Shown: positions 1 through 64,000 of the stretch, piece by piece | How the letters are laid out: every line of letters starts with the position of its first letter | Position numbering within the stretch: position 1 is the stretch's first letter | Assembly (NCBI GenBank): GCA_016700415.1 | Contig: CP065018.1 | Location: forward strand, 2,869,284 to 2,933,283 | Length of the DNA: 64,000 nucleotides | Direction of reading: 5' to 3' | Origin: Flavobacteriales bacterium | GTDB lineage: Bacteria > Bacteroidota > Bacteroidia > Flavobacteriales_F > PHOS-HE28 | The notes under the pieces: generated by a model | What the model was told of the DNA's origin: nothing | Databases searched by the model: none | The model's input: the letters and a program-made list of their open reading frames with translations, nothing else | Position numbers and translations under genes: made by a program

Positions 1-86
1 CCGGGAACGTCCACCTCTTGCAGCCCTTGTGCCGCAACACCGCCTGCGCGGAGGAAGATCAAAAAGAGTAGAAGAAGTACGCGCAT
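1..86 (-). CDS. N-terminal 28 codons of a secreted protein; gene continues beyond window start
   Basis: Reverse-strand ATG at 84-86 followed by a classical signal peptide (MRVLLLLFLIFLRAGGVAAQG...). No stop before position 1. A 236-bp divergent intergenic region lies before the next gene. Confidence 0.3.
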   Translation of the reverse strand, partial: MRVLLLLFLIFLRAGGVAAQGLQEVDVP

Positions 87-322
87 GTCCAGTGACCCAT
101 CAACGTTGCAGGTTGACCTTGTAGTGCAAGCTACCATCGCGGGTATGACCCGGCCGGCCGGTTTCGCCGCTTCACCAGGTTGCTGCTTTGATCCTTGCAC
201 CCTCATGGCAACCTCTTCCCGAAGTCCGGGATCGGGAGCATGTGCGCACGCAACCGTGCCGATCTTCTGTTAAAGACTCCCGATCTCGAAGGAAATCGCT
301 CTCGAGGGCAGTAACCTTGATC

Positions 323-679
323 ATGCTCATGGATCGCCTTGTCCCCTTGTTGTTCATTGCGGCGTGCTGTTCTTGTGCTTGCGATCAGGATAGTAATGTT
401 GTATCGGGCGTACGGCTTCAGGAAGACCCCGTTATTGTATACAAGAACTCGGCCGGTGTGGAAATGAATGCTTTGACGTTCGATATCGTTCAACGCACCT
501 GTGCCATGTATTTCGCAGTGCGATCGCGGGCCATTGATGAGTCCATCGGCTTTGGCCGGGACCTCGATGAAGTCGATGTACACTGGAACAAGTGTCCGGG
601 CGGGAACATGGTGGCCTGCGCCAAGGTACCTTCCGCGAACGGCGACTCCACCCAGATGGGCATTCCTTGGCCGTATTGA
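323..679 (+). CDS. putative small lipoprotein (hypothetical)
   Basis: ATG at 323 in frame with ORF 188-679. N-terminus MLMDRLVPLLFIAACCSCAC resembles a lipoprotein signal/lipobox. Local GC is lower than the surroundings (~50%), so coding status is uncertain. Confidence 0.3.
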   Translation: MLMDRLVPLLFIAACCSCACDQDSNVVSGVRLQEDPVIVYKNSAGVEMNALTFDIVQRTCAMYFAVRSRAIDESIGFGRDLDEVDVHWNKCPGGNMVACAKVPSANGDSTQMGIPWPY

Positions 680-880
680 GGGGACGTGCCGAAGTCCGCA
701 TATTGCCACCTTGTTCGCCCACACGAAGCGCTTCAGTGCCCGCGTCAGGGACTGGTGAGCGGATACTCGAGGGCTGATCGGCCCATGAACCTCGGTATTC
801 CGTTCCGGAGGCCACGGTGGAGCCACGCTCTCCAAGCCTGACCATACACAACTGACGTCCGATCAATACCGGACCGCCAA

Positions 881-3337
881 CTATCCACCATGCACGAACA
901 CCCGTTTCACCCTCGGGCTGATGGAGGTGAGCGCCTCGTAAGGTATCGTGCCGAGGTCGCGGGCGTATTCCTGAACAGGATGTGCCGGGGAGAAGAGAAT
1001 GGCTTCATCGCCCACAGCGCAGGGGATGTGGGTGACATCCACCATGCACATGTCCATGCAGATCGCCCCTGTAAAACGTGCCTCCTGGCCATGTATCCAG
1101 AGGCGACCACGGCCTTCACCAAGTCGTCGTGAAAGTCCGTCCGCGTAGCCGATGGGCAGCACAGCGATGCGCGTTGGCACGGTGACACGGGTCTTGCGCC
1201 CATAGCTGATGCTGTCCCCGGCGGGGATCTCCTTCACCTGTGCGATCACCGTGCGGAGCGTTTCCACGGGTTGCAACAACGCCGTCTCTCCGGCATCGGC
1301 CCCGATGCCGTGCAGGCCGATCCCCAGCCGCACCATGTTGAACCGGGCCTCGGGAAAGCGCGTAACTCCAGCGGAATTGGCGATGTGCAACAACGGGGCA
1401 TAGCCCAGCACATCGGTGATGGTGGCGGAAAGCGAACGGAACAACATGATCTGTTCCCGCGTGAACGCATCGTGCTGCGGGTCTTCGCTGGCGGCCAAGT
1501 GGGAGAGGATGGAGGCCACGTGCAGCTTCTTCGTTCCGCGAAGCGCGTCCAGTACGGTGGGCACTTCTTCCGGCATGAAGCCAAGGCGGTGCATGCCGGT
1601 GTCCAGCTTGATGTGGACCGCCGGCGCGTCGGGCACATGCTCCGCGAAATCCAGCGCGGCCTTCAGTGATCGGGCGTCATACACCTCCGCCTCCAAGTGA
1701 TAGCGGTGCAGCGTTTCCATCGGCACTGGCTCGGGGTTCATCACCAGCACGGGCGTTCGGATGCCCTGCCTGCGCAGCTCGATGCCCTCGTCCGCGTATG
1801 CTACGCCGAGCCATGCCACCTGCTCGTGCGCGAAGAAGCGGGCCAGTTCCGCCGCGCCGCTGCCATAGCCGCCCGCCTTCACCATGGCCATGATGCGGAC
1901 GTCCGGACCGCACAGCTCACGATAGTGGTTCAGGTTGTGGCGCAGGGCCTCCACGTCGATCTCCATCACGGTGCCGTGGGTGCGTTCCTCCCAGCGCTCC
2001 ACCACGCGCTCCAGCTCGAAGCGGCGCGCGCCCTTCACCAAGGTCACAGCTCCGTCCACGGGCGGCTCCGGTAGTGCCTGCAGCAATTGTGCGGCATCGG
2101 TGAAGAAGCGTGTGGTGTCGGAGAAAAGCGCCGCGTGCTCCTGCATTCCTGGACCGATCGCGAACAGTTGTTCCACCTGCGCGGCCCGGAGCAGCCCGGC
2201 GATCCGTGCATACAGCTGCGCCGGTGCCTCACCGCTTTCCGAGATGTCCGATAGCACGACCGTCTTCGGCCGGCCGACGGCCATGCGGGTCAATTGCGAG
2301 AGCGCGATGGTGAGCGAGGCTAGGTCGTTGCTGTAGGCGTCGTTCAGCAAGGTGCCGTTATTCATGCCCGGCAACATCTCCAAGCGCATGCTCACGGGGC
2401 GAAGATGGTACATGCGGTCGGCGATGGTTCCCGGGGTGCGGCCCAACAGGAAGAGCAGGGTGATGCAGTGCAGGGCGTTCTCCACCGAAGCGCCGTCGGT
2501 GAAAGGAAGCAGCACATCGAACTCCTTCCCATTGCATTGCAGCGACAGGCGCGTATCGCTTTCCTCGATGTTCTCTTTCAGGATCCGCAGATAGGCCTCC
2601 TCCTTCCGTGACCATGCATGTAACGCTGGCCCGTTCAACTTCGCCAGTGCGGCATGCACGTCGGCATGATCGCGGCAATAGACCACGGACTTGGCGTCGC
2701 GGAAGAGCTTCGCCTTCTCTTCAGCCTTGGCCGTGTCGTTCGGGAAACCAGCACTGTGCGCCGGGCCGATGTTGGTGAAGATCCCGATGTCCGGCGCGAT
2801 GATGCGTGCAAGGGCTTGCATCTCACCGGGTTCGCTGATACCCGCCTCGAAGAGACCGAGGGTATCTTCTTCACTGATCTCCCAAACACTCAGCGGCACG
2901 CCCACTTGGCTGTTCCAACTTCCGGGGCTGCGCACGATCCGCTCTTCTTCCGCGAGCAGCTGGTTCAGCCATTCCTTCACCACGGTCTTCCCATTGCTTC
3001 CGGTGATGCCGATCACGGGCAGTTTGAACTGCGCACGGTGCCACGCGGCCAGGTCCTGCAGGGCCTTCAGGGTATCGTCCACCTCGATCACGCTGTCCCC
3101 TTCGGCCATGGGAACGGCACCGCGTTGCACCAGAAAGGCGTGTACGCCGCGCTGCCGGAGTTCCGCGATATAGCGATGCCCGTCGTGGTGCTTGCCGGTG
3201 AGGGCGATGAAGAGGCTGCCTTCCGCAGGGAAGGGCTGCCGCGTGTCGATACTGAGATGGTCGATGCGTTGGTCCGCGCCGTGCAGCACGCCCCCGGTGG
3301 CCGCAGCGATCCGGCTCAGCAGCCTGCCTTCGGGCAT
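881..3337 (-). CDS. murF: bifunctional UDP-N-acetylmuramoyl-tripeptide--D-alanyl-D-alanine ligase (MurF) / alanine racemase (Alr) fusion
   Basis: The N-terminal ~450 aa carry MurF motifs (GITGSNGKT, ligase middle and C domains). The C-terminal ~370 aa are a PLP alanine racemase (AMVKAGGYG..., YGR...). The likely start is the internal ATG at 3335-3337, which forms a TGATG overlap with the tdk stop; the longer ORF reaching 3403 would overlap tdk. Confidence 0.88.
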   Translation of the reverse strand: MPEGRLLSRIAAATGGVLHGADQRIDHLSIDTRQPFPAEGSLFIALTGKHHDGHRYIAELRQRGVHAFLVQRGAVPMAEGDSVIEVDDTLKALQDLAAWHRAQFKLPVIGITGSNGKTVVKEWLNQLLAEEERIVRSPGSWNSQVGVPLSVWEISEEDTLGLFEAGISEPGEMQALARIIAPDIGIFTNIGPAHSAGFPNDTAKAEEKAKLFRDAKSVVYCRDHADVHAALAKLNGPALHAWSRKEEAYLRILKENIEESDTRLSLQCNGKEFDVLLPFTDGASVENALHCITLLFLLGRTPGTIADRMYHLRPVSMRLEMLPGMNNGTLLNDAYSNDLASLTIALSQLTRMAVGRPKTVVLSDISESGEAPAQLYARIAGLLRAAQVEQLFAIGPGMQEHAALFSDTTRFFTDAAQLLQALPEPPVDGAVTLVKGARRFELERVVERWEERTHGTVMEIDVEALRHNLNHYRELCGPDVRIMAMVKAGGYGSGAAELARFFAHEQVAWLGVAYADEGIELRRQGIRTPVLVMNPEPVPMETLHRYHLEAEVYDARSLKAALDFAEHVPDAPAVHIKLDTGMHRLGFMPEEVPTVLDALRGTKKLHVASILSHLAASEDPQHDAFTREQIMLFRSLSATITDVLGYAPLLHIANSAGVTRFPEARFNMVRLGIGLHGIGADAGETALLQPVETLRTVIAQVKEIPAGDSISYGRKTRVTVPTRIAVLPIGYADGLSRRLGEGRGRLWIHGQEARFTGAICMDMCMVDVTHIPCAVGDEAILFSPAHPVQEYARDLGTIPYEALTSISPRVKRVFVHGG

Positions 3338-3945
3338 CACGTGAACAAGGTGTTCTTGGCTCCGGACTTTTCCGCGCGGGCCGCATCGAAGCAGTCGCGG
3401 CACAGCGGTTCATAGCTGTCCGTTTCGCCCAGCAGGATCAGGCGTTCGCTGGCGTTGGTCCGGTGGCTGAAGGTGGCCAGCTCGCCGCAGCGCATACATA
3501 TCGCGTGCACCTTGGTGACGAATTCCGCGATGGCCAGCAGTTGCGGCATCGGCCCGAAAGGGCGGCCTTGGAAGTCCATATCGAGGCCGGCGACGATCAC
3601 GCGCACCCCTTGTGAAGCGAGTTGCTCGCAAACACGCGGCAGGTGCTCATCGAAGAACTGCGCCTCATCGATGCCCACCACTTCCAGATCGCCGGCCTGT
3701 TGCAGCAGTGCAGCACTGTCGCGCACCGGGATGCTGGGGATGGTACGCTTGTCGTGGCTCACCACATCGGACTCGTGGTAGCGTGTATCAGTGCCGGGCT
3801 TGAAGATGCCCACGCGCTGTTTGGCGAACTCCGCGCGGCGCAATCGGCGGATCAATTCCTCGGTCTTTCCCGAGAACATGCTGCCGCAAACGACCTCGAT
3901 CCAGCCCTTCTTCCGTGAGCGATCACTGGTGTGTTCCAGGAACAT
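3337..3945 (-). CDS. tdk: thymidine kinase
   Basis: P-loop [14 protein letters not shown], a C-terminal zinc ribbon (CxxC...CRDC), and a length of 202 aa. Confidence 0.9.
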
Positions 3946-4033
3946 GTAACAGAAAGGCTAGACGGACTTGTGATGCAGCCATTTGGGAAGCGGCACGAAT
4001 TTAGCCAAATTCGCACGCACCGGAACCCACGAC

Positions 4034-4783
4034 ATGCCCCAGCAAAAAGCACTTGAACGCATGAACGAGCTGATCCGCTCCTTGCAACAGGCCATCGGCC
4101 GGTTGGGGGAGGGGAAGCTCGACCTGCCCGAACTCGAGCAATGCGCCGAGGATGCCCGGGCACTCTATGAACGCTTGGTGGTGCTGCGGCACAAAGCGCG
4201 GGAAGCCGCTGTGGTCGCGGGTAAGAAGGAAGCTGCGAACACCGCCGGGGTAAGGCCGGCCACCGTGGAGGAAGCCATTGCTGAGGCGGACGTGAAGGAA
4301 AGCGTGATCCGTCTGGACACGCGCCCGGCAGAGCTGTCACCGCACCAGACCTCGTTGATCGATGCGATCGCCGAGACCGAGACACCTCCCGTATCCAAGC
4401 CCACCACTGAGGCCGCGACGCCTCCCAGGCCTGCCACTGAGGCCCCTAAACCTTCTGCACAGCCCAAGCCCAAACCGCCGAAGGTCATCCCGGTGAAGGA
4501 GAAGCAGGAACAACCGATCAGCGTGGCCGACAAGATGGAGCACGCGCCTGTTGCCGACCTGCGTAAGGCGATCGCGTTGAGCCAGAAGTTCTGGTTTGTC
4601 GCGGAGCTTTTCGGCGGAGAACGCGACCGCTATGAGAAGGCCATCGACGCCATCAACGGCATGGGTAGCAAAGAGGAAGCCGAAGCTTTTATGCGCACGG
4701 AGGTAACGGGCAAACTGCCCAAGCCACCGGGCGAGGAGGTCGCCGCCACGTTCACGGACCTGTTGCAACGGCGATTCAGCTGA
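4034..4783 (+). CDS. hypothetical protein with a Pro/Ala-rich low-complexity central region
   Basis: ORF 3983-4783, with the first plausible ATG at 4034 (MPQQKALERMNEL). Codon usage is high-GC. Its stop overlaps the next gene's start by 1 nt (TGATG). Confidence 0.5.
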   Translation: MPQQKALERMNELIRSLQQAIGRLGEGKLDLPELEQCAEDARALYERLVVLRHKAREAAVVAGKKEAANTAGVRPATVEEAIAEADVKESVIRLDTRPAELSPHQTSLIDAIAETETPPVSKPTTEAATPPRPATEAPKPSAQPKPKPPKVIPVKEKQEQPISVADKMEHAPVADLRKAIALSQKFWFVAELFGGERDRYEKAIDAINGMGSKEEAEAFMRTEVTGKLPKPPGEEVAATFTDLLQRRFS

Positions 4784-6051
4784 TGCGTATCCCTGTTTTT
4801 ATCCTGCCATTGCTCCTGGCCGGCAAGCTCGCCGCGCAGGACATGCCTTCCGTGAAGGATCAGGCGAAGCAATATGTGGACACCCTTGCGGGTCCCGCCA
4901 TGTACGGTCGCGGCTACGTGCAAGGCGGCGACAGCCTCGCGGCGGAATGGATCGCCAAGCAGTTCGACCGGATCGGCCTTGAAAAGCTGAACGACAAGCA
5001 TTTCGAGCCGTTCACATTCCCGGTGAACAGCTTTCCGGACCCCATCGCACTGAGCGTTGACGGCACCTTGCTACAGCCCGGTATCGATTACCTCCTGGAT
5101 CCCGCCTCCGGCCCGGCGGACGGGAAGTACGACCTAATACATCTCGGCGTGAACGACCTGGCAACTCCGGAGCGCAAGGCCGTGACCATGGGCGTGGTGA
5201 GCGGCAATGCCGCCGTGCTGCATTTTCCGCACACCACCGATGCGGACAGCTTGGCGATGTACAACGATTGGGAGAACGAACTGGCGCGGGCGGTCCCCGT
5301 GATCCGCATCGGCGGCGAGAAGCTGACGTGGAGCGTGGCCGGAACCCAGACGCGCAACGCGGTGATCGAAATGCGCGCTGGCGTGATGCCGGATTCCGCC
5401 CGCACCGCAACGATCCATGTGCAGAACCGCTTCATTCCAAGGCACACCGCGCGCAATGTGCTGGGCGTGGCCAAGGCCAAGGGCGGCAGCAAGGACTGGC
5501 TACTGGTAACGGCCCACTACGACCACCTCGGCATGATGGGGCAGGCCCTGTTCCCCGGCGCGAACGACAATGCCAGCGGCGTCAGCATGCTGCTCAGCCT
5601 CGCGGAATGGTTTAAGAAACACCCCCCGAAGACGAACATCCTCTTCGTGGCCTTCGCCGCTGAGGAGGCCGGCTTGAAAGGCAGCCAATGGTTCGTGGCG
5701 GATCGCCCGATCGACCTTTCGCGCATCAAGATGCTCGTCAATCTGGACCTCAACGGCACAGGCGATGAAGGCATCACCGTGGTGAACGCCACGGCACAGC
5801 AGGGGATTTACGACCAGCTCGTCGCGATCAACGAAAAGACCCAGGACCTGCCGCAAGTGAAGTCGCGCGGACCGGCGTGCAACAGCGACCACTGCCCCTT
5901 TGTGCAGAAGGGCGTACCGGCCATCTTCATCTACACCATGGGCGGCGTCAGCTATTACCACGACGTGATGGACCGGCCGGAAACATTGCCGCTCACGAAG
6001 TTCGACGGGCTCTACCGCACCCTGGCCACGTTGCTCAGTACCTTGAAATGA
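4783..6051 (+). CDS. M28-family zinc aminopeptidase, secreted
   Basis: Signal peptide at the N-terminus. Metal-ligand motifs HYDHLG and NDNASGV, and a conserved EE pair (AEEAGL), typical of the M28 family. Confidence 0.85.
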   Translation: MRIPVFILPLLLAGKLAAQDMPSVKDQAKQYVDTLAGPAMYGRGYVQGGDSLAAEWIAKQFDRIGLEKLNDKHFEPFTFPVNSFPDPIALSVDGTLLQPGIDYLLDPASGPADGKYDLIHLGVNDLATPERKAVTMGVVSGNAAVLHFPHTTDADSLAMYNDWENELARAVPVIRIGGEKLTWSVAGTQTRNAVIEMRAGVMPDSARTATIHVQNRFIPRHTARNVLGVAKAKGGSKDWLLVTAHYDHLGMMGQALFPGANDNASGVSMLLSLAEWFKKHPPKTNILFVAFAAEEAGLKGSQWFVADRPIDLSRIKMLVNLDLNGTGDEGITVVNATAQQGIYDQLVAINEKTQDLPQVKSRGPACNSDHCPFVQKGVPAIFIYTMGGVSYYHDVMDRPETLPLTKFDGLYRTLATLLSTLK

Positions 6052-6734
6052 GCGTGGAGCGCGCGGGCGGAAGGCTCTTCTTAGTGCCCACGCCCATCGG
6101 CAATCTGGAGGACATCACCCTGCGCGCGAAGCGCATCCTGGAGGAAGCCGACGCGGTGATCGCCGAGGACACCCGCGTGAGCGGGAGGCTGCTGCAGCAC
6201 TACGGCATCAGCCGCCCCTTTATCGCTTTCCATGCGCACAACGAGCACAAGGTGACGGACCGCTTGGTGGAGCGCTTGGTGGCCGGTGAGCGCTTTGCGC
6301 TGGTCACCGATGCGGGAACGCCCGCGATCAGCGACCCCGGATTTTTGCTGGTGCGCGCTGCCGTAAAGCAGGGCGTCGTCGTGGAATGCCTTCCCGGCGC
6401 CACGGCCTTCGTTCCCGCCTTGGTGAACAGCGGCCTGCCCTGCGACCGGTTCACCTTCGAAGGCTTTCTACCGGTGAAGAAGGGCCGCCGGACGCGTATC
6501 ACCGAGCTGGTGAACGAGCCGCGCACGATGGTCTTCTACGAAAGCCCGCACCGCATCGTCCGCACCCTGCACGAATTGGCGGAAGCCTTTGGGGCGGAAC
6601 GCCAAGCCAGCATTTCACGCGAGATCACCAAGCTGCACGAGGAGACCTTGCGCGGCACGCTGCCGGAGCTGGCCGCGTACTTTGAAGTGCATCCGCCGAA
6701 GGGGGAATTCGTGTTGTGCGTGGCGGGGGCGTGA
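6048..6734 (+). CDS. rsmI: 16S rRNA (cytidine1402-2'-O)-methyltransferase
   Basis: LFLVPTPIGNLEDITLRA...ADAVIAEDTR is the tetrapyrrole-methylase-fold RsmI signature. The start makes an ATGA overlap with the upstream stop at 6048-6051. Confidence 0.9.
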   Translation: MSVERAGGRLFLVPTPIGNLEDITLRAKRILEEADAVIAEDTRVSGRLLQHYGISRPFIAFHAHNEHKVTDRLVERLVAGERFALVTDAGTPAISDPGFLLVRAAVKQGVVVECLPGATAFVPALVNSGLPCDRFTFEGFLPVKKGRRTRITELVNEPRTMVFYESPHRIVRTLHELAEAFGAERQASISREITKLHEETLRGTLPELAAYFEVHPPKGEFVLCVAGA

Positions 6735-6870
6735 GTGGTGGACATGTTCGACAGGCACGTGCGACCATGTCCACGGCAGGTCGACACACCAAGCTCGCGC
6801 TCGCGTGTTTTACTTTTTCTGCCAGTGCAACACTGATACCTCGCACACAGGAGCGCCCTTCACTAACCCC

Positions 6871-9800
6871 TCACGGCAACTGCTCCACACGCACGTTCGT
6901 GGTGATCACACCGCCAATGTTCTGAAGAATGGGGTCCCGGTCGTTCCCGGTGCCGGTATATTTCGCAGTGCCGTCCATGTTCACGTCGGATGATAAGTAG
7001 CCGTTCACCGTATTGGTGGTGACCCCCCCGACGACTTGCAGAATAGGGTCGCGATCGTTGTTGTTGCCGGTGTATTTCAATCCGGAAGGAGCTGCGACAT
7101 CCTTGGAGACATCACCGGCCCAAAGCACATGCGTGCTACCGATGGTCTTCGTGCCGCCCGTACCATAGGTCGCCGCACTGGTGAAGTCCACGGCGCTCAC
7201 GACCGTGGACAGCATCAGGGGGGCAGCGGTCATGGTTCCAAGGTGGTTACGGTGCCGAACTACGATGTGGTAGCTGCCTGCCGCGACGGGGAATGAGATC
7301 GGCGACACGCCATCCACCGCGACCACATCCCCATTCCGCTGAAGCAACGCCGCGCGGGTAGCCACGATGTTCGCTGGCGCACTTGCCTCCCTCAATTCGA
7401 CGATCACCCAATCCACGATGGCTGGGTTGCCTTCTTTCCGGAGCACGCCATCATGGATGCGCTCGCCGCCACCATCCGGTCTGTTGAAGCCCGATCCGGT
7501 GTACGGTTCATCTGCCGGTAACAGACCCGCAACACGCAGGTCGTCGCGCATCAACAGGGTCCCGGTAACATAGGGTCCTTCCAGCATCAGCTTTACGGCG
7601 AGCCGCACGCCGCTGTTCGTTATGGACACATTGTCCAAGTACAGGCGATCGCCATAGTCGTTCACTCCGGTGAACCGGATCACGACATTCATGCCATCGT
7701 ATGCGCTCAGGTCGATATCATGCAATTGCCATTGTTCCGCTGCAGTAGGGGACCAAGGGCTGGTACCCGTGGTCGTAGTACCCAGTGCAAGTGCCTCGGC
7801 GTAGTACAGCTGCGCCCAATTCGCTCCGCAATCCGTACTGATCTCAACACGCAGACCATCGGTATAATTGGCGCCATAAGGTTTGTAGGCGTGATGGAAT
7901 TTCAACCGTGTGCCTGCACTGCCCGCCAACGAGATCAATGGCGATACCAGGTGGTCCAACTGGCCCGGTGCGTTGTAGTAATAATAATCCATCCTCCAAG
8001 CTCGTGTGGGCAGACCATCTGCCCCGGAGGTGAGCGCTTGGTTGCTCCACGTGTCCAGATCATCCGGGTTCTTCAAGCTCCATCCGGCAGGGGCGATCAG
8101 CAGATCTTCGGCATCGGCGGTCACCGGTGTTGCGGCCGTACTGTTCAAGTACGTGATCTGATCACTGACCGTTCTGGTATGCGTTCCGTTCACATCGGTA
8201 ACTGTTAACGATACACCATAGGTGCCGGGTGCGCCGTATGTCACCACCGGATCGCGCACTGTACTGGTAGCCGGGTTTCCGCCCACGAAAGTCCATGCCC
8301 AAGTGGCACCGTTGCCGCTGAGCGCGCTGTTGTCGTAGAATTTCACGGTGGGTCCGAGGCACGTGACGGTCCTCCTGTCCACGGCGAAATTGGCGACCGG
8401 CGGAGCTGGTGCTTCCATTGCACTTTCCCATACGCTCCGGTCCGTTCCATTGCGGATCAAGCCATCGCGGTAGTTGATCAAAAGGCGTGTGCTGAAGATC
8501 TTGGCAGGCAGTCCAGCATTCCACAGCGACCATGCCGGAGCCGCATCGTTGCGCGTGTACACGGCACGACGCGTTCCGATGTAGACCACGCCATTGCTAC
8601 CATACTGATGCGTGATGTTCGTTGGCCATTCACCGTTCAACCCGGCATCCGTGATGTTGGTCCACGCACTACCTCCTGATGTGCTCTTGTACACCACGTA
8701 TCCGTTCAAGTTCGGACTATTCCCGTACTGCGAGGTGCGCACCAACCAGATCGTTTGTGGGTCCACAGCGCTGACAGCGATGTCGTACGGCACCCATGTG
8801 TTCCCGTTCAGAGCTGCACTTGTCGGGGTAATGTCCGTCCAGCTGCCGCCGGCATCCGTGCTGCGATACACGCGTTTCACGCCCCACCAGTCCACATACG
8901 TACATGCGTAGATCGTATTCGCATCGCTGAACGCGACTTCGATGTTCGTGACCTTCTCACCGAAATCATGCACTTGTGAAAAGCTCAGCCCATTGTCATT
9001 CGTGAGCCAAAGCGCGGTCCCGTTCCCCACGTATGCCGCATCGACCAAGTTCGGATGCCATGCCACTTCGCTGCTTTCGCCCACGATATAGCTCGCGTTC
9101 GGTTGTTTGCTCCACGTGCCGTTGGTGTTGTTCACATTGCGGTCTCCGCTCAACACTTTGTAGCCGTAGTCGCTCAATGCGCGTCGGTCATATTGGGGGT
9201 GAACGAAGCCTCGATATCCATCACCACCGTCAGTGCTGACCCAGCCGTTGATGTACGTATTGTTGTCCTTGAGCAAGGTGCCGTTGTGGTACGTGCCGCC
9301 GAGCATCACGTTGCTACCGGTCCATCCGCCTGCACCGAATCCCCAGAAGTCCGTTCCACTGATCCCGAACATGCGCCGTTCGAAGGTTGCGCCGCCGTCG
9401 CTGCTGTAGAACACGCCACCGTCGTTCGCAGCCCATACCTCGTTGGCCCCGTAGTAGCGGAAGTCGTGGATGTCCGCATGCAGGTAGTCCACTTTGTTGC
9501 TATGGCTCCATTTCGCGGGGCAGGTGAAGCTTGCACCACCATCGGTGCTCACCCAACGTTGCACACCGCACACGTTCACCTTGTCCGCGTTGGAGGGATC
9601 AACATCGAAGGCCAGATCGTAGTAGTACTGTCCGCCATCATCCTGTCCGCCATCGTCCCAACCCATCAAGTTGAAATTGGTGGGAGAGGGGACACCCGCC
9701 GGTTGCGCACCGCAACACTGAAAGGTCCAATTCGCACCTTGGTCAACGCTTTTGTAGACACCGTACAAGCCGCTTCCACCATTGGCATCGCCGGTACACA

Positions 9801-10812
9801 GTGCATAGACCATGTTGGGGGCGGCAGCGCTCACGGCGATCTCCGTCCGCTTTTGCTCGTCGGGCGAAACGGGTAACGGCCAACCGGTCCCGACCTGCGC
9901 AAATGTTGAACCATTGTTCGTGCTGCGCCAGAATTCGGTACGGTTGCCGATCTGCTTAATGGCGTACACCGTATTCGGATCGCTCGGTTTAAATTCCAAT
10001 TCCTGCCAGGCGCCGGCCTGCACCTGGGTGAACGTTGATCCGGCGTTCGAGCTGCGCCACAATCCTAGATCGCTCAACACATACAGCACTTGCGCGTTCG
10101 TCGGGTGGACCTGGATCTCCTTGAAAGCATGGGCCAAGCCTTGAAAGGTGGCATCCCCGATGGTATTCCATGTGGAACCGCCATCAAGGGTCTTCCAAAG
10201 ATCACCTCCTGCCCCGAAGTACACGATGTTGGCGTCCGTCCGGTCGATCTCCAGCGCATAAACTTCACCGACCATCATGCTTTTCGTAAGGTTCGTCCAG
10301 TTCAAACCTTTGTCCACGCTCTTCCAAAGCCCACTGTTCGCCGTGCCGGCATAGATCACATCCGGGCTGCTCGCACTCTGCTTCACGGTGTATACATGGG
10401 CCGCACCGCACGCATAGCTCTTCGCTACAGCGCCATGGTCCCAATCGAAAGGGCCGATGCAACCCCAATTTGCCGCACGTGAGCCGACAAGTTCCTCCGA
10501 TGCACGGAGGTAGACGTTCAATGTGGTCGCATAGTCCGCCCGTTGTTGCGGATCGAGGGGAATTTGATCATGGCCCAATTCACGCTTCCAGCGCTTATAG
10601 TATTGGGTATGGCCGTTCTTCACGAACGGGTGCGAGGCGTAGTAGGCAACGTACGCCTCCTCCACCGCTCCGGGGTCCGGGTCAGGTGCGTACATGAGCC
10701 TCACCCATTCCGGTAGCGATGGCCCATCCGCATTGTAACGAAGCGCCTCCAATTGTGCGCGGGACACGAGGAATAGGCAGATGAAGACGAGGAACAGTTG
10801 TGATCTCTTCAT
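6871..10812 (-). CDS. large secreted BNR/Asp-box (sortilin/VPS10-like) repeat protein with a PKD domain and a duplicated C-terminal KYTGxxNDRDPILQxxGG motif
   Basis: Signal peptide MKRSQLFLVFICLFLVSRAQ. There are more than 8 SxDxGxTW/F Asp-box repeats (STDGGASF, STDAGGSW, STSGGSAW, STNNGSTF, ...). A PKD-like segment (VTYGAPGTYGVSLTVTDVNGT) is present. The C-terminus does not match the canonical T9SS type-A CTD. Confidence 0.8.
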   Translation of the reverse strand: MKRSQLFLVFICLFLVSRAQLEALRYNADGPSLPEWVRLMYAPDPDPGAVEEAYVAYYASHPFVKNGHTQYYKRWKRELGHDQIPLDPQQRADYATTLNVYLRASEELVGSRAANWGCIGPFDWDHGAVAKSYACGAAHVYTVKQSASSPDVIYAGTANSGLWKSVDKGLNWTNLTKSMMVGEVYALEIDRTDANIVYFGAGGDLWKTLDGGSTWNTIGDATFQGLAHAFKEIQVHPTNAQVLYVLSDLGLWRSSNAGSTFTQVQAGAWQELEFKPSDPNTVYAIKQIGNRTEFWRSTNNGSTFAQVGTGWPLPVSPDEQKRTEIAVSAAAPNMVYALCTGDANGGSGLYGVYKSVDQGANWTFQCCGAQPAGVPSPTNFNLMGWDDGGQDDGGQYYYDLAFDVDPSNADKVNVCGVQRWVSTDGGASFTCPAKWSHSNKVDYLHADIHDFRYYGANEVWAANDGGVFYSSDGGATFERRMFGISGTDFWGFGAGGWTGSNVMLGGTYHNGTLLKDNNTYINGWVSTDGGDGYRGFVHPQYDRRALSDYGYKVLSGDRNVNNTNGTWSKQPNASYIVGESSEVAWHPNLVDAAYVGNGTALWLTNDNGLSFSQVHDFGEKVTNIEVAFSDANTIYACTYVDWWGVKRVYRSTDAGGSWTDITPTSAALNGNTWVPYDIAVSAVDPQTIWLVRTSQYGNSPNLNGYVVYKSTSGGSAWTNITDAGLNGEWPTNITHQYGSNGVVYIGTRRAVYTRNDAAPAWSLWNAGLPAKIFSTRLLINYRDGLIRNGTDRSVWESAMEAPAPPVANFAVDRRTVTCLGPTVKFYDNSALSGNGATWAWTFVGGNPATSTVRDPVVTYGAPGTYGVSLTVTDVNGTHTRTVSDQITYLNSTAATPVTADAEDLLIAPAGWSLKNPDDLDTWSNQALTSGADGLPTRAWRMDYYYYNAPGQLDHLVSPLISLAGSAGTRLKFHHAYKPYGANYTDGLRVEISTDCGANWAQLYYAEALALGTTTTGTSPWSPTAAEQWQLHDIDLSAYDGMNVVIRFTGVNDYGDRLYLDNVSITNSGVRLAVKLMLEGPYVTGTLLMRDDLRVAGLLPADEPYTGSGFNRPDGGGERIHDGVLRKEGNPAIVDWVIVELREASAPANIVATRAALLQRNGDVVAVDGVSPISFPVAAGSYHIVVRHRNHLGTMTAAPLMLSTVVSAVDFTSAATYGTGGTKTIGSTHVLWAGDVSKDVAAPSGLKYTGNNNDRDPILQVVGGVTTNTVNGYLSSDVNMDGTAKYTGTGNDRDPILQNIGGVITTNVRVEQLP

Positions 10813-11169
10813 TGGTCAACAGGATCTGCTTGTAAGATGGGAGGTCCTGAAGATCGCAGCGGAACAGATCTACCTCCGTATTGGGTTCCTATGGGTGTGG
10901 AAAGAGCGCTGGGGAACGCCCGACGAAATTCACCTCTTGACCCTCGGTGTTTCCGTGGCCCAGGCTGGGCTATGTTGATCTTGCCGACATGAAATTGACG
11001 AAGCACCATCTGCGTGATCCCGCGCTGCGGAACAGGTCCTGAGGTTACGTTGACCAGGAGCCCGCGGCCATCAGTTGTGCGCAACGCACGATCCCCCGTT
11101 GGCAAGCCGGGGCCGGTGCGGCTCCTGTCCGGGACCATATGCCACTATCTTTCGTCAAGTCCCGCCACC

Positions 11170-11751
11170 ATGCGCAGCCTGATCTTCCTTCTTACCCTCG
11201 GCCTCAGCTCCGGAGCGATGGCGCAGAACGTCATCTACCGTAACTATGGCGAGTACGTCGCCAAGCAGGGCGATTCGGTGGACGGCCCGGTCAGCGTGGT
11301 GCCGAACATGGGCCGCTTCGTGGTGAGCTATGTGAAAGAAGGATCGAAGAAGCACGTGGCCACCCGCAAAGTCTGGGGTTTTCTGAACAATGGTTTTCTG
11401 TATAGGATAGAGCCGGAGGGCCACCTCCCTGTGCGGTTGATGGCACAGGGCGCGATCTTCTATTGGGAGAACGGCTTCGCTCACTTGCGCATCCAACGCG
11501 ATTCCACAGGGGCGGCCGGGTTTAAGTACGGTTACGGTTCCTACCTCAGCCGGGAACTGCAAAGCGGGATCGTCCCCGCCAGCTTCAAGGCGGAGGACAC
11601 GAAGTCATCGTCCGCGAAGTTCAAGGAATCATGGCCGGCATACGCGGAGTTATTGGGCCGCATCGGAGAAGGTGCGGACATGGACAGTGTGCGCCAGTTG
11701 GTGGTGGACTATGAAGTTGCAGTGGAGGAAGGGAAAGTGGCGGGGCCGTGA
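11170..11751 (+). CDS. hypothetical secreted protein
   Basis: Internal ATG at 11170 gives the signal peptide MRSLIFLLTLGLSSGAMAQ. The upstream part of the ORF (from 11014) is not favoured because of the 357-bp divergent intergenic region. Confidence 0.55.
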   Translation: MRSLIFLLTLGLSSGAMAQNVIYRNYGEYVAKQGDSVDGPVSVVPNMGRFVVSYVKEGSKKHVATRKVWGFLNNGFLYRIEPEGHLPVRLMAQGAIFYWENGFAHLRIQRDSTGAAGFKYGYGSYLSRELQSGIVPASFKAEDTKSSSAKFKESWPAYAELLGRIGEGADMDSVRQLVVDYEVAVEEGKVAGP

Positions 11752-11760
11752 GGGAGGAGA

Positions 11761-11826
11761 GGATTAGCTGATAGGTTGCTCAATGCGACCATCAGCTAAT
11801 CGTCACATCAGCTCATCAGCTAATCA
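11761..11826 (+). repeat. conserved 3'-end hairpin motif, copy A
   Basis: Contains a perfect 11-bp inverted repeat, gattagctgat (11762-11772) and atcagctaatc (11791-11801), plus a second downstream atcagctaatc (11815-11825). It lies 10 nt after the upstream stop and before the qor-like gene. The same sequence architecture recurs at 44983-45029. Confidence 0.4.
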
Positions 11827-11848
11827 TCGGACCCCGTAGCTTTCGGCC

Positions 11849-12868
11849 ATGAAAGCATGGCAGCTCACCGCGCACGGCGATCCCGCGAAAGTCCTTGTAC
11901 TACGGGAGCTTCCCGACCCCGTGCCGAAGCCGGGCGAGGTGCTCATCCGCAGCGAGGGCTTCGGCCTGAACTATGCTGATGTGATGGCCGTGAAGGGCCT
12001 CTATCGCGATGCGCCGCCGCCGCCTTGCGTGATCGGTTATGAGACGGTGGGCCGTGTGGAACAATGCGGCGAAGGTGTTCCTCCGGAGCTGTTGGGCAAG
12101 CGCGTGTTGGCGATGACGCGCTTCGGAGGTTATGCGGAGCTTGCTTGTACGGATCATCGCGCCGTGGCTGTGATCCCGGAGGACATGGGGCTTGGCGAAG
12201 CCTTGGCCATGGCCACCCAAGGGGCCACGGCTTGGTACATGGCCATGGTGGCCTCACCGGTGCAGGCGGGCCAACGCATTCTTGTGCATAGCGCCGCCGG
12301 GGGCGTGGGGCAGTTGCTCACGCAGATGGCCGTGCATCAAGGATGTGAGGTTTTCGCCGTGGCGAACGGGGAGGAGAAGATGGCCTACTTGAAGCAGTTG
12401 GGCGCACAGCACGTCATCGACCGCAAAGCGGGTGACCATGCGGTGCAAGTCGGGAAACTATTAGGCAAGGAACGCTTGAACGCGAGCTTCAACGCGGTGG
12501 GCGGGACCACCTTCAAAAAGGACTTGAAGTTGATCGGCAGCGGTGGTCGCTTGTTGCTCTTCGGTGGTGCCGAGCGCGGCGCGGGCGGTGCGTTCGGCAC
12601 GTTGCGCTTCGTGTGGAACATGGGCCTGGTGATCCCGATCTTCCTGATGATGCGCAGCAAGAGCCTGATCGGCGTGAACATGCTTCGCCTCAGCGAGCAC
12701 AAGCCTTTGTTGGTGGCCACCTGCATGCAAGGTGCGCTGGACGCGATGCGCGAAGGCTGGCTGAAACCCAAGGTCCATCCACTTTTCAGCGCGGATCAAC
12801 TTCCGCAGGCGGTGGAGCTGCTGGGCTCGGGGAAGAGCATTGGGAAGGTGGCGGTGAAGTGGGCCTGA
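11849..12868 (+). CDS. zinc-type alcohol dehydrogenase / quinone oxidoreductase (MDR superfamily)
   Basis: MKAWQL...GEVLIR...GLNYADV N-terminal GroES-like fold, and a Rossmann motif (AAGGVG) in the middle. Confidence 0.85.
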   Translation: MKAWQLTAHGDPAKVLVLRELPDPVPKPGEVLIRSEGFGLNYADVMAVKGLYRDAPPPPCVIGYETVGRVEQCGEGVPPELLGKRVLAMTRFGGYAELACTDHRAVAVIPEDMGLGEALAMATQGATAWYMAMVASPVQAGQRILVHSAAGGVGQLLTQMAVHQGCEVFAVANGEEKMAYLKQLGAQHVIDRKAGDHAVQVGKLLGKERLNASFNAVGGTTFKKDLKLIGSGGRLLLFGGAERGAGGAFGTLRFVWNMGLVIPIFLMMRSKSLIGVNMLRLSEHKPLLVATCMQGALDAMREGWLKPKVHPLFSADQLPQAVELLGSGKSIGKVAVKWA

Positions 12869-12870
12869 TG

Positions 12871-13059
12871 CTATTCCTTCTCTTCCTTGGCGTCGGGGTC
12901 GTCCTCCACCGGCGTGGGGTCTCCGCCCACATTCTCCTCTTCCTCCTCTTGGCGCAGCCGCTCGTGCAGGCTGCCGGGCGGTAAGGTGGGCGAGAACGGG
13001 TCGGTGCTTTCGTTGCCGAGCGGGCGTGGCTTCGGGTCGGGTGTGGGCTTGGTGTCCAT
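12871..13059 (-). CDS. very small acidic/Pro-rich ORF (speculative)
   Basis: MDTKPTPDPKPRPLGNESTDPF...EEEEENVGGDPTPVEDDPDAKEEKE. It fits exactly between convergent/divergent neighbours. It is low-complexity and has no homology support. Confidence 0.15.
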   Translation of the reverse strand: MDTKPTPDPKPRPLGNESTDPFSPTLPPGSLHERLRQEEEEENVGGDPTPVEDDPDAKEEKE

Positions 13060-13142
13060 GGTACAGTGAATTGCTTTGTACAAGGTACGCACGAAAAGGC
13101 GTGCCGAAAAGGTCGGGCCTTGACCCAATACCTTTGCATCTC

Positions 13143-14309
13143 ATGCCGCTACTGAATATCCAGCCCGTTCCCTTCGCCGATTGGGGCATCGGCATTGATC
13201 GACCCTTGATCATTGCAGGCCCTTGCAGTGCTGAAAGCCGTGAGCAGGTGCTGGCCACCGCTGAAGGGATCGTGGAACATGCTCCACAGGTGAAGGTGTT
13301 CCGCGCGGGCGTGTGGAAGCCCCGCACCCGGCCCGGTGGCTTTGAGGGCGCGGGCGAGGCCGCCCTGCCTTGGCTGGCCGAAGCCAGGGAGCGCACCGGT
13401 CTGTTGACAATGGTGGAGGTGGCCACACCGCAACATGTGGAAGCCGCGCTGAAGGGCGGGGTGGACATGCTGTGGATCGGTGCCCGCACCACCCCGAACC
13501 CGTTCAGTGTGCAGGCCATTGCCGATGCGCTCAGCGGCACGGACATCCCGATCTTCGTGAAGAACCCCGTGAACCCCGACCTGCAATTGTGGATCGGTGC
13601 CTTGGAGCGCTTGTTCGCCGCCGGGCTGACGCGCGTGGCCGCCATACACCGCGGCTTCCATTGGTTCGAGCGCACGCCCTACCGGAACAGCCCGATGTGG
13701 GAGATCCCGGTGCGGCTCAAGGCGGCCTTCCCGGATCTGGAACTGCTGTGCGACCCCAGCCACATCGCCGGAAACCGGGAACTGTTGGCCGGCGTGGCCC
13801 AACAGGCCTTGGACCTCAACTTCAGCGGGTTGATGATCGAGACGCATATCGATCCCGAGGCGGCGAAGAGTGACGCGGACCAGCAGGTAAGACCACAGGA
13901 CCTTGCCACCCTACTGAACGGATCGACCTATCGCCGTTCCACCGCCGGCCCGGACCTTCGGGATGAACTGCAGGAGCACCGCGACCTGATCGATCGGCTC
14001 GATGAGGAGATCCTACAGAAGGTCGCGGCGCGCATGGAGATCTCCGAGCGCATCGGCCTGTTCAAACAGGCGCACAACATCGCCATACTCCAGCCCGAAC
14101 GTTGGCGGTACATCATGCGGGCCGCGCAGGCAATGGGCACGGAACTAGGGCATTCACAGCACTTCATCCAAGCGCTGATGGACGCCGTACATGACGAGAG
14201 CATCCGCAAGCAGACCGCCGTTTGGGAACGCGAACAACTTGCCGCAGGATACCAAGGATCGAGCGAGAATGGCATCGCCTCTCCTGACATTGGTCACGGA
14301 TCGGCATAG
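13143..14309 (+). CDS. bifunctional 3-deoxy-7-phosphoheptulonate (DAHP) synthase / chorismate mutase
   Basis: The N-terminal part is the KDSA/AroA(G)-type DAHP synthase (IAGPCSAES..., GVDMLWIGARTT). The last ~95 aa form an AroQ chorismate mutase helix bundle (LRDELQEHRDLIDRLDEEILQKVAARMEISERIG). A Bacteroidetes-type TAccTTTG -7 box sits at 13129-13136, immediately 5' of the ATG. Confidence 0.85.
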   Translation: MPLLNIQPVPFADWGIGIDRPLIIAGPCSAESREQVLATAEGIVEHAPQVKVFRAGVWKPRTRPGGFEGAGEAALPWLAEARERTGLLTMVEVATPQHVEAALKGGVDMLWIGARTTPNPFSVQAIADALSGTDIPIFVKNPVNPDLQLWIGALERLFAAGLTRVAAIHRGFHWFERTPYRNSPMWEIPVRLKAAFPDLELLCDPSHIAGNRELLAGVAQQALDLNFSGLMIETHIDPEAAKSDADQQVRPQDLATLLNGSTYRRSTAGPDLRDELQEHRDLIDRLDEEILQKVAARMEISERIGLFKQAHNIAILQPERWRYIMRAAQAMGTELGHSQHFIQALMDAVHDESIRKQTAVWEREQLAAGYQGSSENGIASPDIGHGSA

Positions 14310-14353
14310 CTTTCATGCTTGAGCCAACACAACATCGTTCCAACCCCGACCCC

Positions 14354-17155
14354 ATGATCAAGAACTACGCCTTCGTCCTCACGGCCTTGTTAATAGTCTC
14401 CCAAGCCACCGCCCAACCCGCCTTCACCGATGGCACCGCGATGCTGGGCCACACGGCCAACAGCGGTGGTTGCATGGCCGTCACGGACATGGACGGCGAC
14501 GGCCTGGACGATGTGGTGCAGTTGGATTTCGGTACACATGTCTACGTGCTCTATCAAGAGACCGACGGTAGCTTTACCACCGTGGACTACGGCTCTTTGG
14601 ACAATAGTTCCCAATGGGGCTGGGCCATCGGCGATCTGGACAACGACGGGCATAAGGACATCTGCGGCGGGGCCACCGGCCAACAGAATTTCCTCAGCAT
14701 CACCGCACGTGGGGTCTCCAGCTTCAGCAATTTGGACGGTCCGTCCATCTTCACCCAGTGCATGAGCATGGGCGACATGAACAATGACGGCCGGACGGAC
14801 ATTTTCGCCTGCCATGACAATGGGCCGCCCAACATCTGGTTCACCAATGCCAGCGGTGTCCCGGTGAACAGCAACAGCTACATCGATTGGAGCACCTCTC
14901 CTTCCAGCGACATGAGCGGGAACTATGGGAGCTGCTTTGTCGATTTCGACAACGATGGCGACCTCGACCTGTACATCGCACACTGCCGCCAAGGGGTGAA
15001 CAGTTCGGATGACCCACGCCGTTGGAACCGCTTGTTCGTCAACGACGGCACCAACCATTACACGGACCAAGCTGCTGAATATGGCGTTCAGGACCACGAG
15101 CAGACCTGGACATCCGATTTCGGGGACTACGACAATGACGGCGATCTGGACATGTTCAGCAACGAACACAGCACGGGTACGCAACTGTTCGAGAATGACG
15201 GGACGGGACACTACACGAACGTCACCGCCGGAAGTGGATTGGGCGTAGCAAGTTTCCCGCTACAGGGCATGTTCCGGGACATGGACAACGACGGCTTTCT
15301 GGACATCCTGATCGCCGGCGGAAGTGAATTTTATTACAAGGGCAATGGCGATGGGACCTTCACCCTGGTTGAAGGTCTGTTCCCCTCTTCCAAGGCCATG
15401 CACGGCTTTGCCTTCGGCGACCTCAACCGGGATGGCTTTGAGGATGTATATGCCAACTATGGCAGCGGCTATGTGGATGGCAGTGCCGGCAACCCGGACC
15501 GTCTCTGGCTGAACACGCCCAACGGCAATCACTTCTTCCGCGTGCGGCTGCAAGGCACCACCAGTAACCGGGATGCTATCGGCGCGCGCGTCACTATCAC
15601 CGGCCCGTGGGGCACGCAGATCCGTGAGGTGCGCTCCGGCGAGAGCTATGGCCTGGTGAACTCCTTCATCCTGCCCTTCGGTCTGGGAGCGGAGACCATT
15701 GTGCCGACGGTGACCGTGCGCTGGCCCAGCGGTCTGGTGGAGACCTTCAACGATCTGAACGCCGACCAGACCATCACCGTGGTGGAAGGCACCTGCGTCT
15801 CGCCGAACGTGGCCATTTCGGCCTCGCCTTCCGCCATCATCTGCCCCAGCAGCGGCCCTGTTCTGCTGACCGCCTCGCCGGGAACCGACTTCACGTGGAA
15901 CACAGGTGCCACAGGACCGACCCTCAGCGTGGACCAAGCGGGTGCCTATTGGATCATGACCGGCACCGGCACCTGCACCACCCAAGCGAACGTGAACGTG
16001 CTGGAGAGCCCGGATGAGACGCCCACCGTATCCGCCGCAGGTCCCACCACGATCTGCCCCTTGGATCAGGTGGTGCTCACCGCCAGTCCGGCATCCGGTT
16101 ATCTGTGGAGCAATGGAAGTGACCAGCAGAGCATCACGGTCAGTGCGGCCGGTAATTACACGGTGACGATCGAAGGAGCCTGCGCCGCGTTCACCTCGGA
16201 ACCCGTGGAGGTGACCCTGCTCAATGCGCCCGCCGCACCGATGAGCGAGGATGTGTCGATCCCCGTGGCCGGCACCGCGGTGCTCACCGCCACGGGCGAC
16301 AGCATTATTTGGTATGATGCGGAGGTGGACGGTACTCCCGTGGGCTATGGCAGCCCGTGGACCACGCCGTTCGTGGACACGAACACCCTCTTCTGGTGCT
16401 CGGACCTGGGCCAGAACGGCGGTGTGCCGCAGTATGGAGGAAAGACGGACAAGTCCGACATCGGGACCTACCAGAACAACGCCACGTACTACAACTATTT
16501 CAGCACCTACGAGGACATGGTGATCAAAAGTGCCAAGGTCTACGCGAACGGTGCCGGTGAGCGCCCGATCGCCGTCGTGGACCAGGGAACAGGCAACATA
16601 GTGGCCTCGGGGAACTTCTTCATCCCGGACGGTGAGAGCCGGGTGCAATTGGACCTGTTGGCTCCGGGCGGCGGCGCGTACGCCTTGCGGATCGTTTCCG
16701 GCGACCCGCAGCTTTGGCGCGATGGGGTTGGTAGCAACCCGGTATACCCGTACGACCTGGGCGGCTTAGGCGCGATCACGGGCTGCAACGCCGGTTCGGC
16801 CAATTACTACTACTACTTCTACAATTGGGAAGTTGCCTCGCCGGCTTCTTGGTGCGAAGGACCACGGACGCCGGTGGAAGTGCTGGTCGGTCCCACGGGC
16901 GTGGCGCCCGATGGTCAGGCCGAGGGCCTGCGTGTCTTCCCGAACCCGGCCACCGACAAGGTCACCATCTCCGGTAAACTGCCCGAAGGTGCTGCCACCG
17001 CGGAGTTCCTGGACGTGGCCGGCCGTGTCTGCCTCCGCGCCGCGATCACTCCCGCTGGTGTAACGATCGATGTTTCCTCCTTGGCCCCCGGTGCCTACAC
17101 CTTGCAATTACGCGGGGAAGATGGCATCAGCAACACGGCTTTCGTGAAGCGTTGA
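14354..17155 (+). CDS. FG-GAP/VCBS-repeat, ASPIC-UnbV (CRTAC1-like) secreted protein with a T9SS C-terminal sorting domain
   Basis: Signal peptide present. Seven DxDxDGxxD calcium-binding FG-GAP repeats. UnbV_ASPIC motif (RDAIGARVTITGPWGTQIREV). Ig-like repeats. C-terminal FPNPATDKVTIS...GAYTLQL matches the type-A T9SS CTD. Confidence 0.85.
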   Translation: MIKNYAFVLTALLIVSQATAQPAFTDGTAMLGHTANSGGCMAVTDMDGDGLDDVVQLDFGTHVYVLYQETDGSFTTVDYGSLDNSSQWGWAIGDLDNDGHKDICGGATGQQNFLSITARGVSSFSNLDGPSIFTQCMSMGDMNNDGRTDIFACHDNGPPNIWFTNASGVPVNSNSYIDWSTSPSSDMSGNYGSCFVDFDNDGDLDLYIAHCRQGVNSSDDPRRWNRLFVNDGTNHYTDQAAEYGVQDHEQTWTSDFGDYDNDGDLDMFSNEHSTGTQLFENDGTGHYTNVTAGSGLGVASFPLQGMFRDMDNDGFLDILIAGGSEFYYKGNGDGTFTLVEGLFPSSKAMHGFAFGDLNRDGFEDVYANYGSGYVDGSAGNPDRLWLNTPNGNHFFRVRLQGTTSNRDAIGARVTITGPWGTQIREVRSGESYGLVNSFILPFGLGAETIVPTVTVRWPSGLVETFNDLNADQTITVVEGTCVSPNVAISASPSAIICPSSGPVLLTASPGTDFTWNTGATGPTLSVDQAGAYWIMTGTGTCTTQANVNVLESPDETPTVSAAGPTTICPLDQVVLTASPASGYLWSNGSDQQSITVSAAGNYTVTIEGACAAFTSEPVEVTLLNAPAAPMSEDVSIPVAGTAVLTATGDSIIWYDAEVDGTPVGYGSPWTTPFVDTNTLFWCSDLGQNGGVPQYGGKTDKSDIGTYQNNATYYNYFSTYEDMVIKSAKVYANGAGERPIAVVDQGTGNIVASGNFFIPDGESRVQLDLLAPGGGAYALRIVSGDPQLWRDGVGSNPVYPYDLGGLGAITGCNAGSANYYYYFYNWEVASPASWCEGPRTPVEVLVGPTGVAPDGQAEGLRVFPNPATDKVTISGKLPEGAATAEFLDVAGRVCLRAAITPAGVTIDVSSLAPGAYTLQLRGEDGISNTAFVKR

Positions 17156-17241
17156 TTCCGGATGCATCCTCCACAAGAAGCCCTGGAACCCCCGGAGCTT
17201 TTTGCTGTCCGACCAAGGCGATCAGGTGGTTACTTTGCGGC

Positions 17242-17904
17242 ATGACCGACCAGGTGGACGAACAGCAACCGCTGAGGCTGCTCATAGTGGGCGCAGGGGC
17301 CCTCGGGAATGCATTGCTGCCGCGCGTCCTGCGCTGGAAATGGGACGGTATCACCATCATGGACGGTGATCGGGTGGAGGAGAAGAACTTGGTACGGCAA
17401 GAGCTCTTTGCACCCGTGGACATCGGCAGGCCGAAGAGTGATGTACTGGCGGCCTGGGTCCGCAACATGCCCGTTCCGGTGCACATGGCGTCCCGGGATG
17501 AATTCCTTGATGCGAACAACGCCGAAGCGCTCATTGCCGTGCACGACGTGGTGGCGGACTGTACGGACGATGCACATGTGAAGCGGTTGATCGACCGCAC
17601 CTGTGCTGAGTACGGCGTGGCGTTGGTGAGCGGGTCCGTCCACGGAAAGGAAAGTCAGGTGATCCTTTTGCACGCGGAAGGGGAGGACGAAAAGATCACG
17701 CGTGATGAGCTCTTCCATGGCAGACCCGGCGGGGAGCAGGACGGTTGCGACATGCGGAACGTGCCGATGGAGACCATCGAGGAAACAGGCCGGCGCATGG
17801 CACAACTGCTGCGCGCCGTGCGACAAGGCGAACCCGTGAAGAACGGCCGCATCGACCTCTTCGACGGTAAACGTTGGACCGCGATCGATCCCCCGGACCA
17901 CTGA
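17242..17904 (+). CDS. moeB: ThiF/MoeB/HesA-family E1-like adenylyltransferase; short and without zinc CxxC motifs or a rhodanese domain
   Basis: LLIVGAGALGN Rossmann motif and DxDxV..NL.RQ nucleotide motif. It is the first gene of the Moco cluster. The start was set at the internal ATG at 17242. Confidence 0.7.
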   Translation: MTDQVDEQQPLRLLIVGAGALGNALLPRVLRWKWDGITIMDGDRVEEKNLVRQELFAPVDIGRPKSDVLAAWVRNMPVPVHMASRDEFLDANNAEALIAVHDVVADCTDDAHVKRLIDRTCAEYGVALVSGSVHGKESQVILLHAEGEDEKITRDELFHGRPGGEQDGCDMRNVPMETIEETGRRMAQLLRAVRQGEPVKNGRIDLFDGKRWTAIDPPDH

Positions 17905-17907
17905 AAG

Positions 17908-18636
17908 ATGGACAGCACCTTGTTGATCCTCCTGATCGCCTTCGTCGCCTTCGCCTACGCCATGGTGGGCCACGGCGGTGCCAGTGGCTACCTCGCGTTG
18001 ATGGCATTGGCGGGCATGTCCGTGGTGGTGATGCGCCCCACCGCGCTGGTATTGAACCTCTTCGTCAGCGCCATCTCCTTCACGCTTTACGCGCGTTCAG
18101 GCCATTTCAAATGGAGCACCTTCTGGCCCTTCGCGGTACTGTCGATCCCGGCGGCGTGGCTCGGCGCGCACGTCGTGCTGGACCCCGTGATCTACAAGCG
18201 TATCCTTGCGGTCTGCCTGCTCTTTGCGGTCGCCAAGCTCTTCGGCTTTTTCGGAAAAGGCAAGGATGGCCTACGGCCCATCCCGTTGGTCTGGGGCTTG
18301 CTGATCGGCTCGGCGCTGGGCTTCGTCTCCGGCATGATCGGCATCGGTGGCGGCATCCTGTTGAGCCCGGTGCTACTGCTCTTCAATTGGGCGGACATGA
18401 AGACCACGGCGGCCACCTCGGCGCTCTTCATCTTCGTGAACAGCGCGGCCGGTATCGTGGGCGCTTTCGGCAACGGTGAAACGTTGGGCACGGAGATGGT
18501 GCCGTGGATCATCGCGGCAGTTCTGGGCGGTCTGCTCGGCAGTTGGATCGGCGCGAAGCGGTTGAACGAACTGCGCTTGAAGCAGGCCCTGGGCATCGTC
18601 CTCCTATTCGCCAGCGTGAAACTGATGATGGCATGA
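17908..18636 (+). CDS. TauE/SafE (DUF81) family anion-export membrane protein
   Basis: About eight TM helices with duplicated GxGGG motifs (MVGHGGASG, MIGIGGGIL). It is embedded between moeB-like and moeA with 4-nt spacings or overlaps on both sides. Confidence 0.8.
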   Translation: MDSTLLILLIAFVAFAYAMVGHGGASGYLALMALAGMSVVVMRPTALVLNLFVSAISFTLYARSGHFKWSTFWPFAVLSIPAAWLGAHVVLDPVIYKRILAVCLLFAVAKLFGFFGKGKDGLRPIPLVWGLLIGSALGFVSGMIGIGGGILLSPVLLLFNWADMKTTAATSALFIFVNSAAGIVGAFGNGETLGTEMVPWIIAAVLGGLLGSWIGAKRLNELRLKQALGIVLLFASVKLMMA

Positions 18637-19805
18637 TCGACGTGAAGGAGGCGAAGCGGCGTTTGATGGCCAACGTGCTGGTGATGCCCACGGAAGCCGT
18701 GCCGTTGCTCAATGCATTGGGCCGTTTTGCGGTGAACGACGTGGTCGCGCCATTCGATCATCCGCTGTTCGATTGCAGCGCGATGGACGGCTATGCGTTC
18801 AGGTTTTCCGAAGAGGTGAAGGCATGGACCGTGGTCGGCGAAGTGCCCGCCGGGGATGCTTTTTCACGCGGACTTCAAGCGGGTGAATGCGTACGCATCT
18901 TCACCGGGGCCATGATGCCTGAAGGTGCGGACACCGTGGTGATGCAGGAACTCGCGCAACGTTCCGGTGAGGCGATGACCCACACGGACGTGAAGTTGAA
19001 ACGCGGCGGCAACGTGCGCTGCAAGGGCGAGCAGTTGCGCACGGGTGATGTGGCCTTGCTGAAAGGAACGCCGCTGGATGCGCCCGCGATCGGGCTGTTG
19101 GCTTCGGTCGGTGTGCAGGAGGTGCTTGTGGCGAAGCGGCCGCGCGTGGCCTTGCTGATCAGCGGTGATGAATTCGCCGAGGGCGCGGTCCCTTCGCCGG
19201 GGAAGATCTTCGGGACCAATGGCATGATGTTGCAGGCGGCCTTGCGCAACGCGGGGATCGAGGCAAGCCTCGTGCAGGTCAATGATGACCGCGAAGCGTT
19301 GATCGCTGCATGGAAGCAAGCAGCCAAGGCACATGATCTCGTCATCTCCACCGGTGGGGTGTCCGTCGGTGATCATGACCTGATCCGGCCCGCCTTGGAA
19401 GCGCTCGGAGCGGAGTTCATCCTTCACGGCGTGAAGCAGAAGCCGGGCAAACCGATGCTCTTTGCGAAGCTCGACGGCACGCCGGTCTTCGGCCTGCCCG
19501 GCAATCCCCGCGCGGTGATGGTGCTGTTCGGTGAATACGTGCTGCCCTTCCTGCGGGCCATGCAAGGAGCAGCGGATCCCGGTCCATGTATTGAGCATCT
19601 TCCGATCGAACAAGCGTTGAAGGTCAAAGGAGACCGGGCGGAATTCCGCGCGGCGCTCGTGACGGAAGGGAGAGTGAAATTATTGGCCGACGAAGGCTCG
19701 CACATGCTGCGATCGCTCACCGAAGCAAATGCATTGGCGTTCATCCCGGCCGATGTGCGGGAGTTTAAAGCAGGGGACACGATCGAAGTACACCACATCC
19801 GGTGA
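18633..19805 (+). CDS. moeA: molybdopterin molybdenumtransferase
   Basis: The MoeA N-domain (FDCSAMDGYAF) and the MoCF-biosynthesis domain (GGVSVGDHD) are present. ATGA overlap with the tauE-like stop. Confidence 0.9.
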   Translation: MIDVKEAKRRLMANVLVMPTEAVPLLNALGRFAVNDVVAPFDHPLFDCSAMDGYAFRFSEEVKAWTVVGEVPAGDAFSRGLQAGECVRIFTGAMMPEGADTVVMQELAQRSGEAMTHTDVKLKRGGNVRCKGEQLRTGDVALLKGTPLDAPAIGLLASVGVQEVLVAKRPRVALLISGDEFAEGAVPSPGKIFGTNGMMLQAALRNAGIEASLVQVNDDREALIAAWKQAAKAHDLVISTGGVSVGDHDLIRPALEALGAEFILHGVKQKPGKPMLFAKLDGTPVFGLPGNPRAVMVLFGEYVLPFLRAMQGAADPGPCIEHLPIEQALKVKGDRAEFRAALVTEGRVKLLADEGSHMLRSLTEANALAFIPADVREFKAGDTIEVHHIR

Positions 19806-20374
19806 TGGGAAGCAAATACGCATGGACCGGGGTGGTGCTCGCTGGTGGCAAGAGCACGCGCATGGGGCAGGACAAAGCGCTGCTGGAAGTGAACGGGAAA
19901 CCGTTGCTGCTTCACGCCGTGGAGAAATTGAAGCCGCATGTGCGCGAGCTCTTCGTGATCGGGGAACCGCGCAAGTATGGCCACATCTGGCCGGACGTCA
20001 TGCCGGATGATATCCCCGGCCTGGGACCCTTGGGCGGCATCGTGACGGCCATGGGCAACGCACGGCACGACCGCTTGCTGGTGCTGGCAGTGGACGCGCC
20101 CGGTGTGAACGCGAGGTTGCTGGAACGTCTCACCCGCGAACTGCCGGATGACGCCGATGCCTTGGTGCCGCGCCACGACGACGAATTGGAGCCCTTGGTC
20201 GCCGCGTATCATCGGCGGTGTGCCGGTGCCTTCATGGACCACATCACACGCAGCCAGCTTTCCATGCACGGAGCCTTGGCTGATGTCAACGTGGCTTACT
20301 TAGACATCAAGCCCGGTGATGACGGCTGGCCGGAGGACCTCTTTTGCAACCTCAACAGTCCTGCCGACCTTTGA
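19802..20374 (+). CDS. mobA: molybdenum cofactor guanylyltransferase
   Basis: GVVLAGGKSTRMGQDKALL nucleotidyltransferase motif. GTG/ATG start overlapping the moeA stop. Confidence 0.85.
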   Translation: MMGSKYAWTGVVLAGGKSTRMGQDKALLEVNGKPLLLHAVEKLKPHVRELFVIGEPRKYGHIWPDVMPDDIPGLGPLGGIVTAMGNARHDRLLVLAVDAPGVNARLLERLTRELPDDADALVPRHDDELEPLVAAYHRRCAGAFMDHITRSQLSMHGALADVNVAYLDIKPGDDGWPEDLFCNLNSPADL

Positions 20375-20377
20375 GCC

Positions 20378-20602
20378 ATGGACATCATGCTTTTTGGATT
20401 GATCGCGGAGAAGGCCGGGACTGATCGGCTAACCATCTCGGCACCGGATACGGGCGCGTTAAGGCAAGCCTTGGAAGAACGCATCGAAGGACTTTCATCG
20501 CTGAGCTATGCGCTGGCCGTGGACCGGAAGATCACGCATGAAAATATTGAACTGAGCGGCAGCGAGGAGATCGCGCTGCTGCCCCCATTTGCAGGAGGAT
20601 GA
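20378..20602 (+). CDS. moaD: molybdopterin synthase sulfur-carrier subunit
   Basis: 74 aa, beta-grasp-sized, ending in the Gly-Gly carboxy terminus (...PPFAGG). Confidence 0.8.
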   Translation: MDIMLFGLIAEKAGTDRLTISAPDTGALRQALEERIEGLSSLSYALAVDRKITHENIELSGSEEIALLPPFAGG

Positions 20603-21069
20603 GCGAAACCAAAGCGCCCAAGAAACGGGACATCTTCACTGATGGTCCGATCGATCCGACCTTCATCGCGGAGAGCATCGCGAAGCACGCCACGCGCCAT
20701 GACATCGGCGCGCACGAGATCTTCCTGGGCCAGGTACGGGCGGACATGGCGGACGGTTCGGGCGGAAGATCTTCCGCCCGTACAACCGCCATCGCATACA
20801 CCGCTTACCGCGACATGGCCAACGAACAGATGATCCCCATCCGCGAAGAAGCCTTCGCACGCTGGCCCATCACTTGCTTGCACGTACACCACAGCCAAGG
20901 CATCATCAAGGCCGGTGAGCTATGCTTCTTCGTCTTTGCCTCATCGGCGCATCGCCAGGTAGCGCGCGAGGCCGTGGCCTATGTCACGGATGAAGTGAAG
21001 AAGCGCCTACCGATCTTCGGGAAGGAGGTTTTGGAGGATGGGGAGCATGTATGGAAGATAAATACATGA
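20599..21069 (+). CDS. moaE: molybdopterin synthase catalytic subunit
   Basis: Overlaps the moaD stop (ATGA). Length and conserved core (HDIGAHEIFLGQVR...) fit MoaE. Confidence 0.85.
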   Translation: MSETKAPKKRDIFTDGPIDPTFIAESIAKHATRHDIGAHEIFLGQVRADMADGSGGRSSARTTAIAYTAYRDMANEQMIPIREEAFARWPITCLHVHHSQGIIKAGELCFFVFASSAHRQVAREAVAYVTDEVKKRLPIFGKEVLEDGEHVWKINT

Positions 21070-21169
21070 TGATATCCCGCAGTGGTGACCGGTAGTTGGT
21101 GATAGGTGATCAGAACCGATCCGCGCCCAATCACCAATCACTATCCACCAATCACCCGACCAAACTCCG

Positions 21170-22093
21170 TTGCCTATGATCGACATCACACACAAGCCTA
21201 CCTCCCTCCGCGAAGCCATCGCCGAGGCCACCGTTAGCGTTAGCAAGCCGGAAACGATCGCAGCGGTGAAAGCCGGGACCGTCCCCAAGGGTGACGTGAT
21301 CGAAGCCGCACGCATCGCCGGTCTCTTCGGCATCAAACGCACCGCGGACATGATCCCGGACTGCCATCCTTTGCCAGTGGAACACGCCGAGGTGACCAGC
21401 AGCGTCCAGGAAATGGCCATCGTGGTCACTGTGAAAGTGCGGACCATCTACCGCACCGGTGTGGAAGTGGAGGCCATGCACGGCGCCAGCGTGGCAGCGC
21501 TCACCATCTACGACATGCTTAAGCCGATCGACAAGGGCATCACCATCGACCGCATCCGCTTGGTGGGGAAGAAGGGTGGCAAAAGCGATTGGAAAGATCA
21601 GTTCGACAAGATGCCAAGCGCTGCCGTGCTCGTCATCAGTGACAGCGTTTCAGCGGGCAAGAAGGAGGACAAGGCCGGAAAGACGATCGGTGAACGGTTG
21701 AAGACGCTCGGTGTGGAGTTCGCTGCAAATGCGCTGGTACCGGATGAGCCGGAGCAGATCGCCGCACAGGTGAAGGCATGGGCGGAGCAGGGCATCGACC
21801 TTATCCTCACCACCGGCGGCACGGGCCTCTCACCACGTGATCGCACGCCGGAAGCCATCGCACCTATTCTCGACCGCGAAGTGCCTGGTGTCATGGAGGC
21901 CGCACGCAGCTACGGCCAAGAGCGCGTGCCCCTCGCCATGATGAGCCGCGGCATCGCCGGGATGATCGGTCGTACGTTGGTGATCACCCTGCCGGGATCA
22001 ACAAGAGGTGCGCAAGAGACGATGGACGCGCTTTTCCCGTTCGTACTGCATGTGGTCAAAGTGCAGGAGATGGCGTATCGGCACGGTATGTAG
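21170..22093 (+). CDS. moaC: bifunctional cyclic pyranopterin monophosphate synthase (MoaC) / MogA-MoaB-type molybdopterin adenylyltransferase fusion
   Basis: The N-terminal ~150 aa are MoaC (MHGASVAALTIYDM). The C-terminal ~150 aa are MogA/MoaB (LVISDSVSAG...LILTTGGTG). Confidence 0.85.
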   Translation: MPMIDITHKPTSLREAIAEATVSVSKPETIAAVKAGTVPKGDVIEAARIAGLFGIKRTADMIPDCHPLPVEHAEVTSSVQEMAIVVTVKVRTIYRTGVEVEAMHGASVAALTIYDMLKPIDKGITIDRIRLVGKKGGKSDWKDQFDKMPSAAVLVISDSVSAGKKEDKAGKTIGERLKTLGVEFAANALVPDEPEQIAAQVKAWAEQGIDLILTTGGTGLSPRDRTPEAIAPILDREVPGVMEAARSYGQERVPLAMMSRGIAGMIGRTLVITLPGSTRGAQETMDALFPFVLHVVKVQEMAYRHGM

Positions 22094-22122
22094 GGTTACG
22101 CCGCCAGAAGGCTAAGGGGGCA

Positions 22123-22314
22123 TCAACCCTTGACTTTCTTCCGGATCACAAAGTTTTTGGTAGGTCGCTCCTTAGCGTTCGGATCAAACCGTTCATCGAA
22201 GCTGCGTAGGAACCATTGGAAGCGTTCACTCGGCGTCAGCGCCAAGAATTCGTGTTCCCTGCGGGGGTTGCTTTCTTCTTTGGTCTCGAAACGGATGCGG
22301 TTATCGGTAGACAT
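22123..22314 (-). CDS. small hypothetical protein (63 aa)
   Basis: ATG at 22312-22314 (MSTDNRIRFETKEESNPRREHEF...). The longer ORF would start at a TTG. There is no homology call. Confidence 0.3.
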   Translation of the reverse strand: MSTDNRIRFETKEESNPRREHEFLALTPSERFQWFLRSFDERFDPNAKERPTKNFVIRKKVKG

Positions 22315-22328
22315 GACGAATCTCAAAG

Positions 22329-23573
22329 CTATGGCACCACTACAACTCCGCTCTTAGGAACCGTCGCACCAACAAAGCGCCATAGCACGAATTGCCCGCC
22401 AGGCCACGAGATCCGTTGATCACTACGAGCATCTACTCGTACCGATCGCAGCACACGGCCCTGCGTATCGAACAACTCCAAAGTCCCGGCTTCACCGCCG
22501 TTGTGAATGGATAGGCCATTCACATCGCTGGTCACTCGGAAGGCCGAAGTCTGAAGTTCCGTGATGCCCGTTGTGGTGACGTCCACTTGGAAGATGCTGG
22601 TGTCGGCGCGTCCGCAATCGTCCGTGGCGATGTAAGTCACCGTGTAGTTGCCAACGGCAGTGTAGGTATGCGTGAAGCTGCTTTCCATATTCGTGCTGCC
22701 GTCGCCCAGGTCCCAGAAGTTGTTGGTGGTGTTCGTGGAATTCTCGCTGAAGGCCACTTGACCGCCGCCGAGGTCCGTGTGTTCCGGCAAAGCGACCGGA
22801 TCGTTGACGCCGATGTTCCATGTGCTCAAACTGTCCAGCACCACGGACGATGCAACCTGTTGCAGGGTGGCTGCGGTCGTTGCATCCAATGTGGAAGTGA
22901 AGGTTGCGCCCATGGTTGTTCTGCGGAAAAAAGTACTGTACATGGTGCAGGCCACCAAGTAGGAGCCGGCAACGCTTGGGTGACTGCCATCTGCTGCATA
23001 CAGGCCGATCGCCGGGAACTCTTCGCGCACGCGCTTCCACGCCATACCGGCGGGCGCACATGCGGTGCTATTGTCCTGCGCCATTTGCAAGTAGTTGATC
23101 CGTAGTTGCTCTTGCATGCCCTCGTATGTGCAGACCGGCGGCCAGGATGCGCAGTTGTCCGCATCGCCGTTCTCGCGGCCCCAGGTCATGTAGAACACGG
23201 GTTCCGCGCACGGGGAATGGGCACGGATGCTGTCCACTAATGCGGTCGCGTAGGGCAAGGATTCTGCGGCTACTTGCGCCGGCGGAAAGGAGGGAAGTTG
23301 GCTTTGCTCCTGCAACACCACGTAATTCCATCCGCCTTGGTCGATCAGGTTCTGCGTGGCCGTATTGGTGGTATGCCCGTTGAACGTGTAGCCGCCCGGT
23401 GTGGAGCTGTTGACGACCAACGTGTCCCCCAAGGAGAGCGCCAGTTGCCGGGTCAACTCCGGCAGGTTGTTCACTGCGGTGTAGCTGTTGCCGATAAAGA
23501 GCACGCGCGTGGTCTGCGCACTGGCGGAACCGATCGTTCCGAGGAGGATCAGAAATGCGAAGAGATGCTTCAT
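22329..23573 (-). CDS. secreted SGNH/GDSL-like hydrolase (DUF4886-like) with a PKD domain and a T9SS C-terminal domain
   Basis: Internal ATG at 23573 gives the signal peptide MKHLFAFLILLGTIGSASAQ. VLFIGNSYT is the SGNH block I. PKD segment (FTHTYTAVGNYTVTYIATDDCG). C-terminal beta-sandwich sorting domain. Confidence 0.72.
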   Translation of the reverse strand: MKHLFAFLILLGTIGSASAQTTRVLFIGNSYTAVNNLPELTRQLALSLGDTLVVNSSTPGGYTFNGHTTNTATQNLIDQGGWNYVVLQEQSQLPSFPPAQVAAESLPYATALVDSIRAHSPCAEPVFYMTWGRENGDADNCASWPPVCTYEGMQEQLRINYLQMAQDNSTACAPAGMAWKRVREEFPAIGLYAADGSHPSVAGSYLVACTMYSTFFRRTTMGATFTSTLDATTAATLQQVASSVVLDSLSTWNIGVNDPVALPEHTDLGGGQVAFSENSTNTTNNFWDLGDGSTNMESSFTHTYTAVGNYTVTYIATDDCGRADTSIFQVDVTTTGITELQTSAFRVTSDVNGLSIHNGGEAGTLELFDTQGRVLRSVRVDARSDQRISWPGGQFVLWRFVGATVPKSGVVVVP

Positions 23574-23679
23574 GGCGTGAAGGTAGAGGGTCATGGGATC
23601 AACGTCCGCACGGTCTTGCGAAGTGGCACCGCGAAAAGGCATTTCTTTGCGTTCTTCGTGCCCATAGCGGTAGAAAGAC

Positions 23680-24690
23680 ATGGTCAACGGCAAAGAAGCA
23701 TTCGTGGAGGAGTTCGTGCTGCATCGCATCGGTGCTGAGGGCGAGCCCAGCGTGTTCAGCGACTTCAGCGCGGTGATCAAGGGCGAATTGGAGCAGCAGT
23801 TCCTGCGGAAGCTCTTCCTGCGGCCCTTCACGAACATGGCCTTCACCTGCGAGTTCGCCTCGGAGAAGAGCACTTTGCGTCAGCTGTGCACGAAGATCTA
23901 TGACGGTGAAAGCATCGTGGAGAACTCCGTGGCCATCGCCAAACAGCTCATCGCCGTGGCCCAGGAAGACAAGATGCCGGGCGGTGATCTGATCGTGGCG
24001 AAGTTCAGCGCGGTGGAGGTCGGCGGCGCGGAACATGAGGCAGTGGGCATCTTCAAATTCGATGAGAAAGAAGTTTTTCTGGAAAGCAGACTGAAGGACG
24101 AAACCATCGTACTGCGCATGAAGCGAGGGCTGGGCAACAACAAGCCGAACAAGGCCTGCTTGGTGGTCTTCTCCGGGAACTCCCCCACGCTCTTCATCAT
24201 CGACAACCAGGCGAACACCGAATATTGGCAGAAGGATTTCATCGGATCACGGGCGAAGAAGGACCACGTGAACAGCACCAGCGATCGGATGCACATCACC
24301 AAGACCTTCATCACCGAACAACTACCGCAGGACTTCGTGGTGGAGAAGGCCGACCAGATCGACCTGCTGAACCGCTCCGTGGATTACTTCAAGAACCATA
24401 CGGAATTCGACCAGGACGAATTCACGCAGGAAGTATTCCAGGAAGAGAAGGCCATCCAGTCCTACAAAGAATACAGCGACCGCTACCAGAAGGAGAACGA
24501 CGTGCAGGTGCAGGACAACTTCGAGATCTCCTCTCACGCTGTGAAGAAGCAGGCGCGCGTGTTCAAGAGCGTCCTGAAGCTGGACAAGAATTTCCACATC
24601 TACATCCACGGCGACCGCAACAAGATCGAGCATGGCGTAGATGAGATCGGAAGGAAGTTCTACAAGATCTTCTACGAGCAGGAGTCGTGA
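23680..24690 (+). CDS. nucleoid-associated protein, NdpA/YejK family (Bacteroidetes-type)
   Basis: Conserved blocks LHRIG, LFLRPF, AVGIFKFDEKEVFLE, YWQKDFIG and a C-terminal KFYKIFY. The K/E-rich composition lowers local GC. Confidence 0.6.
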   Translation: MVNGKEAFVEEFVLHRIGAEGEPSVFSDFSAVIKGELEQQFLRKLFLRPFTNMAFTCEFASEKSTLRQLCTKIYDGESIVENSVAIAKQLIAVAQEDKMPGGDLIVAKFSAVEVGGAEHEAVGIFKFDEKEVFLESRLKDETIVLRMKRGLGNNKPNKACLVVFSGNSPTLFIIDNQANTEYWQKDFIGSRAKKDHVNSTSDRMHITKTFITEQLPQDFVVEKADQIDLLNRSVDYFKNHTEFDQDEFTQEVFQEEKAIQSYKEYSDRYQKENDVQVQDNFEISSHAVKKQARVFKSVLKLDKNFHIYIHGDRNKIEHGVDEIGRKFYKIFYEQES

Positions 24691-24791
24691 GTTCCATCAA
24701 CGTCTCACGCAGTTGACGTTGATGCCCTTTTGTAGCGTTGTAGTTCACGTGTCCTCAGGATCCCCTTCGGGAGATCGCTGAGGGAACTAGT

Positions 24792-25790
24792 TCACCCCCC
24801 GATGCTCACCATAGGTCTGCTGCTCAGATCGTGCAGCACTTCTTCCTGCTTGTCCAAATTGAACTGAGGTAATCCTCCCAGCATCTTGTGCTTCGCCAGC
24901 ACGTTCGCTTCGATCAAGGAGGAAACATCCTCACCGCTGCGCAACGCTGAAAGCAGGTCGGTCTCCTCGCGGGCGAAGAGGCAGTTGCGCAGCTTGCCTT
25001 CCGCCGTCAGGCGCAGGCGATCGCAGTTTCCGCAGAAGGGCTCGGTCACTGTGCTGATCACCGCGAAGGTGCCTTGCCAGCCTTTCACGCGGTAGGCCTT
25101 GGCGGTGCTGTGCGGGTCGTCGTCGAGCTTTTCGATCGTGTGCGCGCTGCCGATGCGGCCGAGCATTTCGCTGTACGTGTACACGCGCTCACGGCCCCAC
25201 AGATTGCCGGCGAAGGGCATGAACTCGATGAAACGCACATGCACCGGCCGGTCACGGGTAAGCTCCGTGAAGCGCAGCAGCTCATCATCGTTCACGCCGC
25301 GCATCACAACCATGTTCAGCTTCACGTGCAGGCCGCGATCGATCGCCTGTTCGATGTTCGCCAGCACGCGGTCGTGGCCATCGCGGCGGGAGAGGGTGCG
25401 GAAGCGCTCCGCATCAAAAGTATCCAAGCTGATGTTGACGCTCTTCAATCCGGCGGAGATCAGCTGGTCCAGGAAGAGGTGCAGGCGCGTCGCATTGGTG
25501 GTCAATCCCAGCTTCACCGGCAGTTGCGCCATGTCACGGACGAGATCCACCACGTCCGGCCGCATCAATGGTTCACCGCCTGTCAGTCGGATCTTAGTGA
25601 TGCCGTATTGCTCCACGAAGAGCTTTGCCAGTGTGCGGATCTCTTCCCGCGTCATCAGCTCATCGCGTTTCAGGAACTGCTGATCCTCGGGCATGCAGTA
25701 GGTGCAGCGCAGGTCGCACTTGTCCACGATGCTGATGCGCAGGTTGCGATGGGTGCGGGAATAGCGGTCGGTAAGCAAAGTCATGACCAT
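24792..25790 (-). CDS. moaA: GTP 3',8-cyclase
   Basis: Radical-SAM CDLRCTYCMP motif, a second C-terminal 4Fe-4S cysteine cluster (CGNCDRLRLTAEG), and a GG tail. Start at the internal ATG at 25790; the ORF upstream of it is antisense to tag. Confidence 0.9.
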   Translation of the reverse strand: MVMTLLTDRYSRTHRNLRISIVDKCDLRCTYCMPEDQQFLKRDELMTREEIRTLAKLFVEQYGITKIRLTGGEPLMRPDVVDLVRDMAQLPVKLGLTTNATRLHLFLDQLISAGLKSVNISLDTFDAERFRTLSRRDGHDRVLANIEQAIDRGLHVKLNMVVMRGVNDDELLRFTELTRDRPVHVRFIEFMPFAGNLWGRERVYTYSEMLGRIGSAHTIEKLDDDPHSTAKAYRVKGWQGTFAVISTVTEPFCGNCDRLRLTAEGKLRNCLFAREETDLLSALRSGEDVSSLIEANVLAKHKMLGGLPQFNLDKQEEVLHDLSSRPMVSIGG

Positions 25791-25877
25791 GCAAAGGTAC
25801 CGTGGTGTGGTCGGGACCGCCCGGACATTCTTCCGGCCCCTGTTATGGATGCCGGGGGATCCCCGAACTTCGCCTCC

Positions 25878-26450
25878 ATGAAGCCCGATGAAAAGGTGCG
25901 CTGTCCGTGGTGCCTGAAGGACGACATATACAAGCGTTATCATGATGAGGTCTGGGGCGTACCCGAGCATGACGACCGCAAGCTCTTCGCGAAGCTGATC
26001 TTGGATGGAGCGCAGGCGGGCCTGAGCTGGTATACCATTCTGATCCGTACGGAGAGCTATGCGAAGGCGTACAACAATTGGGACGCCAAAAAAGTCGCGC
26101 GCTATGGCGAGAAGGACGTTGAGCGCTTGATGAACGACGCAGGCATCATCCGCAACCGCTCCAAGATCATGGCCTCCATCAGTAATGCACAGGCGTATTT
26201 GAAGATCATGGAGGACGGCCCCGGCTCTTTCGATCGCTTCTTGTGGAAGCATGTACACGGCAAGACCAAGGTGAACAGGGTGAAGCAGATGAGCGATGTG
26301 CCTGTGTCCACGCCCGAAAGCGATGCCATGAGCAACGACCTGAAGAAGCATGGTTTCAAATTCACGGGCACCACCATCGTGTATGCGTTCATGCAGGCCT
26401 GCGGCATGGTGGACGACCATATGGTGACGTGCTGGAGAAAGAAGGGGTGA
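25878..26450 (+). CDS. tag: DNA-3-methyladenine glycosylase I
   Basis: Near-collinear with E. coli Tag (RCPWC..., YHDEVWGVPEHDDRKLF, GTTIVYAFMQACGMVDDH). Confidence 0.9.
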   Translation: MKPDEKVRCPWCLKDDIYKRYHDEVWGVPEHDDRKLFAKLILDGAQAGLSWYTILIRTESYAKAYNNWDAKKVARYGEKDVERLMNDAGIIRNRSKIMASISNAQAYLKIMEDGPGSFDRFLWKHVHGKTKVNRVKQMSDVPVSTPESDAMSNDLKKHGFKFTGTTIVYAFMQACGMVDDHMVTCWRKKG

Positions 26451-26455
26451 AGAAG

Positions 26456-27307
26456 ATGCGCACACCAGTGTCTCCTATACAGATCACACGCGTCGAACAT
26501 GGTTCGGCTACAGTGACCGATGATATCCTTGTCAGCGAAGAACCCTTGGAGATCCGCCTTGGCCATGGCCCGGAGGAGGACCGCAAGGAGATACAGCTGA
26601 GCGTAACCATGCGTACGCCGGGGAACGATGAGGAGCTGGCGATGGGATTTCTTTTCACCGAAGGCCTTGTCACGGACATGTCCCAAGTGCTGCGCGTGGT
26701 ACCGTGCGAGAACGTGAAGGAAGAGGAAAGGGGCAACGTAGTGCGTGTGGAACTTCATCCGGCCGTTGAGATAGAGCCTGCGAAGTGGCAGCGCAACTTC
26801 TACACCAGCAGCAGTTGCGGTGTATGCGGGAAGACCAGCATCGGCGCCGTGCATACGCAATGCGCACGGCCCATTGCCCCGTTCGGACCGATCGATCCGA
26901 AGGTGATCACCGCACTGCCCGGCCGCATGCGCGAAGCGCAGACCGTCTTCAAGCATACCGGAGGCATCCACGCGGCCGCACTTTTCGATCGCGAGGGTAA
27001 GCTGCTGATCCTGCGGGAGGACGTGGGCCGCCACAATGCCGTGGACAAGGTGATCGGAGCCTTGTTGCTGTCTACGCGCTCCCAGCCGGGGATCGGCCCC
27101 GGACAACTGACAACTGACAACTACCAACTCCTCGTAAGCGGCCGCGCCGGCTTCGAGCTCGTTCAGAAATGCCTCATGGCCGGAATTCCGATGATGGCCG
27201 CCGTGGGCGCACCTTCTTCATTGGCCGTACAGCTGGCGAAAAAAGGAGGGCTAACGCTGGTCGGCTTCCTGTCCGGGGAGCGCTTCAACGTCTACTCAGG
27301 CGGGTAG
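26456..27307 (+). CDS. fdhD: formate dehydrogenase accessory sulfurtransferase
   Basis: FdhD/NarQ family core, including the conserved cysteine in SSCGVCG and the GRHNAVDK motif. Confidence 0.85.
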   Translation: MRTPVSPIQITRVEHGSATVTDDILVSEEPLEIRLGHGPEEDRKEIQLSVTMRTPGNDEELAMGFLFTEGLVTDMSQVLRVVPCENVKEEERGNVVRVELHPAVEIEPAKWQRNFYTSSSCGVCGKTSIGAVHTQCARPIAPFGPIDPKVITALPGRMREAQTVFKHTGGIHAAALFDREGKLLILREDVGRHNAVDKVIGALLLSTRSQPGIGPGQLTTDNYQLLVSGRAGFELVQKCLMAGIPMMAAVGAPSSLAVQLAKKGGLTLVGFLSGERFNVYSGG

Positions 27308-27397
27308 CGCTTATTGGTAAGGAATCCTGATGATCGTCAGGATGCACCGTTTCCGGGCCGGATAACTTGCACCCTCATTTTGAAGGACGGATCGGAC

Positions 27398-27829
27398 ATG
27401 GACAACACCCCCCCGGAAAAGGCCTCTGGGCAGCCGCGCGAAAAGGGTGACATCCGGACGATCGAGGACGTTCGCCTCTTGGTGGACACGTTTTATGGCC
27501 GCGCCCGCTTGGATGAGCTGGTAGGCCCCATCTTCAACGATACCATCCAGGACCGTTGGCCGGAGCACTTGGCCAAGCTCTACAACTTCTGGCAGACCAT
27601 CCTCTTGGGGCAGCACACCTACAACGGAAGCCCTTTTCTGCCACACGCGAAGCTTCCGATCGATAAGCGCCACTTTGACCGTTGGTTGCAGCTTTTCCAC
27701 GGTACGTTGAGCGATCTTTTTGAAGGTCCCACGACCGAGGAGGCCAAACAACGCTCGGTGATGATGGCGCAGATGTTCCAATTCAGAATGGCCGAGCACG
27801 CGCGTGCTGGTACCACACCCGTCCGCTGA
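27398..27829 (+). CDS. group III truncated haemoglobin (Ctb-like)
   Basis: The tract FYGRARLDELVGPIFND...LYNFWQTILLGQHTYNGSPF...WLQLFHGTL aligns with the group III trHb helices B-H. A TTG further upstream opens the ORF; the first ATG is at 27398. Confidence 0.72.
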   Translation: MDNTPPEKASGQPREKGDIRTIEDVRLLVDTFYGRARLDELVGPIFNDTIQDRWPEHLAKLYNFWQTILLGQHTYNGSPFLPHAKLPIDKRHFDRWLQLFHGTLSDLFEGPTTEEAKQRSVMMAQMFQFRMAEHARAGTTPVR

Positions 27830-28308
27830 TGACGGTGGTGAAGCATCCGGTCGCTCTGGTCGCGGTGTTCACGTGGCTTGGGCTCGTTGTGGGGATCGCC
27901 TTCATGGCCTCCTGGCTCAAGTACCGCGCTTTCGGGGTTTCCCTTCCCGTGGGTGCGGGCATCGACATGAAGCTGCTACCCGCGTTGCTGCGGGTGGAGT
28001 GGGTGCTGGCCTTGGCCATTGTGGCCGATCTGCTCTTGGGCAAGTCCTCTATGCTCATGCTCGCCCTGGTCGCGGTCCCGTTGCTTTTGCTCGCCGTCCA
28101 GACCCTTTGGCTTCAACCGGCCATGGACGCCGACGCCTTGCTGGTGTTCCATGGACAGAGCGGTGCAGGCACCGGTCTTCGGACGGTGAATACCGCAGTG
28201 GAGGCCGTGAAGGTCACTGCGCTGGCCGCGCTGGGCGTCGCACAATTCTCACGCCTATCAACCCGCGCCGGGGACCCGGCGATCAACGACCAAAACACAC
28301 GATCATGA
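27829..28308 (+). CDS. hydrophobic membrane protein (4-5 TM; DUF4149-like)
   Basis: Starts with a 1-nt overlap on the trHb stop and ends with an ATGA overlap on the RIC start. Strongly hydrophobic; no catalytic motifs. Confidence 0.5.
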   Translation: MTVVKHPVALVAVFTWLGLVVGIAFMASWLKYRAFGVSLPVGAGIDMKLLPALLRVEWVLALAIVADLLLGKSSMLMLALVAVPLLLLAVQTLWLQPAMDADALLVFHGQSGAGTGLRTVNTAVEAVKVTALAALGVAQFSRLSTRAGDPAINDQNTRS

Positions 28309-29039
28309 AGATCACACCCGAACGGACCGTGGGGTCCATCGTCGCCGAGGATTATCGTGCGGCGGCCGTGCTCACCAAGTACGGCATTGACTTCTGCTGC
28401 AAGGGCGGCCGCTCCGTGCAGGAAGTTTGCGAGAACAAGAACATCGACCAGAACAAACTGGCCGAGGATATCACCACACTTCTGGCCCGTGATGCCAAGA
28501 GCGGTGACGATGCCCGCACCTGGCCCTTGGACCAGCTCGCGGACCATGTGGAGACGGTACACCACCGGTACGTGGAGGAGCGCGGACCGATCATTCAACA
28601 GTACTTGGCCAAGCTCTGCAGGGTGCATGGCGAGCGCCATCCGGAGCTGTTCACGATCAATGATGAGTTCAACGCTTGTGTGGGGGCCATGGCCTCACAC
28701 ATGAAAAAGGAGGAGCTGGTGCTCTTCCCCTTCGTGCGCAACCTGGCCAAGAGCGAGCGTAGCAATGAGCCGTTCAAGACACCGCACTTCGGAACGGTGG
28801 AGAACCCGGTTAACATGATGATGGAGGATCACGTCGCCGAGGGCGAGCGCTTCGAACGCATGGGTGCCGTCAGTGACAGCTTCACCCCGCCAGCGGACGG
28901 ATGTGCCACATATGCCACGGCCTTCAGCATGCTGAAAGAGTTCGAGGAGGACCTGCACCTGCACATTCACTTGGAGAACAACATCATGTTCCCCCGTGCG
29001 ATAGCGTTGGAGAGGAGCTTGGCGCATGTCGCCAATTAA
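28305..29039 (+). CDS. ric: iron-sulfur cluster repair di-iron protein (RIC; YtfE/ScdA family)
   Basis: The N-terminal ScdA_N domain (TVGSIVAEDYRAAAVLTKYGIDFCCKGG) is followed by a hemerythrin-like di-iron domain with H...HHxxEE...H...HxxxE ligands. Confidence 0.85.
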   Translation: MKITPERTVGSIVAEDYRAAAVLTKYGIDFCCKGGRSVQEVCENKNIDQNKLAEDITTLLARDAKSGDDARTWPLDQLADHVETVHHRYVEERGPIIQQYLAKLCRVHGERHPELFTINDEFNACVGAMASHMKKEELVLFPFVRNLAKSERSNEPFKTPHFGTVENPVNMMMEDHVAEGERFERMGAVSDSFTPPADGCATYATAFSMLKEFEEDLHLHIHLENNIMFPRAIALERSLAHVAN

Positions 29040-29493
29040 GCGACTTCCTGAACTACAGGGGATCAGCCGTGAGCACCACGACGGGCTCCTGCTGAGCTGG
29101 AAGATCAGGGCGGGCACCGCGAAAGGCGTGGCGCCCGCCCGCATACGCCGTTATTGCAGACGTTTTCTCCGGGAACAGCTCAAACCTCATTTCAACATCG
29201 AGGAAAGCGTGCTGTTCCCCGTCCTCGGCATGGATCATCCCGGCGTGCGCAAGGCCATGGCGGAGCACCGGCGCCTACAGCGGTTGATCAATGGCAACAG
29301 TGATGCGGTGGTGGCCGTGGCTTTGGTCGAGGAGGAACTGGAGGCGCACATCCGTTTTGAGGAACGGCATCTGTTCAACCTGATCCAGAAGGCGGCTACG
29401 CCGGAGCAGCTCGCGGAAATTGAGCGGGCGCATGCGGACCTGCCCCAGCAGGAGGCCAAGGGAGGCAAGCCGGAGGACGTATTCTGGGAGTGA
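29026..29493 (+). CDS. hemerythrin HHE cation-binding domain protein
   Basis: Overlaps the RIC stop by 14 nt. His/Glu ligand spacing (EHHDGLL..., HFNIEESVLFP, EHRRL, HIRFEERHLF). Confidence 0.7.
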   Translation: MSPIKRLPELQGISREHHDGLLLSWKIRAGTAKGVAPARIRRYCRRFLREQLKPHFNIEESVLFPVLGMDHPGVRKAMAEHRRLQRLINGNSDAVVAVALVEEELEAHIRFEERHLFNLIQKAATPEQLAEIERAHADLPQQEAKGGKPEDVFWE

Positions 29494-29500
29494 CCGCTGC

Positions 29501-29911
29501 TCAGCGGATCTTCAACAGCCAAGCGTGGCTCTGAGCACCGTCCGAGCTGATCCAGAAATAGCACAAGTAGGCTCCGGGATCTTTCAGCAGGGCCGCCAGT
29601 TCCGGATGTTCCTGGCTCGGATAGCACAGATGGAGACGCCCCTTTTCCTTGTCTAACCAAGGTGCCGGGGTTAGATCCGGGGTTTCCGCGATGGTGATCA
29701 AGGCGCTTTTTACGATACTGTGCTTGGAGCCGGGGGAGCCTTTGAAGAGCAATAGCTCCGGATGTTTACGCGAGCGGCGTTTGATGCTCAGTACTTCCAC
29801 ATGGCCGAAGGACCGAAGCGCCTTCCCGTCGGTGGCGGGCTGGTCATGGATCATAGGTGCTAAGGCCGAGGCCGGGTCCGACATGGGGCGATGATCTGAA
29901 CGATGCCCCAA
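29501..29911 (-). CDS. hypothetical protein
   Basis: Convergent with the hemerythrin gene (an 8-nt gap between the stops). Several possible starts (29911/29884/29854). No recognised motifs. Confidence 0.35.
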   Translation of the reverse strand: MGHRSDHRPMSDPASALAPMIHDQPATDGKALRSFGHVEVLSIKRRSRKHPELLLFKGSPGSKHSIVKSALITIAETPDLTPAPWLDKEKGRLHLCYPSQEHPELAALLKDPGAYLCYFWISSDGAQSHAWLLKIR

Positions 29912-29964
29912 AGTTGGTGGATCAGCACCGGAAATGCACGCACTTGGCCGAAAAAACCGGGATG

Positions 29965-31233
29965 TCAGTCAGGGCGGGGCTTTCCAGTGCGCCGCAACCA
30001 GCCCGGGGCCACGGCTGCCCCTACGAAGAGATAGAGGTAGTAGGTGAACAAGCGCCAGAGCAAGGCCACCACCACGAGCATCGCCCCGGCCGGAAGCAGG
30101 TCGCGCATAAAGCCTACGAAGGCGAACTCCGCCGCGCCGCTCGCACCGGGCGTGGGGCTGATGAGCAGGATCACCCACAGCACGATCTGGCGTGCATACA
30201 TCAGCAAGTGGTCGCTCACATTGAAGAACGCCGCTGCGATGAGGTTGAGCACGAGGAAGCGTGCGCCCCATGAGCACCAAGTGGCCGCGATCGCTTTCAG
30301 CCAGAAGCCGACCGACCTGCCCTTGAACTGATCGCTGGCCGCGATGAGATCGTCGCCGGCTTCGGCCATGTGCGGCCGGAAACGGCGGATCCAGCGGTGC
30401 TTGAAGAGGTTCACCAAGAACAGCTTGATCGCCCGGGGCCGGAAGAAGACGGAATAGAACACGGTGATCTTCATCACCGCGATAAATGCATAACCGATCC
30501 AGAAGAGCGCCTGCACGGGAAGCCCCCACATCGCTTCGTCCAGTTCCGGCGGGAACAGTCTGTCCATGCCTACGAGGAAGAACACCGCCGGTGCGAACAC
30601 GAGGAAGAACAACTCGTCGAGCATGGCGGTCACCAGCACGATCGCGGCGCTGCGCCCCAGCGGGGTACCGTCCTTGGCCATCACGTAGATCGCCACGCTG
30701 GTGCCGCCCACCACCGCAGGGGCCACCGCAGTGGCGAATTCCCAGAGCGCGATCACTTGGAAGGAGCGTTTCCAGCCGAACTCGCCGTCGGTGAGGATGC
30801 GCAGCCGCAGGATGTAGCCGTAGTCACGCAGGCCGTTGGCGATCAGCGCGCCGAACAGCAGCAACAGGCCCCAAGGCGCGAGATGGACGCTGCGCAAGCG
30901 CTCCATACCGCTCATCAAACGGTAGCCGCCGTGTACCGCAGGAACGAACTCCGCCGACGTGCCGAGGTCCACCTCGCCGTTGTGGTTGGCATCCGTCCAA
31001 GCGTAGCTGCCGGTGCCGGCCTCCACTTGCTCAAAGCCCTCCTCATGCAATTCATGCCACAGGAGAAAGGCCACCGCAAAAAGTCCGAACAGGATGGGCA
31101 GCACCGAACGCCACGCCCGGAACGAACGCCGCACCTCGCGCTCATCCTTCGGGTCGATGCCCAGCTCTTCTTGCACCACCTTTGCCACGGGGCCAAGATA
31201 TTCGCTGGCGCCCTGCTTCCGCCACACTTCCAC
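29965..31233 (-). CDS. UPF0104 / lysylphosphatidylglycerol-synthase-TM (flippase-like) family membrane protein
   Basis: About 8 TM helices with the family's central loop. The ORF opens with GTG at 31231-31233, which directly abuts the divergent EamA ATG, so the true start is probably an internal GTG/TTG. Confidence 0.6.
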   Translation of the reverse strand: MEVWRKQGASEYLGPVAKVVQEELGIDPKDEREVRRSFRAWRSVLPILFGLFAVAFLLWHELHEEGFEQVEAGTGSYAWTDANHNGEVDLGTSAEFVPAVHGGYRLMSGMERLRSVHLAPWGLLLLFGALIANGLRDYGYILRLRILTDGEFGWKRSFQVIALWEFATAVAPAVVGGTSVAIYVMAKDGTPLGRSAAIVLVTAMLDELFFLVFAPAVFFLVGMDRLFPPELDEAMWGLPVQALFWIGYAFIAVMKITVFYSVFFRPRAIKLFLVNLFKHRWIRRFRPHMAEAGDDLIAASDQFKGRSVGFWLKAIAATWCSWGARFLVLNLIAAAFFNVSDHLLMYARQIVLWVILLISPTPGASGAAEFAFVGFMRDLLPAGAMLVVVALLWRLFTYYLYLFVGAAVAPGWLRRTGKPRPD

Positions 31234-32148
31234 ATGCCTTCCCCGCTCGACCGCCGTTCCCTCGCGCTCGCCGCTCTCTTTTTCGTCAATCTGCTTTACG
31301 GCATCAACTACGTGGTGGCGAAAGGCCTGATGCCGGGCGTGATCGGGCCTTCCGGCCTCATTCTGCTCCGCGTTGCGGGCGCGAATCTCCTCTTCTGGCC
31401 GATGTGGTTGCTCAAGCGGGAACGCGTGGCCTGGAGCGATGCGAAGCGGTTGGTGCTCTGCGGTGTGTCAGGGGTGGCCATCAACCAACTGATGTTCTTC
31501 CACGGGCTCATGCGCACCTCGCCCGTGCATGCCAGCATCATCATGGTGGCCACGCCGATCCTCGTGCTGGTGCTCAGTGGCGTGCTCATCGGGGAGCGGA
31601 TCACAAGGAACAAGGCGCTGGGCGTGGGGTTGGGCGCGGTCGGCGCATTGATGCTGATCTTCCATGGCACCGCGCACAATGACGGTGCCACCATGCTCGG
31701 CGACCTCTTCATCCTCATCAACGCCAGCTCCTATGCGATCTTTCTGGTGATGGTGAAGCCGCTGATGTCGAAGTACTCCGCAGTGACCGTGATGGCATGG
31801 TGCTTCCTGGTGGGCAGTGTGATCGTGGTGCCTTTCGGCCTGCATGAGTTTTCCGTGGTGGATTGGCCCGGTCTCACCTGGCCACAGATAGGCGGCCTGG
31901 CGTTCGTGGTGGTGATGGTGACCTTCGTGGCCTACCTGCTGAACACATGGGCGCTCCGCGTGGTACAGCCCAGCGTGGCGGGCACCTTCATTTATCTGCA
32001 GCCCGTACTGGCCTTGTTAACGGCATACGTCGTGATGGACGGCGACCTCGGCCTGGGTTGGCCGCAGTTCACAAGCGCGGCGTGCATTTTCGTAGGGGTG
32101 TGGTTGGTGGGAAGAAGGGAGAAAAGGAGCGTTGCGGGATCACCGTGA
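31234..32148 (+). CDS. EamA/DMT-family transporter
   Basis: Ten TM segments with duplicated EamA halves (INYVVAKG..., VGSVIVVPFG...). The first in-frame ATG precedes TM1. The upstream 288 codons of the ORF are antisense to the neighbouring gene. Confidence 0.8.
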   Translation: MPSPLDRRSLALAALFFVNLLYGINYVVAKGLMPGVIGPSGLILLRVAGANLLFWPMWLLKRERVAWSDAKRLVLCGVSGVAINQLMFFHGLMRTSPVHASIIMVATPILVLVLSGVLIGERITRNKALGVGLGAVGALMLIFHGTAHNDGATMLGDLFILINASSYAIFLVMVKPLMSKYSAVTVMAWCFLVGSVIVVPFGLHEFSVVDWPGLTWPQIGGLAFVVVMVTFVAYLLNTWALRVVQPSVAGTFIYLQPVLALLTAYVVMDGDLGLGWPQFTSAACIFVGVWLVGRREKRSVAGSP

Positions 32149-32238
32149 ACCGGGCTTTCGAACCGGGGCATCCGCGTTCATCGTTCCCGCAGGATCGCCC
32201 GAGAGGACCCTGCGGGAAGCCTGCTACATTTGCGGCCC

Positions 32239-33108
32239 ATGTTGCGCTCCATGACCGGCTTCGGCCGCGCCGAAGGTTTAGTGAATGAGAAGAAGGTGAC
32301 CGTTGAACTGCGGTCGCTCAACAGCAAGCAGCTGGACCTGCAGGTGAAGTTGCCCGGAGCTTGGCGCGAAAAGGAAACGGAATTGCGGCAATGGGCCGGG
32401 GAGCGCGTGGTGCGCGGCAAGGCCGATCTGTACGTGGGCGCCGAAGGAACGAAGGTCGACAAGCGGACCACCTTCAATGCCGAGGTGATCAAAGCCTATT
32501 ATGATGAACTGCGCAAGGTGGCCGATACGGTCGCCCCGGAAAGCAGCACGGACCTGCTGGCCGTGGTGCTCCGCATGCCGGACGTGATGTCCACCGCCAA
32601 GGAGGAGTTCGACCCCGAAGAGTGGAAGTCCGTTTTTACCTTGGTGGAACAGGCCTGGGCCGCTTACGAGGAATTCAGGGCCGCCGAAGGTGCCAAGCTG
32701 CACGCCGAACTGAAGCAGCGCACCAACAACATCACGAACCTGCTGGCCGAAGTGACCGCGATGGACAGCGGCCGGATCGCACGCACCCGGGAGCGCATCC
32801 TTGCTCGGCTGGAAGAGCTTCAGGCGAAGGTGGACCAGGACCGCTTCGAGCAGGAGCTGGTGTTCTATCTGGAAAAAATGGACGTGACAGAGGAGAAGCT
32901 ACGCCTCGCCACCCATTGCGACTACTTCCTCAAGACGATGGAAGAGGAGGAATGCCAAGGCCGCAAACTCGGCTTCATCACGCAGGAAATGGGGCGCGAG
33001 ATCAACACGCTCGGCTCCAAAAGCAACGATGCGGAAATGCAGAAGCGGGTGGTGCTGATGAAAGACGAGCTGGAGAAGATCAAGGAGCAGATGCTGAACG
33101 TGCTGTGA
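32239..33108 (+). CDS. yicC: YicC/YloC-family stress-induced protein (endoribonuclease)
   Basis: MLRSMTGFGRAEG... is a YicC_N hallmark, with a C-terminal DUF1732 helix. Start aligned with the E. coli MIRSMTAY. Confidence 0.85.
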   Translation: MLRSMTGFGRAEGLVNEKKVTVELRSLNSKQLDLQVKLPGAWREKETELRQWAGERVVRGKADLYVGAEGTKVDKRTTFNAEVIKAYYDELRKVADTVAPESSTDLLAVVLRMPDVMSTAKEEFDPEEWKSVFTLVEQAWAAYEEFRAAEGAKLHAELKQRTNNITNLLAEVTAMDSGRIARTRERILARLEELQAKVDQDRFEQELVFYLEKMDVTEEKLRLATHCDYFLKTMEEEECQGRKLGFITQEMGREINTLGSKSNDAEMQKRVVLMKDELEKIKEQMLNVL

Positions 33109-33113
33109 GGAGG

Positions 33114-33689
33114 ATGGCGACGGAACAGGGCAAATGCATCATCGTCTCGGCACCGTCCGGCGCGGGGAAGACCACCATCGTGCGGCATCTGCTGGGGCGC
33201 GACCTTGATCTGGATTTCTCCGTTTCAGCCACCAGCAGGCCCAAGCGGGATTACGAGCGTGATGGCCACGACTACTTTTTCCTTTCCGCCGAGGAGTTCC
33301 GTAAGCGCATCGCTGCGGACGCTTTTGTGGAATGGGAGGAGGTCTACCCCGGCCGGTTCTATGGCACATTGCGCAGCGAGATCGAGCGCATCTGGAAGGA
33401 CGGGCGATACCCTATTTTCGATGTGGACGTAGTGGGCGGCCTTCGCCTGAAGGAGATCTTCGGTGAGAACGCGCTGTCGCTTTTCGTCTCGCCGCCTACC
33501 ATCGCCGCATTGGAACAGCGTTTGCTGTTACGCGGTTCTGAAACTCCGGAATCACTGCGGGTCCGCATGGACAAAGCCTCTCACGAACTCACCTTCACCG
33601 TCCACTATGACCAGGTGGTGATCAATGACGATATGCAGCTTGCCTGTGAAGAAGCATACTCGGCCGTATCCGGATTCTTGAGCGCATGA
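33114..33689 (+). CDS. gmk: guanylate kinase
   Basis: P-loop SAPSGAGKTT, SATSRPKR and YxF motifs. 191 aa. Confidence 0.9.
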   Translation: MATEQGKCIIVSAPSGAGKTTIVRHLLGRDLDLDFSVSATSRPKRDYERDGHDYFFLSAEEFRKRIAADAFVEWEEVYPGRFYGTLRSEIERIWKDGRYPIFDVDVVGGLRLKEIFGENALSLFVSPPTIAALEQRLLLRGSETPESLRVRMDKASHELTFTVHYDQVVINDDMQLACEEAYSAVSGFLSA

Positions 33690-34276
33690 AGATCGGTTGC
33701 CTGTTCGGTTCCTTCGACCCACCGCATCTGGGGCATGTGCTGCTGGCCAAGTACATGCGGGAGCACCAGGGCTTGGACCAGGTCTGGCTGGTGGTCACGC
33801 CACAGAACCCGTTCAAGCAGGACAGGAAGTTGAGCCCGGAGAAGCACCGCTTGGCCATGACGCACTTGGCCGTGCAAGGTTTGGAAGGCCTCAGCGCCAG
33901 CGGGCTGGAGTTGGACATGCCCCGGCCGAACTACACGGCGGACACGTTGACCTTCATGCGCAAACGCTGGCCGCAGCATAGGTTCTCGCTCATCATCGGG
34001 AGCGACAACTTGGCTTCCCTGCACGAATGGAAGGATGCCTCGCTGATGTTGGAGAAGACACCCGTGCTGGTCTATCCGCGCCCCGGGCTGGAAGAACACC
34101 TCGCCCAGGCGGACCTGCTCTACCACCCGTCCGTGACCGTTGTGCCCGATGCGCCGCAGACCCCCGTCTCCTCCACCGGCATCCGCGTGCGGCTCAGGAA
34201 CTGGCACCCGGTGGACGGGCTGTTGGACCCGAAGGTCCTGGCGTATATCCGCCAGAACGGGCTTTACGCAGGTTGA
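33686..34276 (+). CDS. nadD: nicotinate-nucleotide adenylyltransferase
   Basis: GxFDPPHxGH nucleotidyltransferase motif (GSFDPPHLGHV). ATGA overlap with the gmk stop. Confidence 0.9.
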   Translation: MKIGCLFGSFDPPHLGHVLLAKYMREHQGLDQVWLVVTPQNPFKQDRKLSPEKHRLAMTHLAVQGLEGLSASGLELDMPRPNYTADTLTFMRKRWPQHRFSLIIGSDNLASLHEWKDASLMLEKTPVLVYPRPGLEEHLAQADLLYHPSVTVVPDAPQTPVSSTGIRVRLRNWHPVDGLLDPKVLAYIRQNGLYAG

Positions 34277-34405
34277 TCGCTGACGATTTTTGGCGACCGA
34301 CAAACACGCGTCATAGCTCACGTTTGGCATTCTCCGCGCCTCCCTCTGCGCCCTCGCCTGGGCGTAGCCGCTTCGGCGTAGGACGGTCTGCGACCAAACT
34401 TCCGT

Positions 34406-35050
34406 TCACGCCGAAAGGGCCTCGAATTCGGGCACGCCGGTCTTGTGCATAAGGTGATCCCGCAGCACGCCCAACGCCCGTTCAAAATTGCTCTCGTTCA
34501 CCACGTGCAGGTCGCAATGGTTGCGATAGGGAAGGAGGTGCTCCCGGTAGGCGGGCATCACGTGGTTCTCCCACTGGTACAGCACGTCGGCCATGGCATA
34601 GCCGCGTTCACGGCCGTCCCGTGCGGTACGGCGGCTCAGCTGGATCTCCTCGCTGGCTTCCACGAACACCTTCAGGTCGAACAGCTCCCGCAGGCCGGGA
34701 TGTTGCAAAAGAAAAAGACCTTCCACCAAGATCACGCGCGCCGGGCGGATCTCCATCCAACGGGGCTCGGTGGCCATGTTGAAGTTGTATTCCTGGCGGT
34801 AAACCGCTTCTCCCGAGGCCAAGCAACGCAGGTCTTCGGCCAGCAGATCAAGGTCCAGCGCGCCGGGCAGATCGAAATTCACCTTGCCGTTGGCATCCTT
34901 CACCTGCTGCTCGATGGGCAGATAATAGTCGTCCTGGGATACGATGCACACACTTTCGGGGGGGAGCAGATCGCGGAGGGCGCGTACCAGGGTGGTCTTC
35001 CCCGATCCACTGCCTCCGGCCACACCAACTAGGTAGGCGCCGCGATGCAT
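34406..35050 (-). CDS. udk: uridine kinase
   Basis: P-loop GVAGGSGSGKTT. Start at the internal ATG at 35048-35050, matching E. coli Udk length. The upstream extension of the ORF is not supported. Confidence 0.85.
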   Translation of the reverse strand: MHRGAYLVGVAGGSGSGKTTLVRALRDLLPPESVCIVSQDDYYLPIEQQVKDANGKVNFDLPGALDLDLLAEDLRCLASGEAVYRQEYNFNMATEPRWMEIRPARVILVEGLFLLQHPGLRELFDLKVFVEASEEIQLSRRTARDGRERGYAMADVLYQWENHVMPAYREHLLPYRNHCDLHVVNESNFERALGVLRDHLMHKTGVPEFEALSA

Positions 35051-35475
35051 CGTCGCCAAATGTAGGGCGGGGAGGCTTTCCATGGAAGCCCGAAGAGGGG
35101 AAGCCCCTGAAATTCTCGCCGACATCCAGCAGGGACAAGACTTTCCGGGGTTTGGCATGGCATTGGCTTTGGGGTGAGCAAACCAATTCCCATCCCCGAT
35201 GAAACCCAATGCCGAACGTGCCCAAAAGCTGATGAACGCCGCCACCCGCATGATGATGGCCGGTGATGTGGAACGCTACCTGCACGCCTTGCGCCTGTTG
35301 TTCGCCTTGCGCATGCGGCCCGTGGCCATGGCCTGACCCTGCATCCGGTCAAAGCTTGGTGCGGCGGTGGGGTATTCCGCCACGTGCAAGGCTGAAATGC
35401 TCAATGCCGACGGGTACGGAAGGAAAATTTTCACCGGAATGGATCCTTTTGCCACGAGCTGCCGTTGAAAGTGCC

Positions 35476-35652
35476 ATGACGAAGAAGGACAAGATAGCCT
35501 TCATCAAGAGCAGCAAGCGCAAGTCGCATGTGTACAACGACCTGCAGCGGTACTCGGACCAACAGCTCGATGAGCTGATCCGGGAGATCGTGCAGGGGCT
35601 GGTAAGGGAAAGCGAGCTGATCGCCAACGCTTACATCAACGGCTACCGATGA
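35476..35652 (+). CDS. small hypothetical protein (58 aa)
   Basis: MTKKDKIAFIKSSKRKSHVYNDLQRYSDQQLDELIREIV... Lys-rich N-terminus with an amphipathic C-terminal helix. In frame within ORF 35263-35652. Confidence 0.3.
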   Translation: MTKKDKIAFIKSSKRKSHVYNDLQRYSDQQLDELIREIVQGLVRESELIANAYINGYR

Positions 35653-35771
35653 ACATGGCACTGGTGCTTCCCTCTTGACGGGGCTCAAAACGGACAGGTG
35701 GCAAGGCCTCGGCGAACAGCCGGGGCTTTCTCACGTTCAGTTGATCGTATGATCCTGCTCACACTGCGATC

Positions 35772-37421
35772 TCACCGATGCCTCTTCTGCTTCCCTACAG
35801 CTGGTGGAGGTGCACGCTTTACCGCCCCATCCTCATATTCCACCGTGGAGACCGCCTTGCCCGTGCCGTCGTACCTGGTCATGGTGCCGTCCAGTCGGCC
35901 GTTCCTGTAGTTCATCTCCTGAACGATGCGGCCCCTTCGGTCATACACGGTGCATTTGCCTTCCGGAGCGCCGTTCACAAAGCCTTGCACCCGTTGCTTG
36001 ACCCCGGCATCGTCATAGTAGGTCCATGGGCCGTTCGGGGTGCCTTTCACGTACATTCCCTCGCTCACAGGCACGCCGCGCACATTGTACACCTGCCAGT
36101 TGCCGCTCTTCAACCCGTCCGCGAAGCTGCCCACCTCATTCGGTTTTCCATTGTCGAACCAGCTTTTCCAAGGACCGTTCTTCGTGTTGTCCTTCCAGGT
36201 GGCCATATAGATCTGGGTGCCGTCGGGCAACCAGCCTTGCCAGATGCCGTCCATCTCTCCCAGTTTGAATGAGCCTTTGTCCTTTTGCTGCCCGTTCTCG
36301 AACCAGCTGTTCCATTCCCCTTCCTCCTTGCCGTTCACGTAATTGCCTTCCTGGAGTTTCTGGCCACTCTCGAACCAGGTGGTCCACTGGCCGTCTTTCT
36401 CTCCGTTCTTGAAGGTGCCGCGTTTCCAGTTCTGGCCTCCATCGTAGTAGTAGAGCCACTCGCCTTCCTGCTTGTCCGCCCGGTAGAGCCCGGTGGAGCT
36501 TAGCTGCCCATTGGGGTACCAATATTTCCAGAGCCCGTCCTGCAGGTCATTCTTGAAATGGCCGAGCATGTCGCGGTCGCCGGTGGCGGTGAACCAGGTC
36601 CAGGTACTGTCCCTTTTCCCTTCCCGGTAGAAGCCCTCGACATTCTCCTTGCCATCCGTGAACCACGCTGTGAAGGGGCCGTCCAGCTTGCCCTTGTTCC
36701 ATGTTTCACTCCGCTCATGAACGCTTTTGGAATACCAATGGTCCCATTTCCCGTGCTTCACGCCTCCGAGCCACAGACCTTTGGCCTTCAGGTTCCCAGC
36801 GGGCCAATATTCACGTTGCTCCCCACTATGTACGCCGAAATGGTAATGGCTCACCTCGGCGGTATCGCCGGTGGGGTAGTAGGTCCGGATCAACCCTTCC
36901 CCTTTCTTCAGTGTCTGCGTGCTGTCGCGGTCCCATGCGTCGAGGCTCAGGCAGATGCCCTTGCCCCAACGTTCGGTCAACAGGAGGTGCCCGCCCGGGT
37001 AATAGTAATTCCAGAGGCTGTCCTTCACGTCCTTCACATAGCTGCCTTCCTCCATCACCTGTCCGGTGCGGTAGTAGCTGTGCATCACGCTGTCCTGCTT
37101 GCCCTGGTGGATCCAACCATCATGCTGCACCTTGCCATTGTCGTAGAAGATCACCACGTGGCCGTCACGTTCGCCACTTTTGAAGTCGCTCTTTTCGGTC
37201 AGGCGGCCTTGGGTGTCCCAGAATTTCCATTCTCCCCATTCGCGTCCGTTCACCATCAGGCCCTCGCTCTTCTTCACCGTCTTCAGGCTGTCCCAATGGT
37301 CTACATAGGGCAGCACCGTCTGGGCTTGGGCGGGGGTGATGGTAGTGAGCCCCACGGCCAGCAAGATCACTTGGAGCAGGCGGTTGCCGGTAATGGTTGG
37401 AAGGGATGGTCGGACGATCAT
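35772..37421 (-). CDS. secreted MORN-repeat (YwqK-family-like) protein
   Basis: Signal peptide, then about 18 tandem ~23-aa repeats of the type G.W..(W|Y)..NGQ....G.Y..G...G.W. Confidence 0.8.
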   Translation of the reverse strand: MIVRPSLPTITGNRLLQVILLAVGLTTITPAQAQTVLPYVDHWDSLKTVKKSEGLMVNGREWGEWKFWDTQGRLTEKSDFKSGERDGHVVIFYDNGKVQHDGWIHQGKQDSVMHSYYRTGQVMEEGSYVKDVKDSLWNYYYPGGHLLLTERWGKGICLSLDAWDRDSTQTLKKGEGLIRTYYPTGDTAEVSHYHFGVHSGEQREYWPAGNLKAKGLWLGGVKHGKWDHWYSKSVHERSETWNKGKLDGPFTAWFTDGKENVEGFYREGKRDSTWTWFTATGDRDMLGHFKNDLQDGLWKYWYPNGQLSSTGLYRADKQEGEWLYYYDGGQNWKRGTFKNGEKDGQWTTWFESGQKLQEGNYVNGKEEGEWNSWFENGQQKDKGSFKLGEMDGIWQGWLPDGTQIYMATWKDNTKNGPWKSWFDNGKPNEVGSFADGLKSGNWQVYNVRGVPVSEGMYVKGTPNGPWTYYDDAGVKQRVQGFVNGAPEGKCTVYDRRGRIVQEMNYRNGRLDGTMTRYDGTGKAVSTVEYEDGAVKRAPPPAVGKQKRHR

Positions 37422-37768
37422 GCGGTCAAAAGTAGAAGCGTGCCGTGATCCATGCTCGGACCTAACGTGGAAGCATCAACGATGGTGTGCGGGAAAGTGA
37501 TGAGTGCGTCAATGTCCGCTCCGGGTTTGAACCCTGGATGGACACGGATGAACTCGGATGGGGAGCACATCATGGATGCATGCGGACAGTCACATTTGCG
37601 GGGACTTCTGTCAGGTAGAGTATTTCGTTGCGTGCCCTGCTGTTGAACCTCTGCTCTTGTGACTCTTTATCCGTGTTCATCCGTGGTTCTTTCAGGAAAA
37701 GGTCCGGGGTCGATCCGGCCCTGAACGACACATTTCAGGTTCAACCACGTATACCTTCGCCATCCGGA

Positions 37769-39721
37769 ATGCGCCGTTCCTCCCTTTTCCCTAAAAAGCT
37801 CCGTGTGATCACGGGGCTGGGCGTCTTGGTGCTGTTGCTCGTAGGCTGGTCCGCTGCGACCACCCCCGTGAAGGGCCCGCACAGCCCGTTGGAGCTGTCC
37901 ATTCTCCGCGAACAGATCCAAGGGCTCGATGTGCAATTCGGCACTTATTTCGTCACGGCGGGGCGCTGCTCCGGTTGCCATGGGCACGATTCGCTGGGCA
38001 TCGCCATGGTGGCCGGGGAGGGCGAGGATGTGAACGTGACCGACGACTGGCGCAGCAGCATGATGGCGAACAGCGCGCGCGACCCCTTCTTCTTAGCCAA
38101 GGTCGAGCACGAGGGCCTGGTATACCCCGGGCACAAGGAGGCGATCGAGCACAACTGCATGAAGTGCCATGCTCCGTTAGCGGTCTTTGAGCAGAAGATG
38201 CTGGGCAACCCGCCCTTCACCCTGGCACAGTACGATACGAGCGTGATGGCACAGGACGGGGTCTCCTGCTTGGCCTGCCACATGCAGAACCCGGATTCGG
38301 CGGGGCGCTTCTTTTCCGGGGATCTGCATTTCGACAGCGCACGTGTCTGGGGGCCGTACACCCAGGACCAGATCAACCCGGACATCATGCAGTACTTCGT
38401 GGGCTTTACGCCGGACCAAGGTTCGCACATCCTCGACGGCCGTGTCTGTGCCGGATGTCACACGGCGATCAACAGGACCTTGGACCTCGAAGGCAACTTT
38501 ACGGGAGGGTATTTCTACGAGCAGACCATGTGGCAGGAATACGAGAATTCGATCTACTTCGGAACAGAGCAGAACTGCCGCAGCTGCCACATGCCACGGA
38601 TCCAGGACTCCATCGTGCTGGCATCGGAGTACATCTTCCTGAGCGGCCAATCGCCCTTCGGCAAACACCACCTCGCGGGCGGCGGCAATTTCATGTTGAA
38701 GCTGATGAAGAGCCACATCAGCACACTGGGCATCCCGGCCACGACCGCCCAGTTCGACAGTACCATCGCACGCACCCAGTACCAGCTGGAACATGCCTTG
38801 GAACTGCATACGGAGGTCGCGGAACGCACGGACGACACCGTCTTCGTGGACGTACACCTCACCAACATCATCGGCCACAAGATCCCCAGCGGTTTCCCGA
38901 ACCGGCGTGCGTTCGTGCAAGTGATCGCGCTCACCGCCACCGGCGACACCCTCTTCCAAAGCGGCCGATGGGACGGGACCTACGAGGTGTACGGGCACGA
39001 CGCGGACTATGAGCCGCACCACGATGTGATCACCCAGGGCGACCAAGTGCAGATCTATGAGTTCGTGATGGGGGACGTGAACGGTGATGTGACCCGTGTC
39101 CTCAATCGCGCGGCGATACGGGTGAAGGACAACCGCCTTGTGCCGATCGGCTACAGCACTTCACATTTCAGCTATGACACCACGGCGATCGCGGGCCGGG
39201 CATTGACCGACCCGGACTTCAACCACGATGCCGGCGGTGTGGAGGGCAATGGCGGCGATATCGTCCATTACCACATCGCGACCAACGGATACGCGGGGGC
39301 GGTGCATGTGACGACGAAAGTGTTCTACCAGCAGGTGCCGCCCTTGTGGAATTCGGAGATGTTCAACCTCCACGGACCGCGGATCGACACGTTCCGCACG
39401 ATGTATGACAATGCCGATGGCACCCCGGACCTGATGGCGACGGATTCGCTGACGGATATCGGAACGGGTATCCACGCTGCACGGTACATCGCCGCACAGG
39501 TTTTCCCGAATCCCACGCGCGACGGCTTCGTGCTGATCACCATGCCGGAGACCACCAAGGTCATCGCCTACGATGCCGGGGGCAAGCGTGTGCCGCTGAG
39601 AACATCGCGACACGGCGATGGCTGGCGTTGCGAACTTCCTGAGCAGGTCGGCGTGTATCACTTGGTGATCACGACACCGCAGGGTGATCGCATGGTACGT
39701 GTGGTGCGGACCGCGCCATGA
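37769..39721 (+). CDS. secreted pentaheme c-type cytochrome with a T9SS C-terminal sorting domain
   Basis: Signal peptide/anchor MRRSSLFPKKLRVITGLGVLVLLLVGWSAA. Five CxxCH motifs (CSGCH, CMKCH, CLACH, CAGCH, CRSCH). The terminal ~75 aa, VFPNPTRDGFVLI...GVYHLVITTPQGDRMVRVV, match the type-A T9SS CTD. Confidence 0.8.
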   Translation: MRRSSLFPKKLRVITGLGVLVLLLVGWSAATTPVKGPHSPLELSILREQIQGLDVQFGTYFVTAGRCSGCHGHDSLGIAMVAGEGEDVNVTDDWRSSMMANSARDPFFLAKVEHEGLVYPGHKEAIEHNCMKCHAPLAVFEQKMLGNPPFTLAQYDTSVMAQDGVSCLACHMQNPDSAGRFFSGDLHFDSARVWGPYTQDQINPDIMQYFVGFTPDQGSHILDGRVCAGCHTAINRTLDLEGNFTGGYFYEQTMWQEYENSIYFGTEQNCRSCHMPRIQDSIVLASEYIFLSGQSPFGKHHLAGGGNFMLKLMKSHISTLGIPATTAQFDSTIARTQYQLEHALELHTEVAERTDDTVFVDVHLTNIIGHKIPSGFPNRRAFVQVIALTATGDTLFQSGRWDGTYEVYGHDADYEPHHDVITQGDQVQIYEFVMGDVNGDVTRVLNRAAIRVKDNRLVPIGYSTSHFSYDTTAIAGRALTDPDFNHDAGGVEGNGGDIVHYHIATNGYAGAVHVTTKVFYQQVPPLWNSEMFNLHGPRIDTFRTMYDNADGTPDLMATDSLTDIGTGIHAARYIAAQVFPNPTRDGFVLITMPETTKVIAYDAGGKRVPLRTSRHGDGWRCELPEQVGVYHLVITTPQGDRMVRVVRTAP

Positions 39722-39836
39722 TGCCGACCACGATCGCTTCCATCAGCACTCCGCTCAAACTCATGCGGGTCATTGGGTGTTCCACTGAAAGGCAGAGCCT
39801 CTTGTTCCCCTATCTTTACAGCACAAGGCCATACCC

Positions 39837-40043
39837 ATGAAAGAGATCATTTTTCTGGTTGAGGAATCCCCCGAAGGCGGTTTGGAGGCCAAGGCATTGG
39901 ACCATTCAATTTTCACCGATGGTGCGGACCTTAAGGAGTTGGAGGCAAATGTCCGCGATGCCTTGATCTGCCATTTTGAGGACAGCGAGCGCCCGAAGGT
40001 GGTGCGCTTACACATGGTGAAGGAAGTGGTGTTCGCTGCATGA
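39837..40043 (+). CDS. hicB: HicB-family antitoxin (UPF0150)
   Basis: 68 aa, RNase-H-like HicB N-domain pattern (IIFLVEESPEGGLEAKALDHSIFTDGADLKELEANVRDAL). Overlaps hicA by 4 nt. Confidence 0.65.
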   Translation: MKEIIFLVEESPEGGLEAKALDHSIFTDGADLKELEANVRDALICHFEDSERPKVVRLHMVKEVVFAA

Positions 40044-40288
40044 GGATTCCACGCGACCTCGACGGTAGGGAGTTGATCGCCGCCCTTGGGAAACTGGGTT
40101 ATGAGGTCACTCGACAGAGCGGCAGCCATATTCGTTTGACGACCTCCCGCAACGGTGTCCATCACATCACTATCCCGGAACACCGCCCACTGAAGGTGGG
40201 GACATTGTCCGCAATATTGCGTGATGTCGCCGTCCATCATAGCCTGAGCAGGGATGCTCTGATGGCCTCGCTCTTCAGTAAGACCTGA
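40040..40288 (+). CDS. hicA: HicA-family mRNA interferase toxin
   Basis: YcfA/HicA motif ...GSHIRL... with a conserved His, dsRBD-like size (82 aa). Confidence 0.72.
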   Translation: MRIPRDLDGRELIAALGKLGYEVTRQSGSHIRLTTSRNGVHHITIPEHRPLKVGTLSAILRDVAVHHSLSRDALMASLFSKT

Positions 40289-40352
40289 ATGTGAACCGGC
40301 AATTGCGGGAGCGATGACCTCGATCCGTAAGGCTGACCCCGGTTCTTCTTCC

Positions 40353-41153
40353 ATGACATCGCCCACCACGCTCGCTTCCATCCACATCTACCCGGTCAAA
40401 TCCTTAGGTGGATTTTCTGTTCCGGACATACGCTTGACGGACAGAGGTTTGGAGCACGATCGCCGCTGGATGCTGATCGATCCCGATGGCCGGTTCCTGT
40501 CGCAACGGGAATGCCAGGCCATGGCATGCCTGCATTGCGCAGCGCACGGTAACGGGTTCCGTGTCACCGATGTGCGGAATGGGAATACGGTCGATGTACC
40601 GTGGTCTCTTCAGGAGGCGGAACGCGTCAAGGCCAAAGTCTGGGACGATGATGTAGACCTGATGCTCGGCCCTGCTTTCATGCATCAATGGTTCAGCGAA
40701 ACCCTGCAACGCCCGGTGCGACTGGCCTACATGCCAGACAGTACGGTGCGCACCACGGACCCGACCTACGCCGATGTCCCCGTGGCGCTCAACGACGGTT
40801 ATCCGTCCCTGATCATTTCGCAAGCCTCGTTGGACGACCTCAATGCGCGGCTGGGAACACCGGTGCGGATGGACCGCTTTCGCCCCAACTTCGTAATTAC
40901 AGGCGGCGCGCCGTTCCAAGAGGATGATTGGAAAACCATCATCATCGGCGAGACGCACTTCAACATCGTGAAACCCTGCGCGCGTTGCGTCATCATCACC
41001 ACGGACCAGCGAACGGGCGAGCGCTCGAAAGAGCCCTTGCGAACGTTGGCCACCTTTCGCTCCGTGGGGAACAAGGTGCGTTTTGGGATGAATGCGACAT
41101 TTGCTGAAATGGGGACGATCCATGTCGGTGTCCCCGTGCAGGTGAACGCATGA
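40353..41153 (+). CDS. MOSC domain-containing protein (YcbX-like, Moco-dependent)
   Basis: MOSC N-terminal beta-barrel (IHIYPVKSLGG) and MOSC domain with the conserved cysteine (VKPCARCVIITTDQRTGER). Confidence 0.8.
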   Translation: MTSPTTLASIHIYPVKSLGGFSVPDIRLTDRGLEHDRRWMLIDPDGRFLSQRECQAMACLHCAAHGNGFRVTDVRNGNTVDVPWSLQEAERVKAKVWDDDVDLMLGPAFMHQWFSETLQRPVRLAYMPDSTVRTTDPTYADVPVALNDGYPSLIISQASLDDLNARLGTPVRMDRFRPNFVITGGAPFQEDDWKTIIIGETHFNIVKPCARCVIITTDQRTGERSKEPLRTLATFRSVGNKVRFGMNATFAEMGTIHVGVPVQVNA

Positions 41154-41938
41154 TCCACGCGATACTCAACGATAAGGCCACGCGCCTCTATATCATCCTC
41201 GGCTCCTTCTTTGTGGCCAGCGCCATCGTCGCGGAGATGATCGGTGTGAAACTCTTCCAGTTGGAGACCGCGCTTGGCATCGACAAGGCGGATTTCACCT
41301 TGTTGGGCCAGCATCATTTGTCCTTCGTGCTCAGCGTGGGCGTGCTGCCGTGGCCCATCATCTTCATCATGACCGATGTGATCAACGATTACTTCGGTGT
41401 GCGCGGCGTACGCTTCCTCACCTTGATCACTGCGGGATTGATCGCCTTCACGTATGTCCTGATGTGGTTCGCCATCCACATGCCCCCGGACCTCGGCTGG
41501 TGGATGACGAGTAGCGCAGGTCAAGGCGTACCGGACATGCAGGCGGCGTTCAAGAGCATCTTCGGGCAGGGCAACAACATCATCATCGGTTCACTTACGG
41601 CTTTCATCATCGGGCAGCTTGTGGACGCGAGCATCTTCCGCAGGCTCAAGCGCATCACTGGTGACAGGCGCATTTGGCTGCGCGCCACCGGCAGCACGCT
41701 CATCAGCCAGCTCATCGACAGCGTTGTGGTGACCTACGTGGCGTTCTGGCTCTTCAAGGGCATGCCTTTCGCGCAATGCACCGCGTTGGTGATCACGGCA
41801 TACAGCTATAAATTCGTCGTTGCCCTTTTGTCCACTCCGGTGATCTACCTCGTTCATGCGAGCGTGGAGCGCTATGTGGGGAAGGAACGCGCGCACGCCA
41901 TGCGGGAGGCCGCGATGGTGCTGAGGGCCGACCAGTGA
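41150..41938 (+). CDS. yhhQ: queuosine-precursor transporter (YhhQ/DUF165, VUT family)
   Basis: Six TM helices with a VUT-family conserved tract (IIGSLTAFIIGQLVDASIF...LISQLIDSVVVTYVAF). ATGA overlap with the MOSC gene stop. Confidence 0.65.
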   Translation: MIHAILNDKATRLYIILGSFFVASAIVAEMIGVKLFQLETALGIDKADFTLLGQHHLSFVLSVGVLPWPIIFIMTDVINDYFGVRGVRFLTLITAGLIAFTYVLMWFAIHMPPDLGWWMTSSAGQGVPDMQAAFKSIFGQGNNIIIGSLTAFIIGQLVDASIFRRLKRITGDRRIWLRATGSTLISQLIDSVVVTYVAFWLFKGMPFAQCTALVITAYSYKFVVALLSTPVIYLVHASVERYVGKERAHAMREAAMVLRADQ

Positions 41939-41942
41939 ACCG

Positions 41943-42923
41943 CTATTCGGCGGGTGACCAGTACTCCACCTTCGTTGCCACGGCGGGTACCGTGCGTAGG
42001 TGGTCGTAGATCGCGCCTAGGTCCTGCTCGGTCATGCCGGCGTACATCATCCAAGGCATCACTGTTTGGAAGTCTCCTGCTTTCCAGTCGATCGGGGCAG
42101 GCACGTAGCTGCTGTCCGCGAACTGCTTGAACTTGCGGATGAAGGTCGCCTTGTCCCATTCGCCGATGCCGTTCACCGGATCCGGTGTGATATTGGAGGA
42201 GCGTAAGGTGGCGCCGTTCGGGAAGCGGAACTCGAATCCGCCGGCGAAGGGCTCGCCCACCATCTTGCCCTTTTCCTGCTTGGTGTGGCATTCGCGGCAG
42301 CCTGCGGCATTGGTGATGTACGCGCCGTACCCCGGGTCCGTGAGCTTTGGCAGCGGCACGGGGTGCGCCGGTTCCGGGATGGTGTGCAGAATGATGTTCA
42401 TCGGGAAGTCCGCCTTGGAATCCCCGGGGTGGCTCTCGATGGACGGCAACGAACGCACATAGGCAATGATGCTGTACACGTCCTCCGTCGCCAGTTTGCT
42501 GTAGTAGAGATAGGGCATCACCGGGAAGAAGGCGCGGCCATCCTTATCCACCCCACTGGTGATCGCACGGTATATCTCCCCGTCGCTCCAGCCCTTCAGG
42601 TTGAACGGGGTGATGTTCTTTGCCACGAAACTACCGGGGAAACCCATGGTCTGGTCGAACATCTCGCCTCCCTTCCCCAGCGTGCCGGGCTCCGGTGGTG
42701 CGGCGAATTTGTTCCAGTCGCGGGTGCTGTGGCAGTCCATGCAGACCGCTACATGGTTGGCTAAGTATTCCCCCCGGGCCAAGCGCTCCGGTGTTAGCTC
42801 CACATGCAGGTCTTTAGGCACCGGAATGTCCGGAAGGGCCTGTGTGATGTAGGTGAGGCCACCGATGATGATGAGCACCAGCACGGCCAACAGAATGCCG
42901 ATGACCTTCAGGAACTTTTTCAT
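41943..42923 (-). CDS. membrane-anchored dihaem c-type cytochrome
   Basis: N-terminal TM anchor, two CxxCH motifs (CMDCH, CRECH), ~326 aa. Confidence 0.8.
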   Translation of the reverse strand: MKKFLKVIGILLAVLVLIIIGGLTYITQALPDIPVPKDLHVELTPERLARGEYLANHVAVCMDCHSTRDWNKFAAPPEPGTLGKGGEMFDQTMGFPGSFVAKNITPFNLKGWSDGEIYRAITSGVDKDGRAFFPVMPYLYYSKLATEDVYSIIAYVRSLPSIESHPGDSKADFPMNIILHTIPEPAHPVPLPKLTDPGYGAYITNAAGCRECHTKQEKGKMVGEPFAGGFEFRFPNGATLRSSNITPDPVNGIGEWDKATFIRKFKQFADSSYVPAPIDWKAGDFQTVMPWMMYAGMTEQDLGAIYDHLRTVPAVATKVEYWSPAE

Positions 42924-43010
42924 GTTATTGTGGTTTGCGAAGCGAAAACTAATTTCAGCGAGAGCGGAAATGCAACTGTCGAGGTGGTTGTGTCGCAATT
43001 TTGCAGTGTC

Positions 43011-43178
43011 ATGGCGAAGAAGCGCATCACCAAGAAAGAGCTCCTACAGATCGAGCAAGCCGCCGTGCGTGAAGAGCGCAAGGAGCAAGGGGCGCTGGAC
43101 GGGCGCTTCCGGGAGAAGGTGGAGAAAAGCAAGAAGTCCTATACGCGCACGACCAAGCACAAGAAGAAGGGGCCGTGA
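43011..43178 (+). CDS. small highly basic hypothetical protein (55 aa)
   Basis: MAKKRITKKELLQIEQAAVREERKEQ...KHKKKGP. Sits in the 300-bp gap between two minus-strand genes. Confidence 0.3.
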   Translation: MAKKRITKKELLQIEQAAVREERKEQGALDGRFREKVEKSKKSYTRTTKHKKKGP

Positions 43179-43223
43179 GCACTTATACCGCCTTGCGGGG
43201 TGCCTTGATCACAAAGGAATGAT

Positions 43224-43622
43224 CTATTTGAGCGTAGTGCCGACCGCGCCGTACCACGGATGGATCTCATACTTCAACCGGCCGGCCTTCACGAACGGGT
43301 CCATCCGGAGGTAGCCTTCGACCTCCTCACGGGAATCGCAATCGTAAAGCAGCAACCCTCGCCAGTCGCCATCATCACCGAATGGCCCTGCCATTTGTAT
43401 CAAGCCCCGTTCCGCCTGCTCTTCCTGATGTTCCAAATGCTGTTTCAGCGTGAGCGCGGAAGTGGCACTGTCCAATGGCGGCGCATCGCCGCTAGTGTAC
43501 AGCACGAACCAGTACTGTTTCATGTGGTAGGTGCTGTCGGCGATCGTCACATCGAAGGTGCGTTGTGCATAGGAAGCGCAGCTAAGGAGCAACGATAGGA
43601 GGATGCTTGCCGTTAAGCGCAT
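43224..43622 (-). CDS. secreted YciI-like (Dabb/stress-responsive alpha+beta barrel) domain protein
   Basis: Signal peptide MRLTASILLSLLLSCASYAQ. The C-terminal tract ...MAGPFGDDGDWRGLLLYDCDSREEVEGYLRMDPFVKAGRL... resembles the YciI family. Confidence 0.55.
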   Translation of the reverse strand: MRLTASILLSLLLSCASYAQRTFDVTIADSTYHMKQYWFVLYTSGDAPPLDSATSALTLKQHLEHQEEQAERGLIQMAGPFGDDGDWRGLLLYDCDSREEVEGYLRMDPFVKAGRLKYEIHPWYGAVGTTLK

Positions 43623-43894
43623 GTCAGGGTCGTTCGGTCAAATGTCCCAATGTGGTGAAGTGTGGTAAAAGTAATCGCGACACATCAAGGTGCCTCTTTG
43701 GCGTGGGGGGATGTGGAGGTCTATTGGCCGGGTCGGACCTGCCCCTGTCCAATGGACTTGCCGATCCACCTTCCGTGATCAACCAACATTTCGGACTGAA
43801 CGCAGTGGTGAACGCATCTGCCCACTTCTTCCAACTTCGCGGTTGGCGCATATTGGGATAAGTAAATGGCCGCACAAAACGCGACCTTTGCACC

Positions 43895-44989
43895 ATGAAC
43901 GCCAAGCCCATCGACCTTCGTGAACTTTCCAAGGAGGAGGTCATAGCCCTCGTTGCCGAGCTGGGCGAGAAGCCTTACCGCGCCGCGCAGGTGTGGGAGT
44001 GGTTGTGGAAGACGCATGCGCCCTCGATCGAGGCGATGAGCAATCTTTCCAAAGACTTCCGGGCGAAGTTGGCCGAGCGAGCCGTATTGCGCCCACTGGT
44101 GATCGCCGAGCAGCAGAAGAGCGACGACGGCACCATCAAATGTGCTTTCCGCACATGGGACGGCCACATCGTGGAAGGTGTGCTGATCCCCACGGAAAAG
44201 CGCATCACAGCCTGCGTCAGCTCGCAGATCGGGTGCAGCCTGGATTGTGACTTCTGCGCCACGGGCAGGCTGAAGCGTGTGCGCAACCTGAGCGCAGGCG
44301 AGATCGTGGACCAAGTGGTGCAGATCGCACGCTTGGCCGAGGAGCATCTCAAGCGCCCGCTCACCAACATCGTGTACATGGGCATGGGCGAGCCGCTGCT
44401 GAACTATACCAACACCATGCGCAGCGCCGAGCGCATCAACGCGGAGGACGGCCTGGGCATGAGCTACCGCCGGATCACGGTGAGCACTGCGGGCCTCGCC
44501 AAGCAGATCCGCGAACTCGGTGATGACGGGGCCAAGTTCAATCTCGCCCTTTCGTTGCACGCCGCCACTGATGAGAAGCGCAGTAGCCTGATGCCGATCA
44601 ACGACACCAACAACCTGGAGGAGCTGCTTTCCGCGCTGCGCCACTACACGCGCCTCACACGCAAGGACATCACGTTCGAGTACATCCTCTTCCGGGACTT
44701 CAACGACTCGCTTGAGGACGCGCGTGATCTGGTGCGCCTCTGCAGCAAAGTGGACGCCAAGGTGAACCTGATCGAGTACAACGCCACCGATGACGGGCGT
44801 TTCCAGCGCACACCGATCGAGCAGGCCTTGAAGTTCCAGAACTATTTGGAGAGCAAGGGCATCACGACGCGCATCCGCCGCAGTCGCGGTCGTGACATCG
44901 ACGCGGCCTGCGGACAGTTGGCCAACAAGAACGAGCCGGCGGTGAAGGGCGGGGAACGGGTGATGAAGTCGGCGGTTACAAAGGATTAG
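43895..44989 (+). CDS. rlmN: 23S rRNA (adenine2503-C2)-methyltransferase / tRNA m2A37 methyltransferase
   Basis: Radical-SAM CSLDCDFCATG cluster, and conserved RlmN N-terminal (YRAAQVWEWL) and C-terminal Cys motifs. Confidence 0.9.
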   Translation: MNAKPIDLRELSKEEVIALVAELGEKPYRAAQVWEWLWKTHAPSIEAMSNLSKDFRAKLAERAVLRPLVIAEQQKSDDGTIKCAFRTWDGHIVEGVLIPTEKRITACVSSQIGCSLDCDFCATGRLKRVRNLSAGEIVDQVVQIARLAEEHLKRPLTNIVYMGMGEPLLNYTNTMRSAERINAEDGLGMSYRRITVSTAGLAKQIRELGDDGAKFNLALSLHAATDEKRSSLMPINDTNNLEELLSALRHYTRLTRKDITFEYILFRDFNDSLEDARDLVRLCSKVDAKVNLIEYNATDDGRFQRTPIEQALKFQNYLESKGITTRIRRSRGRDIDAACGQLANKNEPAVKGGERVMKSAVTKD

Positions 44990-45029
44990 CTGATGGGTGC
45001 TCCGGTTGGAACCATCAGATGATCGTCAC
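44983..45029 (+). repeat. conserved 3'-end hairpin motif, copy B (includes the rlmN TAG stop)
   Basis: ggattagctgatgggtgctccggttggaaccatcagatgatcgtcac. A 7-bp inverted repeat ctgatgg/ccatcag. It shares the GGATTAGCTGAT...CCATCAG(C/A)T(A/G)ATCGTCAC framework with 11761-11806. Confidence 0.4.
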
Positions 45030-45046
45030 TTAAGCTGTTCAACTGT

Positions 45047-45763
45047 TCAAAAGCCGTAGCCGATCTTCACGCCGAGGAACACCGCCAATACGTTATCGTG
45101 GGTCTCCTCCACGGAGTAACTCCAGCGGCGGTCGGCTAGGTCCAGCCGCTCATCCACCAAGGTGAGCGAGCGGTTCCGGAAACCTAGGCCGCAGTATGCG
45201 TCGAAAAGCCAATTGTTGGTGCTGGCCAAGCGCTGGTAGCCAAAGTAGAGGCGGACATCGTTGTACAGCCGTTGGTCGCGCAGGGTCTCATCCGTGAAAT
45301 GCCCGGAGCTGTCCTTCTTGGAGATGTCTTTGCTATGATCCAAGTAAGCGAACTCGCCTTGGACGTAAATGCCCTGTGGTTCAATGTCATCCGTGAGGTA
45401 CCAGCGGAGGCCCACATGGAACGACGGCTTGGCGATGATCTTCGTTCCAGCGCTGAAATCATCCGCCTTGTCACCGGTGAAGCCGCCGCCTAAATAATTC
45501 CGGAAGGTGACGCCAACGGCGATCTCGGCGCTGAGCCGGTGGGAGAGGGCACGCTCGTAATACAGGGGGATCTCACCGCGCAAGAACAACAACGGGTTGA
45601 TCTTGAGGACGTTCTTCACGCAGTTTACCGTATCCCATTGGGCGGCCAGCCGGTCCTTGTACAGCAACACTTTCGTGGTCTTTCCGCCGGTCTGGGCCAT
45701 CACACCGCCCCCGGAACAGGCCAAGGCGAATGCCAAAAACAAGGGTAGAACACGGCGCGTCAT
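45047..45763 (-). CDS. putative outer-membrane beta-barrel protein (DUF3575-like)
   Basis: Internal ATG at 45763 gives the signal peptide MTRRVLPLFLAFALACSG. Alternating hydrophobic beta-strand pattern and a C-terminal aromatic residue (...KIGYGF). Confidence 0.55.
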   Translation of the reverse strand: MTRRVLPLFLAFALACSGGGVMAQTGGKTTKVLLYKDRLAAQWDTVNCVKNVLKINPLLFLRGEIPLYYERALSHRLSAEIAVGVTFRNYLGGGFTGDKADDFSAGTKIIAKPSFHVGLRWYLTDDIEPQGIYVQGEFAYLDHSKDISKKDSSGHFTDETLRDQRLYNDVRLYFGYQRLASTNNWLFDAYCGLGFRNRSLTLVDERLDLADRRWSYSVEETHDNVLAVFLGVKIGYGF

Positions 45764-45863
45764 GTGCCGAATGTACGGGGCGGAGCGTTCTCCCGGACCG
45801 GTCCTGACCTTCCGGGGCGGAATTCCCGGCGGCTCTTCGCCCGTGCCTGCCCATCTTTGCGGG

Positions 45864-46874
45864 ATGAACGCCGCATCCCCTGTGCGCGAAGTCGCGGTCC
45901 CGCTTTCCATGGCGGAGATCCGCGGTCCGGTGGCCGCCGAGATGGACCTCTTCGAGGGGCGCTTCCGCGAGGCCATGCGCAGCAAGGTCGCTTTGCTGGA
46001 CCGGGTGATGCACTACATCGTGCAGCGGAAGGGCAAGCAGATGCGGCCACTGTTCACCTTGCTGAGCGCCCGGCAATTCGGGCCGATCAACGAGGCGGGC
46101 TATACTGCGGCCTCGCTGATCGAGCTTTTGCACACCGCCACATTGGTGCATGACGACGTGGTGGACGACAGCAACATGCGGCGGGGCTTCTTCAGCATCA
46201 ATGCGCTGTGGAAGAACAAGATCGCCGTGCTCGTGGGCGACTACCTGTTGAGCAAAGGGCTTCTGCTGGCGGTGGAGAAGGAACAGTTCGAACTGCTCCG
46301 CATCGTGAGCACCGCTGTGCGCGAGATGAGCGAAGGCGAGTTGCTTCAGCTGGAAAAGGCGAGGGGGCTCAACTTCAAGGAGGACGTGTATTTCGACATC
46401 ATCCGGAAGAAGACCGCCAGCCTTATCGCAGCCTGCTGTGCCAGCGGCGCCCATGCCGGCGGGGCCAGTGTGCAGGAGACCGCCCTGATGCACCGCTTCG
46501 GAGAACATGCCGGCACGGCTTTCCAGATCAAGGACGACCTGTTCGACTACGGGGCCGGGCAGGACGTGGGGAAACCCACCGGCATCGACATCAAGGAGGG
46601 TAAGCTCACATTGCCGTTGATCTTTGCACTGCAACACGTGGACGCCAAGGACCGCCGATGGATGGTGCGCACCGTGAAGCACGAAAGCACCGACAACAAG
46701 GCCGTGGCCCGCTTGGTGGCCAAGGTGGTGGAGGTCGGCGGCATCGCCCATGCCCGCGGACGGATGTATGAACAGCGCGATCAGGCACTCGCAATTCTGC
46801 ATCAATTGCCCGCCACCGATGCACGTTATTCCCTGGAGGGCCTGTTGGAAATGACCGTGGAACGGAACAAATGA
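45864..46874 (+). CDS. ispB: polyprenyl (octaprenyl/solanesyl) diphosphate synthase
   Basis: FARM motif LVHDDVVDDSNMRRG and SARM motif GTAFQIKDDLFD. An alternative start is at 45909. Confidence 0.85.
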   Translation: MNAASPVREVAVPLSMAEIRGPVAAEMDLFEGRFREAMRSKVALLDRVMHYIVQRKGKQMRPLFTLLSARQFGPINEAGYTAASLIELLHTATLVHDDVVDDSNMRRGFFSINALWKNKIAVLVGDYLLSKGLLLAVEKEQFELLRIVSTAVREMSEGELLQLEKARGLNFKEDVYFDIIRKKTASLIAACCASGAHAGGASVQETALMHRFGEHAGTAFQIKDDLFDYGAGQDVGKPTGIDIKEGKLTLPLIFALQHVDAKDRRWMVRTVKHESTDNKAVARLVAKVVEVGGIAHARGRMYEQRDQALAILHQLPATDARYSLEGLLEMTVERNK

Positions 46875-47335
46875 GCACCATTTTCCCGAAGATCATGATC
46901 CTTGTGATCGCCTTGACGGTCCTTAGCTGTGGCGGCAACTCAGGGAATTCAGGCCATCAAGCGGAAGGGAACAAGCCTGAAGGAGCAAAGACCCGCTCCG
47001 ATCCACGGGATACCGTGAAAGTGATCAATGGCCATGACAAGGTGTACAGCCCGGAAGGTTGGCTGCGGATGGAAGGTGACATGAAGGACGGCAAGCGCCA
47101 CGGTATATGGACGAGCTTTACCCCCCAGGGCCGCGTGAAGAGCCGGAATGAATACCGCGACGGCGTGCTGGAAGGGCTCTCCGCCGTCTTCCGCGACAAT
47201 GGCGCCATGTACTACACCGGCCAGTACCGCAACGATAAACAGGTGGGCCGCTGGGAGTTCTACAATGAAGAAGGGAACTTGGAACGCACGGCACACTATG
47301 ACACCAGCGGGGCAGTTATCAACGATCCCCGATAG
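46871..47335 (+). CDS. MORN-repeat lipoprotein (YwqK-family-like)
   Basis: Lipobox LTVLSCGG, then G.W..(W|Y)...G repeats (GRWEFYNEEGNLERTAHYD...). ATGA overlap with the ispB stop. Confidence 0.7.
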   Translation: MSTIFPKIMILVIALTVLSCGGNSGNSGHQAEGNKPEGAKTRSDPRDTVKVINGHDKVYSPEGWLRMEGDMKDGKRHGIWTSFTPQGRVKSRNEYRDGVLEGLSAVFRDNGAMYYTGQYRNDKQVGRWEFYNEEGNLERTAHYDTSGAVINDPR

Positions 47336-47393
47336 GGCAGGAGCGGTTAGGTAAATTCGCGGTCCCGAAAAGTTCGGGCCTTCCCCTTACGCC

Positions 47394-49346
47394 GTGATCA
47401 AGCAACATTCCGTCCAGCAGGTCAAGGATACCGTCCGCATTGAGGAGGTGCTGGGCGAATTCCTGGACCTGAAGCGCAAGGGGCCGCGGTACCTCGGGCT
47501 TTGTCCCTTCCACAACGAGAAAACGCCCTCGTTCAATGTGAGTCCGCAGCTCGGCATCTACAAATGCTTCGGCTGTGGGGAAAGCGGCGATGCCATCACC
47601 TTCTTGGAGAAGCAGGAGCATCTCTCCTTCGTGGAGGCGATCCGCTGGTTGGCAAAGCGCTACCAGATCGAGCTGGAGGAAGAGGAGCAGTCGGAGGAGC
47701 AGCAACTGGAGCAGAGCGAGCGTGAAAGCCTCGGCGTGGTACAGCAGTGGGCGCTGAACTGGAGCGTGGACCAGCTATGGAACACCGAGGAAGGCAAGCA
47801 GATCGGTCTGGCCTATTTCGTGGAACGCGGTTTCCGTGAGGATACGATCAAGGAGTTCCAGCTGGGCTATGTGCCGGAGAAGGGTGATGCTTTCGCCAAA
47901 GCGGCCATCGCCCATGGCTTCGCGCCGGACCTGTTGGAGAAGGCGGGCTGGATCAAGCAACGCGACAACGGTTCGCCGTGGGATTTCTTCCAGGGCCGGG
48001 TCACCTTTCCCATCCACGGCCTCACGGGCCAGCCCATCGCGTTCGGGGCCCGCACGCTGAAGAGCGACAAGAAGCTCCCGAAATACTTCAACAGTCCCGA
48101 GAGCACGCTCTATGTGAAGAGCCGCTCGCTCTACGGGATCTCCTTTGCGAAGAAGGCGATCGTGGAGCAGCAGAACTGCCTGTTGGTGGAGGGCTACACG
48201 GACGTGATCAGCCTGCACCAGGCCGGGATCGCCAACGTGGTGGCCAGCAGCGGCACCAGTCTCACCGTGGACCAGGTGCGGCTGATCAAGCGCTATTCGC
48301 CGGCGGTCACCATCCTTTACGATGGCGACGCCGCAGGGATCAAGGCCTCGTTGCGCGGCATCGACCTCATCATCGCCGAGGGACTCAACGTGAAGGTGGT
48401 CGTCTTCACCGAGGGCGACGACCCGGACAGCTTCGCCCGCAAGCATTCCAGCAGCGAGATCACGGCATTCCTCCAAGAGACCGCCAAGGATTTCCTCGTC
48501 TTCAAGACGGACCTGTTGGTGAAGGAAGCCGGGGAGGACCCGGTGCGCAAGGCCGCTGCCATCCACGAGCTGGTGGCGAGCATCGCGCTGGTGCCGGACC
48601 ATGTGCTGCGCTCGCTCTACATCAAGCAGTGCTCCAATATGCTCGACGTGGGCGAGCAGGCGCTGGTGAGCGAGATGAACAAGGTGCTGCGGAAGGGCTA
48701 CCGCAAGCACCTGGGCGGGGATGCCCCACCGATCGAGGAATTGGTGGATCCGGCCATCGCCGCGCCGCAGCCCCAGGTGGAGGACCTCGGCACCACGCCG
48801 CAGGAGCGCGACCTCTTGCGCATGCTGATCGCTTACGGCCATGAGCGCGTAACGGTGCCGATGCAGGAAGAGGACGGCACTTCGTCCGACGAGGAGCTTT
48901 CCGTGGCCGAGTTCATGTTCCAGTCCATGGCCATGGACGACATCACTTTCGATGAACCCGTGTTCCAAGCCATCTACCGCGATTACAGCTTCGCCCACAA
49001 GATGGGGGAGGCCGTGGCGCCCGCCCGCTATGTGGCCAACGATAAGGAGGAGTGGCGCAATCTCAGCATCGACCTGCTCACCGAGCGGCACACGCTCAGC
49101 CCCAACTGGGAGGCCAAGCACAAGATCCACGTCACCCATGAACGGGACCAACTGCTGGATGCCGTGGATCAGGCCCTGAACATGTTGAAGGAACGCCGTG
49201 TGGACCGCATGCTCAAGGAAAAGCAGGAGCAACTGAAGGAGTTCACTGACGAGGCGGATATCGACATGGCCTTGCGCACGCTTGTGGCGCTGCAAGAGGC
49301 GAAGAAGGCCTTTGCCAAGGTCACCGGGCGTGTGGTGGTGGGTTAG
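47394..49346 (+). CDS. dnaG: DNA primase
   Basis: Zinc ribbon CPFHNEKTPSFNV...CFGCG, and the TOPRIM domain (EGYTDVISL...DGDAAG). Confidence 0.9.
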   Translation: MIKQHSVQQVKDTVRIEEVLGEFLDLKRKGPRYLGLCPFHNEKTPSFNVSPQLGIYKCFGCGESGDAITFLEKQEHLSFVEAIRWLAKRYQIELEEEEQSEEQQLEQSERESLGVVQQWALNWSVDQLWNTEEGKQIGLAYFVERGFREDTIKEFQLGYVPEKGDAFAKAAIAHGFAPDLLEKAGWIKQRDNGSPWDFFQGRVTFPIHGLTGQPIAFGARTLKSDKKLPKYFNSPESTLYVKSRSLYGISFAKKAIVEQQNCLLVEGYTDVISLHQAGIANVVASSGTSLTVDQVRLIKRYSPAVTILYDGDAAGIKASLRGIDLIIAEGLNVKVVVFTEGDDPDSFARKHSSSEITAFLQETAKDFLVFKTDLLVKEAGEDPVRKAAAIHELVASIALVPDHVLRSLYIKQCSNMLDVGEQALVSEMNKVLRKGYRKHLGGDAPPIEELVDPAIAAPQPQVEDLGTTPQERDLLRMLIAYGHERVTVPMQEEDGTSSDEELSVAEFMFQSMAMDDITFDEPVFQAIYRDYSFAHKMGEAVAPARYVANDKEEWRNLSIDLLTERHTLSPNWEAKHKIHVTHERDQLLDAVDQALNMLKERRVDRMLKEKQEQLKEFTDEADIDMALRTLVALQEAKKAFAKVTGRVVVG

Positions 49347-49357
49347 GCTCAGAAGCT

Positions 49358-49377
49358 GGCCAAGACCTTGGCCTTTT
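49358..49377 (+). terminator. intrinsic terminator after dnaG
   Basis: GGCCAAG-ACC-TTGGCC stem-loop followed by TTTT, 12 nt after the dnaG stop. Confidence 0.6.
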
Positions 49378-49403
49378 AGCGGTGGAAGATGGCAAAGTTC
49401 GGA

Positions 49404-49540
49404 GACCCCGAAGGGGTCGCAGAAATTAGGATCGTGCGCGCAAGTCTCGACCCTGCAAGGGTCGCAGCCAGCCATAGTCCCGTGTGATAATGTATTTCTT
49501 TAGTGCAAAATGGTCCATGGGATCAGACCCCGAAGGGTTC
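49404..49540. repeat. REP cluster (three palindromic units) on the 3' side of the RAYT gene
   Basis: gaccccgaaggggtc (49404-49418), gaccctgcaagggtc (49449-49463) and gaccccgaagggttc (49526-49540). Each is a GACCC(C/T)-N3-GGG(G/T)TC hairpin, and the first two are followed by GCAG. Confidence 0.7.
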
Positions 49541-49624
49541 AAAGAGATCAGCTGATCATGTGTGCCGTTGCCTACCCTTCAACGGGTTGCAGGCCAACCT
49601 GCGGATTCGAATATATGTTCCGCC

Positions 49625-50068
49625 TCATACAAAATACTTGAGGTCGTATTCAACACCATGGTCCGCCAACAGGCTGAGCAATTCTTCCTTGTATGTCCGT
49701 GTGCCGTGGTGTTCCTCTTGCCGATCGATGTAGCTCCTTATCATCTCCCGCTCCCGATGGCTTACGGTAAAGGCGGCGTAGCCTTCCTGCCAGTGGAAAT
49801 TCCGCAGCCCGACCTCGTCGCGCAACCAGACGGTGGATGCCTTTTTCAACTCTCTCACGATATCTGAAAGGACGTGGGTGGCTTTAAGCCCAAAGAGCAG
49901 ATGCACGTGGTCGTTCCAGCCACCGGTGTTCTGTGGGAATCCGCCAAGACCTTTTATCGTTCCGCCCATGTAGCTGTGCAATTGATCTCGCCATTTCCGG
50001 TCAAGACAGGGCACTCGGTTTTTAGTGGAAAAGACCACATGGTAATGCAGGCTGAGGTAGGTGGACAT
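49625..50068 (-). CDS. rayT: REP-associated tyrosine transposase (RAYT; IS200/IS605-like Y1 HuH)
   Basis: 147 aa. YHVVFSTKNR N-terminus, the HuH motif in NDHVHLLF, and the catalytic Tyr region EGYAAFTV. Flanked by REP palindromes. Confidence 0.85.
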   Translation of the reverse strand: MSTYLSLHYHVVFSTKNRVPCLDRKWRDQLHSYMGGTIKGLGGFPQNTGGWNDHVHLLFGLKATHVLSDIVRELKKASTVWLRDEVGLRNFHWQEGYAAFTVSHREREMIRSYIDRQEEHHGTRTYKEELLSLLADHGVEYDLKYFV

Positions 50069-50079
50069 GATGCCGCTGT

Positions 50080-50151
50080 GACCCCGTTGGGGTCAGGTAA
50101 GGTAGAAGGTGCGTGGGGGATGAACTAATTTCTGTGACCCCTTCCGGGGTC
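50080..50151. repeat. REP cluster (two palindromic units) on the 5' side of the RAYT gene, inverted relative to the other cluster
   Basis: ctgtGACCCCgttGGGGTCag (50080-50094) and ctgtGACCCCttccGGGGTCgg (50136-50151). GTGACCCC heads; the orientation is opposite to the units at 49404-49540. Confidence 0.7.
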
Positions 50152-50188
50152 GGTGGTATTATTTGCTGTGCCCGTGTTCAACAGATGC

Positions 50189-50323
50189 TCATGCCGCCAC
50201 CCGCTTCAGTGCCTTCTCCAACGCGTACTTGTCGAACTCAATGGCCCCTACCACGTCCCATCCGGCATTTTTTAATCCGAGGGTGAGACCACCGGCACCG
50301 GAAAACAGGTCTATGGCTTTCAT
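50189..50323 (-). pseudogene. N-terminal remnant (44 codons) of a cytosine-5 DNA methyltransferase
   Basis: MKAIDLFSGAGGLTLGLKNAGWDVVGAIEFDKYALE... is C5-MTase motif I (FxGxGG) and the start of motif II. It then terminates, and the REP unit at 50136-50151 follows 38 nt after the stop. Confidence 0.6.
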
Positions 50324-50458
50324 GTGATGATCGGCAAAATATCCGTCAACTGTTGTAGCTAAACATAGCCATTCCGGAGCGTCGTTGTTTTGGGTTGTCC
50401 GCAGAAATGATCAACAATTCAAGAGTGGCCGCGATCACACGCCATCTACCTTCGCGCC

Positions 50459-51364
50459 ATGCCCAACGAACACGCGCATGACCACGGGCACGCCGGGCAT
50501 AGTCATGCCAGCGGCGCCAGCAATCTGCGCTTGGCGTTCTTCTTCAACCTGGCCTTCACGCTCATTGAGATCGCTGGCGGGCTATGGACCAACAGCCTGG
50601 CCGTGCTCAGCGATGCGTTCCACGACATGGGCGATGTGCTGGTGCTCGGCGCTGCGTGGTACCTGAGCCATCTGGCCGTTCGCGGCCGCGACGGGAAATA
50701 CAGCTACGGTTATGGTCGCTACGGCATGCTCGGCGGCTGGCTAACCTCACTGGTGCTGGCCATCGGTGCGTTGGTGCTCATGGGCTTCACGCTCTCGAAG
50801 ATCAACGATGTGCATGCCCCGCATGCCAACGGGATGATCCTGTTGGCCGTGTTCGGGCTGGCGATGAACGGCTTCGCGGCGTGGAAACTGCACGGCGGAT
50901 CTTCACTGAACGAGCGCGGAGCCTTCCTGCACCTGATGGAGGACGTGCTGGGCTGGGCCGCGGTATTGGTGGGCGCGATCATCATCCGGTTCACCGGGCT
51001 GGGCATCGTGGACCCGCTGCTCTCCATCGCCATCAACCTGTACGTGCTGTACAATGCTGTGGGAACGTTGCGCAAGGGCACGGGTATTTTGATGCAACGA
51101 CTGCCGGAGGGCTTCGATGAAAATGCCGTCACCGAAGCTTTGCGCGCCCTGCCTCATGTGGTGGGCTCCCACGATCAGCATGCATGGACGCTCGATGGCG
51201 AATACATCGTGCTCACCGTACACCTCGAGGTGGACACCCTCGATGCCACAGAACGGTCTACGGTGACGAACTCGGCCCGACGGATTCTGAAGGGGAGGGG
51301 CGTGCATCACGCCACGATCGAGCTGGAGCTGCCACAGGATGAATGCGCCCTGCAACACCACTGA
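50459..51364 (+). CDS. czcD: cation diffusion facilitator (CDF) family metal efflux transporter
   Basis: His-rich N-terminus (HAHDHGHAGHSH), six TM helices with HD/HD motifs in TM2 and TM5 (SDAFHDMGD..., HLMEDVLG), and a C-terminal cytoplasmic domain. Confidence 0.85.
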   Translation: MPNEHAHDHGHAGHSHASGASNLRLAFFFNLAFTLIEIAGGLWTNSLAVLSDAFHDMGDVLVLGAAWYLSHLAVRGRDGKYSYGYGRYGMLGGWLTSLVLAIGALVLMGFTLSKINDVHAPHANGMILLAVFGLAMNGFAAWKLHGGSSLNERGAFLHLMEDVLGWAAVLVGAIIIRFTGLGIVDPLLSIAINLYVLYNAVGTLRKGTGILMQRLPEGFDENAVTEALRALPHVVGSHDQHAWTLDGEYIVLTVHLEVDTLDATERSTVTNSARRILKGRGVHHATIELELPQDECALQHH

Positions 51365-51367
51365 CCG

Positions 51368-51517
51368 ATGTCTCTGCGCAAACGCATATTCCGCATCCTT
51401 GCCGCCATCAACCGGAAAGTATTGCCCAAGCAATGGCACCGCGACCTTACGCGCTTGAGCAAGGCCCGCATGGCCTTGGTGGCCTACCGGTACTGGGTGA
51501 CGCGCAACGCCCTGTGA
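51368..51517 (+). CDS. small basic hypothetical ORF (49 aa), speculative
   Basis: MSLRKRIFRILAAINRKVLPKQWHRDLTRLSKARMALVAYRYWVTRNAL. It begins 4 nt after the czcD stop and ends where the next gene ends. Confidence 0.2.
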   Translation: MSLRKRIFRILAAINRKVLPKQWHRDLTRLSKARMALVAYRYWVTRNAL

Positions 51518-52894
51518 TCAACGCACCATCAACCGCTGCGTCGGAACGCTCTTGCTGCCGACGAGCTTCACGGTATAGGCGCCAGGGGCCAAGGGGGTGA
51601 GGTCCAGCACCTCGCGAACGGACGTGCCGGTCCCGTTCAATGCCCGACGCAGCACGATCTTCCCGTTCACATCGGAAAGTTCGATGAACTGCTCCTTGCC
51701 GGGATGCATGCGCTCGATCACCACCACCACCTTGTCCGTGGCCGGGTTCGGGGCAAGGCGCATGAGGTCGCCGGTGCTTGATCCGCCGGAGATCCCCAAG
51801 GTACAGGGAGGGCCGTTCAGGGTGACGGCGACATAGGCGGTGTCCGCAGGGCAGGGGGGTGTTTCGACCACGTAGCGGTAGACGCCTGCACCGAACGTGG
51901 AGACATCGACCGGCTGGTCAAAAAAAGTGATCCCTGCTCCGTTCGGTTCATACCAAATGCCTGTTATATCCTCGCCGGTGACGTAGTTGCTGAGGTTGGC
52001 GGCCGTTTCGTCAAAGCAAAAGACAGCAGGGCTTCCGACGCCGGGGTTGGACGGAGGAGCACCGACCACGGTCACGGTCGCGGACGGGTTGGAACAAGGC
52101 GGGGTCCCGGTGACATGGTACACGTATTGACCCGGTTGGCTCGTGCCCGGGATGAAGATGCCGGTGGTATTCGGTCCGGTCCATGTTCCACCGGGGTTCG
52201 GGGTGCCGCCCAGCTGTGTGAACAGGTTCACTGGCGGGGCCCCGGGGGCGGTGCAAAGGGTAACGCTGGCGTTCACACCGGCCGACGTGTTGGGGTTGTA
52301 CGTGATATAAAGGGATTGGTATTCCGCAATGCACGGCGCGGGAATGTCGAAGTAGTACTGATAGTCCCCCGCGATGCTCGTGCCCGGCACGAACATGCCG
52401 TTGGGCACGGGTTGGAGCACGGGGTTGAGCCACAGACCTCCGGGGTCGGGCGATCCGCCCAGACGGGAGAGAAGTGGGAAGGGTGCGTCATTCGGGCATA
52501 CCGCGATCTCGGTATAATTGCCCACATTGGGTGGATCGGCCGGAAGGACCGTAAAGTTGCCCGTCCAAGTGTCCGTGATCACAGTGCCGAACTTCAAGCT
52601 GACGGTCAAGGCATAGGTTCCCTCGTTGTACGGCCCGATGGGCCCGATGGGCTGGTTGAAGGAAGAGGATCCATTGCCGGCACTGACAGTGGCGACCAGA
52701 GTAACGCTGTTGGCCGTGTTGGAGGTTTGGACGAATGTGAAGCTCAGGCCCGGCGCACCTGTGCCCATCACATGGTAAGTGGCCCGCTCGCAAGCATGCA
52801 GCGGCGAGGGGGCAATGGTCACATTGGTGATCTGCTGGGCCTGAACAAAGCAGGCCGAGAGGAAGAAGGAGGAAAGGAACAGGGTGTGCCGCAT
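51518..52894 (-). CDS. T9SS C-terminal-domain secreted protein with Ig-like/SprB-like repeats
   Basis: Signal peptide. Repeated LGG(S/T)P(D/N)PGG(L/T)W modules, several CxxxC segments, and a C-terminal LAPNPATDKVVVV...GAYTVKLV type-A CTD. Confidence 0.75.
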   Translation of the reverse strand: MRHTLFLSSFFLSACFVQAQQITNVTIAPSPLHACERATYHVMGTGAPGLSFTFVQTSNTANSVTLVATVSAGNGSSSFNQPIGPIGPYNEGTYALTVSLKFGTVITDTWTGNFTVLPADPPNVGNYTEIAVCPNDAPFPLLSRLGGSPDPGGLWLNPVLQPVPNGMFVPGTSIAGDYQYYFDIPAPCIAEYQSLYITYNPNTSAGVNASVTLCTAPGAPPVNLFTQLGGTPNPGGTWTGPNTTGIFIPGTSQPGQYVYHVTGTPPCSNPSATVTVVGAPPSNPGVGSPAVFCFDETAANLSNYVTGEDITGIWYEPNGAGITFFDQPVDVSTFGAGVYRYVVETPPCPADTAYVAVTLNGPPCTLGISGGSSTGDLMRLAPNPATDKVVVVIERMHPGKEQFIELSDVNGKIVLRRALNGTGTSVREVLDLTPLAPGAYTVKLVGSKSVPTQRLMVR

Positions 52895-52953
52895 GGACTG
52901 ATTTTATGACCCCAAATGTAGCAGCATTCGGCAGGACCCTCTAATTTGCCCCG

Positions 52954-55011
52954 ATGCGCCATTGGACCTGCACGCTGTTCCTGCTCTTGGCCACATGGCT
53001 CCAAGGGCAAGTGCGGATCAATGAAGTGCAATGTACCCGGTCGCCGAACAGCGATGGGAGCGGCGCGGCAGGGGATTGGGTTGAACTGTACAACGCCGGG
53101 TCCAAGACCGTGGACCTCGGTGGGTACCGGCTCGTGCTTAACGGGCTCACGCAGCGTTTGAAACCGGACCTGTTTGTCGCTCCGAAGGGAGTTTGTATTC
53201 TTTGGTGTGACCGTGCTTCGGACCTGGGCGCGGACCATGTTGACCTGCGGCTTTCCCGCAACGGCGGCACCTTGCTCTTGATCGCGCCCAACGGCTCCAC
53301 CGTGCTGGATCTGTTCCAGTGGTCCGCATTGCCACCGGGCGTTTCCATCGGAAGGAGGACGAACGGGGCTCCCACTTGGGGTTATTTCCGAAACCCCACC
53401 CCGGGCTTTTCCAATGGCGGCTCCGTCGCGGTTTCACGCGTGCTGAAGCAGCCTGTGATCAGCGAGCATGCCGGCACGTTGCGGATCACTTCCGAAGACC
53501 CGTCCACCGCCCTTCACAACACCGAGGATGGCAGTCTTCCGGGTCCGGGTTCCACGCGGTACAATGGCCCTGTACATTTTCCCAGAGGTACCGTGGTGCA
53601 TGCGCGGTCGTTCGCCGCGGATGCTTTGCCAAGTCCTTGCGCCGTGATCACCATGGGATTGCCGGACACAGCTTGGGCGCTGGTGGTGGCACCCAAAGAC
53701 CTCGTCGGCCCGCTCGGCATTGCCGATGTGCTTTCCGGGAATCATGCACGCAAGGGCCCGGAATGGCAGCGCCAAGCCTGGTCGCAGCAAGGGGGGGACA
53801 GCAAGCCCGTAGGGATCGCCATCGCTGGCAGTGGTTCCCGCAGCTTGCCCAAGCGGAATTTCAAATTGATGGTGCGGGACCGGTTCTCCGGCGAAGGCCC
53901 GTTGGTCTTGCCGGACGGAACGGCGTGGAAGGATGTGGTCTTGCGCGCCGATGGCTCCCCCAATGCCTTCCTGCGAAATCTGTTCATGGAGGAAACGGCC
54001 AGACGGAGCGGCTCATGGGTGGATGTTCAGCCCAGTTTCCCCATACCGCTCTACCTCAATGGACGATACGATGGCCTTTACCGCGCGATGCCCGCCAAGG
54101 GAAAGGAATGGGTGCGCAGCTTGAACGCCGGGGAGGACGTGGATGTCATCGAAGGGCCTGGCGCGCTTGCCGTGAGCGGCCGGAACAAGCACTACTTGCG
54201 GATGCTAAAGGCCCTCACGGACGGCCAAAATAGCGACAGCCTGGCCCGTATCCTGGACTTGGGGAGCTTGGTGGAGATGGCCTGCTTCGACCTTTGGACG
54301 GGCCGTGCGGACCATGACCTCAATGTGCGCTGCTGGCGTCCCCGTTCACGTGGCGGACGCTGGCGCTGGGTGATGTTCGACATGGACCAATGGGCGCCTG
54401 TGGACGACCGGACCGTGTTGCGTATGTGCAGTGCGAGCGCTCCGGAGACCCCTTTCCTGCCGCAGTTACTTACGGGACCAAACACCCGGGACCGGTTGTT
54501 GGCACGCTTTTCCGCATTGGCGGCCACCACCTTGAGCGCGGACCGTGCCAAACTCTTGGCCGATTCTCTCTATCTACGCTACCGTGATGCCATGGAGCAG
54601 GATCACACCCGGTGGAAGAACGAAATGGTACAGCCCGCGCCGGAGGTCTCCTACGCCGACCTGCTCACGCACATCGCAGGAAGGAACACGGCACTCTTCG
54701 AGCAGTTGTCGCGTTACACCGGGCTTGCGCAACGCTCGATCGCGGTGCGCGTGGAGCCGGCCGGGGCCGGAACGGTCGAGTTGGAGGACCTGATGCTAAC
54801 GGTATCGCAGTGCGAATTTTCCGTATTTGCCGGTGTGCCGCTCCACTTCAGCGCTATGGCCATGCCCGGGATGGAATTCGCCGGTTGGAAAGGTAAGGAA
54901 GGCGAGGGGCAAGAGTTGGTAGTGGCGCCACTACGGAACCTGCGCATCACGGCGATGTTCCGTCCAGTAGGCGTATCACGCCATGGCGGCCTGCAGCAAG
55001 GACTCGAATAG
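52954..55011 (+). CDS. secreted lamin-tail-domain (LTD) + CotH-family (atypical kinase) protein
   Basis: Signal peptide. LTD motif INEVQ...WVELYN..S..VDLGGYRL. A CHB_HEX_C-like segment (RYNGPVHFPRGTVVHARSF). CotH core (KRNFKLMVRDRFSG...YLNGRYDGLY...DHDLNVR). Confidence 0.75.
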   Translation: MRHWTCTLFLLLATWLQGQVRINEVQCTRSPNSDGSGAAGDWVELYNAGSKTVDLGGYRLVLNGLTQRLKPDLFVAPKGVCILWCDRASDLGADHVDLRLSRNGGTLLLIAPNGSTVLDLFQWSALPPGVSIGRRTNGAPTWGYFRNPTPGFSNGGSVAVSRVLKQPVISEHAGTLRITSEDPSTALHNTEDGSLPGPGSTRYNGPVHFPRGTVVHARSFAADALPSPCAVITMGLPDTAWALVVAPKDLVGPLGIADVLSGNHARKGPEWQRQAWSQQGGDSKPVGIAIAGSGSRSLPKRNFKLMVRDRFSGEGPLVLPDGTAWKDVVLRADGSPNAFLRNLFMEETARRSGSWVDVQPSFPIPLYLNGRYDGLYRAMPAKGKEWVRSLNAGEDVDVIEGPGALAVSGRNKHYLRMLKALTDGQNSDSLARILDLGSLVEMACFDLWTGRADHDLNVRCWRPRSRGGRWRWVMFDMDQWAPVDDRTVLRMCSASAPETPFLPQLLTGPNTRDRLLARFSALAATTLSADRAKLLADSLYLRYRDAMEQDHTRWKNEMVQPAPEVSYADLLTHIAGRNTALFEQLSRYTGLAQRSIAVRVEPAGAGTVELEDLMLTVSQCEFSVFAGVPLHFSAMAMPGMEFAGWKGKEGEGQELVVAPLRNLRITAMFRPVGVSRHGGLQQGLE

Positions 55012-55665
55012 CTGCCTGCCCGCCGTGTTGCCTAAGCGTTCGTCCGCCGCGCGCTCCGGATGGGGCATCATGCCGAAGACGTTGCGCCCTTCGTTGCACA
55101 CGCCGGCGATGTTCTCCACGCTCCCGTTGGGGTTGGATTCCTCTTTCAGCCAGCCTTCGGCATCGCAGTAGTGGAAGAGCACGCGGTCCTCTTCGTTCAG
55201 TGCTTTCAATGTTTCACCGTCCGCATGGTAGCGGCCTTCACCATGTGCGATGGGGATCAACAAGGGCTTGGACTTGAGGCCTGCGGTCAATGGCGTGTTG
55301 AACGTCGCCGGGCGGATCCAGGTGTTGCGGCACACGAACTTGCGGCCTTCGTTGTGGAGCAGTGCGCCGGGCAACAATCCGGCCTCGCAGAGCACTTGGA
55401 AGCCGTTGCAGACGCCGAAGACCAGCCCGCCCCTTTTCGCGTGCTGGGCGACCTCCTGCATGATGGGCGAGAAGCGCGCGATCGCGCCGCTGCGCAGATA
55501 GTCGCCATAGGAAAATCCGCCCGGAAGCAGCACCATGTCGCAACCGCGCAGATCGTGCTCCTTGTGCCAGAGGCGCTCCACGGGGCGTTGCGTCAAGGAT
55601 TCCACGGCTTGGGCCATGTCCTCATCACAATTGGAACCGGGGAAGGTGACGACGCCGAATTTCAT
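54976..55665 (-). CDS. purQ: phosphoribosylformylglycinamidine synthase subunit PurQ (glutaminase)
   Basis: MKFGVVTFPGSNCDEDM N-terminus. Class-I GATase catalytic Cys in GVCNGFQVL, and HGEGRY/HPER motifs. Confidence 0.9.
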   Translation of the reverse strand: MKFGVVTFPGSNCDEDMAQAVESLTQRPVERLWHKEHDLRGCDMVLLPGGFSYGDYLRSGAIARFSPIMQEVAQHAKRGGLVFGVCNGFQVLCEAGLLPGALLHNEGRKFVCRNTWIRPATFNTPLTAGLKSKPLLIPIAHGEGRYHADGETLKALNEEDRVLFHYCDAEGWLKEESNPNGSVENIAGVCNEGRNVFGMMPHPERAADERLGNTAGRQLFESLLQAAMA

Positions 55666-55715
55666 GGGTGTAATTTGCTTGCGCGGCCGTGCCGCATGGA
55701 GGCTGCGAAGGTAGT

Positions 55716-56723
55716 TCAGCCCGCCCACCTCGCCCAGATGGCCAGCAGGATCAGGCTCCAAACCGCAGCGTCCGCCCAGGCCGTGCGCTTCGCCTGCAAC
55801 AATGGATAGGTCAACAACAGCGCCGCCGGCAAGGCCAGCAGCACCGGCGGCACCCGTTGGTCCAGCCACCATGCGAAGAGCGCCAGCAGTCCCATGGCGA
55901 AGGCGAACGCCAGGAAGGCGGCACGGAGGTTTTTCTCCCACATCACGCTGCGTGCGTACACTGCGGCGAAGGAGATGAGCACGCTCACGGCGAGTATCAA
56001 CAGCACGACGACCAGGATCACGCGGTACATCCAGTGCCCTTCCGGCACAGCGGGCGTGCCCGGGCCGAAATGCATCGAGGCCACCGGCCGCCACGTTCCC
56101 GGAGCGATGAAATGGACCGCGCCCCAACCTAGGAAGAGCATCACCGCCATGCCGATCAGGGGCAGGACGTATTCCCGCCAATTCACCGGGCGTGTCACCG
56201 ACAAGGTGGCCCAGATCACCACCACGAGGAATGCATAAGGGAGGTAGAAAAGCCCGGCGATCCCCAGCAGAAGACCGGCATCGAACAAGGCGGACAAATT
56301 GTTCTTCCGCCCCAAGGAGGTCCAGGTGCGTGCCAGCGCCCAGATCAAGGCCCAGGAGCCGAGCAAAGCCGGGCCGGGCACGAGCCCGAAGGGACAGATG
56401 GACAGGAGAAGGGGAAAGAGCAATACCGGCAGGTGGTTGCGGCGTTCAAAGAGCTCGGAATCGTTCGCCATCCGGTTCAGGCTGTAGGAAACGCCCAGTA
56501 AAAGCAGCAGGCATACGCCGAACGCGGTCCAAGGCCCCAGTTCGATCAACCAGCGCACGGGTGCATACAGCGGCATGCCCGTCACCACTTGGTCGGCCAC
56601 GCCAGCAGCCGCTTTGAACGGCCAGCCCCCGGTGGTGCCGGCGCCGGGCCAAAGCAGAAGTATCAGTAATGGGAAGGGCAGATAAGCGGTAGGCTGGTCC
56701 TGCCGGAAAAAGCGTGTCAGCAT
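55716..56723 (-). CDS. integral membrane protein (about 10 TM), hypothetical
   Basis: Strongly hydrophobic, with no catalytic motifs. Sits between purQ and purD. Confidence 0.55.
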   Translation of the reverse strand: MLTRFFRQDQPTAYLPFPLLILLLWPGAGTTGGWPFKAAAGVADQVVTGMPLYAPVRWLIELGPWTAFGVCLLLLLGVSYSLNRMANDSELFERRNHLPVLLFPLLLSICPFGLVPGPALLGSWALIWALARTWTSLGRKNNLSALFDAGLLLGIAGLFYLPYAFLVVVIWATLSVTRPVNWREYVLPLIGMAVMLFLGWGAVHFIAPGTWRPVASMHFGPGTPAVPEGHWMYRVILVVVLLILAVSVLISFAAVYARSVMWEKNLRAAFLAFAFAMGLLALFAWWLDQRVPPVLLALPAALLLTYPLLQAKRTAWADAAVWSLILLAIWARWAG

Positions 56724-56795
56724 GGCCGGCCCGGGAGGGGACCGGGCAGCGGCTCCCGGTCGTTATCTTTGCCGCTCCTCAACGTGTGATATACC

Positions 56796-56975
56796 ATGAC
56801 CAACTTTTTCTTCGGCCTCGGCCATTTCCTGCAATGGACGTTCGAGTTCATCGTAGCGGCCAATTGGACCATCCCGGTGCTGTTCATTGCCGTCCTGCTT
56901 TTCGGCATGGCCTTCTGGTTGAGGACACAGACGGTGCTCTCGCGCAAGGCGAAGGACCGCGACGCGTTCATTTGA
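56796..56975 (+). CDS. small membrane protein (59 aa), not in the supplied ORF list
   Basis: ATG at 56796. MTNFFFGLGHFLQWTFEFIVAANWTIPVLFIAVLLFGMAFWLRTQTVLSRKAKDRDAFI has one or two TM helices and a basic tail. It has better coding character than the antisense ORF 56717-56971. Confidence 0.4.
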   Translation: MTNFFFGLGHFLQWTFEFIVAANWTIPVLFIAVLLFGMAFWLRTQTVLSRKAKDRDAFI

Positions 56976-58290
56976 TCGCCATCTTGGCCCCGCCGCCCTT
57001 GCCCGCCGTGGCGCGCAAGAGGTCGTGACCGATGTCGGTGCGGTTCGTTTTTCCTTCGAAGTCGATCAATGAGGCGCTGGCGTAGGCGTTGAGTATGGCA
57101 TGCTCGGTGTCCTTGCCGAAGGCCGTCACGCTGAGCACCCGCCCGCCCGCGGTCACTAATTCATCCCCTTTCATGGCGGTGCCGGATTGGAAGATGTGTG
57201 CGGCCTGCACCCTTTCAAGCCCCACGATGGGCTTTCCCGTTTCCACCTTTCCCGGATAACCTTCCGAGGCCAGCACCACGGTGGTGCTCGTGCGGTCGTC
57301 CACGTCCACGTGCCGTTCGCTCAGGGTGCCCGTGGCGATGCCCTCGAAGAGGTCCATCAGGTCGCTGCGCAGGCGCGGCAGAATGGCTTGCGCCTCCGGA
57401 TCGCCGAGGCGCACGTTGTATTCGATCACGTAAGGCTCGCCGCCCACGTTCATCAGCCCGATGAAGAGAAAGCCCTGGTAGGGAATACCCTCGCTGCGCA
57501 GGCCGCGGATGGTGGGCACCGCGATGCGGTCATTGACCTTGCCCATGAATTCTTTGTCCGCGAAAGGAACGGGTGAGACCGCGCCCATGCCGCCGGTGTT
57601 CGGCCCGGTGTCGCCGTCGCCGATGCGCTTGTAGTCCTTGGCCACGGGAAGCATCTTGAAGGCCTCGCCATCGGTGATGAGGAAAGCCGATACCTCTACG
57701 CCCGTGAGGTGCTGTTCGATCAGCACGCGTTCCGCGGCGGCACCGAAGCTGTCACCGCCGAGCATCGCGTTCAGCGTCGCTTCGGCCTCCTTGCGGTCCG
57801 CGCAGATCACCACGCCCTTGCCTTGCGCTAGCCCGTCCGCCTTGATCACGTACGGTGCCTCCATGCGGCCGATGTGTGTGATCGCCTCGGCCAACTGGTC
57901 CTTACCGAAGGCGCGGAACGCCGCCGTGGGGATGTTGTGCCGGAACATGAACTCCTTGGCGAATTCCTTGCTTCCCTCCAGTTGCGCACCGGCAGCCTTC
58001 GGGCCGATCACCGTCACTAAGCCCTTGAGCTGCGGGTCCGCCGCGATGCGGTCGTGCAGCCCGTCCACCAGCGGACCTTCAGGGCCCACCACCACCATGC
58101 GGATGCGCTTGTCGATGATGAGCTGCCGCACCGCGCGCTGGTCCTTCAGGTCCAGCTTCACATTGCGCCCGTGCCGCACCGTGCCGGGGTTCCCCGGGGC
58201 CACATACAGCTCGTCCAACATGGAGCTCTGCGCCAGTTTCCAGGCCAAGGCATGTTCCCTGCCCCCGCCGCCGATCAACAATACGTTCAT
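56968..58290 (-). CDS. purD: phosphoribosylamine--glycine ligase
   Basis: MNVLLIGGGGREHALAWKL N-terminus and the ATP-grasp core. Start at the internal ATG at 58290. Confidence 0.9.
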   Translation of the reverse strand: MNVLLIGGGGREHALAWKLAQSSMLDELYVAPGNPGTVRHGRNVKLDLKDQRAVRQLIIDKRIRMVVVGPEGPLVDGLHDRIAADPQLKGLVTVIGPKAAGAQLEGSKEFAKEFMFRHNIPTAAFRAFGKDQLAEAITHIGRMEAPYVIKADGLAQGKGVVICADRKEAEATLNAMLGGDSFGAAAERVLIEQHLTGVEVSAFLITDGEAFKMLPVAKDYKRIGDGDTGPNTGGMGAVSPVPFADKEFMGKVNDRIAVPTIRGLRSEGIPYQGFLFIGLMNVGGEPYVIEYNVRLGDPEAQAILPRLRSDLMDLFEGIATGTLSERHVDVDDRTSTTVVLASEGYPGKVETGKPIVGLERVQAAHIFQSGTAMKGDELVTAGGRVLSVTAFGKDTEHAILNAYASASLIDFEGKTNRTDIGHDLLRATAGKGGGAKMAIK

Positions 58291-58339
58291 GGTCCTGTGC
58301 CTTTCGCACAAAGGAAGAACCCTTCCGCTGGGAAAGGAA

Positions 58340-59107
58340 ATGAAGTTTCCAACAATTCAAGAAGTGACCGAGCGGGAAGCGGCACGAGCGCTGGGTTTGG
58401 ACTGCACCCTAACCCCGGCCCTCAGCACCTTCTACAACTACGCCGCGCTGCTCGGCCTAAAGCGCAAGCGACTTAAAGGGCTGGTAAAGAGGCAGGGTAT
58501 CCGGGCCACGACCCCTAATGAATACCTGCATGTGGATACCACCTTCTGGGGTTTGGACCATGACCTGAAGGCCGCGATCGTGCTGGTGAGTGATAACTTC
58601 TCAAAAGCCATTTTGGGGTGGAACATCGCACTCGGCAAGCACGCCGTCAATGTGGTGGAAGCGCTGCGCCAGGCCATCACTACCATTCACCAATACCATC
58701 CTGGGCAGGTGAACGCCAACCTTGTCGCCGACGCAGGTGGTGAAAACCATGCGGACTGTGTTGAGGCACTCCTGGATGCTACCAAGGATCCGCTCATCAC
58801 CAAGTTGATCGCGCAGCGGGACATTCGCTTTTCCAACTCCCCCATCGAGGCCATCAACAAGATCCTCAAGCAATATCTGCGGCATTACAACCCGCGCACA
58901 CTCCCCGCCTTAAAGAAGGTGCTCATCCAGTTCGTGCAGGATTATAATTCCGTAAGGCCGCATGGCACGCTCAAAGGCCTGACCCCGATGGAGGCGTACG
59001 TACACCCGGAGCTGAAACCCAATTTCCGAAAACCGGTCCAAGAGGTGAGGGGGATCCGATTGGAAGAGAATAGGAAAGGGAATTGTGGCGGTTGCATGAA
59101 CCAATAG
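58340..59107 (+). CDS. IS3-family OrfB-like DDE transposase (rve integrase core); lone, probably a remnant
   Basis: The tract ...TPNEYLHVDTTF...SDNFSKAILGW...SNSPIEAINKILKQ...YNSVRPHGTLKGLTPMEAY is the rve fold. There is no OrfA/HTH part upstream because purD starts 50 bp away. The upstream 700 nt of the ORF are antisense to purD. Confidence 0.72.
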   Translation: MKFPTIQEVTEREAARALGLDCTLTPALSTFYNYAALLGLKRKRLKGLVKRQGIRATTPNEYLHVDTTFWGLDHDLKAAIVLVSDNFSKAILGWNIALGKHAVNVVEALRQAITTIHQYHPGQVNANLVADAGGENHADCVEALLDATKDPLITKLIAQRDIRFSNSPIEAINKILKQYLRHYNPRTLPALKKVLIQFVQDYNSVRPHGTLKGLTPMEAYVHPELKPNFRKPVQEVRGIRLEENRKGNCGGCMNQ

Positions 59108-59270
59108 GGGATGGGCCACAGACCTCAAGCGGGGGAGAATGGGTCTTGGAATACGATCCGACGGAACTTCGATGGGATGATGGCGATCCGTTTCGGATCC
59201 CGGGTCCTTTCTTCCGCGATCCAATGACGGACAACTGATCAAGATGCGGTCCACACCTCCTTAAAACTGC

Positions 59271-59290
59271 CACTTCGAAATTTCGAAGTG
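59271..59290. promoter_or_regulatory. perfect 20-bp palindrome CACTTCGAAATTTCGAAGTG
   Basis: Read directly from the sequence. It lies in the non-coding stretch between the transposase remnant and the low-GC gene. It could be an operator or a terminator hairpin. Confidence 0.3.
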
Positions 59291-59403
59291 TTCATTCCGG
59301 GTTTCTCTTGGAAGTAGCACGGGTAACTCACGCTCTGCATTACTCTCCTGCACAAGGGTTTGCTTGTGACTACTGCCCAACTACCCACCAAGTGCTGCAA
59401 GAG

Positions 59404-59859
59404 TTATGCACTTTTCAATGGCGGGACGGGTGGGTGCAAAACATTCTCCACAACACCGGACGGGGATAACATCTTATCGCCTTGCATTCTCGTGAATAAC
59501 TCTCGCAGTGAAGCGTAATCAACAGGATAATGATGGCCCTTGTATGAAACGGTATCAATGCCACACGATTCTAAATATGTCCCGATACGCCATGAGTCTA
59601 TGCCATTTGGCACTTCAACCATCGCAGCGTGCGCGTCCACCACCACACCGCTCCTTGGCTGCTTGAACGTTATTCCAGATCCGTGAACGTGATACTCCCA
59701 ATACTCATTGGTTGTCACAAATCCAGATTTAGGAATAGATGAAACAAAGTTTTCACGCCCTGATGGGTGGTCATGATTAGCGAATATCCTATCAACAAGC
59801 TCCTTCTGTATTCTTGCATATTCGACCAATAACCTGATTATGTCTTTGGTGCCGGTCAT
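59404..59859 (-). CDS. hypothetical protein in a low-GC islet (possible orphan immunity/accessory gene)
   Basis: 151-aa ORF whose DNA has 38-45% GC against ~63% for the window, and is flanked by transposase genes. No motif recognised. Confidence 0.5.
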   Translation of the reverse strand: MTGTKDIIRLLVEYARIQKELVDRIFANHDHPSGRENFVSSIPKSGFVTTNEYWEYHVHGSGITFKQPRSGVVVDAHAAMVEVPNGIDSWRIGTYLESCGIDTVSYKGHHYPVDYASLRELFTRMQGDKMLSPSGVVENVLHPPVPPLKSA

Positions 59860-59952
59860 CTTCGAAGCGTTTCCCTTAGATATTGGGCCTCGGATACTTG
59901 GGCGGCTCGTAAAGCTGATTGTTGCGGGCTAAGAGAAATAGTGTTTACAGGC

Positions 59953-60026
59953 CCCACGCTCCCGCAAGTCTTCCCGGCCAGCAAAAACTTGCGTTCCAAC
60001 ATGGATAGCCGGGGCGACTTGTGGGT
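59953..60026 (+). repeat. hairpin repeat copy 1 (left end of the IS200-like element)
   Basis: cccacgctcccgcaagtcttcccgg...ccggggcgacttgtgggt. The arms are mutually complementary (17-nt stem, 3 mismatches). About 88% identical to 63641-63714. Confidence 0.65.
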
Positions 60027-60085
60027 GCTGTACGATGCTTCCATCCATGCTTATCCGTGAAGTCTTCGGACTTCACACCAAGACC

Positions 60086-60634
60086 TTAATACGGCTCCAA
60101 TTTAAGCAGACCCGGCTTTCCTGCAATGGCCGGTGCTGAGCTGTAAACGTAATCCTCCGCCTGTTCCACATAACCCTCCACCGCCGGGTTATCGTGCAAG
60201 TAATTCAACTTCTGCGTGATCACCTCCCCAGAGATCAACTGTACGGGTCGATCGTCTTGTCGCCAAAACTGGTAATGCATGTTGTTCGAGTTGGCCGCGC
60301 CGGCCTTGGCAAAGATCGGCAGCATCCATTCCTTGCGGCTCTCTTGGTTGTTATCTGCAATGGCCTTTAAGATCTGCGAGGATGTGAATTTCTTGAGGTC
60401 CCGCAGGATGTCCGGCAAGGCATGGCCTTCTGCCGCCGCCGCGATCAAATGCACATGGTTGCTCATGATCACCCAGGCGTACAACAGCAGGCCTTTCTTC
60501 TCCTGGCAATGTCTCAGGCTGTCCACAATGATGTCCTTGTATTCGCGCCGAGTGAACACGTCCACCCACTCGACGGTGGCGAAGGAAATGAAGTAGGTTC
60601 CTTCGGGATCGTGGAACTTGTAGCTACGGCTCAT
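60086..60634 (-). CDS. tnpA: IS200/IS605-like Y1 (HuH) transposase, Bacteroidetes 'TnpA_REP' type
   Basis: 183 aa. MSRSYKFHDPEGTYFISFATVEWVDVFTRREY..., the HuH motif in SNHVHLI, and the catalytic Tyr in YVYSS. Confidence 0.85.
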   Translation of the reverse strand: MSRSYKFHDPEGTYFISFATVEWVDVFTRREYKDIIVDSLRHCQEKKGLLLYAWVIMSNHVHLIAAAAEGHALPDILRDLKKFTSSQILKAIADNNQESRKEWMLPIFAKAGAANSNNMHYQFWRQDDRPVQLISGEVITQKLNYLHDNPAVEGYVEQAEDYVYSSAPAIAGKPGLLKLEPY

Positions 60635-60713
60635 GCAGCTCCGAAGGTAGTTCCGTGCGGCAGTCTGAAGACTGCCGGAAGCTTCCGTGCCTTTATCGGC
60701 TTCTGAGCGTATG

Positions 60714-60808
60714 CCCACAAGTCGCCCCGGCCTGTATGGTCAGGAGCCATGCCTGCGGCAGACAGGCTCACTTTACCGTTGGGCCGGGAAGACTTGCGGG
60801 AGCTTTGG
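60714..60808 (-). repeat. hairpin repeat copy 2 (inverted; right end of the IS200-like element)
   Basis: gcccacaagtcgccccgg ... ccgggaagacttgcgggagc is the reverse complement of the copy-1 arms, with a longer internal loop. Confidence 0.6.
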
Positions 60809-61135
60809 GGTTCGTTGAACGAATTCGTAGAAAGCGTTGCCTTGGCGACCAACAACATATACACAACCGGCATCAACAGCAGTTCGGATGTCGACTATGA
60901 CCCCTCTGCGGAGCATGTATTGCCGTTGACCGCTGCCGGCGATAATGACATCCTCCTTCTGCATTACCCACTTTCAGGCAAGGTGATCGGCGATGAGCGA
61001 CCACCTGTCCGGAAGTGGTGGCCCATACCGAAGCCCCACATTCCCTATTACATCGGTGCGGCGATCATAGGGATCATGGTCATTGTCTTAGTGCGCGTGA
61101 AGCGCCGTCGCGGAGGAGAGGGGAACGGTGCCTAG
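60749..61135 (+). CDS. hypothetical single-pass membrane protein (speculative; its start lies inside repeat copy 2)
   Basis: C-terminal TM helix plus a basic tail (IPYYIGAAIIGIMVIVLVRVKRRRGG). The only in-frame ATG is inside the inverted repeat, so the ORF may be an artefact. Confidence 0.2.
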   Translation: MPAADRLTLPLGREDLRELWGSLNEFVESVALATNNIYTTGINSSSDVDYDPSAEHVLPLTAAGDNDILLLHYPLSGKVIGDERPPVRKWWPIPKPHIPYYIGAAIIGIMVIVLVRVKRRRGGEGNGA

Positions 61136-61269
61136 TGCTTGTTGAACCGGCGCAGTGTGTCCGTCGTTTATGATCGTAAACGCAGCGTGAACGTGGCTCT
61201 CTGCTGCTGCCCCGATGCAATGATGTACCGGTCACGATCGTGATCGATCCCCGATTGAAGGAGCAGGGT

Positions 61270-63186
61270 TCATTGCTCGGCGATAAGCACTTTGCCGGTC
61301 ACGACCACAGCATTGTAGCTCACGCGCACGCTGTACACGCCTGGCGTCGGGGACTGTAGCTTCACCTGTGTATTGCCCGTGGCCCCCGGCAGCACATCCA
61401 CTGCGACCAACCTGCCCAGCGCATCCCGAACATCGATCACGGCGCCATCAGGAACGCTCGATACCATGAACGCTCCATTGCTCGGGTTCGGATAGCATAG
61501 CAATGCGTCCTGGATCAATTGCACCGGGACCACCGGCGAGAACTTGAAGCTCCCGTCCAAGTCCACGGTCCGCAGCCGATAATAGCTCAAGCCCGGCAGC
61601 GGCGCATGGTCCGTAGTGGCGTAGCGGATCGGCATCTGTGAGTTCCCCGCCGCGTCGACCACATCCACTTTTTCCCAGGTCCCCGTATCGCCGGAGCGTT
61701 CCACATCGAAGTGCGAACTGTTCAACTCGCTCGCCGTGACCCACTCCAAAGCCACATCCCGGTCGATGGCCTTGGCCTCGAAGGATAAGAGCTCCACGGG
61801 CAACGGAGAACAACTCACCCCGGCAGTGCCACCGAACTGCAGGGGTACCGTAGTGGTCACAGAACTCCAATTGCTGAAGCAGATGAGCCATTGTGTATTG
61901 GCCCCTACGTTCAAGGGTGGCTCGAAATTGCTCGGATCCCCCCCGGCGGGAGGTGTGGTTGCCAAGCCGGTCCCCCCGAACGAAACGCCGTTCCAATTGC
62001 AGCGTACCGGCGCGAGTGCATTGGACGCAACGGCACCGCACGCACTGGCATCGTACGGGTACATGGCCCAGTCGTAGAAGCCTGTTTGTGTGCCCAAGCC
62101 TCCGAAAGTGAAGGCCAACGAGCCGCCGGTGAGCACGTTCACCACCATCCACGTACTGTTCAATTCCTCGTTCCGCAAGCAGCCTTCGTTATAAGTGCCC
62201 CAGGGATTGTAGTACGGTGGCGTGAACGAGAAAATGCCATAGTCGGGATTGCCATAGGAGCCGAGCGGAGGGATCTCATTGGTGTTTCCGAAGCCATTGG
62301 GGTCGATCTGGAAATCGATGTTCGTGCACACGGGCACTGCCAGAATGCAATCGCTGGCCGTCACCGGAGGGGGTACCGAGGAAACGGTGATGCTGAACGT
62401 ACCCGGGCAGGGGCTCTGAGGTGTGGGCCACGTATCGAAGATGATCCAATACTGCACCCCGGCCGTCATTGTTACGACGAGGCTCTGAGCGGTGCCAGTA
62501 CCACTTACCGACCCCTGGCACATTCCCCCGGCAGCAGGGCATGCACCACTGTATACCCAGATCGAACTGTAGCTCTGTCCGGCGTAATTGATCACGTAGT
62601 TGTCCGTGGTGGTGGGCGTCACCGAGTACAGGGCTTCGTTGCCTCCAAGATAGAGCGTACTGCCCGAGCCGCAGATCCCCACGTTCGTGCTCGTAAGCAG
62701 ATCGGAAGCGTGACAGATAACGGCCTGTCCGGTCACGGGCAGGCTCGGGATGCTCACCGCCGTGCACTGTCCTGGAGGAGGGGGGCATGAAGTACAGGCG
62801 ATCGTCGTAGTGCAACAGTTGCTCGCCGTTCCGCAAGCTGCGTTGGTGTTCCAGTGCAAGTAATAGGTGCCGGCCGTCGGTGCCGTGAAGGTCAATGGCG
62901 AATTACCGTTCGCGACAAACGTCCCGTTGTAGGTGACTCGTCGCACGGTGATGTAGCCTCCGCAGTCACTGGTGACCGTGTATGACGTTCCCGCGACGAT
63001 GCCCGTTATGGTGCTGTATTCCGACTGGAAACTGCAAGTGCTGATGGTGACCGGGGTAGTGCTCGTGGGGGCGGCGGCGGAGCCGTATGCCGTGGTATTC
63101 GTACACTGCCCACTCGCTGTGATCATGCATCCGACGGCCATCGCGCACAACAGGGGGCGGAGGATGGATGTCGGGAGGTTTGCCAT
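61270..63186 (-). CDS. Cys-rich secreted protein with a T9SS C-terminal sorting domain
   Basis: Internal ATG at 63186 gives the signal peptide MANLPTSILRPLLCAMAVGCMITASGQ. There are many Cys and Thr/Ser-rich Ig-like segments. The C-terminal tract LLCYPNPSNGAFMV...GVYSVRVSY...VLIAEQ is a type-A CTD. Confidence 0.75.
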   Translation of the reverse strand: MANLPTSILRPLLCAMAVGCMITASGQCTNTTAYGSAAAPTSTTPVTISTCSFQSEYSTITGIVAGTSYTVTSDCGGYITVRRVTYNGTFVANGNSPLTFTAPTAGTYYLHWNTNAACGTASNCCTTTIACTSCPPPPGQCTAVSIPSLPVTGQAVICHASDLLTSTNVGICGSGSTLYLGGNEALYSVTPTTTDNYVINYAGQSYSSIWVYSGACPAAGGMCQGSVSGTGTAQSLVVTMTAGVQYWIIFDTWPTPQSPCPGTFSITVSSVPPPVTASDCILAVPVCTNIDFQIDPNGFGNTNEIPPLGSYGNPDYGIFSFTPPYYNPWGTYNEGCLRNEELNSTWMVVNVLTGGSLAFTFGGLGTQTGFYDWAMYPYDASACGAVASNALAPVRCNWNGVSFGGTGLATTPPAGGDPSNFEPPLNVGANTQWLICFSNWSSVTTTVPLQFGGTAGVSCSPLPVELLSFEAKAIDRDVALEWVTASELNSSHFDVERSGDTGTWEKVDVVDAAGNSQMPIRYATTDHAPLPGLSYYRLRTVDLDGSFKFSPVVPVQLIQDALLCYPNPSNGAFMVSSVPDGAVIDVRDALGRLVAVDVLPGATGNTQVKLQSPTPGVYSVRVSYNAVVVTGKVLIAEQ

Positions 63187-63203
63187 CTTCACCCTATGTT
63201 CGT

Positions 63204-63599
63204 TCACCGGTTCAGCGCAGGGCCGCAGTTGCATGCCTGGGGATCCAAATGCTTGAATTGGCCGCTAGGGGCGAGGGGTCCGCGCTTGAAGCAGTGTGCG
63301 CTCACCCCGAATGGCTGGATGAGGGTGTTTATAGCGCCCAGGTCAAGCGTGCATTCCGGCAAGGCATGGATCAGCAGGTTCTTCGTGTACATATCGGTCC
63401 TGCTCATCACTACGTTAGGCTGGGCCGCCAACACCGCATTGATCTCGGCTGCGTGTTGTGGCGAAACGATACCCGTGATCACCGCTTGGATCTGGTCCAC
63501 CTGACAATGGCTGGCGGGGGAGAAGGTGATGACGCATACCACTAGGAGCGCCATCCTCAGCACCGCTGCGGACCATCGACGCGAATATCTACTGGCCAT
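63204..63599 (-). CDS. hypothetical secreted protein
   Basis: N-terminus MASRYSRRWSAAVLRMALLVVCVITFSPASHCQ looks like a signal peptide. No recognised domain. The solo hairpin repeat lies 42 bp upstream. Confidence 0.4.
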   Translation of the reverse strand: MASRYSRRWSAAVLRMALLVVCVITFSPASHCQVDQIQAVITGIVSPQHAAEINAVLAAQPNVVMSRTDMYTKNLLIHALPECTLDLGAINTLIQPFGVSAHCFKRGPLAPSGQFKHLDPQACNCGPALNR

Positions 63600-63640
63600 G
63601 AACTAACAAAACAAGTGAATTATCACGATGTACACAAGGT

Positions 63641-63714
63641 CCCACGCTCCCGCAACTCTTCCCGGTCAGCAAGATCTTGCGTTCCGGCATGGTCAGCCGG
63701 GGCGACTTGTGGGT
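63641..63714 (+). repeat. hairpin repeat copy 3 (solo, MITE/REPIN-like)
   Basis: 74 bp, ~88% identical to 59953-60026 with the same arm sequences. There is no adjacent transposase. Confidence 0.65.
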
Positions 63715-63753
63715 AATGCGAAATACTTTTCTCCAATCCTATCCGTGCAGGCT

Positions 63754-64000
63754 TCACTCCCGCTTCACGCTGCACCCGATGTTGCGCGTGGTGGCCGGTT
63801 CCGGTGCGCGCCCTTCCACTACGGCGGTGATGGCGTTCCGCAGCCACGGCTCTTTCACGCCGTCGGCACTTTTCACGTTATCGTCGATCGCGCCTTTGTA
63901 GACCAGCTTCATGTCCTTGTCGAAGAGGAAGACATGGGGCGTGGTGCGGGCACCGAAGGCATCGGCCAGCGCATGGCCTTGGTCCAGCAGGTAGCTACCA
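63754..64000 (-). CDS. thioredoxin-fold (TlpA/redoxin-like) protein, C-terminal 81 codons; N-terminus lies beyond the window end
   Basis: Reverse-strand translation ...SYLLDQGHALADAFGARTTPHVFLFDKDMKLVYKGAIDDN...NIGCSVKRE* shows the TPHxFLxDKDGKxVYxGAIDDN redoxin signature. Stop codon at 63754-63756. Confidence 0.55.
   Translation of the reverse strand, partial: GSYLLDQGHALADAFGARTTPHVFLFDKDMKLVYKGAIDDNVKSADGVKEPWLRNAITAVVEGRAPEPATTRNIGCSVKRE

Follow-up and report, generated by a model that had tools for sequence, protein, structure and literature searches.

The closest described systems are the NO-defence regulons controlled by NsrR and the globin regulon controlled by NssR. The genes hmp, hcp and dnrN belong to NsrR regulons, and in the Rrf2-type regulons of this kind from Proteobacteria and Firmicutes (hmp/ytfE(dnrN)/hcp) a globin shares its regulation with a RIC protein in the defense against NO. 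To our knowledge, each globin gene of Campylobacter is monocistronic and lacks a membrane, RIC or hemerythrin partner, and the group III truncated globins, for which the structure has been solved, have an unsettled physiological role and no partner that we know of. In Campylobacter the Crp/Fnr-type regulator NssR activates the globin gene cgb via a TTAAC-N4-GTTAA box, and NO-responsive regulons classically include RIC genes (PMC1274295). The main effect of Ctb is to favor growth under microaerobic conditions and to temper respiration, and NO metabolism is a secondary role (PMC9686644).

The locus described here consists of four genes on the (+) strand at positions 27398-29493 of the window (the whole 64-kb stretch of DNA that was analysed), and these encode a globin, a small membrane protein, a RIC protein and a hemerythrin-domain protein (Table 1). 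Successive genes overlap by 1 nt (globin/membrane, TGATG), 4 nt (membrane/RIC, ATGA) and 14 nt (RIC/hemerythrin). The coordinates and overlaps agree with those of the original prediction when re-derived from the ORFs, as does the placement of the cassette downstream of fdhD and of the molybdenum-cofactor (Moco) biosynthesis genes. The GC3 values are of the coding type (0.75-0.80) for all four ORFs, and all four are real genes. We infer that they form a translationally coupled operon, presumably expressed as a single transcript. No paper describing such an operon was found in the full-text literature that was searched, in line with the earlier suggestion that it had not been described. The new feature of the cassette is a small membrane protein of an unnamed family that is coupled to a truncated globin, the other genes being well-known stress genes.

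Table 1. Positions, in window coordinates, of the cassette genes and of the features upstream of them.
Feature	Position	Strand	Length	Remark
fdhD	26450-27307			upstream of globin
Palindrome CCTGATGATCGTCAGG	27326..27341	.		candidate Crp/Fnr-family operator
Candidate -7 element TAACTTGC	27363..27370	+		28 nt upstream of globin ATG
Globin ORF	ATG 27398 to TGA 27829	+	143 aa	
Membrane protein ORF	ATG 27829 to TGA 28308	+	159 aa	
RIC ORF	ATG 28305 to TAA 29039	+	244 aa	
Hemerythrin ORF	ATG 29026 to TGA 29493	+	155 aa	

The first gene is predicted to encode a group III (Ctb/trHbP-like) truncated haemoglobin. The protein passes the truncated-haemoglobin HMM (Pfam Bac_globin, PF01152; 34.5 bits vs a cut-off of 21), its best match in the PDB is Ctb, which belongs to group III (2IG3, E 1.1e-19), and globins of groups I and II score far more weakly (E >= 0.07), with group II 2BKM and 1UX8 and group I 3AQ5 at 0.07-0.12. 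The identical protein at NCBI carries the name 'group III truncated hemoglobin', and identical proteins are recorded there on a 3.85-Mb contig (locus tag IPH00_02805; protein accessions HQV37693.1 and HQV37694.1). Residues Y33, H57, H83 and W96 are matched by the same residues in Ctb 2IG3 and are invariant in an alignment of cluster globins from 42 species, and from the Ctb structure we take them to be TyrB10, HisE7, the proximal HisF8 and TrpG8, respectively. A longer globin ORF with a TTG start at 27314 was rejected because the orthologues and the NCBI annotation begin at the ATG at 27398.

The third gene is a predicted RIC di-iron protein of the YtfE/ScdA type. It matches the equivalog TIGR03652 at 219.4 bits (cut-off 204.7), it contains a ScdA_N domain (PF04405, residues 6-59) followed by a hemerythrin domain (PF01814, residues 84-232), and it aligns over its full length with ScdA (9R7J, E 1.5e-30) and YtfE (5FNN, E 2.7e-23), with its ligand motifs HMKKEE, DH and HIHLEN matching those of ScdA 9R7J (conserved HxxxE and DH). 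The fourth gene encodes a stand-alone hemerythrin-domain protein (PF01814, 48.3 bits vs a cut-off of 25.3). These product assignments, and that of the membrane protein below, had all been made in the original prediction and are borne out here.

The membrane protein is the least familiar member of the cassette. AlphaFold2 models it as a bundle of four helices (mean pLDDT 91), with transmembrane (TM) helices predicted at residues 7-31, 39-70, 75-107 and 115-144, and an exhaustive search with its family profile matched 2002 cluster representatives. No Pfam or NCBIfam match was obtained for the protein itself and no related solved structure was found. It resembles the DUF4149/TMEM205-like proteins in size and in having four TM helices, but neither it, even at E <= 1, nor its closer Bacteroidota relatives match the DUF4149 model (PF13664). 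Among 70 members of the family, 27 reach this model at E <= 1, one of them above the cut-off (29.6 vs 24.6 bits), and some Bacteroidota members carry the UniRef label DUF4149. Since the window protein has no such match and only some distant members of its family do, we treat it as a putative remote relative of DUF4149, rather than a member, that belongs to a large unnamed family. No description of a bacterial DUF4149 function was found in the full-text literature that was searched. The wider family has 16 nearly invariant residues, and nine of these are substituted in the window protein.

In a conservation scan that used one genome per species, 46 of 73 loci have the globin gene immediately before the membrane gene, and the globin stop overlaps the membrane start at 35 of 48 junctions (as ATGA in 33 cases). 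This overlap spans several orders of Bacteroidota and is also present in one verrucomicrobial and one gammaproteobacterial genome. A RIC gene lies at most three genes downstream of the membrane gene in 42/69 loci and a hemerythrin gene at most four genes downstream in 28/69, often with its start overlapping the end of the preceding RIC gene, and the two recur in this order across species. The overlaps of the cassette are kept in orthologues down to 60% identity, and four orthologous loci (L008, L009, L091 and L093) have the identical overlaps of 1, 4 and 14 nt. The four genes are therefore co-conserved in relatives, as the idea of a cassette requires, and the cassette is widespread in public Bacteroidota genomes and hence is not special to the window.

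The window's clade differs from most relatives in its regulatory region. An Rrf2 regulator gene is present within 6 kb of the cluster in 50 of 80 loci, and a conserved palindrome, GGAYAAAnTTTGTCC, precedes the Rrf2 gene in Bacteroidota loci just upstream of a TAnnTTTG box. Most Bacteroidota versions of the cluster resemble the NsrR regulons in having an Rrf2 gene and an operator that overlaps the promoter. They differ in that their Rrf2 proteins match the superfamily model but fall short of the NsrR equivalog, in that a 2-on-2 group III globin takes the place of a flavohaemoglobin, and in that the genes are combined in one coupled operon. In the window's clade there is neither a nearby Rrf2 gene nor the Rrf2 operator, and an FNR-like box is found instead. 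Searches with phmmer (Rrf2 and CRP seeds) gave no Rrf2 or Crp/Fnr gene in the 64-kb window, Pfam searches of ten small or regulator-sized window ORFs (132-301 aa) gave no regulator, and the Rrf2 palindrome is absent from the window, which has one 3-mismatch match, away from the cassette promoter, where 4 are expected by chance.

The FNR-like box is the palindrome CCTGATGATCGTCAGG, which lies in the spacer that separates fdhD from the globin gene. It has a TGA-N6-TCA core and can be read as an FNR-like CTGAT-N4-GTCAG or as a CCTGA-N6-TCAGG box. It has a single exact match in the 64-kb window and two matches with at most one mismatch where 2.3 are expected, so on this measure alone it is not rarer than chance. 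In seven orthologous fdhD-globin spacers, in which the mean column identity is 46%, 13 of the 16 palindrome positions (13 of 15 from CCTGA to TCAG) are invariant, and CCTGA-N6-TCAG is kept in all seven. The second invariant island of this alignment, G-TA-CTT(T)GC, lies over the candidate -7 element, which reads TACCTTTG in relatives; the Bacteroidetes-type -7 consensus, known from Bacteroides promoters, is TAnnTTTG. A sigma-70 promoter scan gave no match, as expected in Bacteroidota. There is no alignment gap between the palindrome and the -7 element in the seven spacers, and the palindrome center is at a constant distance of ~29.5 bp upstream of the TA. Hence the box would be centered near -41.5, the class II activator geometry, a position that is calculated from the candidate -7 element. 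The search for NsrR/Rrf2 or Crp/Fnr motifs upstream of the cassette, proposed with the original prediction, yields an FNR-like box and not an Rrf2 operator. The arrangement is similar to the NssR regulon of Campylobacter jejuni (cgb, ctb), where a group III globin is also preceded by an FNR-like inverted repeat, of a type by which a Crp/Fnr-family activator turns on globin genes during nitrosative stress (PMC1274295), although the box here is CTGAT-N4-GTCAG rather than TTAAC-N4-GTTAA and the regulator gene was not found within the window.

We consider it probable, though well short of assured, that the cassette is a self-promoted, translationally coupled NO/O2-stress operon with its own regulated promoter, and we infer the signal and the nitrosative-stress role from gene context and from knowledge of the families. 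A Crp/Fnr-family sensor encoded outside the window, presumably responsive to NO or to low O2 as NssR, DNR and FNR would suggest, would bind the conserved CCTGA-N6-TCAGG box near -41.5 and switch transcription on, presumably as an activator rather than a repressor. Ribosomes would then read one mRNA from gene to gene, their re-initiation being coupled at the TGATG and ATGA junctions and at the 14-nt overlap. The Ctb-like globin would bind O2 and NO, and consume or buffer NO, RIC would repair Fe-S clusters damaged by NO or oxidants, and the hemerythrin would provide a second di-iron function in handling O2, NO or iron. The four-helix membrane protein may be the partner of the globin and would probably position or maintain it at the respiratory membrane. 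The link to NO is drawn because Rrf2 genes are near most of the loci, NorB-like genes are near some (six loci and L001), and a distant homologue of the membrane protein adjoins genes for DUF2249, alternative oxidase and cupredoxin. We counted against the NO-stress model that the established role of Ctb concerns O2 more than NO, that a mirror-tree analysis gave no extra globin-membrane signal (r 0.47), and that the window membrane protein has nine substituted residues. On the same side we placed the failure to find a Crp/Fnr or Rrf2 gene in the 64-kb window, the chance-level frequency of the palindrome, the lack of a terminator after fdhD and the shortfall of the Bacteroidota Rrf2 proteins against the NsrR equivalog.

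The alternative that survives best, although we regard it as unlikely, is that the cassette manages O2 and not NO. An FNR-type low-O2 signal would induce the hemerythrin and a globin of very high affinity, both of which would buffer O2 at the membrane or deliver it there, RIC would repair clusters damaged by oxidation, and the membrane protein would couple the globin to terminal oxidases. The role of Ctb chiefly in microaerobic growth and the moderation of respiration (PMC9686644) fits this proposal, as does the resemblance of the spacer box to the FNR consensus TTGAT-N4-ATCAA. In L051 and L085, homologues of the membrane protein without a globin have HemN on one side and two O2-dependent enzymes, fatty-acid desaturase and PNP oxidase, on the other, and the homologue beside an alternative oxidase is a further point in its favor. 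However, an Rrf2 regulator of the cluster type stands at the head of the cluster in most species, some clusters adjoin NorB, and RIC genes are classic in NO-responsive regulons (PMC1274295). The O2 and NO readings are not mutually exclusive.

It is considerably less probable that the cassette lacks a separate promoter and is co-transcribed with fdhD for the maintenance of Moco and Fe-S cofactors, with the palindrome acting as an RNA hairpin or weak terminator. The tag-fdhD-cassette synteny is kept in all nine loci retrieved from the window's clade, and no site resembling a terminator was found between fdhD and the globin gene, so read-through from fdhD is possible. The palindrome also folds as an 8-bp hairpin when the window spacer is folded. 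Nevertheless, adjacency to fdhD is limited to this clade (6 of 91 loci and three more retrieved separately), and in none of the 80 genome-scan loci is fdhD in the cluster. Moreover, in L006 the hairpin is outside the minimum-energy fold, and across the seven spacers CTGA and TCAG are invariant whereas changes at the inner palindrome positions are uncompensated, with no T-run following. The conserved -7 box at a fixed spacing downstream of the palindrome likewise argues for a separate promoter. An RNA element in the spacer was rejected because the folding z-scores (+0.38 to -0.70) are no better than those of shuffled sequence. That the four genes are mere neighbors of unrelated function, with the membrane ORF irrelevant to the globin, is highly improbable: the mirror-tree analysis of 34 species (r 0.47 globin-membrane, 0.48 globin-RIC, 0.57 membrane-RIC) is uninformative, giving no extra globin-membrane signal, and Campylobacter Ctb has, as far as we know, no such partner, but the stop/start overlap recurs in 35 of 48 species from several Bacteroidota orders, as well as in the verrucomicrobial and gammaproteobacterial genomes, and RIC and hemerythrin recur downstream in constant order.

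The stress-operon reading can be extended to a more specific proposal, which is tentative and, on balance, doubtful. The globin and the four-helix membrane protein might be an obligate two-subunit, membrane-bound globin system, in which the membrane subunit docks the globin at the respiratory chain as a conduit for electrons, gas or anions, perhaps through a conserved face with K31, E57 and K128, and the same membrane family might serve other O2- or NO-handling enzymes in lineages that lack the globin. If true, such a system would supply the missing physiological partner of Ctb-type globins. Dozens of species have the membrane gene coupled to the globin gene, and cultured carriers include Pseudozobellia thermophila DSM 19858, Algoriphagus ratkowskyi DSM 22686 and Roseivirga thermotolerans. 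This makes the membrane protein a concrete candidate for that partner, and NO/O2 stress would be the first functional context for an unnamed membrane family of more than 2000 sequence clusters. One cassette would also have two regulatory inputs, an Rrf2 operator in most Bacteroidota and an FNR-like box in the window's clade. Beyond the membrane partner and this wiring, the operon is one of well-known stress genes and its existence is unsurprising. With regard to the genes upstream, no molybdoenzyme that would explain fdhD was found beside the Moco cluster in the 27 kb upstream that were examined, and a gene for a MOSC-domain protein 11 kb downstream is the sole molybdoenzyme-related lead near fdhD and the Moco cluster.

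The four same-strand ORFs of the cassette, predicted to overlap by 1, 4 and 14 nt, are borne out by their coordinates in the window (see the table) and by their recurrence in orthologous contigs, which keep the same overlaps at a membrane-protein identity of only 65-83%. In codon composition all four look like real genes of this 60% G+C genome, with high GC3 and low GC2, and their arrangement is not due to chance.

Features of the window and of loci encoding membrane-protein homologues in other genomes (L numbers)
Feature	Position	Strand	Remarks
Globin (ORF1)	27398-27829	+	TGATG junction with membrane gene, one base common to stop and start
Membrane protein (ORF2)	27829-28308	+	ATGA junction with RIC gene, 4-nt overlap
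RIC (ORF3)	28305-29039	+	14-nt overlap with hemerythrin gene
Hemerythrin (ORF4)	29026-29493	+	Last gene of cassette, no further junction
Spacer island 1	27326-27341		CCTGA-N6-TCAG, invariant in seven-spacer alignment
Spacer island 2	27363-27370		GGTAaCTT(T)GC, TAACTTGC in window; candidate -7 element, invariant in seven-spacer alignment
Converging ORF	29501-29911	-	136 aa, no family match; 7 nt from hemerythrin stop
Moco biosynthesis cluster	17152-22093		Upstream of fdhD; ThiF/MoeB-like, TauE-like exporter, MoeA, MobA, MoaE, MoaC-MoCF fusion
MoaA	24795-25784	-	Strand opposite to Moco cluster
Tag (3-methyladenine glycosylase)	25869-26447		Comes after MoaA
MOSC-domain protein	40314-41153		MOSC_N + MOSC; 11 kb downstream
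IS200/Y1-transposase-like ORF	49625-50068	-
IS200/Y1-transposase-like ORF	60086-60718	-
Tryptophan-2,3-dioxygenase-like haem protein	L013:6430-7329		Between membrane gene and RIC; also in 20 other loci
Small unannotated family	L012:1352-1753		15 loci, directly upstream of globin; 134 aa, C-terminus resembles hydrophobic anchor
Small unannotated family	L014:5256-5579		10 loci, directly upstream of globin; hydrophobic, ~110 aa, probably membrane-embedded
GGAYAAAnTTTGTCC palindrome	~40-70 nt before Rrf2 start		L016, L024, L026, L027, L033, L041, L046, L052, L053, L055, L063, L064, L068, L074

As predicted, ORF1 is a Ctb-like group III truncated haemoglobin: it matches Pfam Bac_globin (34.5 bits, cut-off 21) and, among solved structures, Ctb of Campylobacter jejuni (2IG3, group III) at E 1.1e-19, with group I/II truncated globins at E >= 0.07, and an identical 143-aa protein from an uncultured Flavobacteriales bacterium is labeled 'group III truncated hemoglobin' by NCBI. 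Residues Y33, H57, H83 and W96, which correspond to TyrB10, HisE7, HisF8 and TrpG8 of the Ctb structure, align with identical Ctb residues and are invariant across 42 globins drawn from equivalent clusters. The calls for the other two soluble proteins also held, as ORF3 scores 219.4 bits against the RIC equivalog TIGR03652 (trusted cut-off 204.7), has the ScdA_N + hemerythrin architecture and aligns full-length with the ScdA and YtfE structures with ligand motifs kept, while ORF4 is a lone HHE/hemerythrin domain (48.3 bits, cut-off 25.3).

The interest of the cassette rests nearly wholly on the globin-membrane pair. ORF2 has no match in Pfam or NCBIfam and a word-based search gave just 22 relatives. 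Because an exhaustive profile search returned 2002 cluster representatives at E <= 1e-3 (1349 at E <= 1e-10), ORF2 belongs, as a divergent member, to a large family of ~145-aa proteins, labeled hypothetical in public sources or, sometimes in UniRef, 'DUF4149 domain-containing'. Pfam DUF4149 is touched at E <= 1 by 27 of 70 family members, and one member lies above its gathering score (29.6 vs 24.6 bits); neither ORF2 nor its nearer Bacteroidota relatives match it, and ORF2 is best placed outside DUF4149, as a remote relative. The small polytopic membrane protein of the original prediction is modeled with confidence by AlphaFold2 from the family alignment as a transmembrane bundle of four helices (pLDDT 91, pTM 0.83), with no significant match among solved structures. 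Residues W16, G18, K31, E57 and K128 are invariant family-wide, and 9 of 16 further near-invariant residues are replaced in the window's clade, including H118R and R102D.

The cassette is common and not unique to the window. When one genome was scanned per species, the membrane protein turned up at 80 loci, mostly in Flavobacteriales, Chitinophagales, Cytophagales and Sphingobacteriales, with singletons in Verrucomicrobia, Ignavibacteria, Acidobacteria, Gammaproteobacteria, Chlamydiae and Actinobacteria. Of the 73 loci whose upstream DNA is available, 46 have a group III-type globin as the adjoining upstream gene in the same orientation, and five more have one nearby or on the other side; the gap is <= 26 nt in 42 of 48 junctions, and stop and start codons overlap in 35 (33 of them ATGA). 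RIC is found within three genes downstream in 42/69 loci and a stand-alone hemerythrin, often overlapping the RIC end, within four genes in 28/69. Since all three partners recur beside the membrane gene across species, the proposed co-conservation stands. Some loci carry an extra gene between the membrane gene and RIC, for a tryptophan-dioxygenase-like haem protein (21 loci; 101 bits, far under the TDO equivalog cut-off of 390), a small cupin (13) or a methyltransferase (8). Exceptional loci lacking the usual partners were drawn from L051, L085, L089 and L090; L085 reads HemN-like, membrane, fatty-acid desaturase, PNP oxidase, and L051 has the same order from the membrane gene onward, its contig ending before the upstream DNA. 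A Pyrinomonadaceae MAG has the order NorB, membrane, globin. Metagenomic contig L007 (6400-8700), compared with L006, encodes an identical membrane protein but is missing intact RIC and hemerythrin genes and has a fragmented LepA gene, through either degradation of the locus or poor assembly.

In most species the cluster appears to be controlled by an Rrf2 regulator, whose gene is immediately upstream in 24/58 loci and <= 6 kb away in 50/80. These proteins match the Rrf2 superfamily model only, the NsrR equivalog not being reached; that of L016 has three closely spaced cysteines, read by eye. The conserved palindrome GGAYAAAnTTTGTCC upstream of the Rrf2 gene is followed by the Bacteroidetes -7 box TAnnTTTG, a layout expected of an autoregulated repressor, and the palindrome is a candidate operator for a Bacteroidota NO/redox Rrf2 repressor. 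The membrane-protein homologue of Streptomyces smyrnaeus has an NsrR-like Rrf2 gene as its immediate upstream neighbor.

Of the NsrR/Rrf2- or Crp/Fnr-type motifs envisaged upstream of the cassette, only the latter was found; the window's clade has neither an Rrf2 gene nor this operator. Seven orthologous fdhD-globin spacers align with two invariant islands, without a gap between them, amid otherwise 46%-identical sequence. The first has the TGA-N6-TCA core typical of Crp/Fnr-family sites and forms an FNR-like box (CTGAT-N4-GTCAG in the window, CTGAT-N4-ATCAG in L006; FNR/DNR box TTGAT-N4-ATCAA, PMC1274295) whose center precedes the TA of the candidate -7 element by 29.5 bp, which would place it near -41.5 if that element is in its usual place. 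The palindrome by itself is statistically ordinary within 64 kb, and it is conservation among orthologous spacers that argues for the box. No sigma-70 promoter, terminator or RNA-fold signal was found in the spacer, and no Crp/Fnr gene in the window. At the other end of the cassette, L009 and L091 have unannotated 126-127-aa ORFs at the position and strand of the converging ORF.

The NsrR, NorR and NssR regulons have RIC genes and globins at their core, and the Campylobacter globin cgb is activated by the Crp/Fnr regulator NssR (PMC1274295). Quinol NO reductase genes adjoin related clusters and a distant membrane-protein homologue adjoins DUF2249, alternative oxidase and cupredoxin; all this suggests an NO or O2 stress function. 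The main rival, compatible with the NO reading, is oxygen management, because Ctb acts mainly to promote microaerobic growth and to moderate respiration, with NO metabolism secondary (PMC9686644), and because globin-less membrane-protein homologues lie between HemN and two O2-dependent enzymes. A mirror-tree comparison of globin, membrane protein and RIC gave no discriminating signal. An NO or O2 stress cassette would be functionally like the NsrR/NssR-controlled NO defences, but unlike them it uses a group III globin and not a flavohaemoglobin, hard-wires it to an uncharacterised membrane protein, carries RIC and a second hemerythrin downstream in one coupled operon and, in the window's clade, has the FNR-like box in place of Rrf2 control. 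Full-text literature searches, whose coverage leaves out many subscription papers so that absence is unproven, gave no description of the operon, in agreement with its proposed novelty, and no function for bacterial DUF4149-like proteins.

The predicted position downstream of fdhD and the Moco cluster was confirmed, with tag-fdhD preceding the cassette in all orthologous contigs of the window's clade. No molybdoenzyme gene occurs among the Moco cluster, MoaA and Tag genes upstream of fdhD; the MOSC-domain protein, of a Moco-dependent enzyme type, is the sole candidate client of the Moco/fdhD genes among the ORFs scanned. Two IS200/Y1-transposase-like ORFs lie further downstream.

What the first reader, a model, noticed from the sequence alone, without database searches (positions are those of the whole stretch)
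37769..39721. Pentaheme c-type cytochrome carrying a T9SS C-terminal sorting domain
Five CxxCH motifs (CSGCH, CMKCH, CLACH, CAGCH, CRSCH) sit in a ~650-aa protein whose last ~75 residues form a type-A Por/T9SS sorting domain (VFPNPTRDGFVLI...VYHLVITT...VRVV). T9SS cargo is delivered to the cell surface or released, so this predicts an extracellular or surface-attached multihaem cytochrome in a Bacteroidota-type cell. That combination is unusual; T9SS cargo is normally made up of hydrolases and adhesins. It suggests extracellular electron transfer, extracellular redox chemistry, or haem/iron handling. A membrane dihaem cytochrome c (41943-42923) lies 2 kb downstream, and a secreted MORN-repeat protein is divergent upstream.
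Basis: partly seen in the sequence, partly recalled or inferred. Interest (0 to 1): 0.72.

Follow-up and report, generated by a model that had tools for sequence, protein, structure and literature searches.

The report
Five-haem cytochrome exported by T9SS
This gene encodes a five-haem electron-carrying protein with an address tag that Bacteroidota use to send proteins to the cell surface; such a pairing has not been described in the literature I could search, it recurs in hundreds of uncultured species, and its job outside the cell is unknown.

The parts
37769..39721 (+). Complete gene for the 650-aa pentahaem cytochrome with T9SS tail (stop codon 39719-39721)
   Evidence: ORF and translation; more than 1,143 homologues of about 650 aa; AF2 model with pLDDT 93.9 and pTM 0.83
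37769..37861 (+). N-terminal Sec-type signal peptide (residues ~1-31: basic n-region, hydrophobic VITGLGVLVLLLVGW, then S-A-A/T)
   Evidence: Kyte-Doolittle maximum 2.08 at residue 13 and no other hydrophobic segment; pattern conserved in orthologues. The cleavage site is inferred, not predicted with a dedicated tool
37931..38773 (+). Alpha-helical five-haem cap domain (residues ~55-335)
37967..37981 (+). Haem 1 binding motif CSGCH (residues 67-71)
   Evidence: 100% conserved in 126 family representatives
38156..38170 (+). Haem 2 binding motif CMKCH (residues 130-134); the equivalent haem is the catalytic one in MccSep
   Evidence: MccSep haem numbering from bioRxiv 10.1101/2025.11.18.688581
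38267..38281 (+). Haem 3 binding motif CLACH (residues 167-171)
38447..38461 (+). Haem 4 binding motif CAGCH (residues 227-231)
38576..38590 (+). Haem 5 binding motif CRSCH (residues 270-274)
38792..39463 (+). Enlarged Ig-like beta-sandwich domain (residues ~342-565) carrying family-invariant H370, H417, Y430, K453-D454-N455-R456
   Evidence: AF2 secondary structure; conservation; matches the 5ZE8 and MccSep Ig-like domain
38873..38911 (+). Conserved loop G369-H-K-I-P-S-G-F376-P-N-R-R-A381, the counterpart of the MccSep active-site loop GHSIPDG-U325-P; the Sec position is Phe here and Tyr in most of the family
   Evidence: Residue-level alignments to 9WT8 and 5ZE8; G369, H370, P373 and R379 are 100% conserved
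39464..39499 (+). Flexible linker between core and tail (residues 566-577), the expected region of CTD removal
   Evidence: pLDDT drops to 60-76, and below 50 at residues 568-570; cleavage is inferred from knowledge of T9SS
39500..39718 (+). Type A T9SS C-terminal sorting domain (residues 578-650; motifs PNPTRDG, GVYHLVI, MVRVVR)
39718..39840 (+). Remnant duplicate of the MOSC gene 5' end, still overlapping the cytochrome stop codon (ATGA)
   Evidence: Sequence and alignment with the intact MOSC start and with L001 and L003; called as a 40-aa ORF on other contigs
39837..40288 (+). Inserted two-gene module: a 68-aa ORF (39837-40043, no family hit, placed like an antitoxin) plus HicA toxin (40040-40288). 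It splits the ancestral cytochrome-MOSC pair
   Evidence: HicA_toxin 54.9 bits; absent from orthologous loci L001, L003 and L010-L018
40353..41153 (+). MOSC_N + MOSC domain gene (cytoplasmic type, no signal peptide). In close orthologues it overlaps the cytochrome stop by 4 nt
   Evidence: Pfam; overlaps 9962/9965 in L001 and 9944/9947 in L003; adjacent only in orthologues at >=52% identity
14315..17155 (+). FG-GAP_3 + UnbV_ASPIC + Ig_7 + T9SS-CTD protein (946 aa). It is the homologue of the gene that lies directly beside the cytochrome in 26 other Bacteroidota genomes
   Evidence: Pfam and NCBIfam; 37% identity over 960 aa to the L041 partner, E 1.8e-156; neighbour clustering; partner domains

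Best explanation
The gene encodes a pentahaem c-type cytochrome of the c552/MccSep (ExtKL) superfamily that is a cargo of the type IX secretion system. Proposed course, with each step marked. (1) A Sec signal peptide takes the apoprotein to the periplasm (shown by sequence only). (2) Five haems are attached at the five invariant CxxCH motifs by the host's cytochrome c maturation system (inferred). (3) The protein folds into a helical five-haem cap and an enlarged Ig-like beta-sandwich (shown by a high-confidence model that matches 5ZE8). (4) The type A C-terminal domain is recognised by the T9SS translocon, the folded holoprotein crosses the outer membrane, and the tail is cut off in the flexible linker. 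The roughly 58-kDa cytochrome is then either anchored to the cell surface or released (inferred from the sorting signal; not tested). (5) Outside the cell it acts as a short, branched five-haem relay. Its working end is probably the pocket between haem 2 and the beta-sandwich loop G369-H-K-x-P-x-G-(F/Y)-P-x-R-R, which is the position of the catalytic centre in MccSep. It would exchange electrons with a soluble extracellular substrate or a partner surface protein, rather than serve as the end of a dedicated trans-outer-membrane wire. It is not a polysulfide reductase of the MccSep type, because the haem-ligating Cys and the Sec/Cys are both missing. A His-to-Met change at a position that is His in c552 (M99), together with the invariant M207, suggests at least one His/Met, higher-potential haem. 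That would suit an aerobic host.
Against: No experiment shows export of any cytochrome by T9SS. The query's own tail is below the curated TIGR04183 cutoff and is not reported by Pfam. T9SS machinery genes were not found in the parts of the window I annotated, and the rest of the genome was not examined. If the protein is outside the cell with no conduit, its electron source is unexplained. Six conserved candidate distal ligands (M99, M207, H220, H300, H370, H417) for five haems allow every haem to be six-coordinate, which would argue against an open catalytic haem. The closest structural relative, 5ZE8, has no known function, so homology gives no substrate. The two recurring neighbours (a cytoplasmic MOSC protein and an FG-GAP/ASPIC propeller) point to no single chemistry.
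Confidence: 0.62

Rival explanations
1. It is the outward-facing terminal cytochrome of an extracellular electron transfer chain, working like MtrC/OmcA. Anchored on the surface after T9SS export, it would receive respiratory electrons through an outer-membrane conduit encoded elsewhere and pass them to minerals, humics, electrodes or other cells (or run in reverse).
For: The targeting pattern parallels surface cytochromes such as the lipoprotein MtrC, with T9SS tails, long-linker lipoproteins and other anchor domains. Another branch of the same superfamily, PtdA, is encoded beside a porin and a periplasmic decahaem protein in a porin-cytochrome-like operon. Pfam Mtrc-MtrF_II-IV_dom scores 32.3 bits against a cutoff of 30.
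Confidence: 0.17
2. It is a self-contained extracellular haem enzyme, for example a peroxidase-like or small-anion oxidoreductase, that uses one haem as a catalytic centre. Both of its substrates would be outside the cell, such as H2O2 plus Fe(II), Mn(II), phenolics or humics. This is a sharper form of the best explanation.
For: It is homologous to a true enzyme, MccSep. The loop that supplies the distal Cys in MccSep has no standard haem ligand here but carries the invariant E251-Q252 pair. Invariant Arg, Lys, His and Tyr residues lie in the beta-sandwich loop that covers the MccSep active site. The gene is solitary, as with stand-alone multihaem enzymes. T9SS cargo are typically enzymes (background knowledge).
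Against: H417 or M207 could supply the sixth ligand of haem 2, leaving no open site. No CxxCK or other catalytic-haem signature is present. No activity is known for the closest relative, c552. The PQQ-dehydrogenase fusions fit a relay domain at least as well.
Confidence: 0.25
3. It is a periplasmic cytochrome whose tail is a decayed or repurposed beta-sandwich. The protein would never leave the periplasm and would serve ordinary respiratory or detoxifying electron transfer, like the tail-less relatives.
For: The query tail scores below the curated cutoff and Pfam misses it. About 45% of family representatives have no tail, and many of these appear to be plain periplasmic proteins. Both characterised relatives, MccSep and c552, are periplasmic or soluble (c552 from background knowledge). 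T9SS CTDs share a generic Ig-like fold.
Against: The tail keeps the PNP-x-x-DG, G-x-Y and terminal basic-hydrophobic motifs across orthologues. A tail-only HMM picks out exactly the three above-cutoff CTDs among 540 window ORFs, each at the extreme C-terminus. Orthologues and cluster representatives pass the cutoff. The predicted fold superposes at 1.9-2.4 A on CTDs captured in the translocon. Tail and lipobox rarely co-occur, as expected for alternative targeting devices.
Confidence: 0.08
4. It is a haem or iron handling protein: a secreted ferric reductase for iron uptake, or a haem store or carrier, rather than part of energy metabolism.
For: In one orthologous locus a VIT1-family iron/manganese transporter follows cytochrome-MOSC. 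The T9SS cargo HBP35, a haemin-binding protein, is the second Foldseek hit.
Against: The HBP35 match has low TM scores (0.13 normalised to the query, 0.24 to the target), compatible with a match confined to the shared sorting-domain fold. VIT1 is replaced by a Na/Ca exchanger in another orthologous locus and is absent here. Orthologue upstream regions share no conserved box apart from a promoter-like motif. Covalently bound haem c is not exchangeable (background knowledge).
Confidence: 0.05

Closest known systems
Low-potential pentahaem cytochrome c552 of Thermochromatium tepidum (PDB 5ZE8)
   Different: c552 is a 435-aa chain with no T9SS tail. Its beta-sandwich region is shorter (about 160 residues after chain position ~277, against ~225 here). 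It has His where this family has M99, and a Cys in the loop after haem 4 that this family lacks. Its host is a purple sulfur gammaproteobacterium. Its function is unknown.
MccSep / ExtKL (GSU2937-2936), the multihaem cytochrome c selenoprotein polysulfide reductase of Geobacter sulfurreducens (PDB 9WT8; bioRxiv 10.1101/2025.11.18.688581)
   Same: Same two-domain plan: a five-haem cap and an Ig-like stem whose loop reaches haem 2. The family profile hits it at E 6e-7. The loop GH-x-x-P-x-G-X-P aligns residue for residue. NCBIfam NF040886 hits 27 of 30 members locally.
   Different: The defining Sec/Cys (U325) is Phe/Tyr here. The haem-2 ligand C239 has no counterpart. NF040886 scores 28 bits against a cutoff of 250. 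MccSep is periplasmic, homotetrameric and found in Desulfobacterota and Nitrospirota. This protein is T9SS-tagged and found in Bacteroidota.
[quoted passage not shown]
   Same: It is described as a c552 homologue with the same pentahaem plus beta-sandwich plan, and its gene context suggests a role at or beyond the outer membrane.
   Different: PtdA is encoded with a porin, a tetrahaem and a decahaem protein in Proteobacteria, Nitrospirales and Planctomycetes. This family is solitary or paired with MOSC or FG-GAP/ASPIC genes and uses T9SS. No PtdA sequence was available for direct comparison.
MtrC/OmcA outer-surface decahaem cytochromes of Shewanella
   Same: They are multihaem c-type cytochromes delivered to the outer face of the outer membrane by a dedicated secretion route and a membrane anchor. 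The analogy is in localisation logic only.
Canonical T9SS type A cargo (e.g. RgpB, mirolase, F. johnsoniae NucA and FspA)
   Different: Known cargo are hydrolases, adhesins and motility proteins. Six full-text searches found no cofactor-loaded multihaem cytochrome reported as cargo.

Membership tests
Multihaem c-type cytochrome | Several CxxCH haem-attachment motifs, conserved across homologues and set in a cytochrome fold | tested here: met
Multihaem c-type cytochrome | Covalent haem actually bound | not testable with these tools
   Needs haem staining or mass spectrometry of the protein
c552/MccSep (ExtKL) pentahaem + Ig-like superfamily | Five-haem helical cap followed by an Ig-like beta-sandwich, with significant sequence and structural similarity | tested here: met
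c552/MccSep (ExtKL) pentahaem + Ig-like superfamily | Conserved loop G-H-x-x-P-x-G-x-P from the Ig-like domain | tested here: met
   G369, H370, P373 and R379 are invariant, P377 is 99% conserved, and G375 is invariant among close orthologues. The loop aligns with both PDB sequences
MccSep family proper (polysulfide reductase; NCBIfam NF040886) | Conserved Sec or Cys at the U325 position | tested here: not met
   U325 aligns with F376, which is Tyr in most of the family. There is no conserved Cys outside the CxxCH motifs
MccSep family proper (polysulfide reductase; NCBIfam NF040886) | Cys distal ligand of haem 2 (C239) | tested here: not met
   C239/C240 align with the loop T245-Q252 (TGGYFYEQ), which has no Cys, His or Met
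MccSep family proper (polysulfide reductase; NCBIfam NF040886) | Score above the curated equivalog cutoff | tested here: not met
   28.4 bits against a cutoff of 250; local hit to residues 352-400 only
T9SS type A cargo | C-terminal domain matching TIGR04183 / PF18962 at the extreme C-terminus | tested here: met
   The query alone is sub-threshold (19 against 23 bits; profile positions 1-70 of 72). At family level it is met: 25/30 orthologues, P0121 at 39.7 bits and 43/62 diverse tails. A reciprocal HMM finds only the window's three above-cutoff CTDs
T9SS type A cargo | CTD fold (a roughly 70-residue beta-sandwich) as in solved cargo CTDs | tested here: met
T9SS type A cargo | N-terminal Sec signal peptide | tested here: inconclusive
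   A basic n-region, a 15-residue hydrophobic core and an S-A-A site are visible, but no dedicated predictor was available and a signal-anchor cannot be excluded
T9SS type A cargo | Host encodes T9SS machinery (SprA, PorV, PorU, GldKLMN) | not tested
   None was found among the window ORFs I annotated, and the rest of the genome was not examined. Indirect support comes from three other above-cutoff CTD proteins in the 64 kb and the Bacteroidota affiliation
T9SS type A cargo | T9SS-dependent export and CTD removal | not testable with these tools
   Needs fractionation in wild type against T9SS mutants
MtrC/OmcA outer-membrane decahaem cytochromes | Full-length match to the family models and the staggered-cross decahaem fold | tested here: not met
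NrfA pentahaem nitrite reductase | CxxCK active-site haem and a match to the NrfA models | tested here: not met
NapC/NirT/TorC membrane quinol dehydrogenases | Match to PF03264 with an N-terminal membrane anchor and a tetrahaem core | tested here: not met
   PF03264 scores 15.6 bits against a cutoff of 24.1; the fold is c552-type

The most novel reading that the evidence does not exclude
Bacteroidota and other FCB-group bacteria use the type IX secretion system to place haem-loaded multihaem cytochromes on their surface. This would be a previously unrecognised, widespread route to extracellular redox chemistry. In many lineages the cytochrome would work as a two-protein surface module with a co-encoded, T9SS-exported FG-GAP/ASPIC beta-propeller, with the propeller binding a solid or polymeric substrate and the cytochrome moving electrons to or from it. 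Possible uses include oxidative attack on biopolymers or humics, or mineral redox exchange. The arrangement would be analogous to dehydrogenase-cytochrome fusions, and the GSDH-pentahaem fusions in the same family fit that analogy.
Probability: 0.25. Interest if true: 0.85.

Novelty: new variant of a known kind. Interest (0 to 1): 0.66.

Why it matters
T9SS cargo lists are dominated by hydrolases, adhesins and motility proteins. A cofactor-loaded five-haem cytochrome would extend what the system is known to transport. It would also mean that abundant, mostly uncultured Bacteroidota of wastewater, freshwater and marine habitats carry surface redox proteins that current extracellular-electron-transfer surveys, which look for Mtr, Omc or porin-cytochrome modules, would miss. 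The core module is a very large uncharacterised branch (4,201 clusters at 50% identity) of a superfamily with one solved structure of unknown function and one enzyme characterised only in 2025. A function found here would therefore annotate thousands of genes. The hypothesis is directly testable by haem staining and proteomics of surface and secreted fractions in wild type against T9SS mutants, or by tail-swap reporters in Flavobacterium johnsoniae.

Tried and rejected

(2) MccSep-type polysulfide reductase. Rejected because the Sec/Cys and the haem-ligating Cys are absent.

(3) The first AF2 run on 30 close orthologues gave an unusable haem domain (pLDDT 62.8). It was replaced by a run on 104 diverse sequences (pLDDT 93.9).

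(4) Functional linkage to the downstream dihaem cytochrome c, the MORN protein, Vut_1 and MOSC. These neighbours occur only in orthologues at 52% identity or more, which also share housekeeping synteny, so they count as weak evidence. The 4-nt cytochrome-MOSC overlap is real, but the MOSC protein looks cytoplasmic and the pairing is absent elsewhere.

(5) PtdA-like porin-cytochrome context for the lipoprotein members. Not found.

(6) Regulatory clues. Rfam found nothing meaningful in 35000-44000. Upstream regions of 11 orthologues share only a TAnnTT(T/G)G-like promoter element 10-18 nt before the ATG, with no conserved Fur- or FNR-type box evident by inspection. The exact TANNTTTG pattern is not enriched in the window.

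(7) The 205-aa minus-strand ORF 39770-40387 is probably spurious, because the region is occupied by the plus-strand HicA-type module.

(8) Literature. Six full-text searches pairing multihaem or c-type cytochromes with T9SS found nothing relevant. The primary 5ZE8 paper is not held. No function is known for bacterial FG-GAP/UnbV proteins.

(9) Geometric assignment of distal haem ligands was not possible, because model coordinates are not exposed.
Full report
OBSERVATION. Window 37769-39721 (+) is an uninterrupted ORF of 650 codons. It contains CSGCH, CMKCH, CLACH, CAGCH and CRSCH at residues 67, 130, 167, 227 and 270. Ten of its eleven cysteines lie in these motifs. Composition-preserving shuffles give a mean of 0.007 CxxCH per sequence, with a maximum of 2 in 20,000. 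A longer ORF from TTG 37628 is possible, but every homologue starts at the ATG position. The N-terminus has a basic stretch, one hydrophobic segment (VITGLGVLVLLLVGW) and an S-A-A site. No other hydrophobic segment exists. The window has about 60% G+C throughout.

THE TAIL. On its own, the query's tail is borderline. TIGR04183 aligns over profile positions 1-70 of 72 but scores 19 bits against a cutoff of 23, and Pfam PF18962 does not report it. Four independent tests settle the matter.
- 25 of 30 orthologues hit TIGR04183 at E<=0.01 (best 1e-7), and NCBI's pipeline already names several of them 'T9SS type A sorting domain-containing protein'.
- The tail of the nearest 50%-identity cluster representative scores 39.7 bits, and 43 of 62 tails from diverse family representatives match (best 1.8e-12).
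- An HMM built only from this family's tails, searched against all 540 stop-to-stop ORFs of the window, finds (after itself) the extreme C-termini of three proteins and nothing else below E = 0.3. All three carry tails above the curated cutoff: 14315-17155 at 38.2 bits, 61270-63234 at 33.1 bits and 51518-52894 at 33.2 bits.
The orthologues conserve the PNP-x-x-DG, G-x-Y and terminal R-x-x-R motifs. A low-confidence linker (residues 566-577) separates core and tail.

THE CORE. Family-library hits to MtrC/MtrF, c7, c3, NapC/NirT, NrfA and c554 are short, sit on CxxCH motifs and are mostly below cutoff. The informative hits are weak local matches to NCBIfam ExtKL (NF040886) and to PDB 5ZE8 and 9WT8. 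A 30-sequence profile raised 5ZE8 to E 2e-5. A 104-sequence profile spanning several phyla raised it to 1.7e-12 and MccSep to 6e-7.

WHAT IS AND IS NOT CONSERVED. In 126 representatives, all five CxxCH motifs are invariant. Outside them, H370 and H417 are 100% conserved, H300 99%, M207 100%, M99 94% and H220 87%. No cysteine is conserved.

MccSep catalysis needs U325 and the haem-2 ligand C239. U325 aligns with F376 (Tyr in most of the family) in the otherwise conserved loop G-H-K-x-P-x-G-X-P-x-R-R. C239/C240 align with a ligand-free loop, T245-Q252. The protein is therefore not an MccSep-type polysulfide reductase.

M99 aligns with a His of c552 (SMHAKS against SSMMANS). This suggests a His-to-Met ligand swap and a higher-potential haem; that is an inference. 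Many polar residues are invariant or nearly so across phyla: E251, Q252, E257, K371, R379, R380, Y430, and K453-D454-N455-R456. Six candidate distal ligands for five haems leave open whether any haem has a free coordination site.

SIZE AND ARCHITECTURES OF THE FAMILY. An exhaustive profile search finds 4,201 clusters (50% identity) at E<=1e-3 and 866 at <=1e-30. The shared core is profile positions ~50-560. Among 126 full-length representatives:
- 69 have a C-terminal extension of 55 residues or more, and almost all of these have a plain signal peptide.
- 57 have none. Of these, 29 have a lipobox (24 with N-terminal linkers of 60 residues or more) and about 20 look like plain periplasmic proteins.
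- Other tails include the Solibacter C-terminal domain, thrombospondin-repeat or dockerin-like segments, and a Gly-rich/TM/basic tail.
- Two clusters fuse a PQQ-type glucose/sorbosone dehydrogenase, one with an F5/8 type C carbohydrate-binding domain, to the N-terminus of the module.
T9SS-tailed members occur in Flavobacteriales and Calditrichia. A scan of species-representative genomes found at least 570 genomes with a relative. The best 80 are all Bacteroidota MAGs: Flavobacteriales, Cryomorphaceae, Crocinitomicaceae, Saprospiraceae, Lewinellaceae, Chitinophagales and Bacteroidales. No cultured carrier was evident. The exact window protein occurs in 94 assembly blocks.

GENE CONTEXT. In the window the neighbours are housekeeping genes (YicC, Gmk, a nucleotidyltransferase, uridine kinase, RlmN, polyprenyl synthase, DnaG), plus a divergent MORN_2 protein, a MOSC gene, Vut_1 and a membrane dihaem cytochrome c.

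In orthologues at 52% identity or more, the cytochrome stop overlaps the MOSC start by 4 nt. In the window this junction has been split by a 68-aa ORF plus a HicA toxin gene. A 40-codon duplicate of the MOSC 5' end still overlaps the cytochrome stop. The MOSC/Vut_1/MORN synteny vanishes below 48% identity.

An unbiased clustering of neighbours in 80 loci shows something else. In 26 loci from several orders, a 950-1,050-aa FG-GAP_3 x6 + UnbV_ASPIC + Ig_7 protein with a strong T9SS tail (59 bits) lies beside the cytochrome. In 17 of these it is on the same strand, downstream, within about 120 nt. The window's 14315-17155 protein is its homologue (37% identity over 960 aa, E 1.8e-156), 20.6 kb upstream of the cytochrome gene.

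No porin, decahaem or other conduit gene appears near the cytochrome in any locus, including Calditrichia and the lipoprotein members. A distant branch of the superfamily, PtdA, does sit in a porin-multihaem cluster. Neither Rfam nor upstream alignment gave regulatory clues.

INTERPRETATION. Shown: a five-haem c552/MccSep-type fold; a type A T9SS sorting domain; a host that uses such domains; and a family in which T9SS tails, lipid anchors and other surface devices alternate on one conserved core. Inferred: Sec export; periplasmic haem attachment; T9SS translocation of the folded holoprotein; tail removal; and surface attachment or release.

On function, I favour a short extracellular redox relay or enzyme. 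It would use the haem 2 / beta-sandwich pocket and exchange electrons with soluble substrates or partner surface proteins. Four observations point that way: the gene is solitary, no conduit is nearby, the pocket is strongly conserved, and the module is fused to extracytoplasmic dehydrogenases. An MtrC-like terminal cytochrome role remains possible (about 0.17). A vestigial tail is unlikely (about 0.08).

NOVELTY. No paper in the searchable library links multihaem or c-type cytochromes with T9SS. Automated annotation already labels relatives with one feature or the other, but the combination, its breadth and its superfamily assignment appear undescribed. I class it as a new variant of a known kind: a c552/MccSep-superfamily cytochrome that lost the Cys/Sec chemistry, enlarged its beta-sandwich and gained a T9SS address.

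Noticed in passing
window 39718-40352: A two-gene module (a 68-aa ORF at 39837-40043 with no family hit, plus a HicA toxin gene at 40040-40288, Pfam 54.9 bits) is inserted exactly at the ancestral cytochrome-MOSC junction. A roughly 120-nt duplicate of the MOSC 5' end (39718-39840) still overlaps the cytochrome stop as ATGA. The insertion is absent from orthologous loci. It may uncouple MOSC translation from the cytochrome.
   Followed up: partly
window 14315-17155 (+); L041:8006-11143 and 25 other loci: A T9SS-tagged FG-GAP_3 x6 + UnbV_ASPIC + Ig_7 beta-propeller protein is the immediate neighbour of the cytochrome in 26 Bacteroidota genomes spanning several orders, usually downstream on the same strand with gaps from -1 to about 100 nt. 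In this window its homologue (37% identity over 960 aa) lies 20.6 kb away. No function is known for bacterial members.
   Followed up: partly
P0184 (941 aa) and P0197 (1142 aa), relatives from the representative search: Two separate clusters fuse a PQQ-type glucose/sorbosone dehydrogenase (GSDH) to the N-terminus of the pentahaem core. P0197 also has an F5/8 type C carbohydrate-binding domain and a Gly-rich/TM/basic C-terminal tail. This suggests the module serves as an electron-accepting domain of extracytoplasmic sugar dehydrogenases.
   Followed up: partly
window 51518-52894 (-), 61270-63234 (-), 14315-17155 (+): Three further proteins with T9SS type A tails above the curated cutoffs lie in the same 64 kb. 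Two of them (458 aa and 654 aa) have no other recognisable domain.
   Followed up: partly
window 41943-42923 (-): A membrane-anchored dihaem cytochrome c (CMDCH and CRECH; TM helix at residues 26-50 of the long ORF). It is conserved downstream of the cytochrome-MOSC-Vut_1 group in several orthologous loci (L003, L014, L015, L087). Its role and any link to the pentahaem protein are unknown.
   Followed up: partly
L003 and L020 (both MAG CADEDY01); L086 and L089 (both MAG PKEB01): Some Bacteroidota MAGs carry two paralogues of the T9SS-tailed pentahaem cytochrome, about 46% and 54% identical to the query in one MAG. The family has therefore diversified within genomes.
   Followed up: no
window 37750-37759 and the equivalent position in 9 orthologous loci: The only conserved upstream element is a TAnnTT(T/G)G-like motif 10-18 nt before the ATG (TATACCTTCG here). 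It resembles the Bacteroidota -7 promoter element and would imply a very short leader. The divergent MORN gene has an exact TACTTTTG at 37427-37434.
   Followed up: partly
L001:6203-7849: In one orthologous locus (GCA_009612815.1), a 548-aa PQQ_2-type beta-propeller gene lies immediately upstream of the cytochrome on the same strand, and a VIT1-family transporter follows MOSC. Neither is present in the window.
   Followed up: no
window 881-3403 (-) and 24792-26465 (-): A bifunctional MurF / alanine racemase fusion (NF008897, 993 bits). Also a MoaA ORF whose MoaA match begins only at residue 231 of 557, so either the start is mis-set or there is an N-terminal extension.
   Followed up: no

Follow-up and report, generated by a model that had tools for sequence, protein, structure and literature searches.

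The 64-kb stretch analysed here (the window: 64,000 nucleotides of contig CP065018.1 from a Flavobacteriales bacterium) carries, immediately after dnaG, a small Y1 HuH transposase gene between oppositely oriented clusters of short palindromes. The locus raises the question of whether these components form a RAYT with its REP palindromes, as an earlier note on this DNA had claimed, an ordinary insertion sequence, or a pairing of hairpins with a Y1 enzyme of another class.

The enzyme and its class

The gene (49625..50068, minus strand) encodes a 147-aa protein that matches the Pfam family Y1_Tnp (PF01797) with 83 bits (E 2.4e-23; gathering threshold 23), in agreement with the earlier description of a Y1 HuH gene of this length and with the motifs quoted for it. 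The predicted active site comprises the HuH pair H54/H56 (H54-V-H56), the WQ pair W93/Q94 and a catalytic tyrosine, Y113, within YIDRQEEHH; alignment to ISDra2 TnpA (HuH and YIESQ) places that tyrosine in YIDRQ and not in the motif EGYAAF. An alignment of 32 homologues indicated that DHVH, WQ and Y113-I-x-x-Q-x-x-H-H are invariant, and that a C-terminal tail typical of the subclass described below contains conserved residues (E129, G138, E140, D142 and Y145). The dN/dS values of the gene range from 0.05 to 0.17 across saturated synonymous divergence, and we conclude that it is under purifying selection with its predicted HuH and tyrosine residues retained.

To our knowledge, Y1 enzymes have been surveyed systematically only in Quentin 2018. 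Subclass 1.2 in that survey is characterized by the motifs DH[IV]H, WQ and Y---Q--HH, a median length of 148 aa and a C-terminal extension; it is low-copy and present in Bacteroidetes, with copies in the same genome only 36% identical to each other, and is entered there as "REP: no" (PMC6006769). Canonical RAYT proteins (TnpA-REP, class 2) have instead the tyrosine motif Y---NP (Quentin 2018, PMC6006769). By these published motifs the window protein fits TnpA-Y1 subclass 1.2, which it also resembles in its length and conserved C-terminal extension, in being low-copy and in coming from Bacteroidetes. Within the 64-kb window no other subclass 1.2 gene was found, and no tnpB accompanies the cassette.

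Comparisons with profiles and solved structures point in the same direction. The protein scored 67.8 bits against the NCBIfam IS200 model (NF033573, cut-off 55), and gave no match to the NCBIfam REP_Tyr_transpos (RAYT) model at E <= 0.01; the best homologue on the RAYT model reached E 2.9e-5, versus 5.8e-20 on the IS200 model. A profile of the family matched ISDra2 TnpA (54.7 bits) and IS608 TnpA (46 bits) among solved structures, and matched no chain of E. coli TnpA-REP at E <= 10. Pfam detected no extra domain, and the tyrosine motif is Y---Q--HH, not Y---NP. Judged by its sequence, the window protein is not a canonical RAYT, and that part of the original reading was abandoned. The accompanying premise, that a REP/RAYT system would be unusual here, is itself weakened by a canonical RAYT with REPIN-like doublets, situated in this window at a distance of 10 kb.

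Hairpin units around the gene

The palindromes flanking the gene were scored with a covariance model based on 128 units that come from other genomes. On the left, the outermost unit (U1, A-type; 49401..49431, plus strand) reads GACCCC-GAA-GGGGTC followed by GCAG and AAATTAG (33.5 bits, E 5.7e-7; DNA hairpin of −5.7 kcal/mol), and the next (U2, B-type; 49446..49476, plus strand) reads CGACCCT-GCA-AGGGTCG followed by CAG, with no TAG tail (26.1 bits, E 5.6e-5; −7.1 kcal/mol, z −3.3). On the right, both units lie on the minus strand, inverted relative to U1 and U2: a B-type unit (U5; 50067..50097) of TGACCCC-AAC-GGGGTCA plus CAG (28.4 bits, E 1.4e-5; −6.4 kcal/mol), and the outermost, A-type unit (U6; 50123..50154) of GACCCC-GGAA-GGGGTC plus ACAG and AAATTAG (27.9 bits, E 1.9e-5; −6.5 kcal/mol). 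Significant units in the window thus number exactly four (E 6e-7 to 6e-5), two per side and on opposite strands. The earlier note had counted five palindromes, three and two; the inverted arrangement stands, and the third left-hand palindrome (U3; 49523..49553, plus strand; GACCCC-GAA-GGGTTC AAAG) is a decayed unit, 81% identical to U1 in register, that scores 9 bits (E 2.4) and folds no better than shuffled sequences (z −1.1). A further possible decayed unit (U4; 49570..49600, plus strand; TACCC-TTCAAC-GGGTT GCAG) was picked up as a regular-expression match with a GGGTTGCAG tail and is not significant, with no covariance-model match and a folding z of −1.15.

Each unit has a 7-bp stem (Y-GACCCC / GGGGTC-R) with an unpaired CAG after it, so that the foot of the hairpin is CTG(Y), or RCAG on the other strand. 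The tail AAATTAG is present on both outermost units, which together with their tails make up a terminal inverted repeat of 24 nt (92% complementary; arms at 49406-49429 and 50125-50148) that delimits a hairpin-bounded cassette at 49406..50148. The pattern GACCCY-N3-5-RGGGTC occurs four times in the window, always adjoining the Y1 ORF, where shuffled sequences lead one to expect 0.06 occurrences. The covariance model found no unit elsewhere in the 64 kb (best other match 10.5 bits, E 0.9), and within this stretch the palindromes do not recur, the outcome that the earlier note had named as refuting its reading if seen across the genome. Four near-matches to CAGGGCNATCGC in the window proved to be chance matches inside genes. 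The GT[AG]G tag found at the foot of REPs is missing from the window units; the earlier term 'REP palindromes' holds as regards inverted hairpins that flank the gene, and fails as regards that tag. An Rfam RNA family was ruled out (no match at this position), as were terminators (no T tract, and none called by a terminator scan). A literature search did not find the repeat string.

The association of these hairpins with the gene recurs in other genomes. Six homologues picked by protein alone (60–79% identity; L006, L007, L011, L140, L141 and L144) are all flanked by a unit of the common form YGACCCC-GAA-GGGGTCR-CAG, and their loci are unrelated. The geometry is the same as in the window at all six, (+..+) gene (-..-), with the tails facing the gene; across the window and the homologues the units number two to ten per side, in tandem and symmetrically inverted. 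Their loop is typically GAA, and N4-TAG often follows the unpaired CAG. The free columns of the stem covary (C:G 78, U:A 17, U:G 6; none of 500 shuffles reached the observed values), in an alignment whose units were picked by regular expression, a selection that exaggerates how conserved the core appears. A paralogue in L140 that is 34% identical has a different hairpin, GCCCC-AAC-GGGGC, in the same geometry. In the 113 kb around the six homologues, every unit found lies within ~1 kb of the gene. Because homologues at unrelated loci share the unit and a divergent paralogue has its own, we conclude from these comparisons that the hairpins are cognate to the enzyme, as the earlier note had supposed in assigning the palindromes to the Y1 gene.

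Two other features of the homologous loci did not generalize. Type I R-M operons house three of the seven protein-selected loci, and hsdM/S/R genes appear in only 2 of the 120 unit-selected loci listed; linkage to type I R-M was rejected as a general trait of the repeat, and what persists is only an unexplained excess among loci that carry the gene. The L006 and L007 cassettes are bracketed by host-flank direct repeats, which we rejected as a general insertion signature given their absence from the window and elsewhere.

The insertion after dnaG and gene-less units elsewhere

In three sister species (DnaG 84–88% identical, shared synteny) dnaG directly abuts czcD, with a spacer of 18–177 nt, and the spacers of these three species contain no Y1 gene, no methylase stub and no hairpin units. 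The window has at this position a lineage-specific block of ~1.09 kb (49347..50440), from the dnaG stop codon to the conserved CTACCTTCG just upstream of czcD, which we regard as inserted because dnaG abuts czcD in the sister species. The block includes a terminator-like hairpin after dnaG (49356..49379, plus strand; GGCCAAG-ACC-TTGGCC and TTTT) that is unrelated to the units, is absent from the sister spacers and has only four T residues, and hence was not called by a consensus terminator scan. It also includes a stub of 44 aa that represents the N-terminal part of a C5 cytosine DNA methyltransferase (50189..50323, minus strand) with motif I DLFSGAGG, matching Pfam PF00145 with 34.4 bits over profile positions 1–36 of 324 and called in all assemblies of the species. 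From this synteny, the cassette and the methylase stub are an insertion after dnaG in this lineage, as had been proposed for the cassette. The inserted block extends beyond the hairpin-bounded cassette, and the arrival was therefore not a clean hairpin-to-hairpin event.

An 860-bp region at the locus is identical in ten assemblies, and the Y1 gene was found at one locus in a single genomic context (22 + 22 contigs read). The cassette here looks like a single fixed copy, with no sign in these sequences of current activity; mobilisation of the palindromes by a RAYT, as suggested before, likewise finds no sign at this identical locus.

Other genomes present a different picture. A 19-mer of the unit occurs in at least 120 stretches from at least 83 genomes in about 10 phyla; among the matches listed, 103 of the 120 stretches are gene-less, at least five genomes have the gene locus plus separate gene-less loci, and units are depleted from ORFs; the matches listed do not extend to the genome of the window's species. 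The listed matches from Flavobacteriales include 24 '-+' junctions versus 2 '+-', with a ~50-bp period and '-+' doublets about 42 nt apart, and those from Planctomycetota include tight '+-' doublets 28–31 nt apart. Metagenome stretches that carry the window's own tail variant are gene-less in 46 of 48 cases, in a collection that lacks this species' genome. As a sign of propagation within genomes, tail variants are mixed: JADJKO01 and JAVFAQ01 are consistent with it and JADKJM01 is not, its gene-less units having the tail CWTGTAG versus AMATTAG on the units that flank its known gene. About ten gene-less clusters are carried by ISAs1-type MITEs (15-bp TIRs, 10-bp target duplications), and movement of these copies is more simply explained by a DDE transposase; such carriage was rejected as a general dispersal route, with about 140 of 166 clusters lacking an outer TIR or target duplication. 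At the family level, these sequence matches indicate that copies of the unit lie scattered apart from the gene in other genomes, in REPIN/BIME-like doublets and clusters of stereotyped geometry.

Interpretation of the cassette

A REPtron is reportedly a RAYT (TnpA-REP, class 2) with REPs or REPINs on its flanks, and a REPIN is said to be a gene-less pair of closely spaced, inverted REPs that recurs in the genome. The window system resembles a REPtron in having a single-copy Y1 gene between inverted short palindromes, in having a separate palindrome family for each paralogue, and in the gene-less inverted doublets and clusters found in extragenic DNA of related genomes. It differs in that its enzyme is IS200-side (Y---Q--HH, with no match to E. 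coli TnpA-REP), in that the foot is CTG(Y) rather than GT[AG]G, and in that the unit copies seen amount to a few loci per genome, not hundreds, with none dispersed in the remaining 63 kb of the window. It departs from the "REP: no" entry for subclass 1.2 (Quentin 2018, PMC6006769) in that every member examined here has flanking hairpin arrays, and members with the GACCCC hairpin occur here also in Planctomycetota.

A second point of comparison is the TIRtron, a Y1 gene (TIRYT) flanked by long TIRs with GGGGWSAS, whose families are moderately abundant and occur as dimers or clusters (Di Nocera 2013, PMC3733652). The 24-nt TIR of the window is similar, and GGGGTCAC in U5 and U6 fits GGGGWSAS, an 8-nt match compared by motif alone; GGGGTCGC, in U1 and U2, has a single mismatch to the motif. 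TIRYT proteins are mostly of subclass 2.1, ~238 aa in length with a C-terminal HTH and Y---NP (Quentin 2018, PMC6006769), unlike the 147-aa window enzyme with no extra domain and Y---Q--HH. The passages of Bertels, Gallie & Rainey 2017 (PMC5581495) that we draw on describe as 'RAYT-like' an IS200 Group 3 of proteins that cluster with IS200, are neither duplicated nor plasmid-borne, and are flanked by 16-mers present about 21 times per replicon, and they give neither the sequence nor the geometry of the repeats; compared by that description only, its behaviour matches that of the window system. The IS608 and ISDra2 TnpA proteins, the closest solved structures, align at HuH and YxxxQ and offer single-strand hairpin binding as a template for the mechanism; their elements, unlike the window cassette, have asymmetric same-strand ends, no TIRs, usually several copies and often tnpB.

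We think it probable that the locus is a REPtron/TIRtron-like cassette around an IS200-side Y1 HuH enzyme of subclass 1.2, with the gene lying between inverted copies of the hairpin that its product would recognise. By analogy with IS608, ISDra2 TnpA and E. coli TnpA-REP, a dimer of the enzyme would bind the hairpins on single-stranded DNA, the CTG(Y) foot would serve as a guide or tag, and cleavage nearby by Y113 would form a 5'-phosphotyrosine link; hairpin-bounded DNA might thereby be excised and reinserted at replication forks. At this locus, the cassette would have come inside the ~1.09-kb imported block, along with the methylase fragment.

An ordinary autonomous insertion sequence of the IS200/IS605 family, a self-transposing unit with the hairpins as its left-end and right-end structures, seems unlikely to us. 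It would be in keeping with a score above the cut-off of the NCBIfam IS200 equivalog, the ISDra2 and IS608 structural matches, homologues at different loci in different species and a site that is empty in sister species. The ends of IS200/IS605 elements, however, are asymmetric same-strand hairpins without TIRs (Quentin 2018, PMC6006769), whereas those found here are symmetric inverted arrays of 2–10 tandem units per side. The single locus per genome in the contigs read, the lack of a second window copy or a tnpB, the identity of the locus in ten assemblies, block boundaries that differ from the hairpin positions, purifying selection over saturated synonymous divergence, and the low copy number of subclass 1.2, with its intra-genome copies only 36% identical (Quentin 2018, PMC6006769), all speak against such an insertion sequence. 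Chance proximity of terminators, mRNA stabilisers or other ordinary elements of the host, which short G+C-rich intergenic hairpins right after dnaG might bring to mind, is scarcely credible: the palindromes have no T tract, terminator call or Rfam family, they flank the gene in seven unrelated genomic contexts, and they are found neither elsewhere in the 64 kb nor in the sister dnaG-czcD spacers.

It is also improbable, in our estimation, that the gene has been domesticated for a role in the host or in a defence island (for example one linked to R-M), with the hairpins as regulatory or recombination sites and the gene-less copies spread by ISAs1-type MITEs or recombination. A single-copy, fixed gene under purifying selection would suit such a role, as would the siting of three of the seven loci chosen by protein within type I R-M operons, the C5-methylase stub abutting the window copy, the MITE-borne clusters with their 10-bp duplications, and the direct repeats around the L006 and L007 cassettes, which suggest recombinational insertion. 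Against this, the invariant HuH and tyrosine residues suggest that nuclease/ligase chemistry has been retained, type I R-M genes accompany only 2 of the 120 unit-selected loci listed, and most clusters (about 140 of 166) lack the outer TIR or target duplication of a MITE. Furthermore, a change of hairpin between paralogues goes with a change of enzyme specificity, as would be the case for enzyme-substrate pairs.

Beyond the REPtron/TIRtron-like cassette itself, we tentatively suggest that subclass 1.2 enzymes and CTG(Y)-footed GACCCC hairpins might constitute a second REPIN-RAYT-like partnership that arose independently outside Proteobacteria, in which a single-copy, vertically kept enzyme maintains a small gene-less population of hairpin doublets or clusters. 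The 19-mer site would have been kept over about 10 phyla while the protein diverged to about 57% identity, and the system could be a missing intermediate between IS200 and RAYT.

The element in this genome is apparently an ordinary, inactive member of its family. The wider comparison points to subclass 1.2 genes being consistently bracketed by cognate hairpin arrays, contrary to their "REP: no" entry (Quentin 2018, PMC6006769), with arrays and gene-less doublets or clusters in Bacteroidota, Planctomycetota, Verrucomicrobiota and other phyla. If this is true, calls of 'IS200/IS605 family transposase' in these phyla would often not denote insertion sequences, and the family would offer biochemistry a very short, well-defined DNA site and a second tractable system in which an IS200-like transposase has become a single-copy resident with satellite repeats.

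A Y1 enzyme with the motifs of subclass 1.2

The 147-aa Y1 HuH protein encoded beside dnaG (49625..50068, minus strand) matched the Pfam Y1_Tnp model at 83 bits and the NCBIfam IS200/IS605 equivalog at 67.8 bits (cut-off 55), and gave no match to the NCBIfam RAYT model. Across 32 homologues, with identity down to 33%, the residues D53-H54-x-H56, W93-Q94 and Y113-I-x-x-Q117-x-x-H120-H121 were invariant. Quentin et al. (2018, PMC6006769) give these motifs as the signature of TnpA-Y1 subclass 1.2 (DH[IV]H, WQ, YIKNQKEHH; median length 148 aa), a group with a mean of 1.7 copies per genome that they record from Cyanobacteria and Bacteroidetes and tabulate as 'REP: no'. Canonical RAYTs form class 2 in the same classification and carry the motif Y---NP, which the window protein lacks. 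Every one of the 32 homologues was matched by the NCBIfam IS200 model (best 5.8e-20), and matches to the RAYT model were weak (best 2.9e-5). A profile of the family matched solved TnpA proteins of the ISDra2 type (54.7 bits) and IS608 (46 bits), and no chain of E. coli TnpA-REP even at E <= 10. Given these motifs, the profile matches and the comparison with the literature, we file the protein under subclass 1.2 and not, as an earlier note had it, among the RAYTs. The same note lists an EGYAAF motif; alignment to ISDra2 TnpA identifies Y113, and not the tyrosine of that motif, as the catalytic residue.

The gene is maintained, since its dN/dS against six homologues is 0.05-0.17. In a representative library, 94 clusters matched under a threshold of E <= 1e-30, and relaxing this to E <= 1e-10 gave 3,012. 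Several homologous proteins (P0241-P0245, P0248, P0250 and others) are ~270-300 aa long, with a tandem pair of this family's Y1 domains, and would thus unite in one chain what is usually a homodimer.

Hairpin units flanking the gene

The repeat unit (YGACCCC-GAA-GGGGTCR-CAG) was defined from other genomes only, by an alignment of 128 units (A1) and a covariance model built from it (R1). Its stem is 7 bp long. The invariance of its core is partly by construction, because units were selected by regular expression; two stem columns outside the selection pattern were paired C:G 78, U:A 17 and U:G 6, and the observed pairing or covariation was reached by none of 500 shuffles. With filters off, R1 identified four significant units in the window (26-33.5 bits), at 49401-49431 and 49446-49476 on the plus strand and at 50067-50097 and 50123-50154 on the minus strand, and nothing better than E 0.9 in the rest of the 64 kb. 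The five palindromes of the earlier note are thus reduced to four that are significant and inverted on either side of the gene, the third left-hand copy being decayed (9 bits). The simpler pattern GACCCY-N3-5-RGGGTC likewise occurs four times in the window, always beside the Y1 ORF, against 0.06 expected.

On the plus strand the left units read hairpin then GCAG and the right units CTGT then hairpin, so that the tails point to the gene from both sides. Both outermost hairpins lie within a 24-nt terminal inverted repeat (92% complementary; CCCCGAAGGGGTCGCAGAAATTAG / CTAATTTCTGTGACCCCTTCCGGG). Folded as single-stranded DNA, the four units gave -5.7 to -7.1 kcal/mol (z -2.2 to -3.3). Two other identities were considered and rejected: the units have no T tract and none was called in a terminator scan, and the region has no Rfam match.

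Six homologues were selected on their protein sequence only: P0009, P0006 and P0025 have 73-79% identity, and P0048, P0057 and P0055 60-66%. Their genomic contexts are unrelated. All six are flanked by R1-significant units in the order (+..+) gene (-..-), numbering 2 to ~20 with a period of ~50 bp. The hairpin of P0057 has diverged to CATCCC-GGA-GGGATG, and a second subclass 1.2 paralogue at locus L140 (6991-7443; 34% identical to the window protein, YIADQKEHH, 3 kb from the first) is flanked in the same inverted geometry by a different hairpin, GCCCC-AAC-GGGGC. Enzyme and palindrome therefore vary in step, as already described for RAYT/REP pairs. From sequence, the hairpins are predicted to belong to the Y1 gene. 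The L140 paralogue also has an additional palindrome, CCCAGGGC-N4-GCCCTGGG, on both sides.

Three of the seven protein-picked loci (L006 7766-19218, L007 7262-16754 and L141 5895-14587) are part of type I restriction-modification operons, where the Y1 gene precedes hsdR and either follows hsdM/hsdS or separates them, amid toxin-antitoxin and Fic genes; among gene-less units (those without a Y1 gene nearby) such genes were present in only 2 of the 120 loci listed. Host-flank direct repeats bracket the whole cassette, that is, the gene between its inverted units, in L006 (9808-9992 / 10578-10764; 188 bp, 84%, containing the hsdM 3' end and three units) and in L007 (9612-9660 / 10578-10626; 49 bp, 98%), which suggests insertion by recombination, not transposition. 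Upstream of genes encoding an identical protein, the assembly of L007 (9678-9984) has seven units and that of L009 (upstream of 864) four; either the copy number really changed or the ~50-bp repeats were collapsed during assembly. A called 150-aa 'gene' directly upstream of the Y1 gene in L141 (9544-9996) is an ORF that crosses hairpin units and a ~50-bp tandem repeat present in four to five copies, and is probably not a gene.

History of the window copy and dispersal of the units

In the assembly collection, 156 blocks contain the exact window protein. The dnaG-side context was the same in all 22 contigs read, and the gene and an adjacent methylase stub were present on all 22 contigs with the neighbouring czcD protein. 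Over 860 bp (49341-50200) nine assemblies are identical, and a tenth differs at a single SNP. In three sister species, whose DnaG is 84-88% identical, the gene order is likewise polyprenyl synthase - MORN - dnaG - czcD - CotH, with a dnaG-czcD spacer of only 18, 19 or 177 nt. We therefore conclude that the window lineage gained ~1.09 kb by insertion (49347 to ~50440). Within this block are a hairpin resembling a terminator, the cassette bounded by its units, and the stub of a C5 cytosine DNA methyltransferase with its upstream DNA. The stub (50189-50323, minus strand; 44 aa, N-terminal, motif I only, Pfam positions 1-36 of 324) is in every assembly of the species and belongs to the same lineage-specific block. 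The proposed insertion after dnaG is thus upheld by the sister species, but the block exceeds the cassette, which argues either against a clean hairpin-to-hairpin arrival or for junctions erased by later rearrangement. The window copy is ordinary for its kind and appears inactive.

The units also occur in other genomes. The 19-mer GACCCCGAAGGGGTCRCAG was found in at least 120 stretches from at least 83 genomes of a species-representative collection, against our own estimate of ~10 by chance in the whole collection under uniform base composition. Sources include Flavobacteriales, Saprospiraceae and other Bacteroidota, as well as Planctomycetota, Verrucomicrobiota, Hydrogenedentota, Armatimonadota, Acidobacteriota, Actinomycetota, Chloroflexota and Gammaproteobacteria. 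Among the matches listed, the 8-kb block includes a Y1 gene in 17 of the 120 stretches and lacks one in the other 103. In at least five genomes a locus with the gene coexists with separate loci without it, and one Saprospiraceae MAG has at least seven stretches; such per-genome counts are lower bounds. Flavobacteriales gene-less clusters are arranged '- - + +' (24 '-+' junctions versus 2 '+-' among the matches listed), the Y1 gene occupying the '+-' junction. In Planctomycetota the units commonly pair as tight '+-' doublets whose starts are 28-31 nt apart, each doublet making up a single long palindrome. ORFs are depleted of units: crude ORF calls span 85% of the sequence but overlap 38% of the units, and several of these overlaps involve calls known to be false.

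A complete metagenome scan for the window variant (hairpin plus RCAGAAATTAG) returned 48 stretches, 46 of them gene-less. Two samples had five loci each, on contigs of 40-138 kb, corresponding to ~1 cluster per 60-85 kb; at this density, zero extra units in a 64-kb window is uninformative either way. Two further arrangements were observed. In a Bacteroidia MAG (L033, 3388-4900), each copy of a ~213-bp tandem repeat contains two GACCC-type units and a second hairpin, CAATCCC-GAA-GGGATTG. In JADKJM01 (L066, L025, L088), gene-less units have the tail CAGCWTGTAG and the units flanking the known Y1 gene CAGAMATTAG, which suggests that the gene-less units are inherited relics or that another paralogue has gone unseen; the L088 element is almost identical to L086, which comes from a different MAG.

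In several metagenome loci (L146, L152, L166, L174, L181, L188 and L190; also L157, L160, L172, L180 and L189) the cluster of four hairpins lies inside a ~240-290 bp element, as its interior, with 15-bp TIRs (CAGGGCTATCGCCTC; range 15-18 bp) starting CAGGGC and with 10-bp target duplications (L188 CTTCCTGTCG; L146 GATCCTCACA; L166 CCTTTGACCC). The ISAs1 family is recognised by ends starting CAGGG together with a 10-bp duplication, so these copies are ISAs1-type MITEs, for which movement by a DDE transposase is the simplest account. A second MITE-like carrier (L017 ~100-420; L101 ~5930-6340) has 20-21 bp TIRs (..GTGTCCGGGGAAAA) and 6-bp duplications of the flank. MITE carriage is one route and not the rule, as ~140 of 166 evaluable clusters have no outer TIR or duplication; the 64-kb window contains no ISAs1-type MITE.

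A second Y1 gene and known systems

The window encodes a second Y1 protein (60086..60718, minus strand) of canonical RAYT type (NHVH, FWRQ, YLHDNP), which passes the NCBIfam REP_Tyr_transpos (REP-associated tyrosine transposase) model at 90 bits (cut-off 80). Inverted doublets of CCCRCAAGTCKYCCCGGCC flank it, one per side (59952-60025; 60714-60809), and a third, gene-less doublet 2.9 kb away (~63640-63713) shares ~85% identity with the left-hand doublet across units and spacer; the repeat pattern has six matches in the window versus 0.16 expected. This gene and its doublets fit the REPIN/RAYT picture of the earlier note better than the 147-aa gene does. Between the two Y1 genes, a 255-aa ORF (58340-59107, plus strand) has weak integrase-core matches (rve_3/rve_2) and is a putative DDE transposase or remnant.

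None of the papers searched contains the unit's repeat string. The architecture is similar to that of TIRtrons, whose TIRs share GGGGWSAS (Di Nocera 2013, PMC3733652), a motif that GGGGTCAC fits; TIRYT proteins, however, are mostly long members of subclass 2.1 (Quentin et al. 2018, PMC6006769), unlike the subclass 1.2 window protein. Bertels et al. (2017, PMC5581495) describe a 'RAYT-like' IS200 Group 3 whose members are not duplicated, are absent from plasmids and have flanking 16-mers that occur ~21 times per replicon; by this description the group behaves like the window-protein family. We propose a putative mechanism for subclass 1.2 by analogy with IS608 TnpA, ISDra2 TnpA and TnpA-REP. 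The window architecture works like that of a REPtron, and the enzyme-hairpin system is a variant of the REPtron kind.
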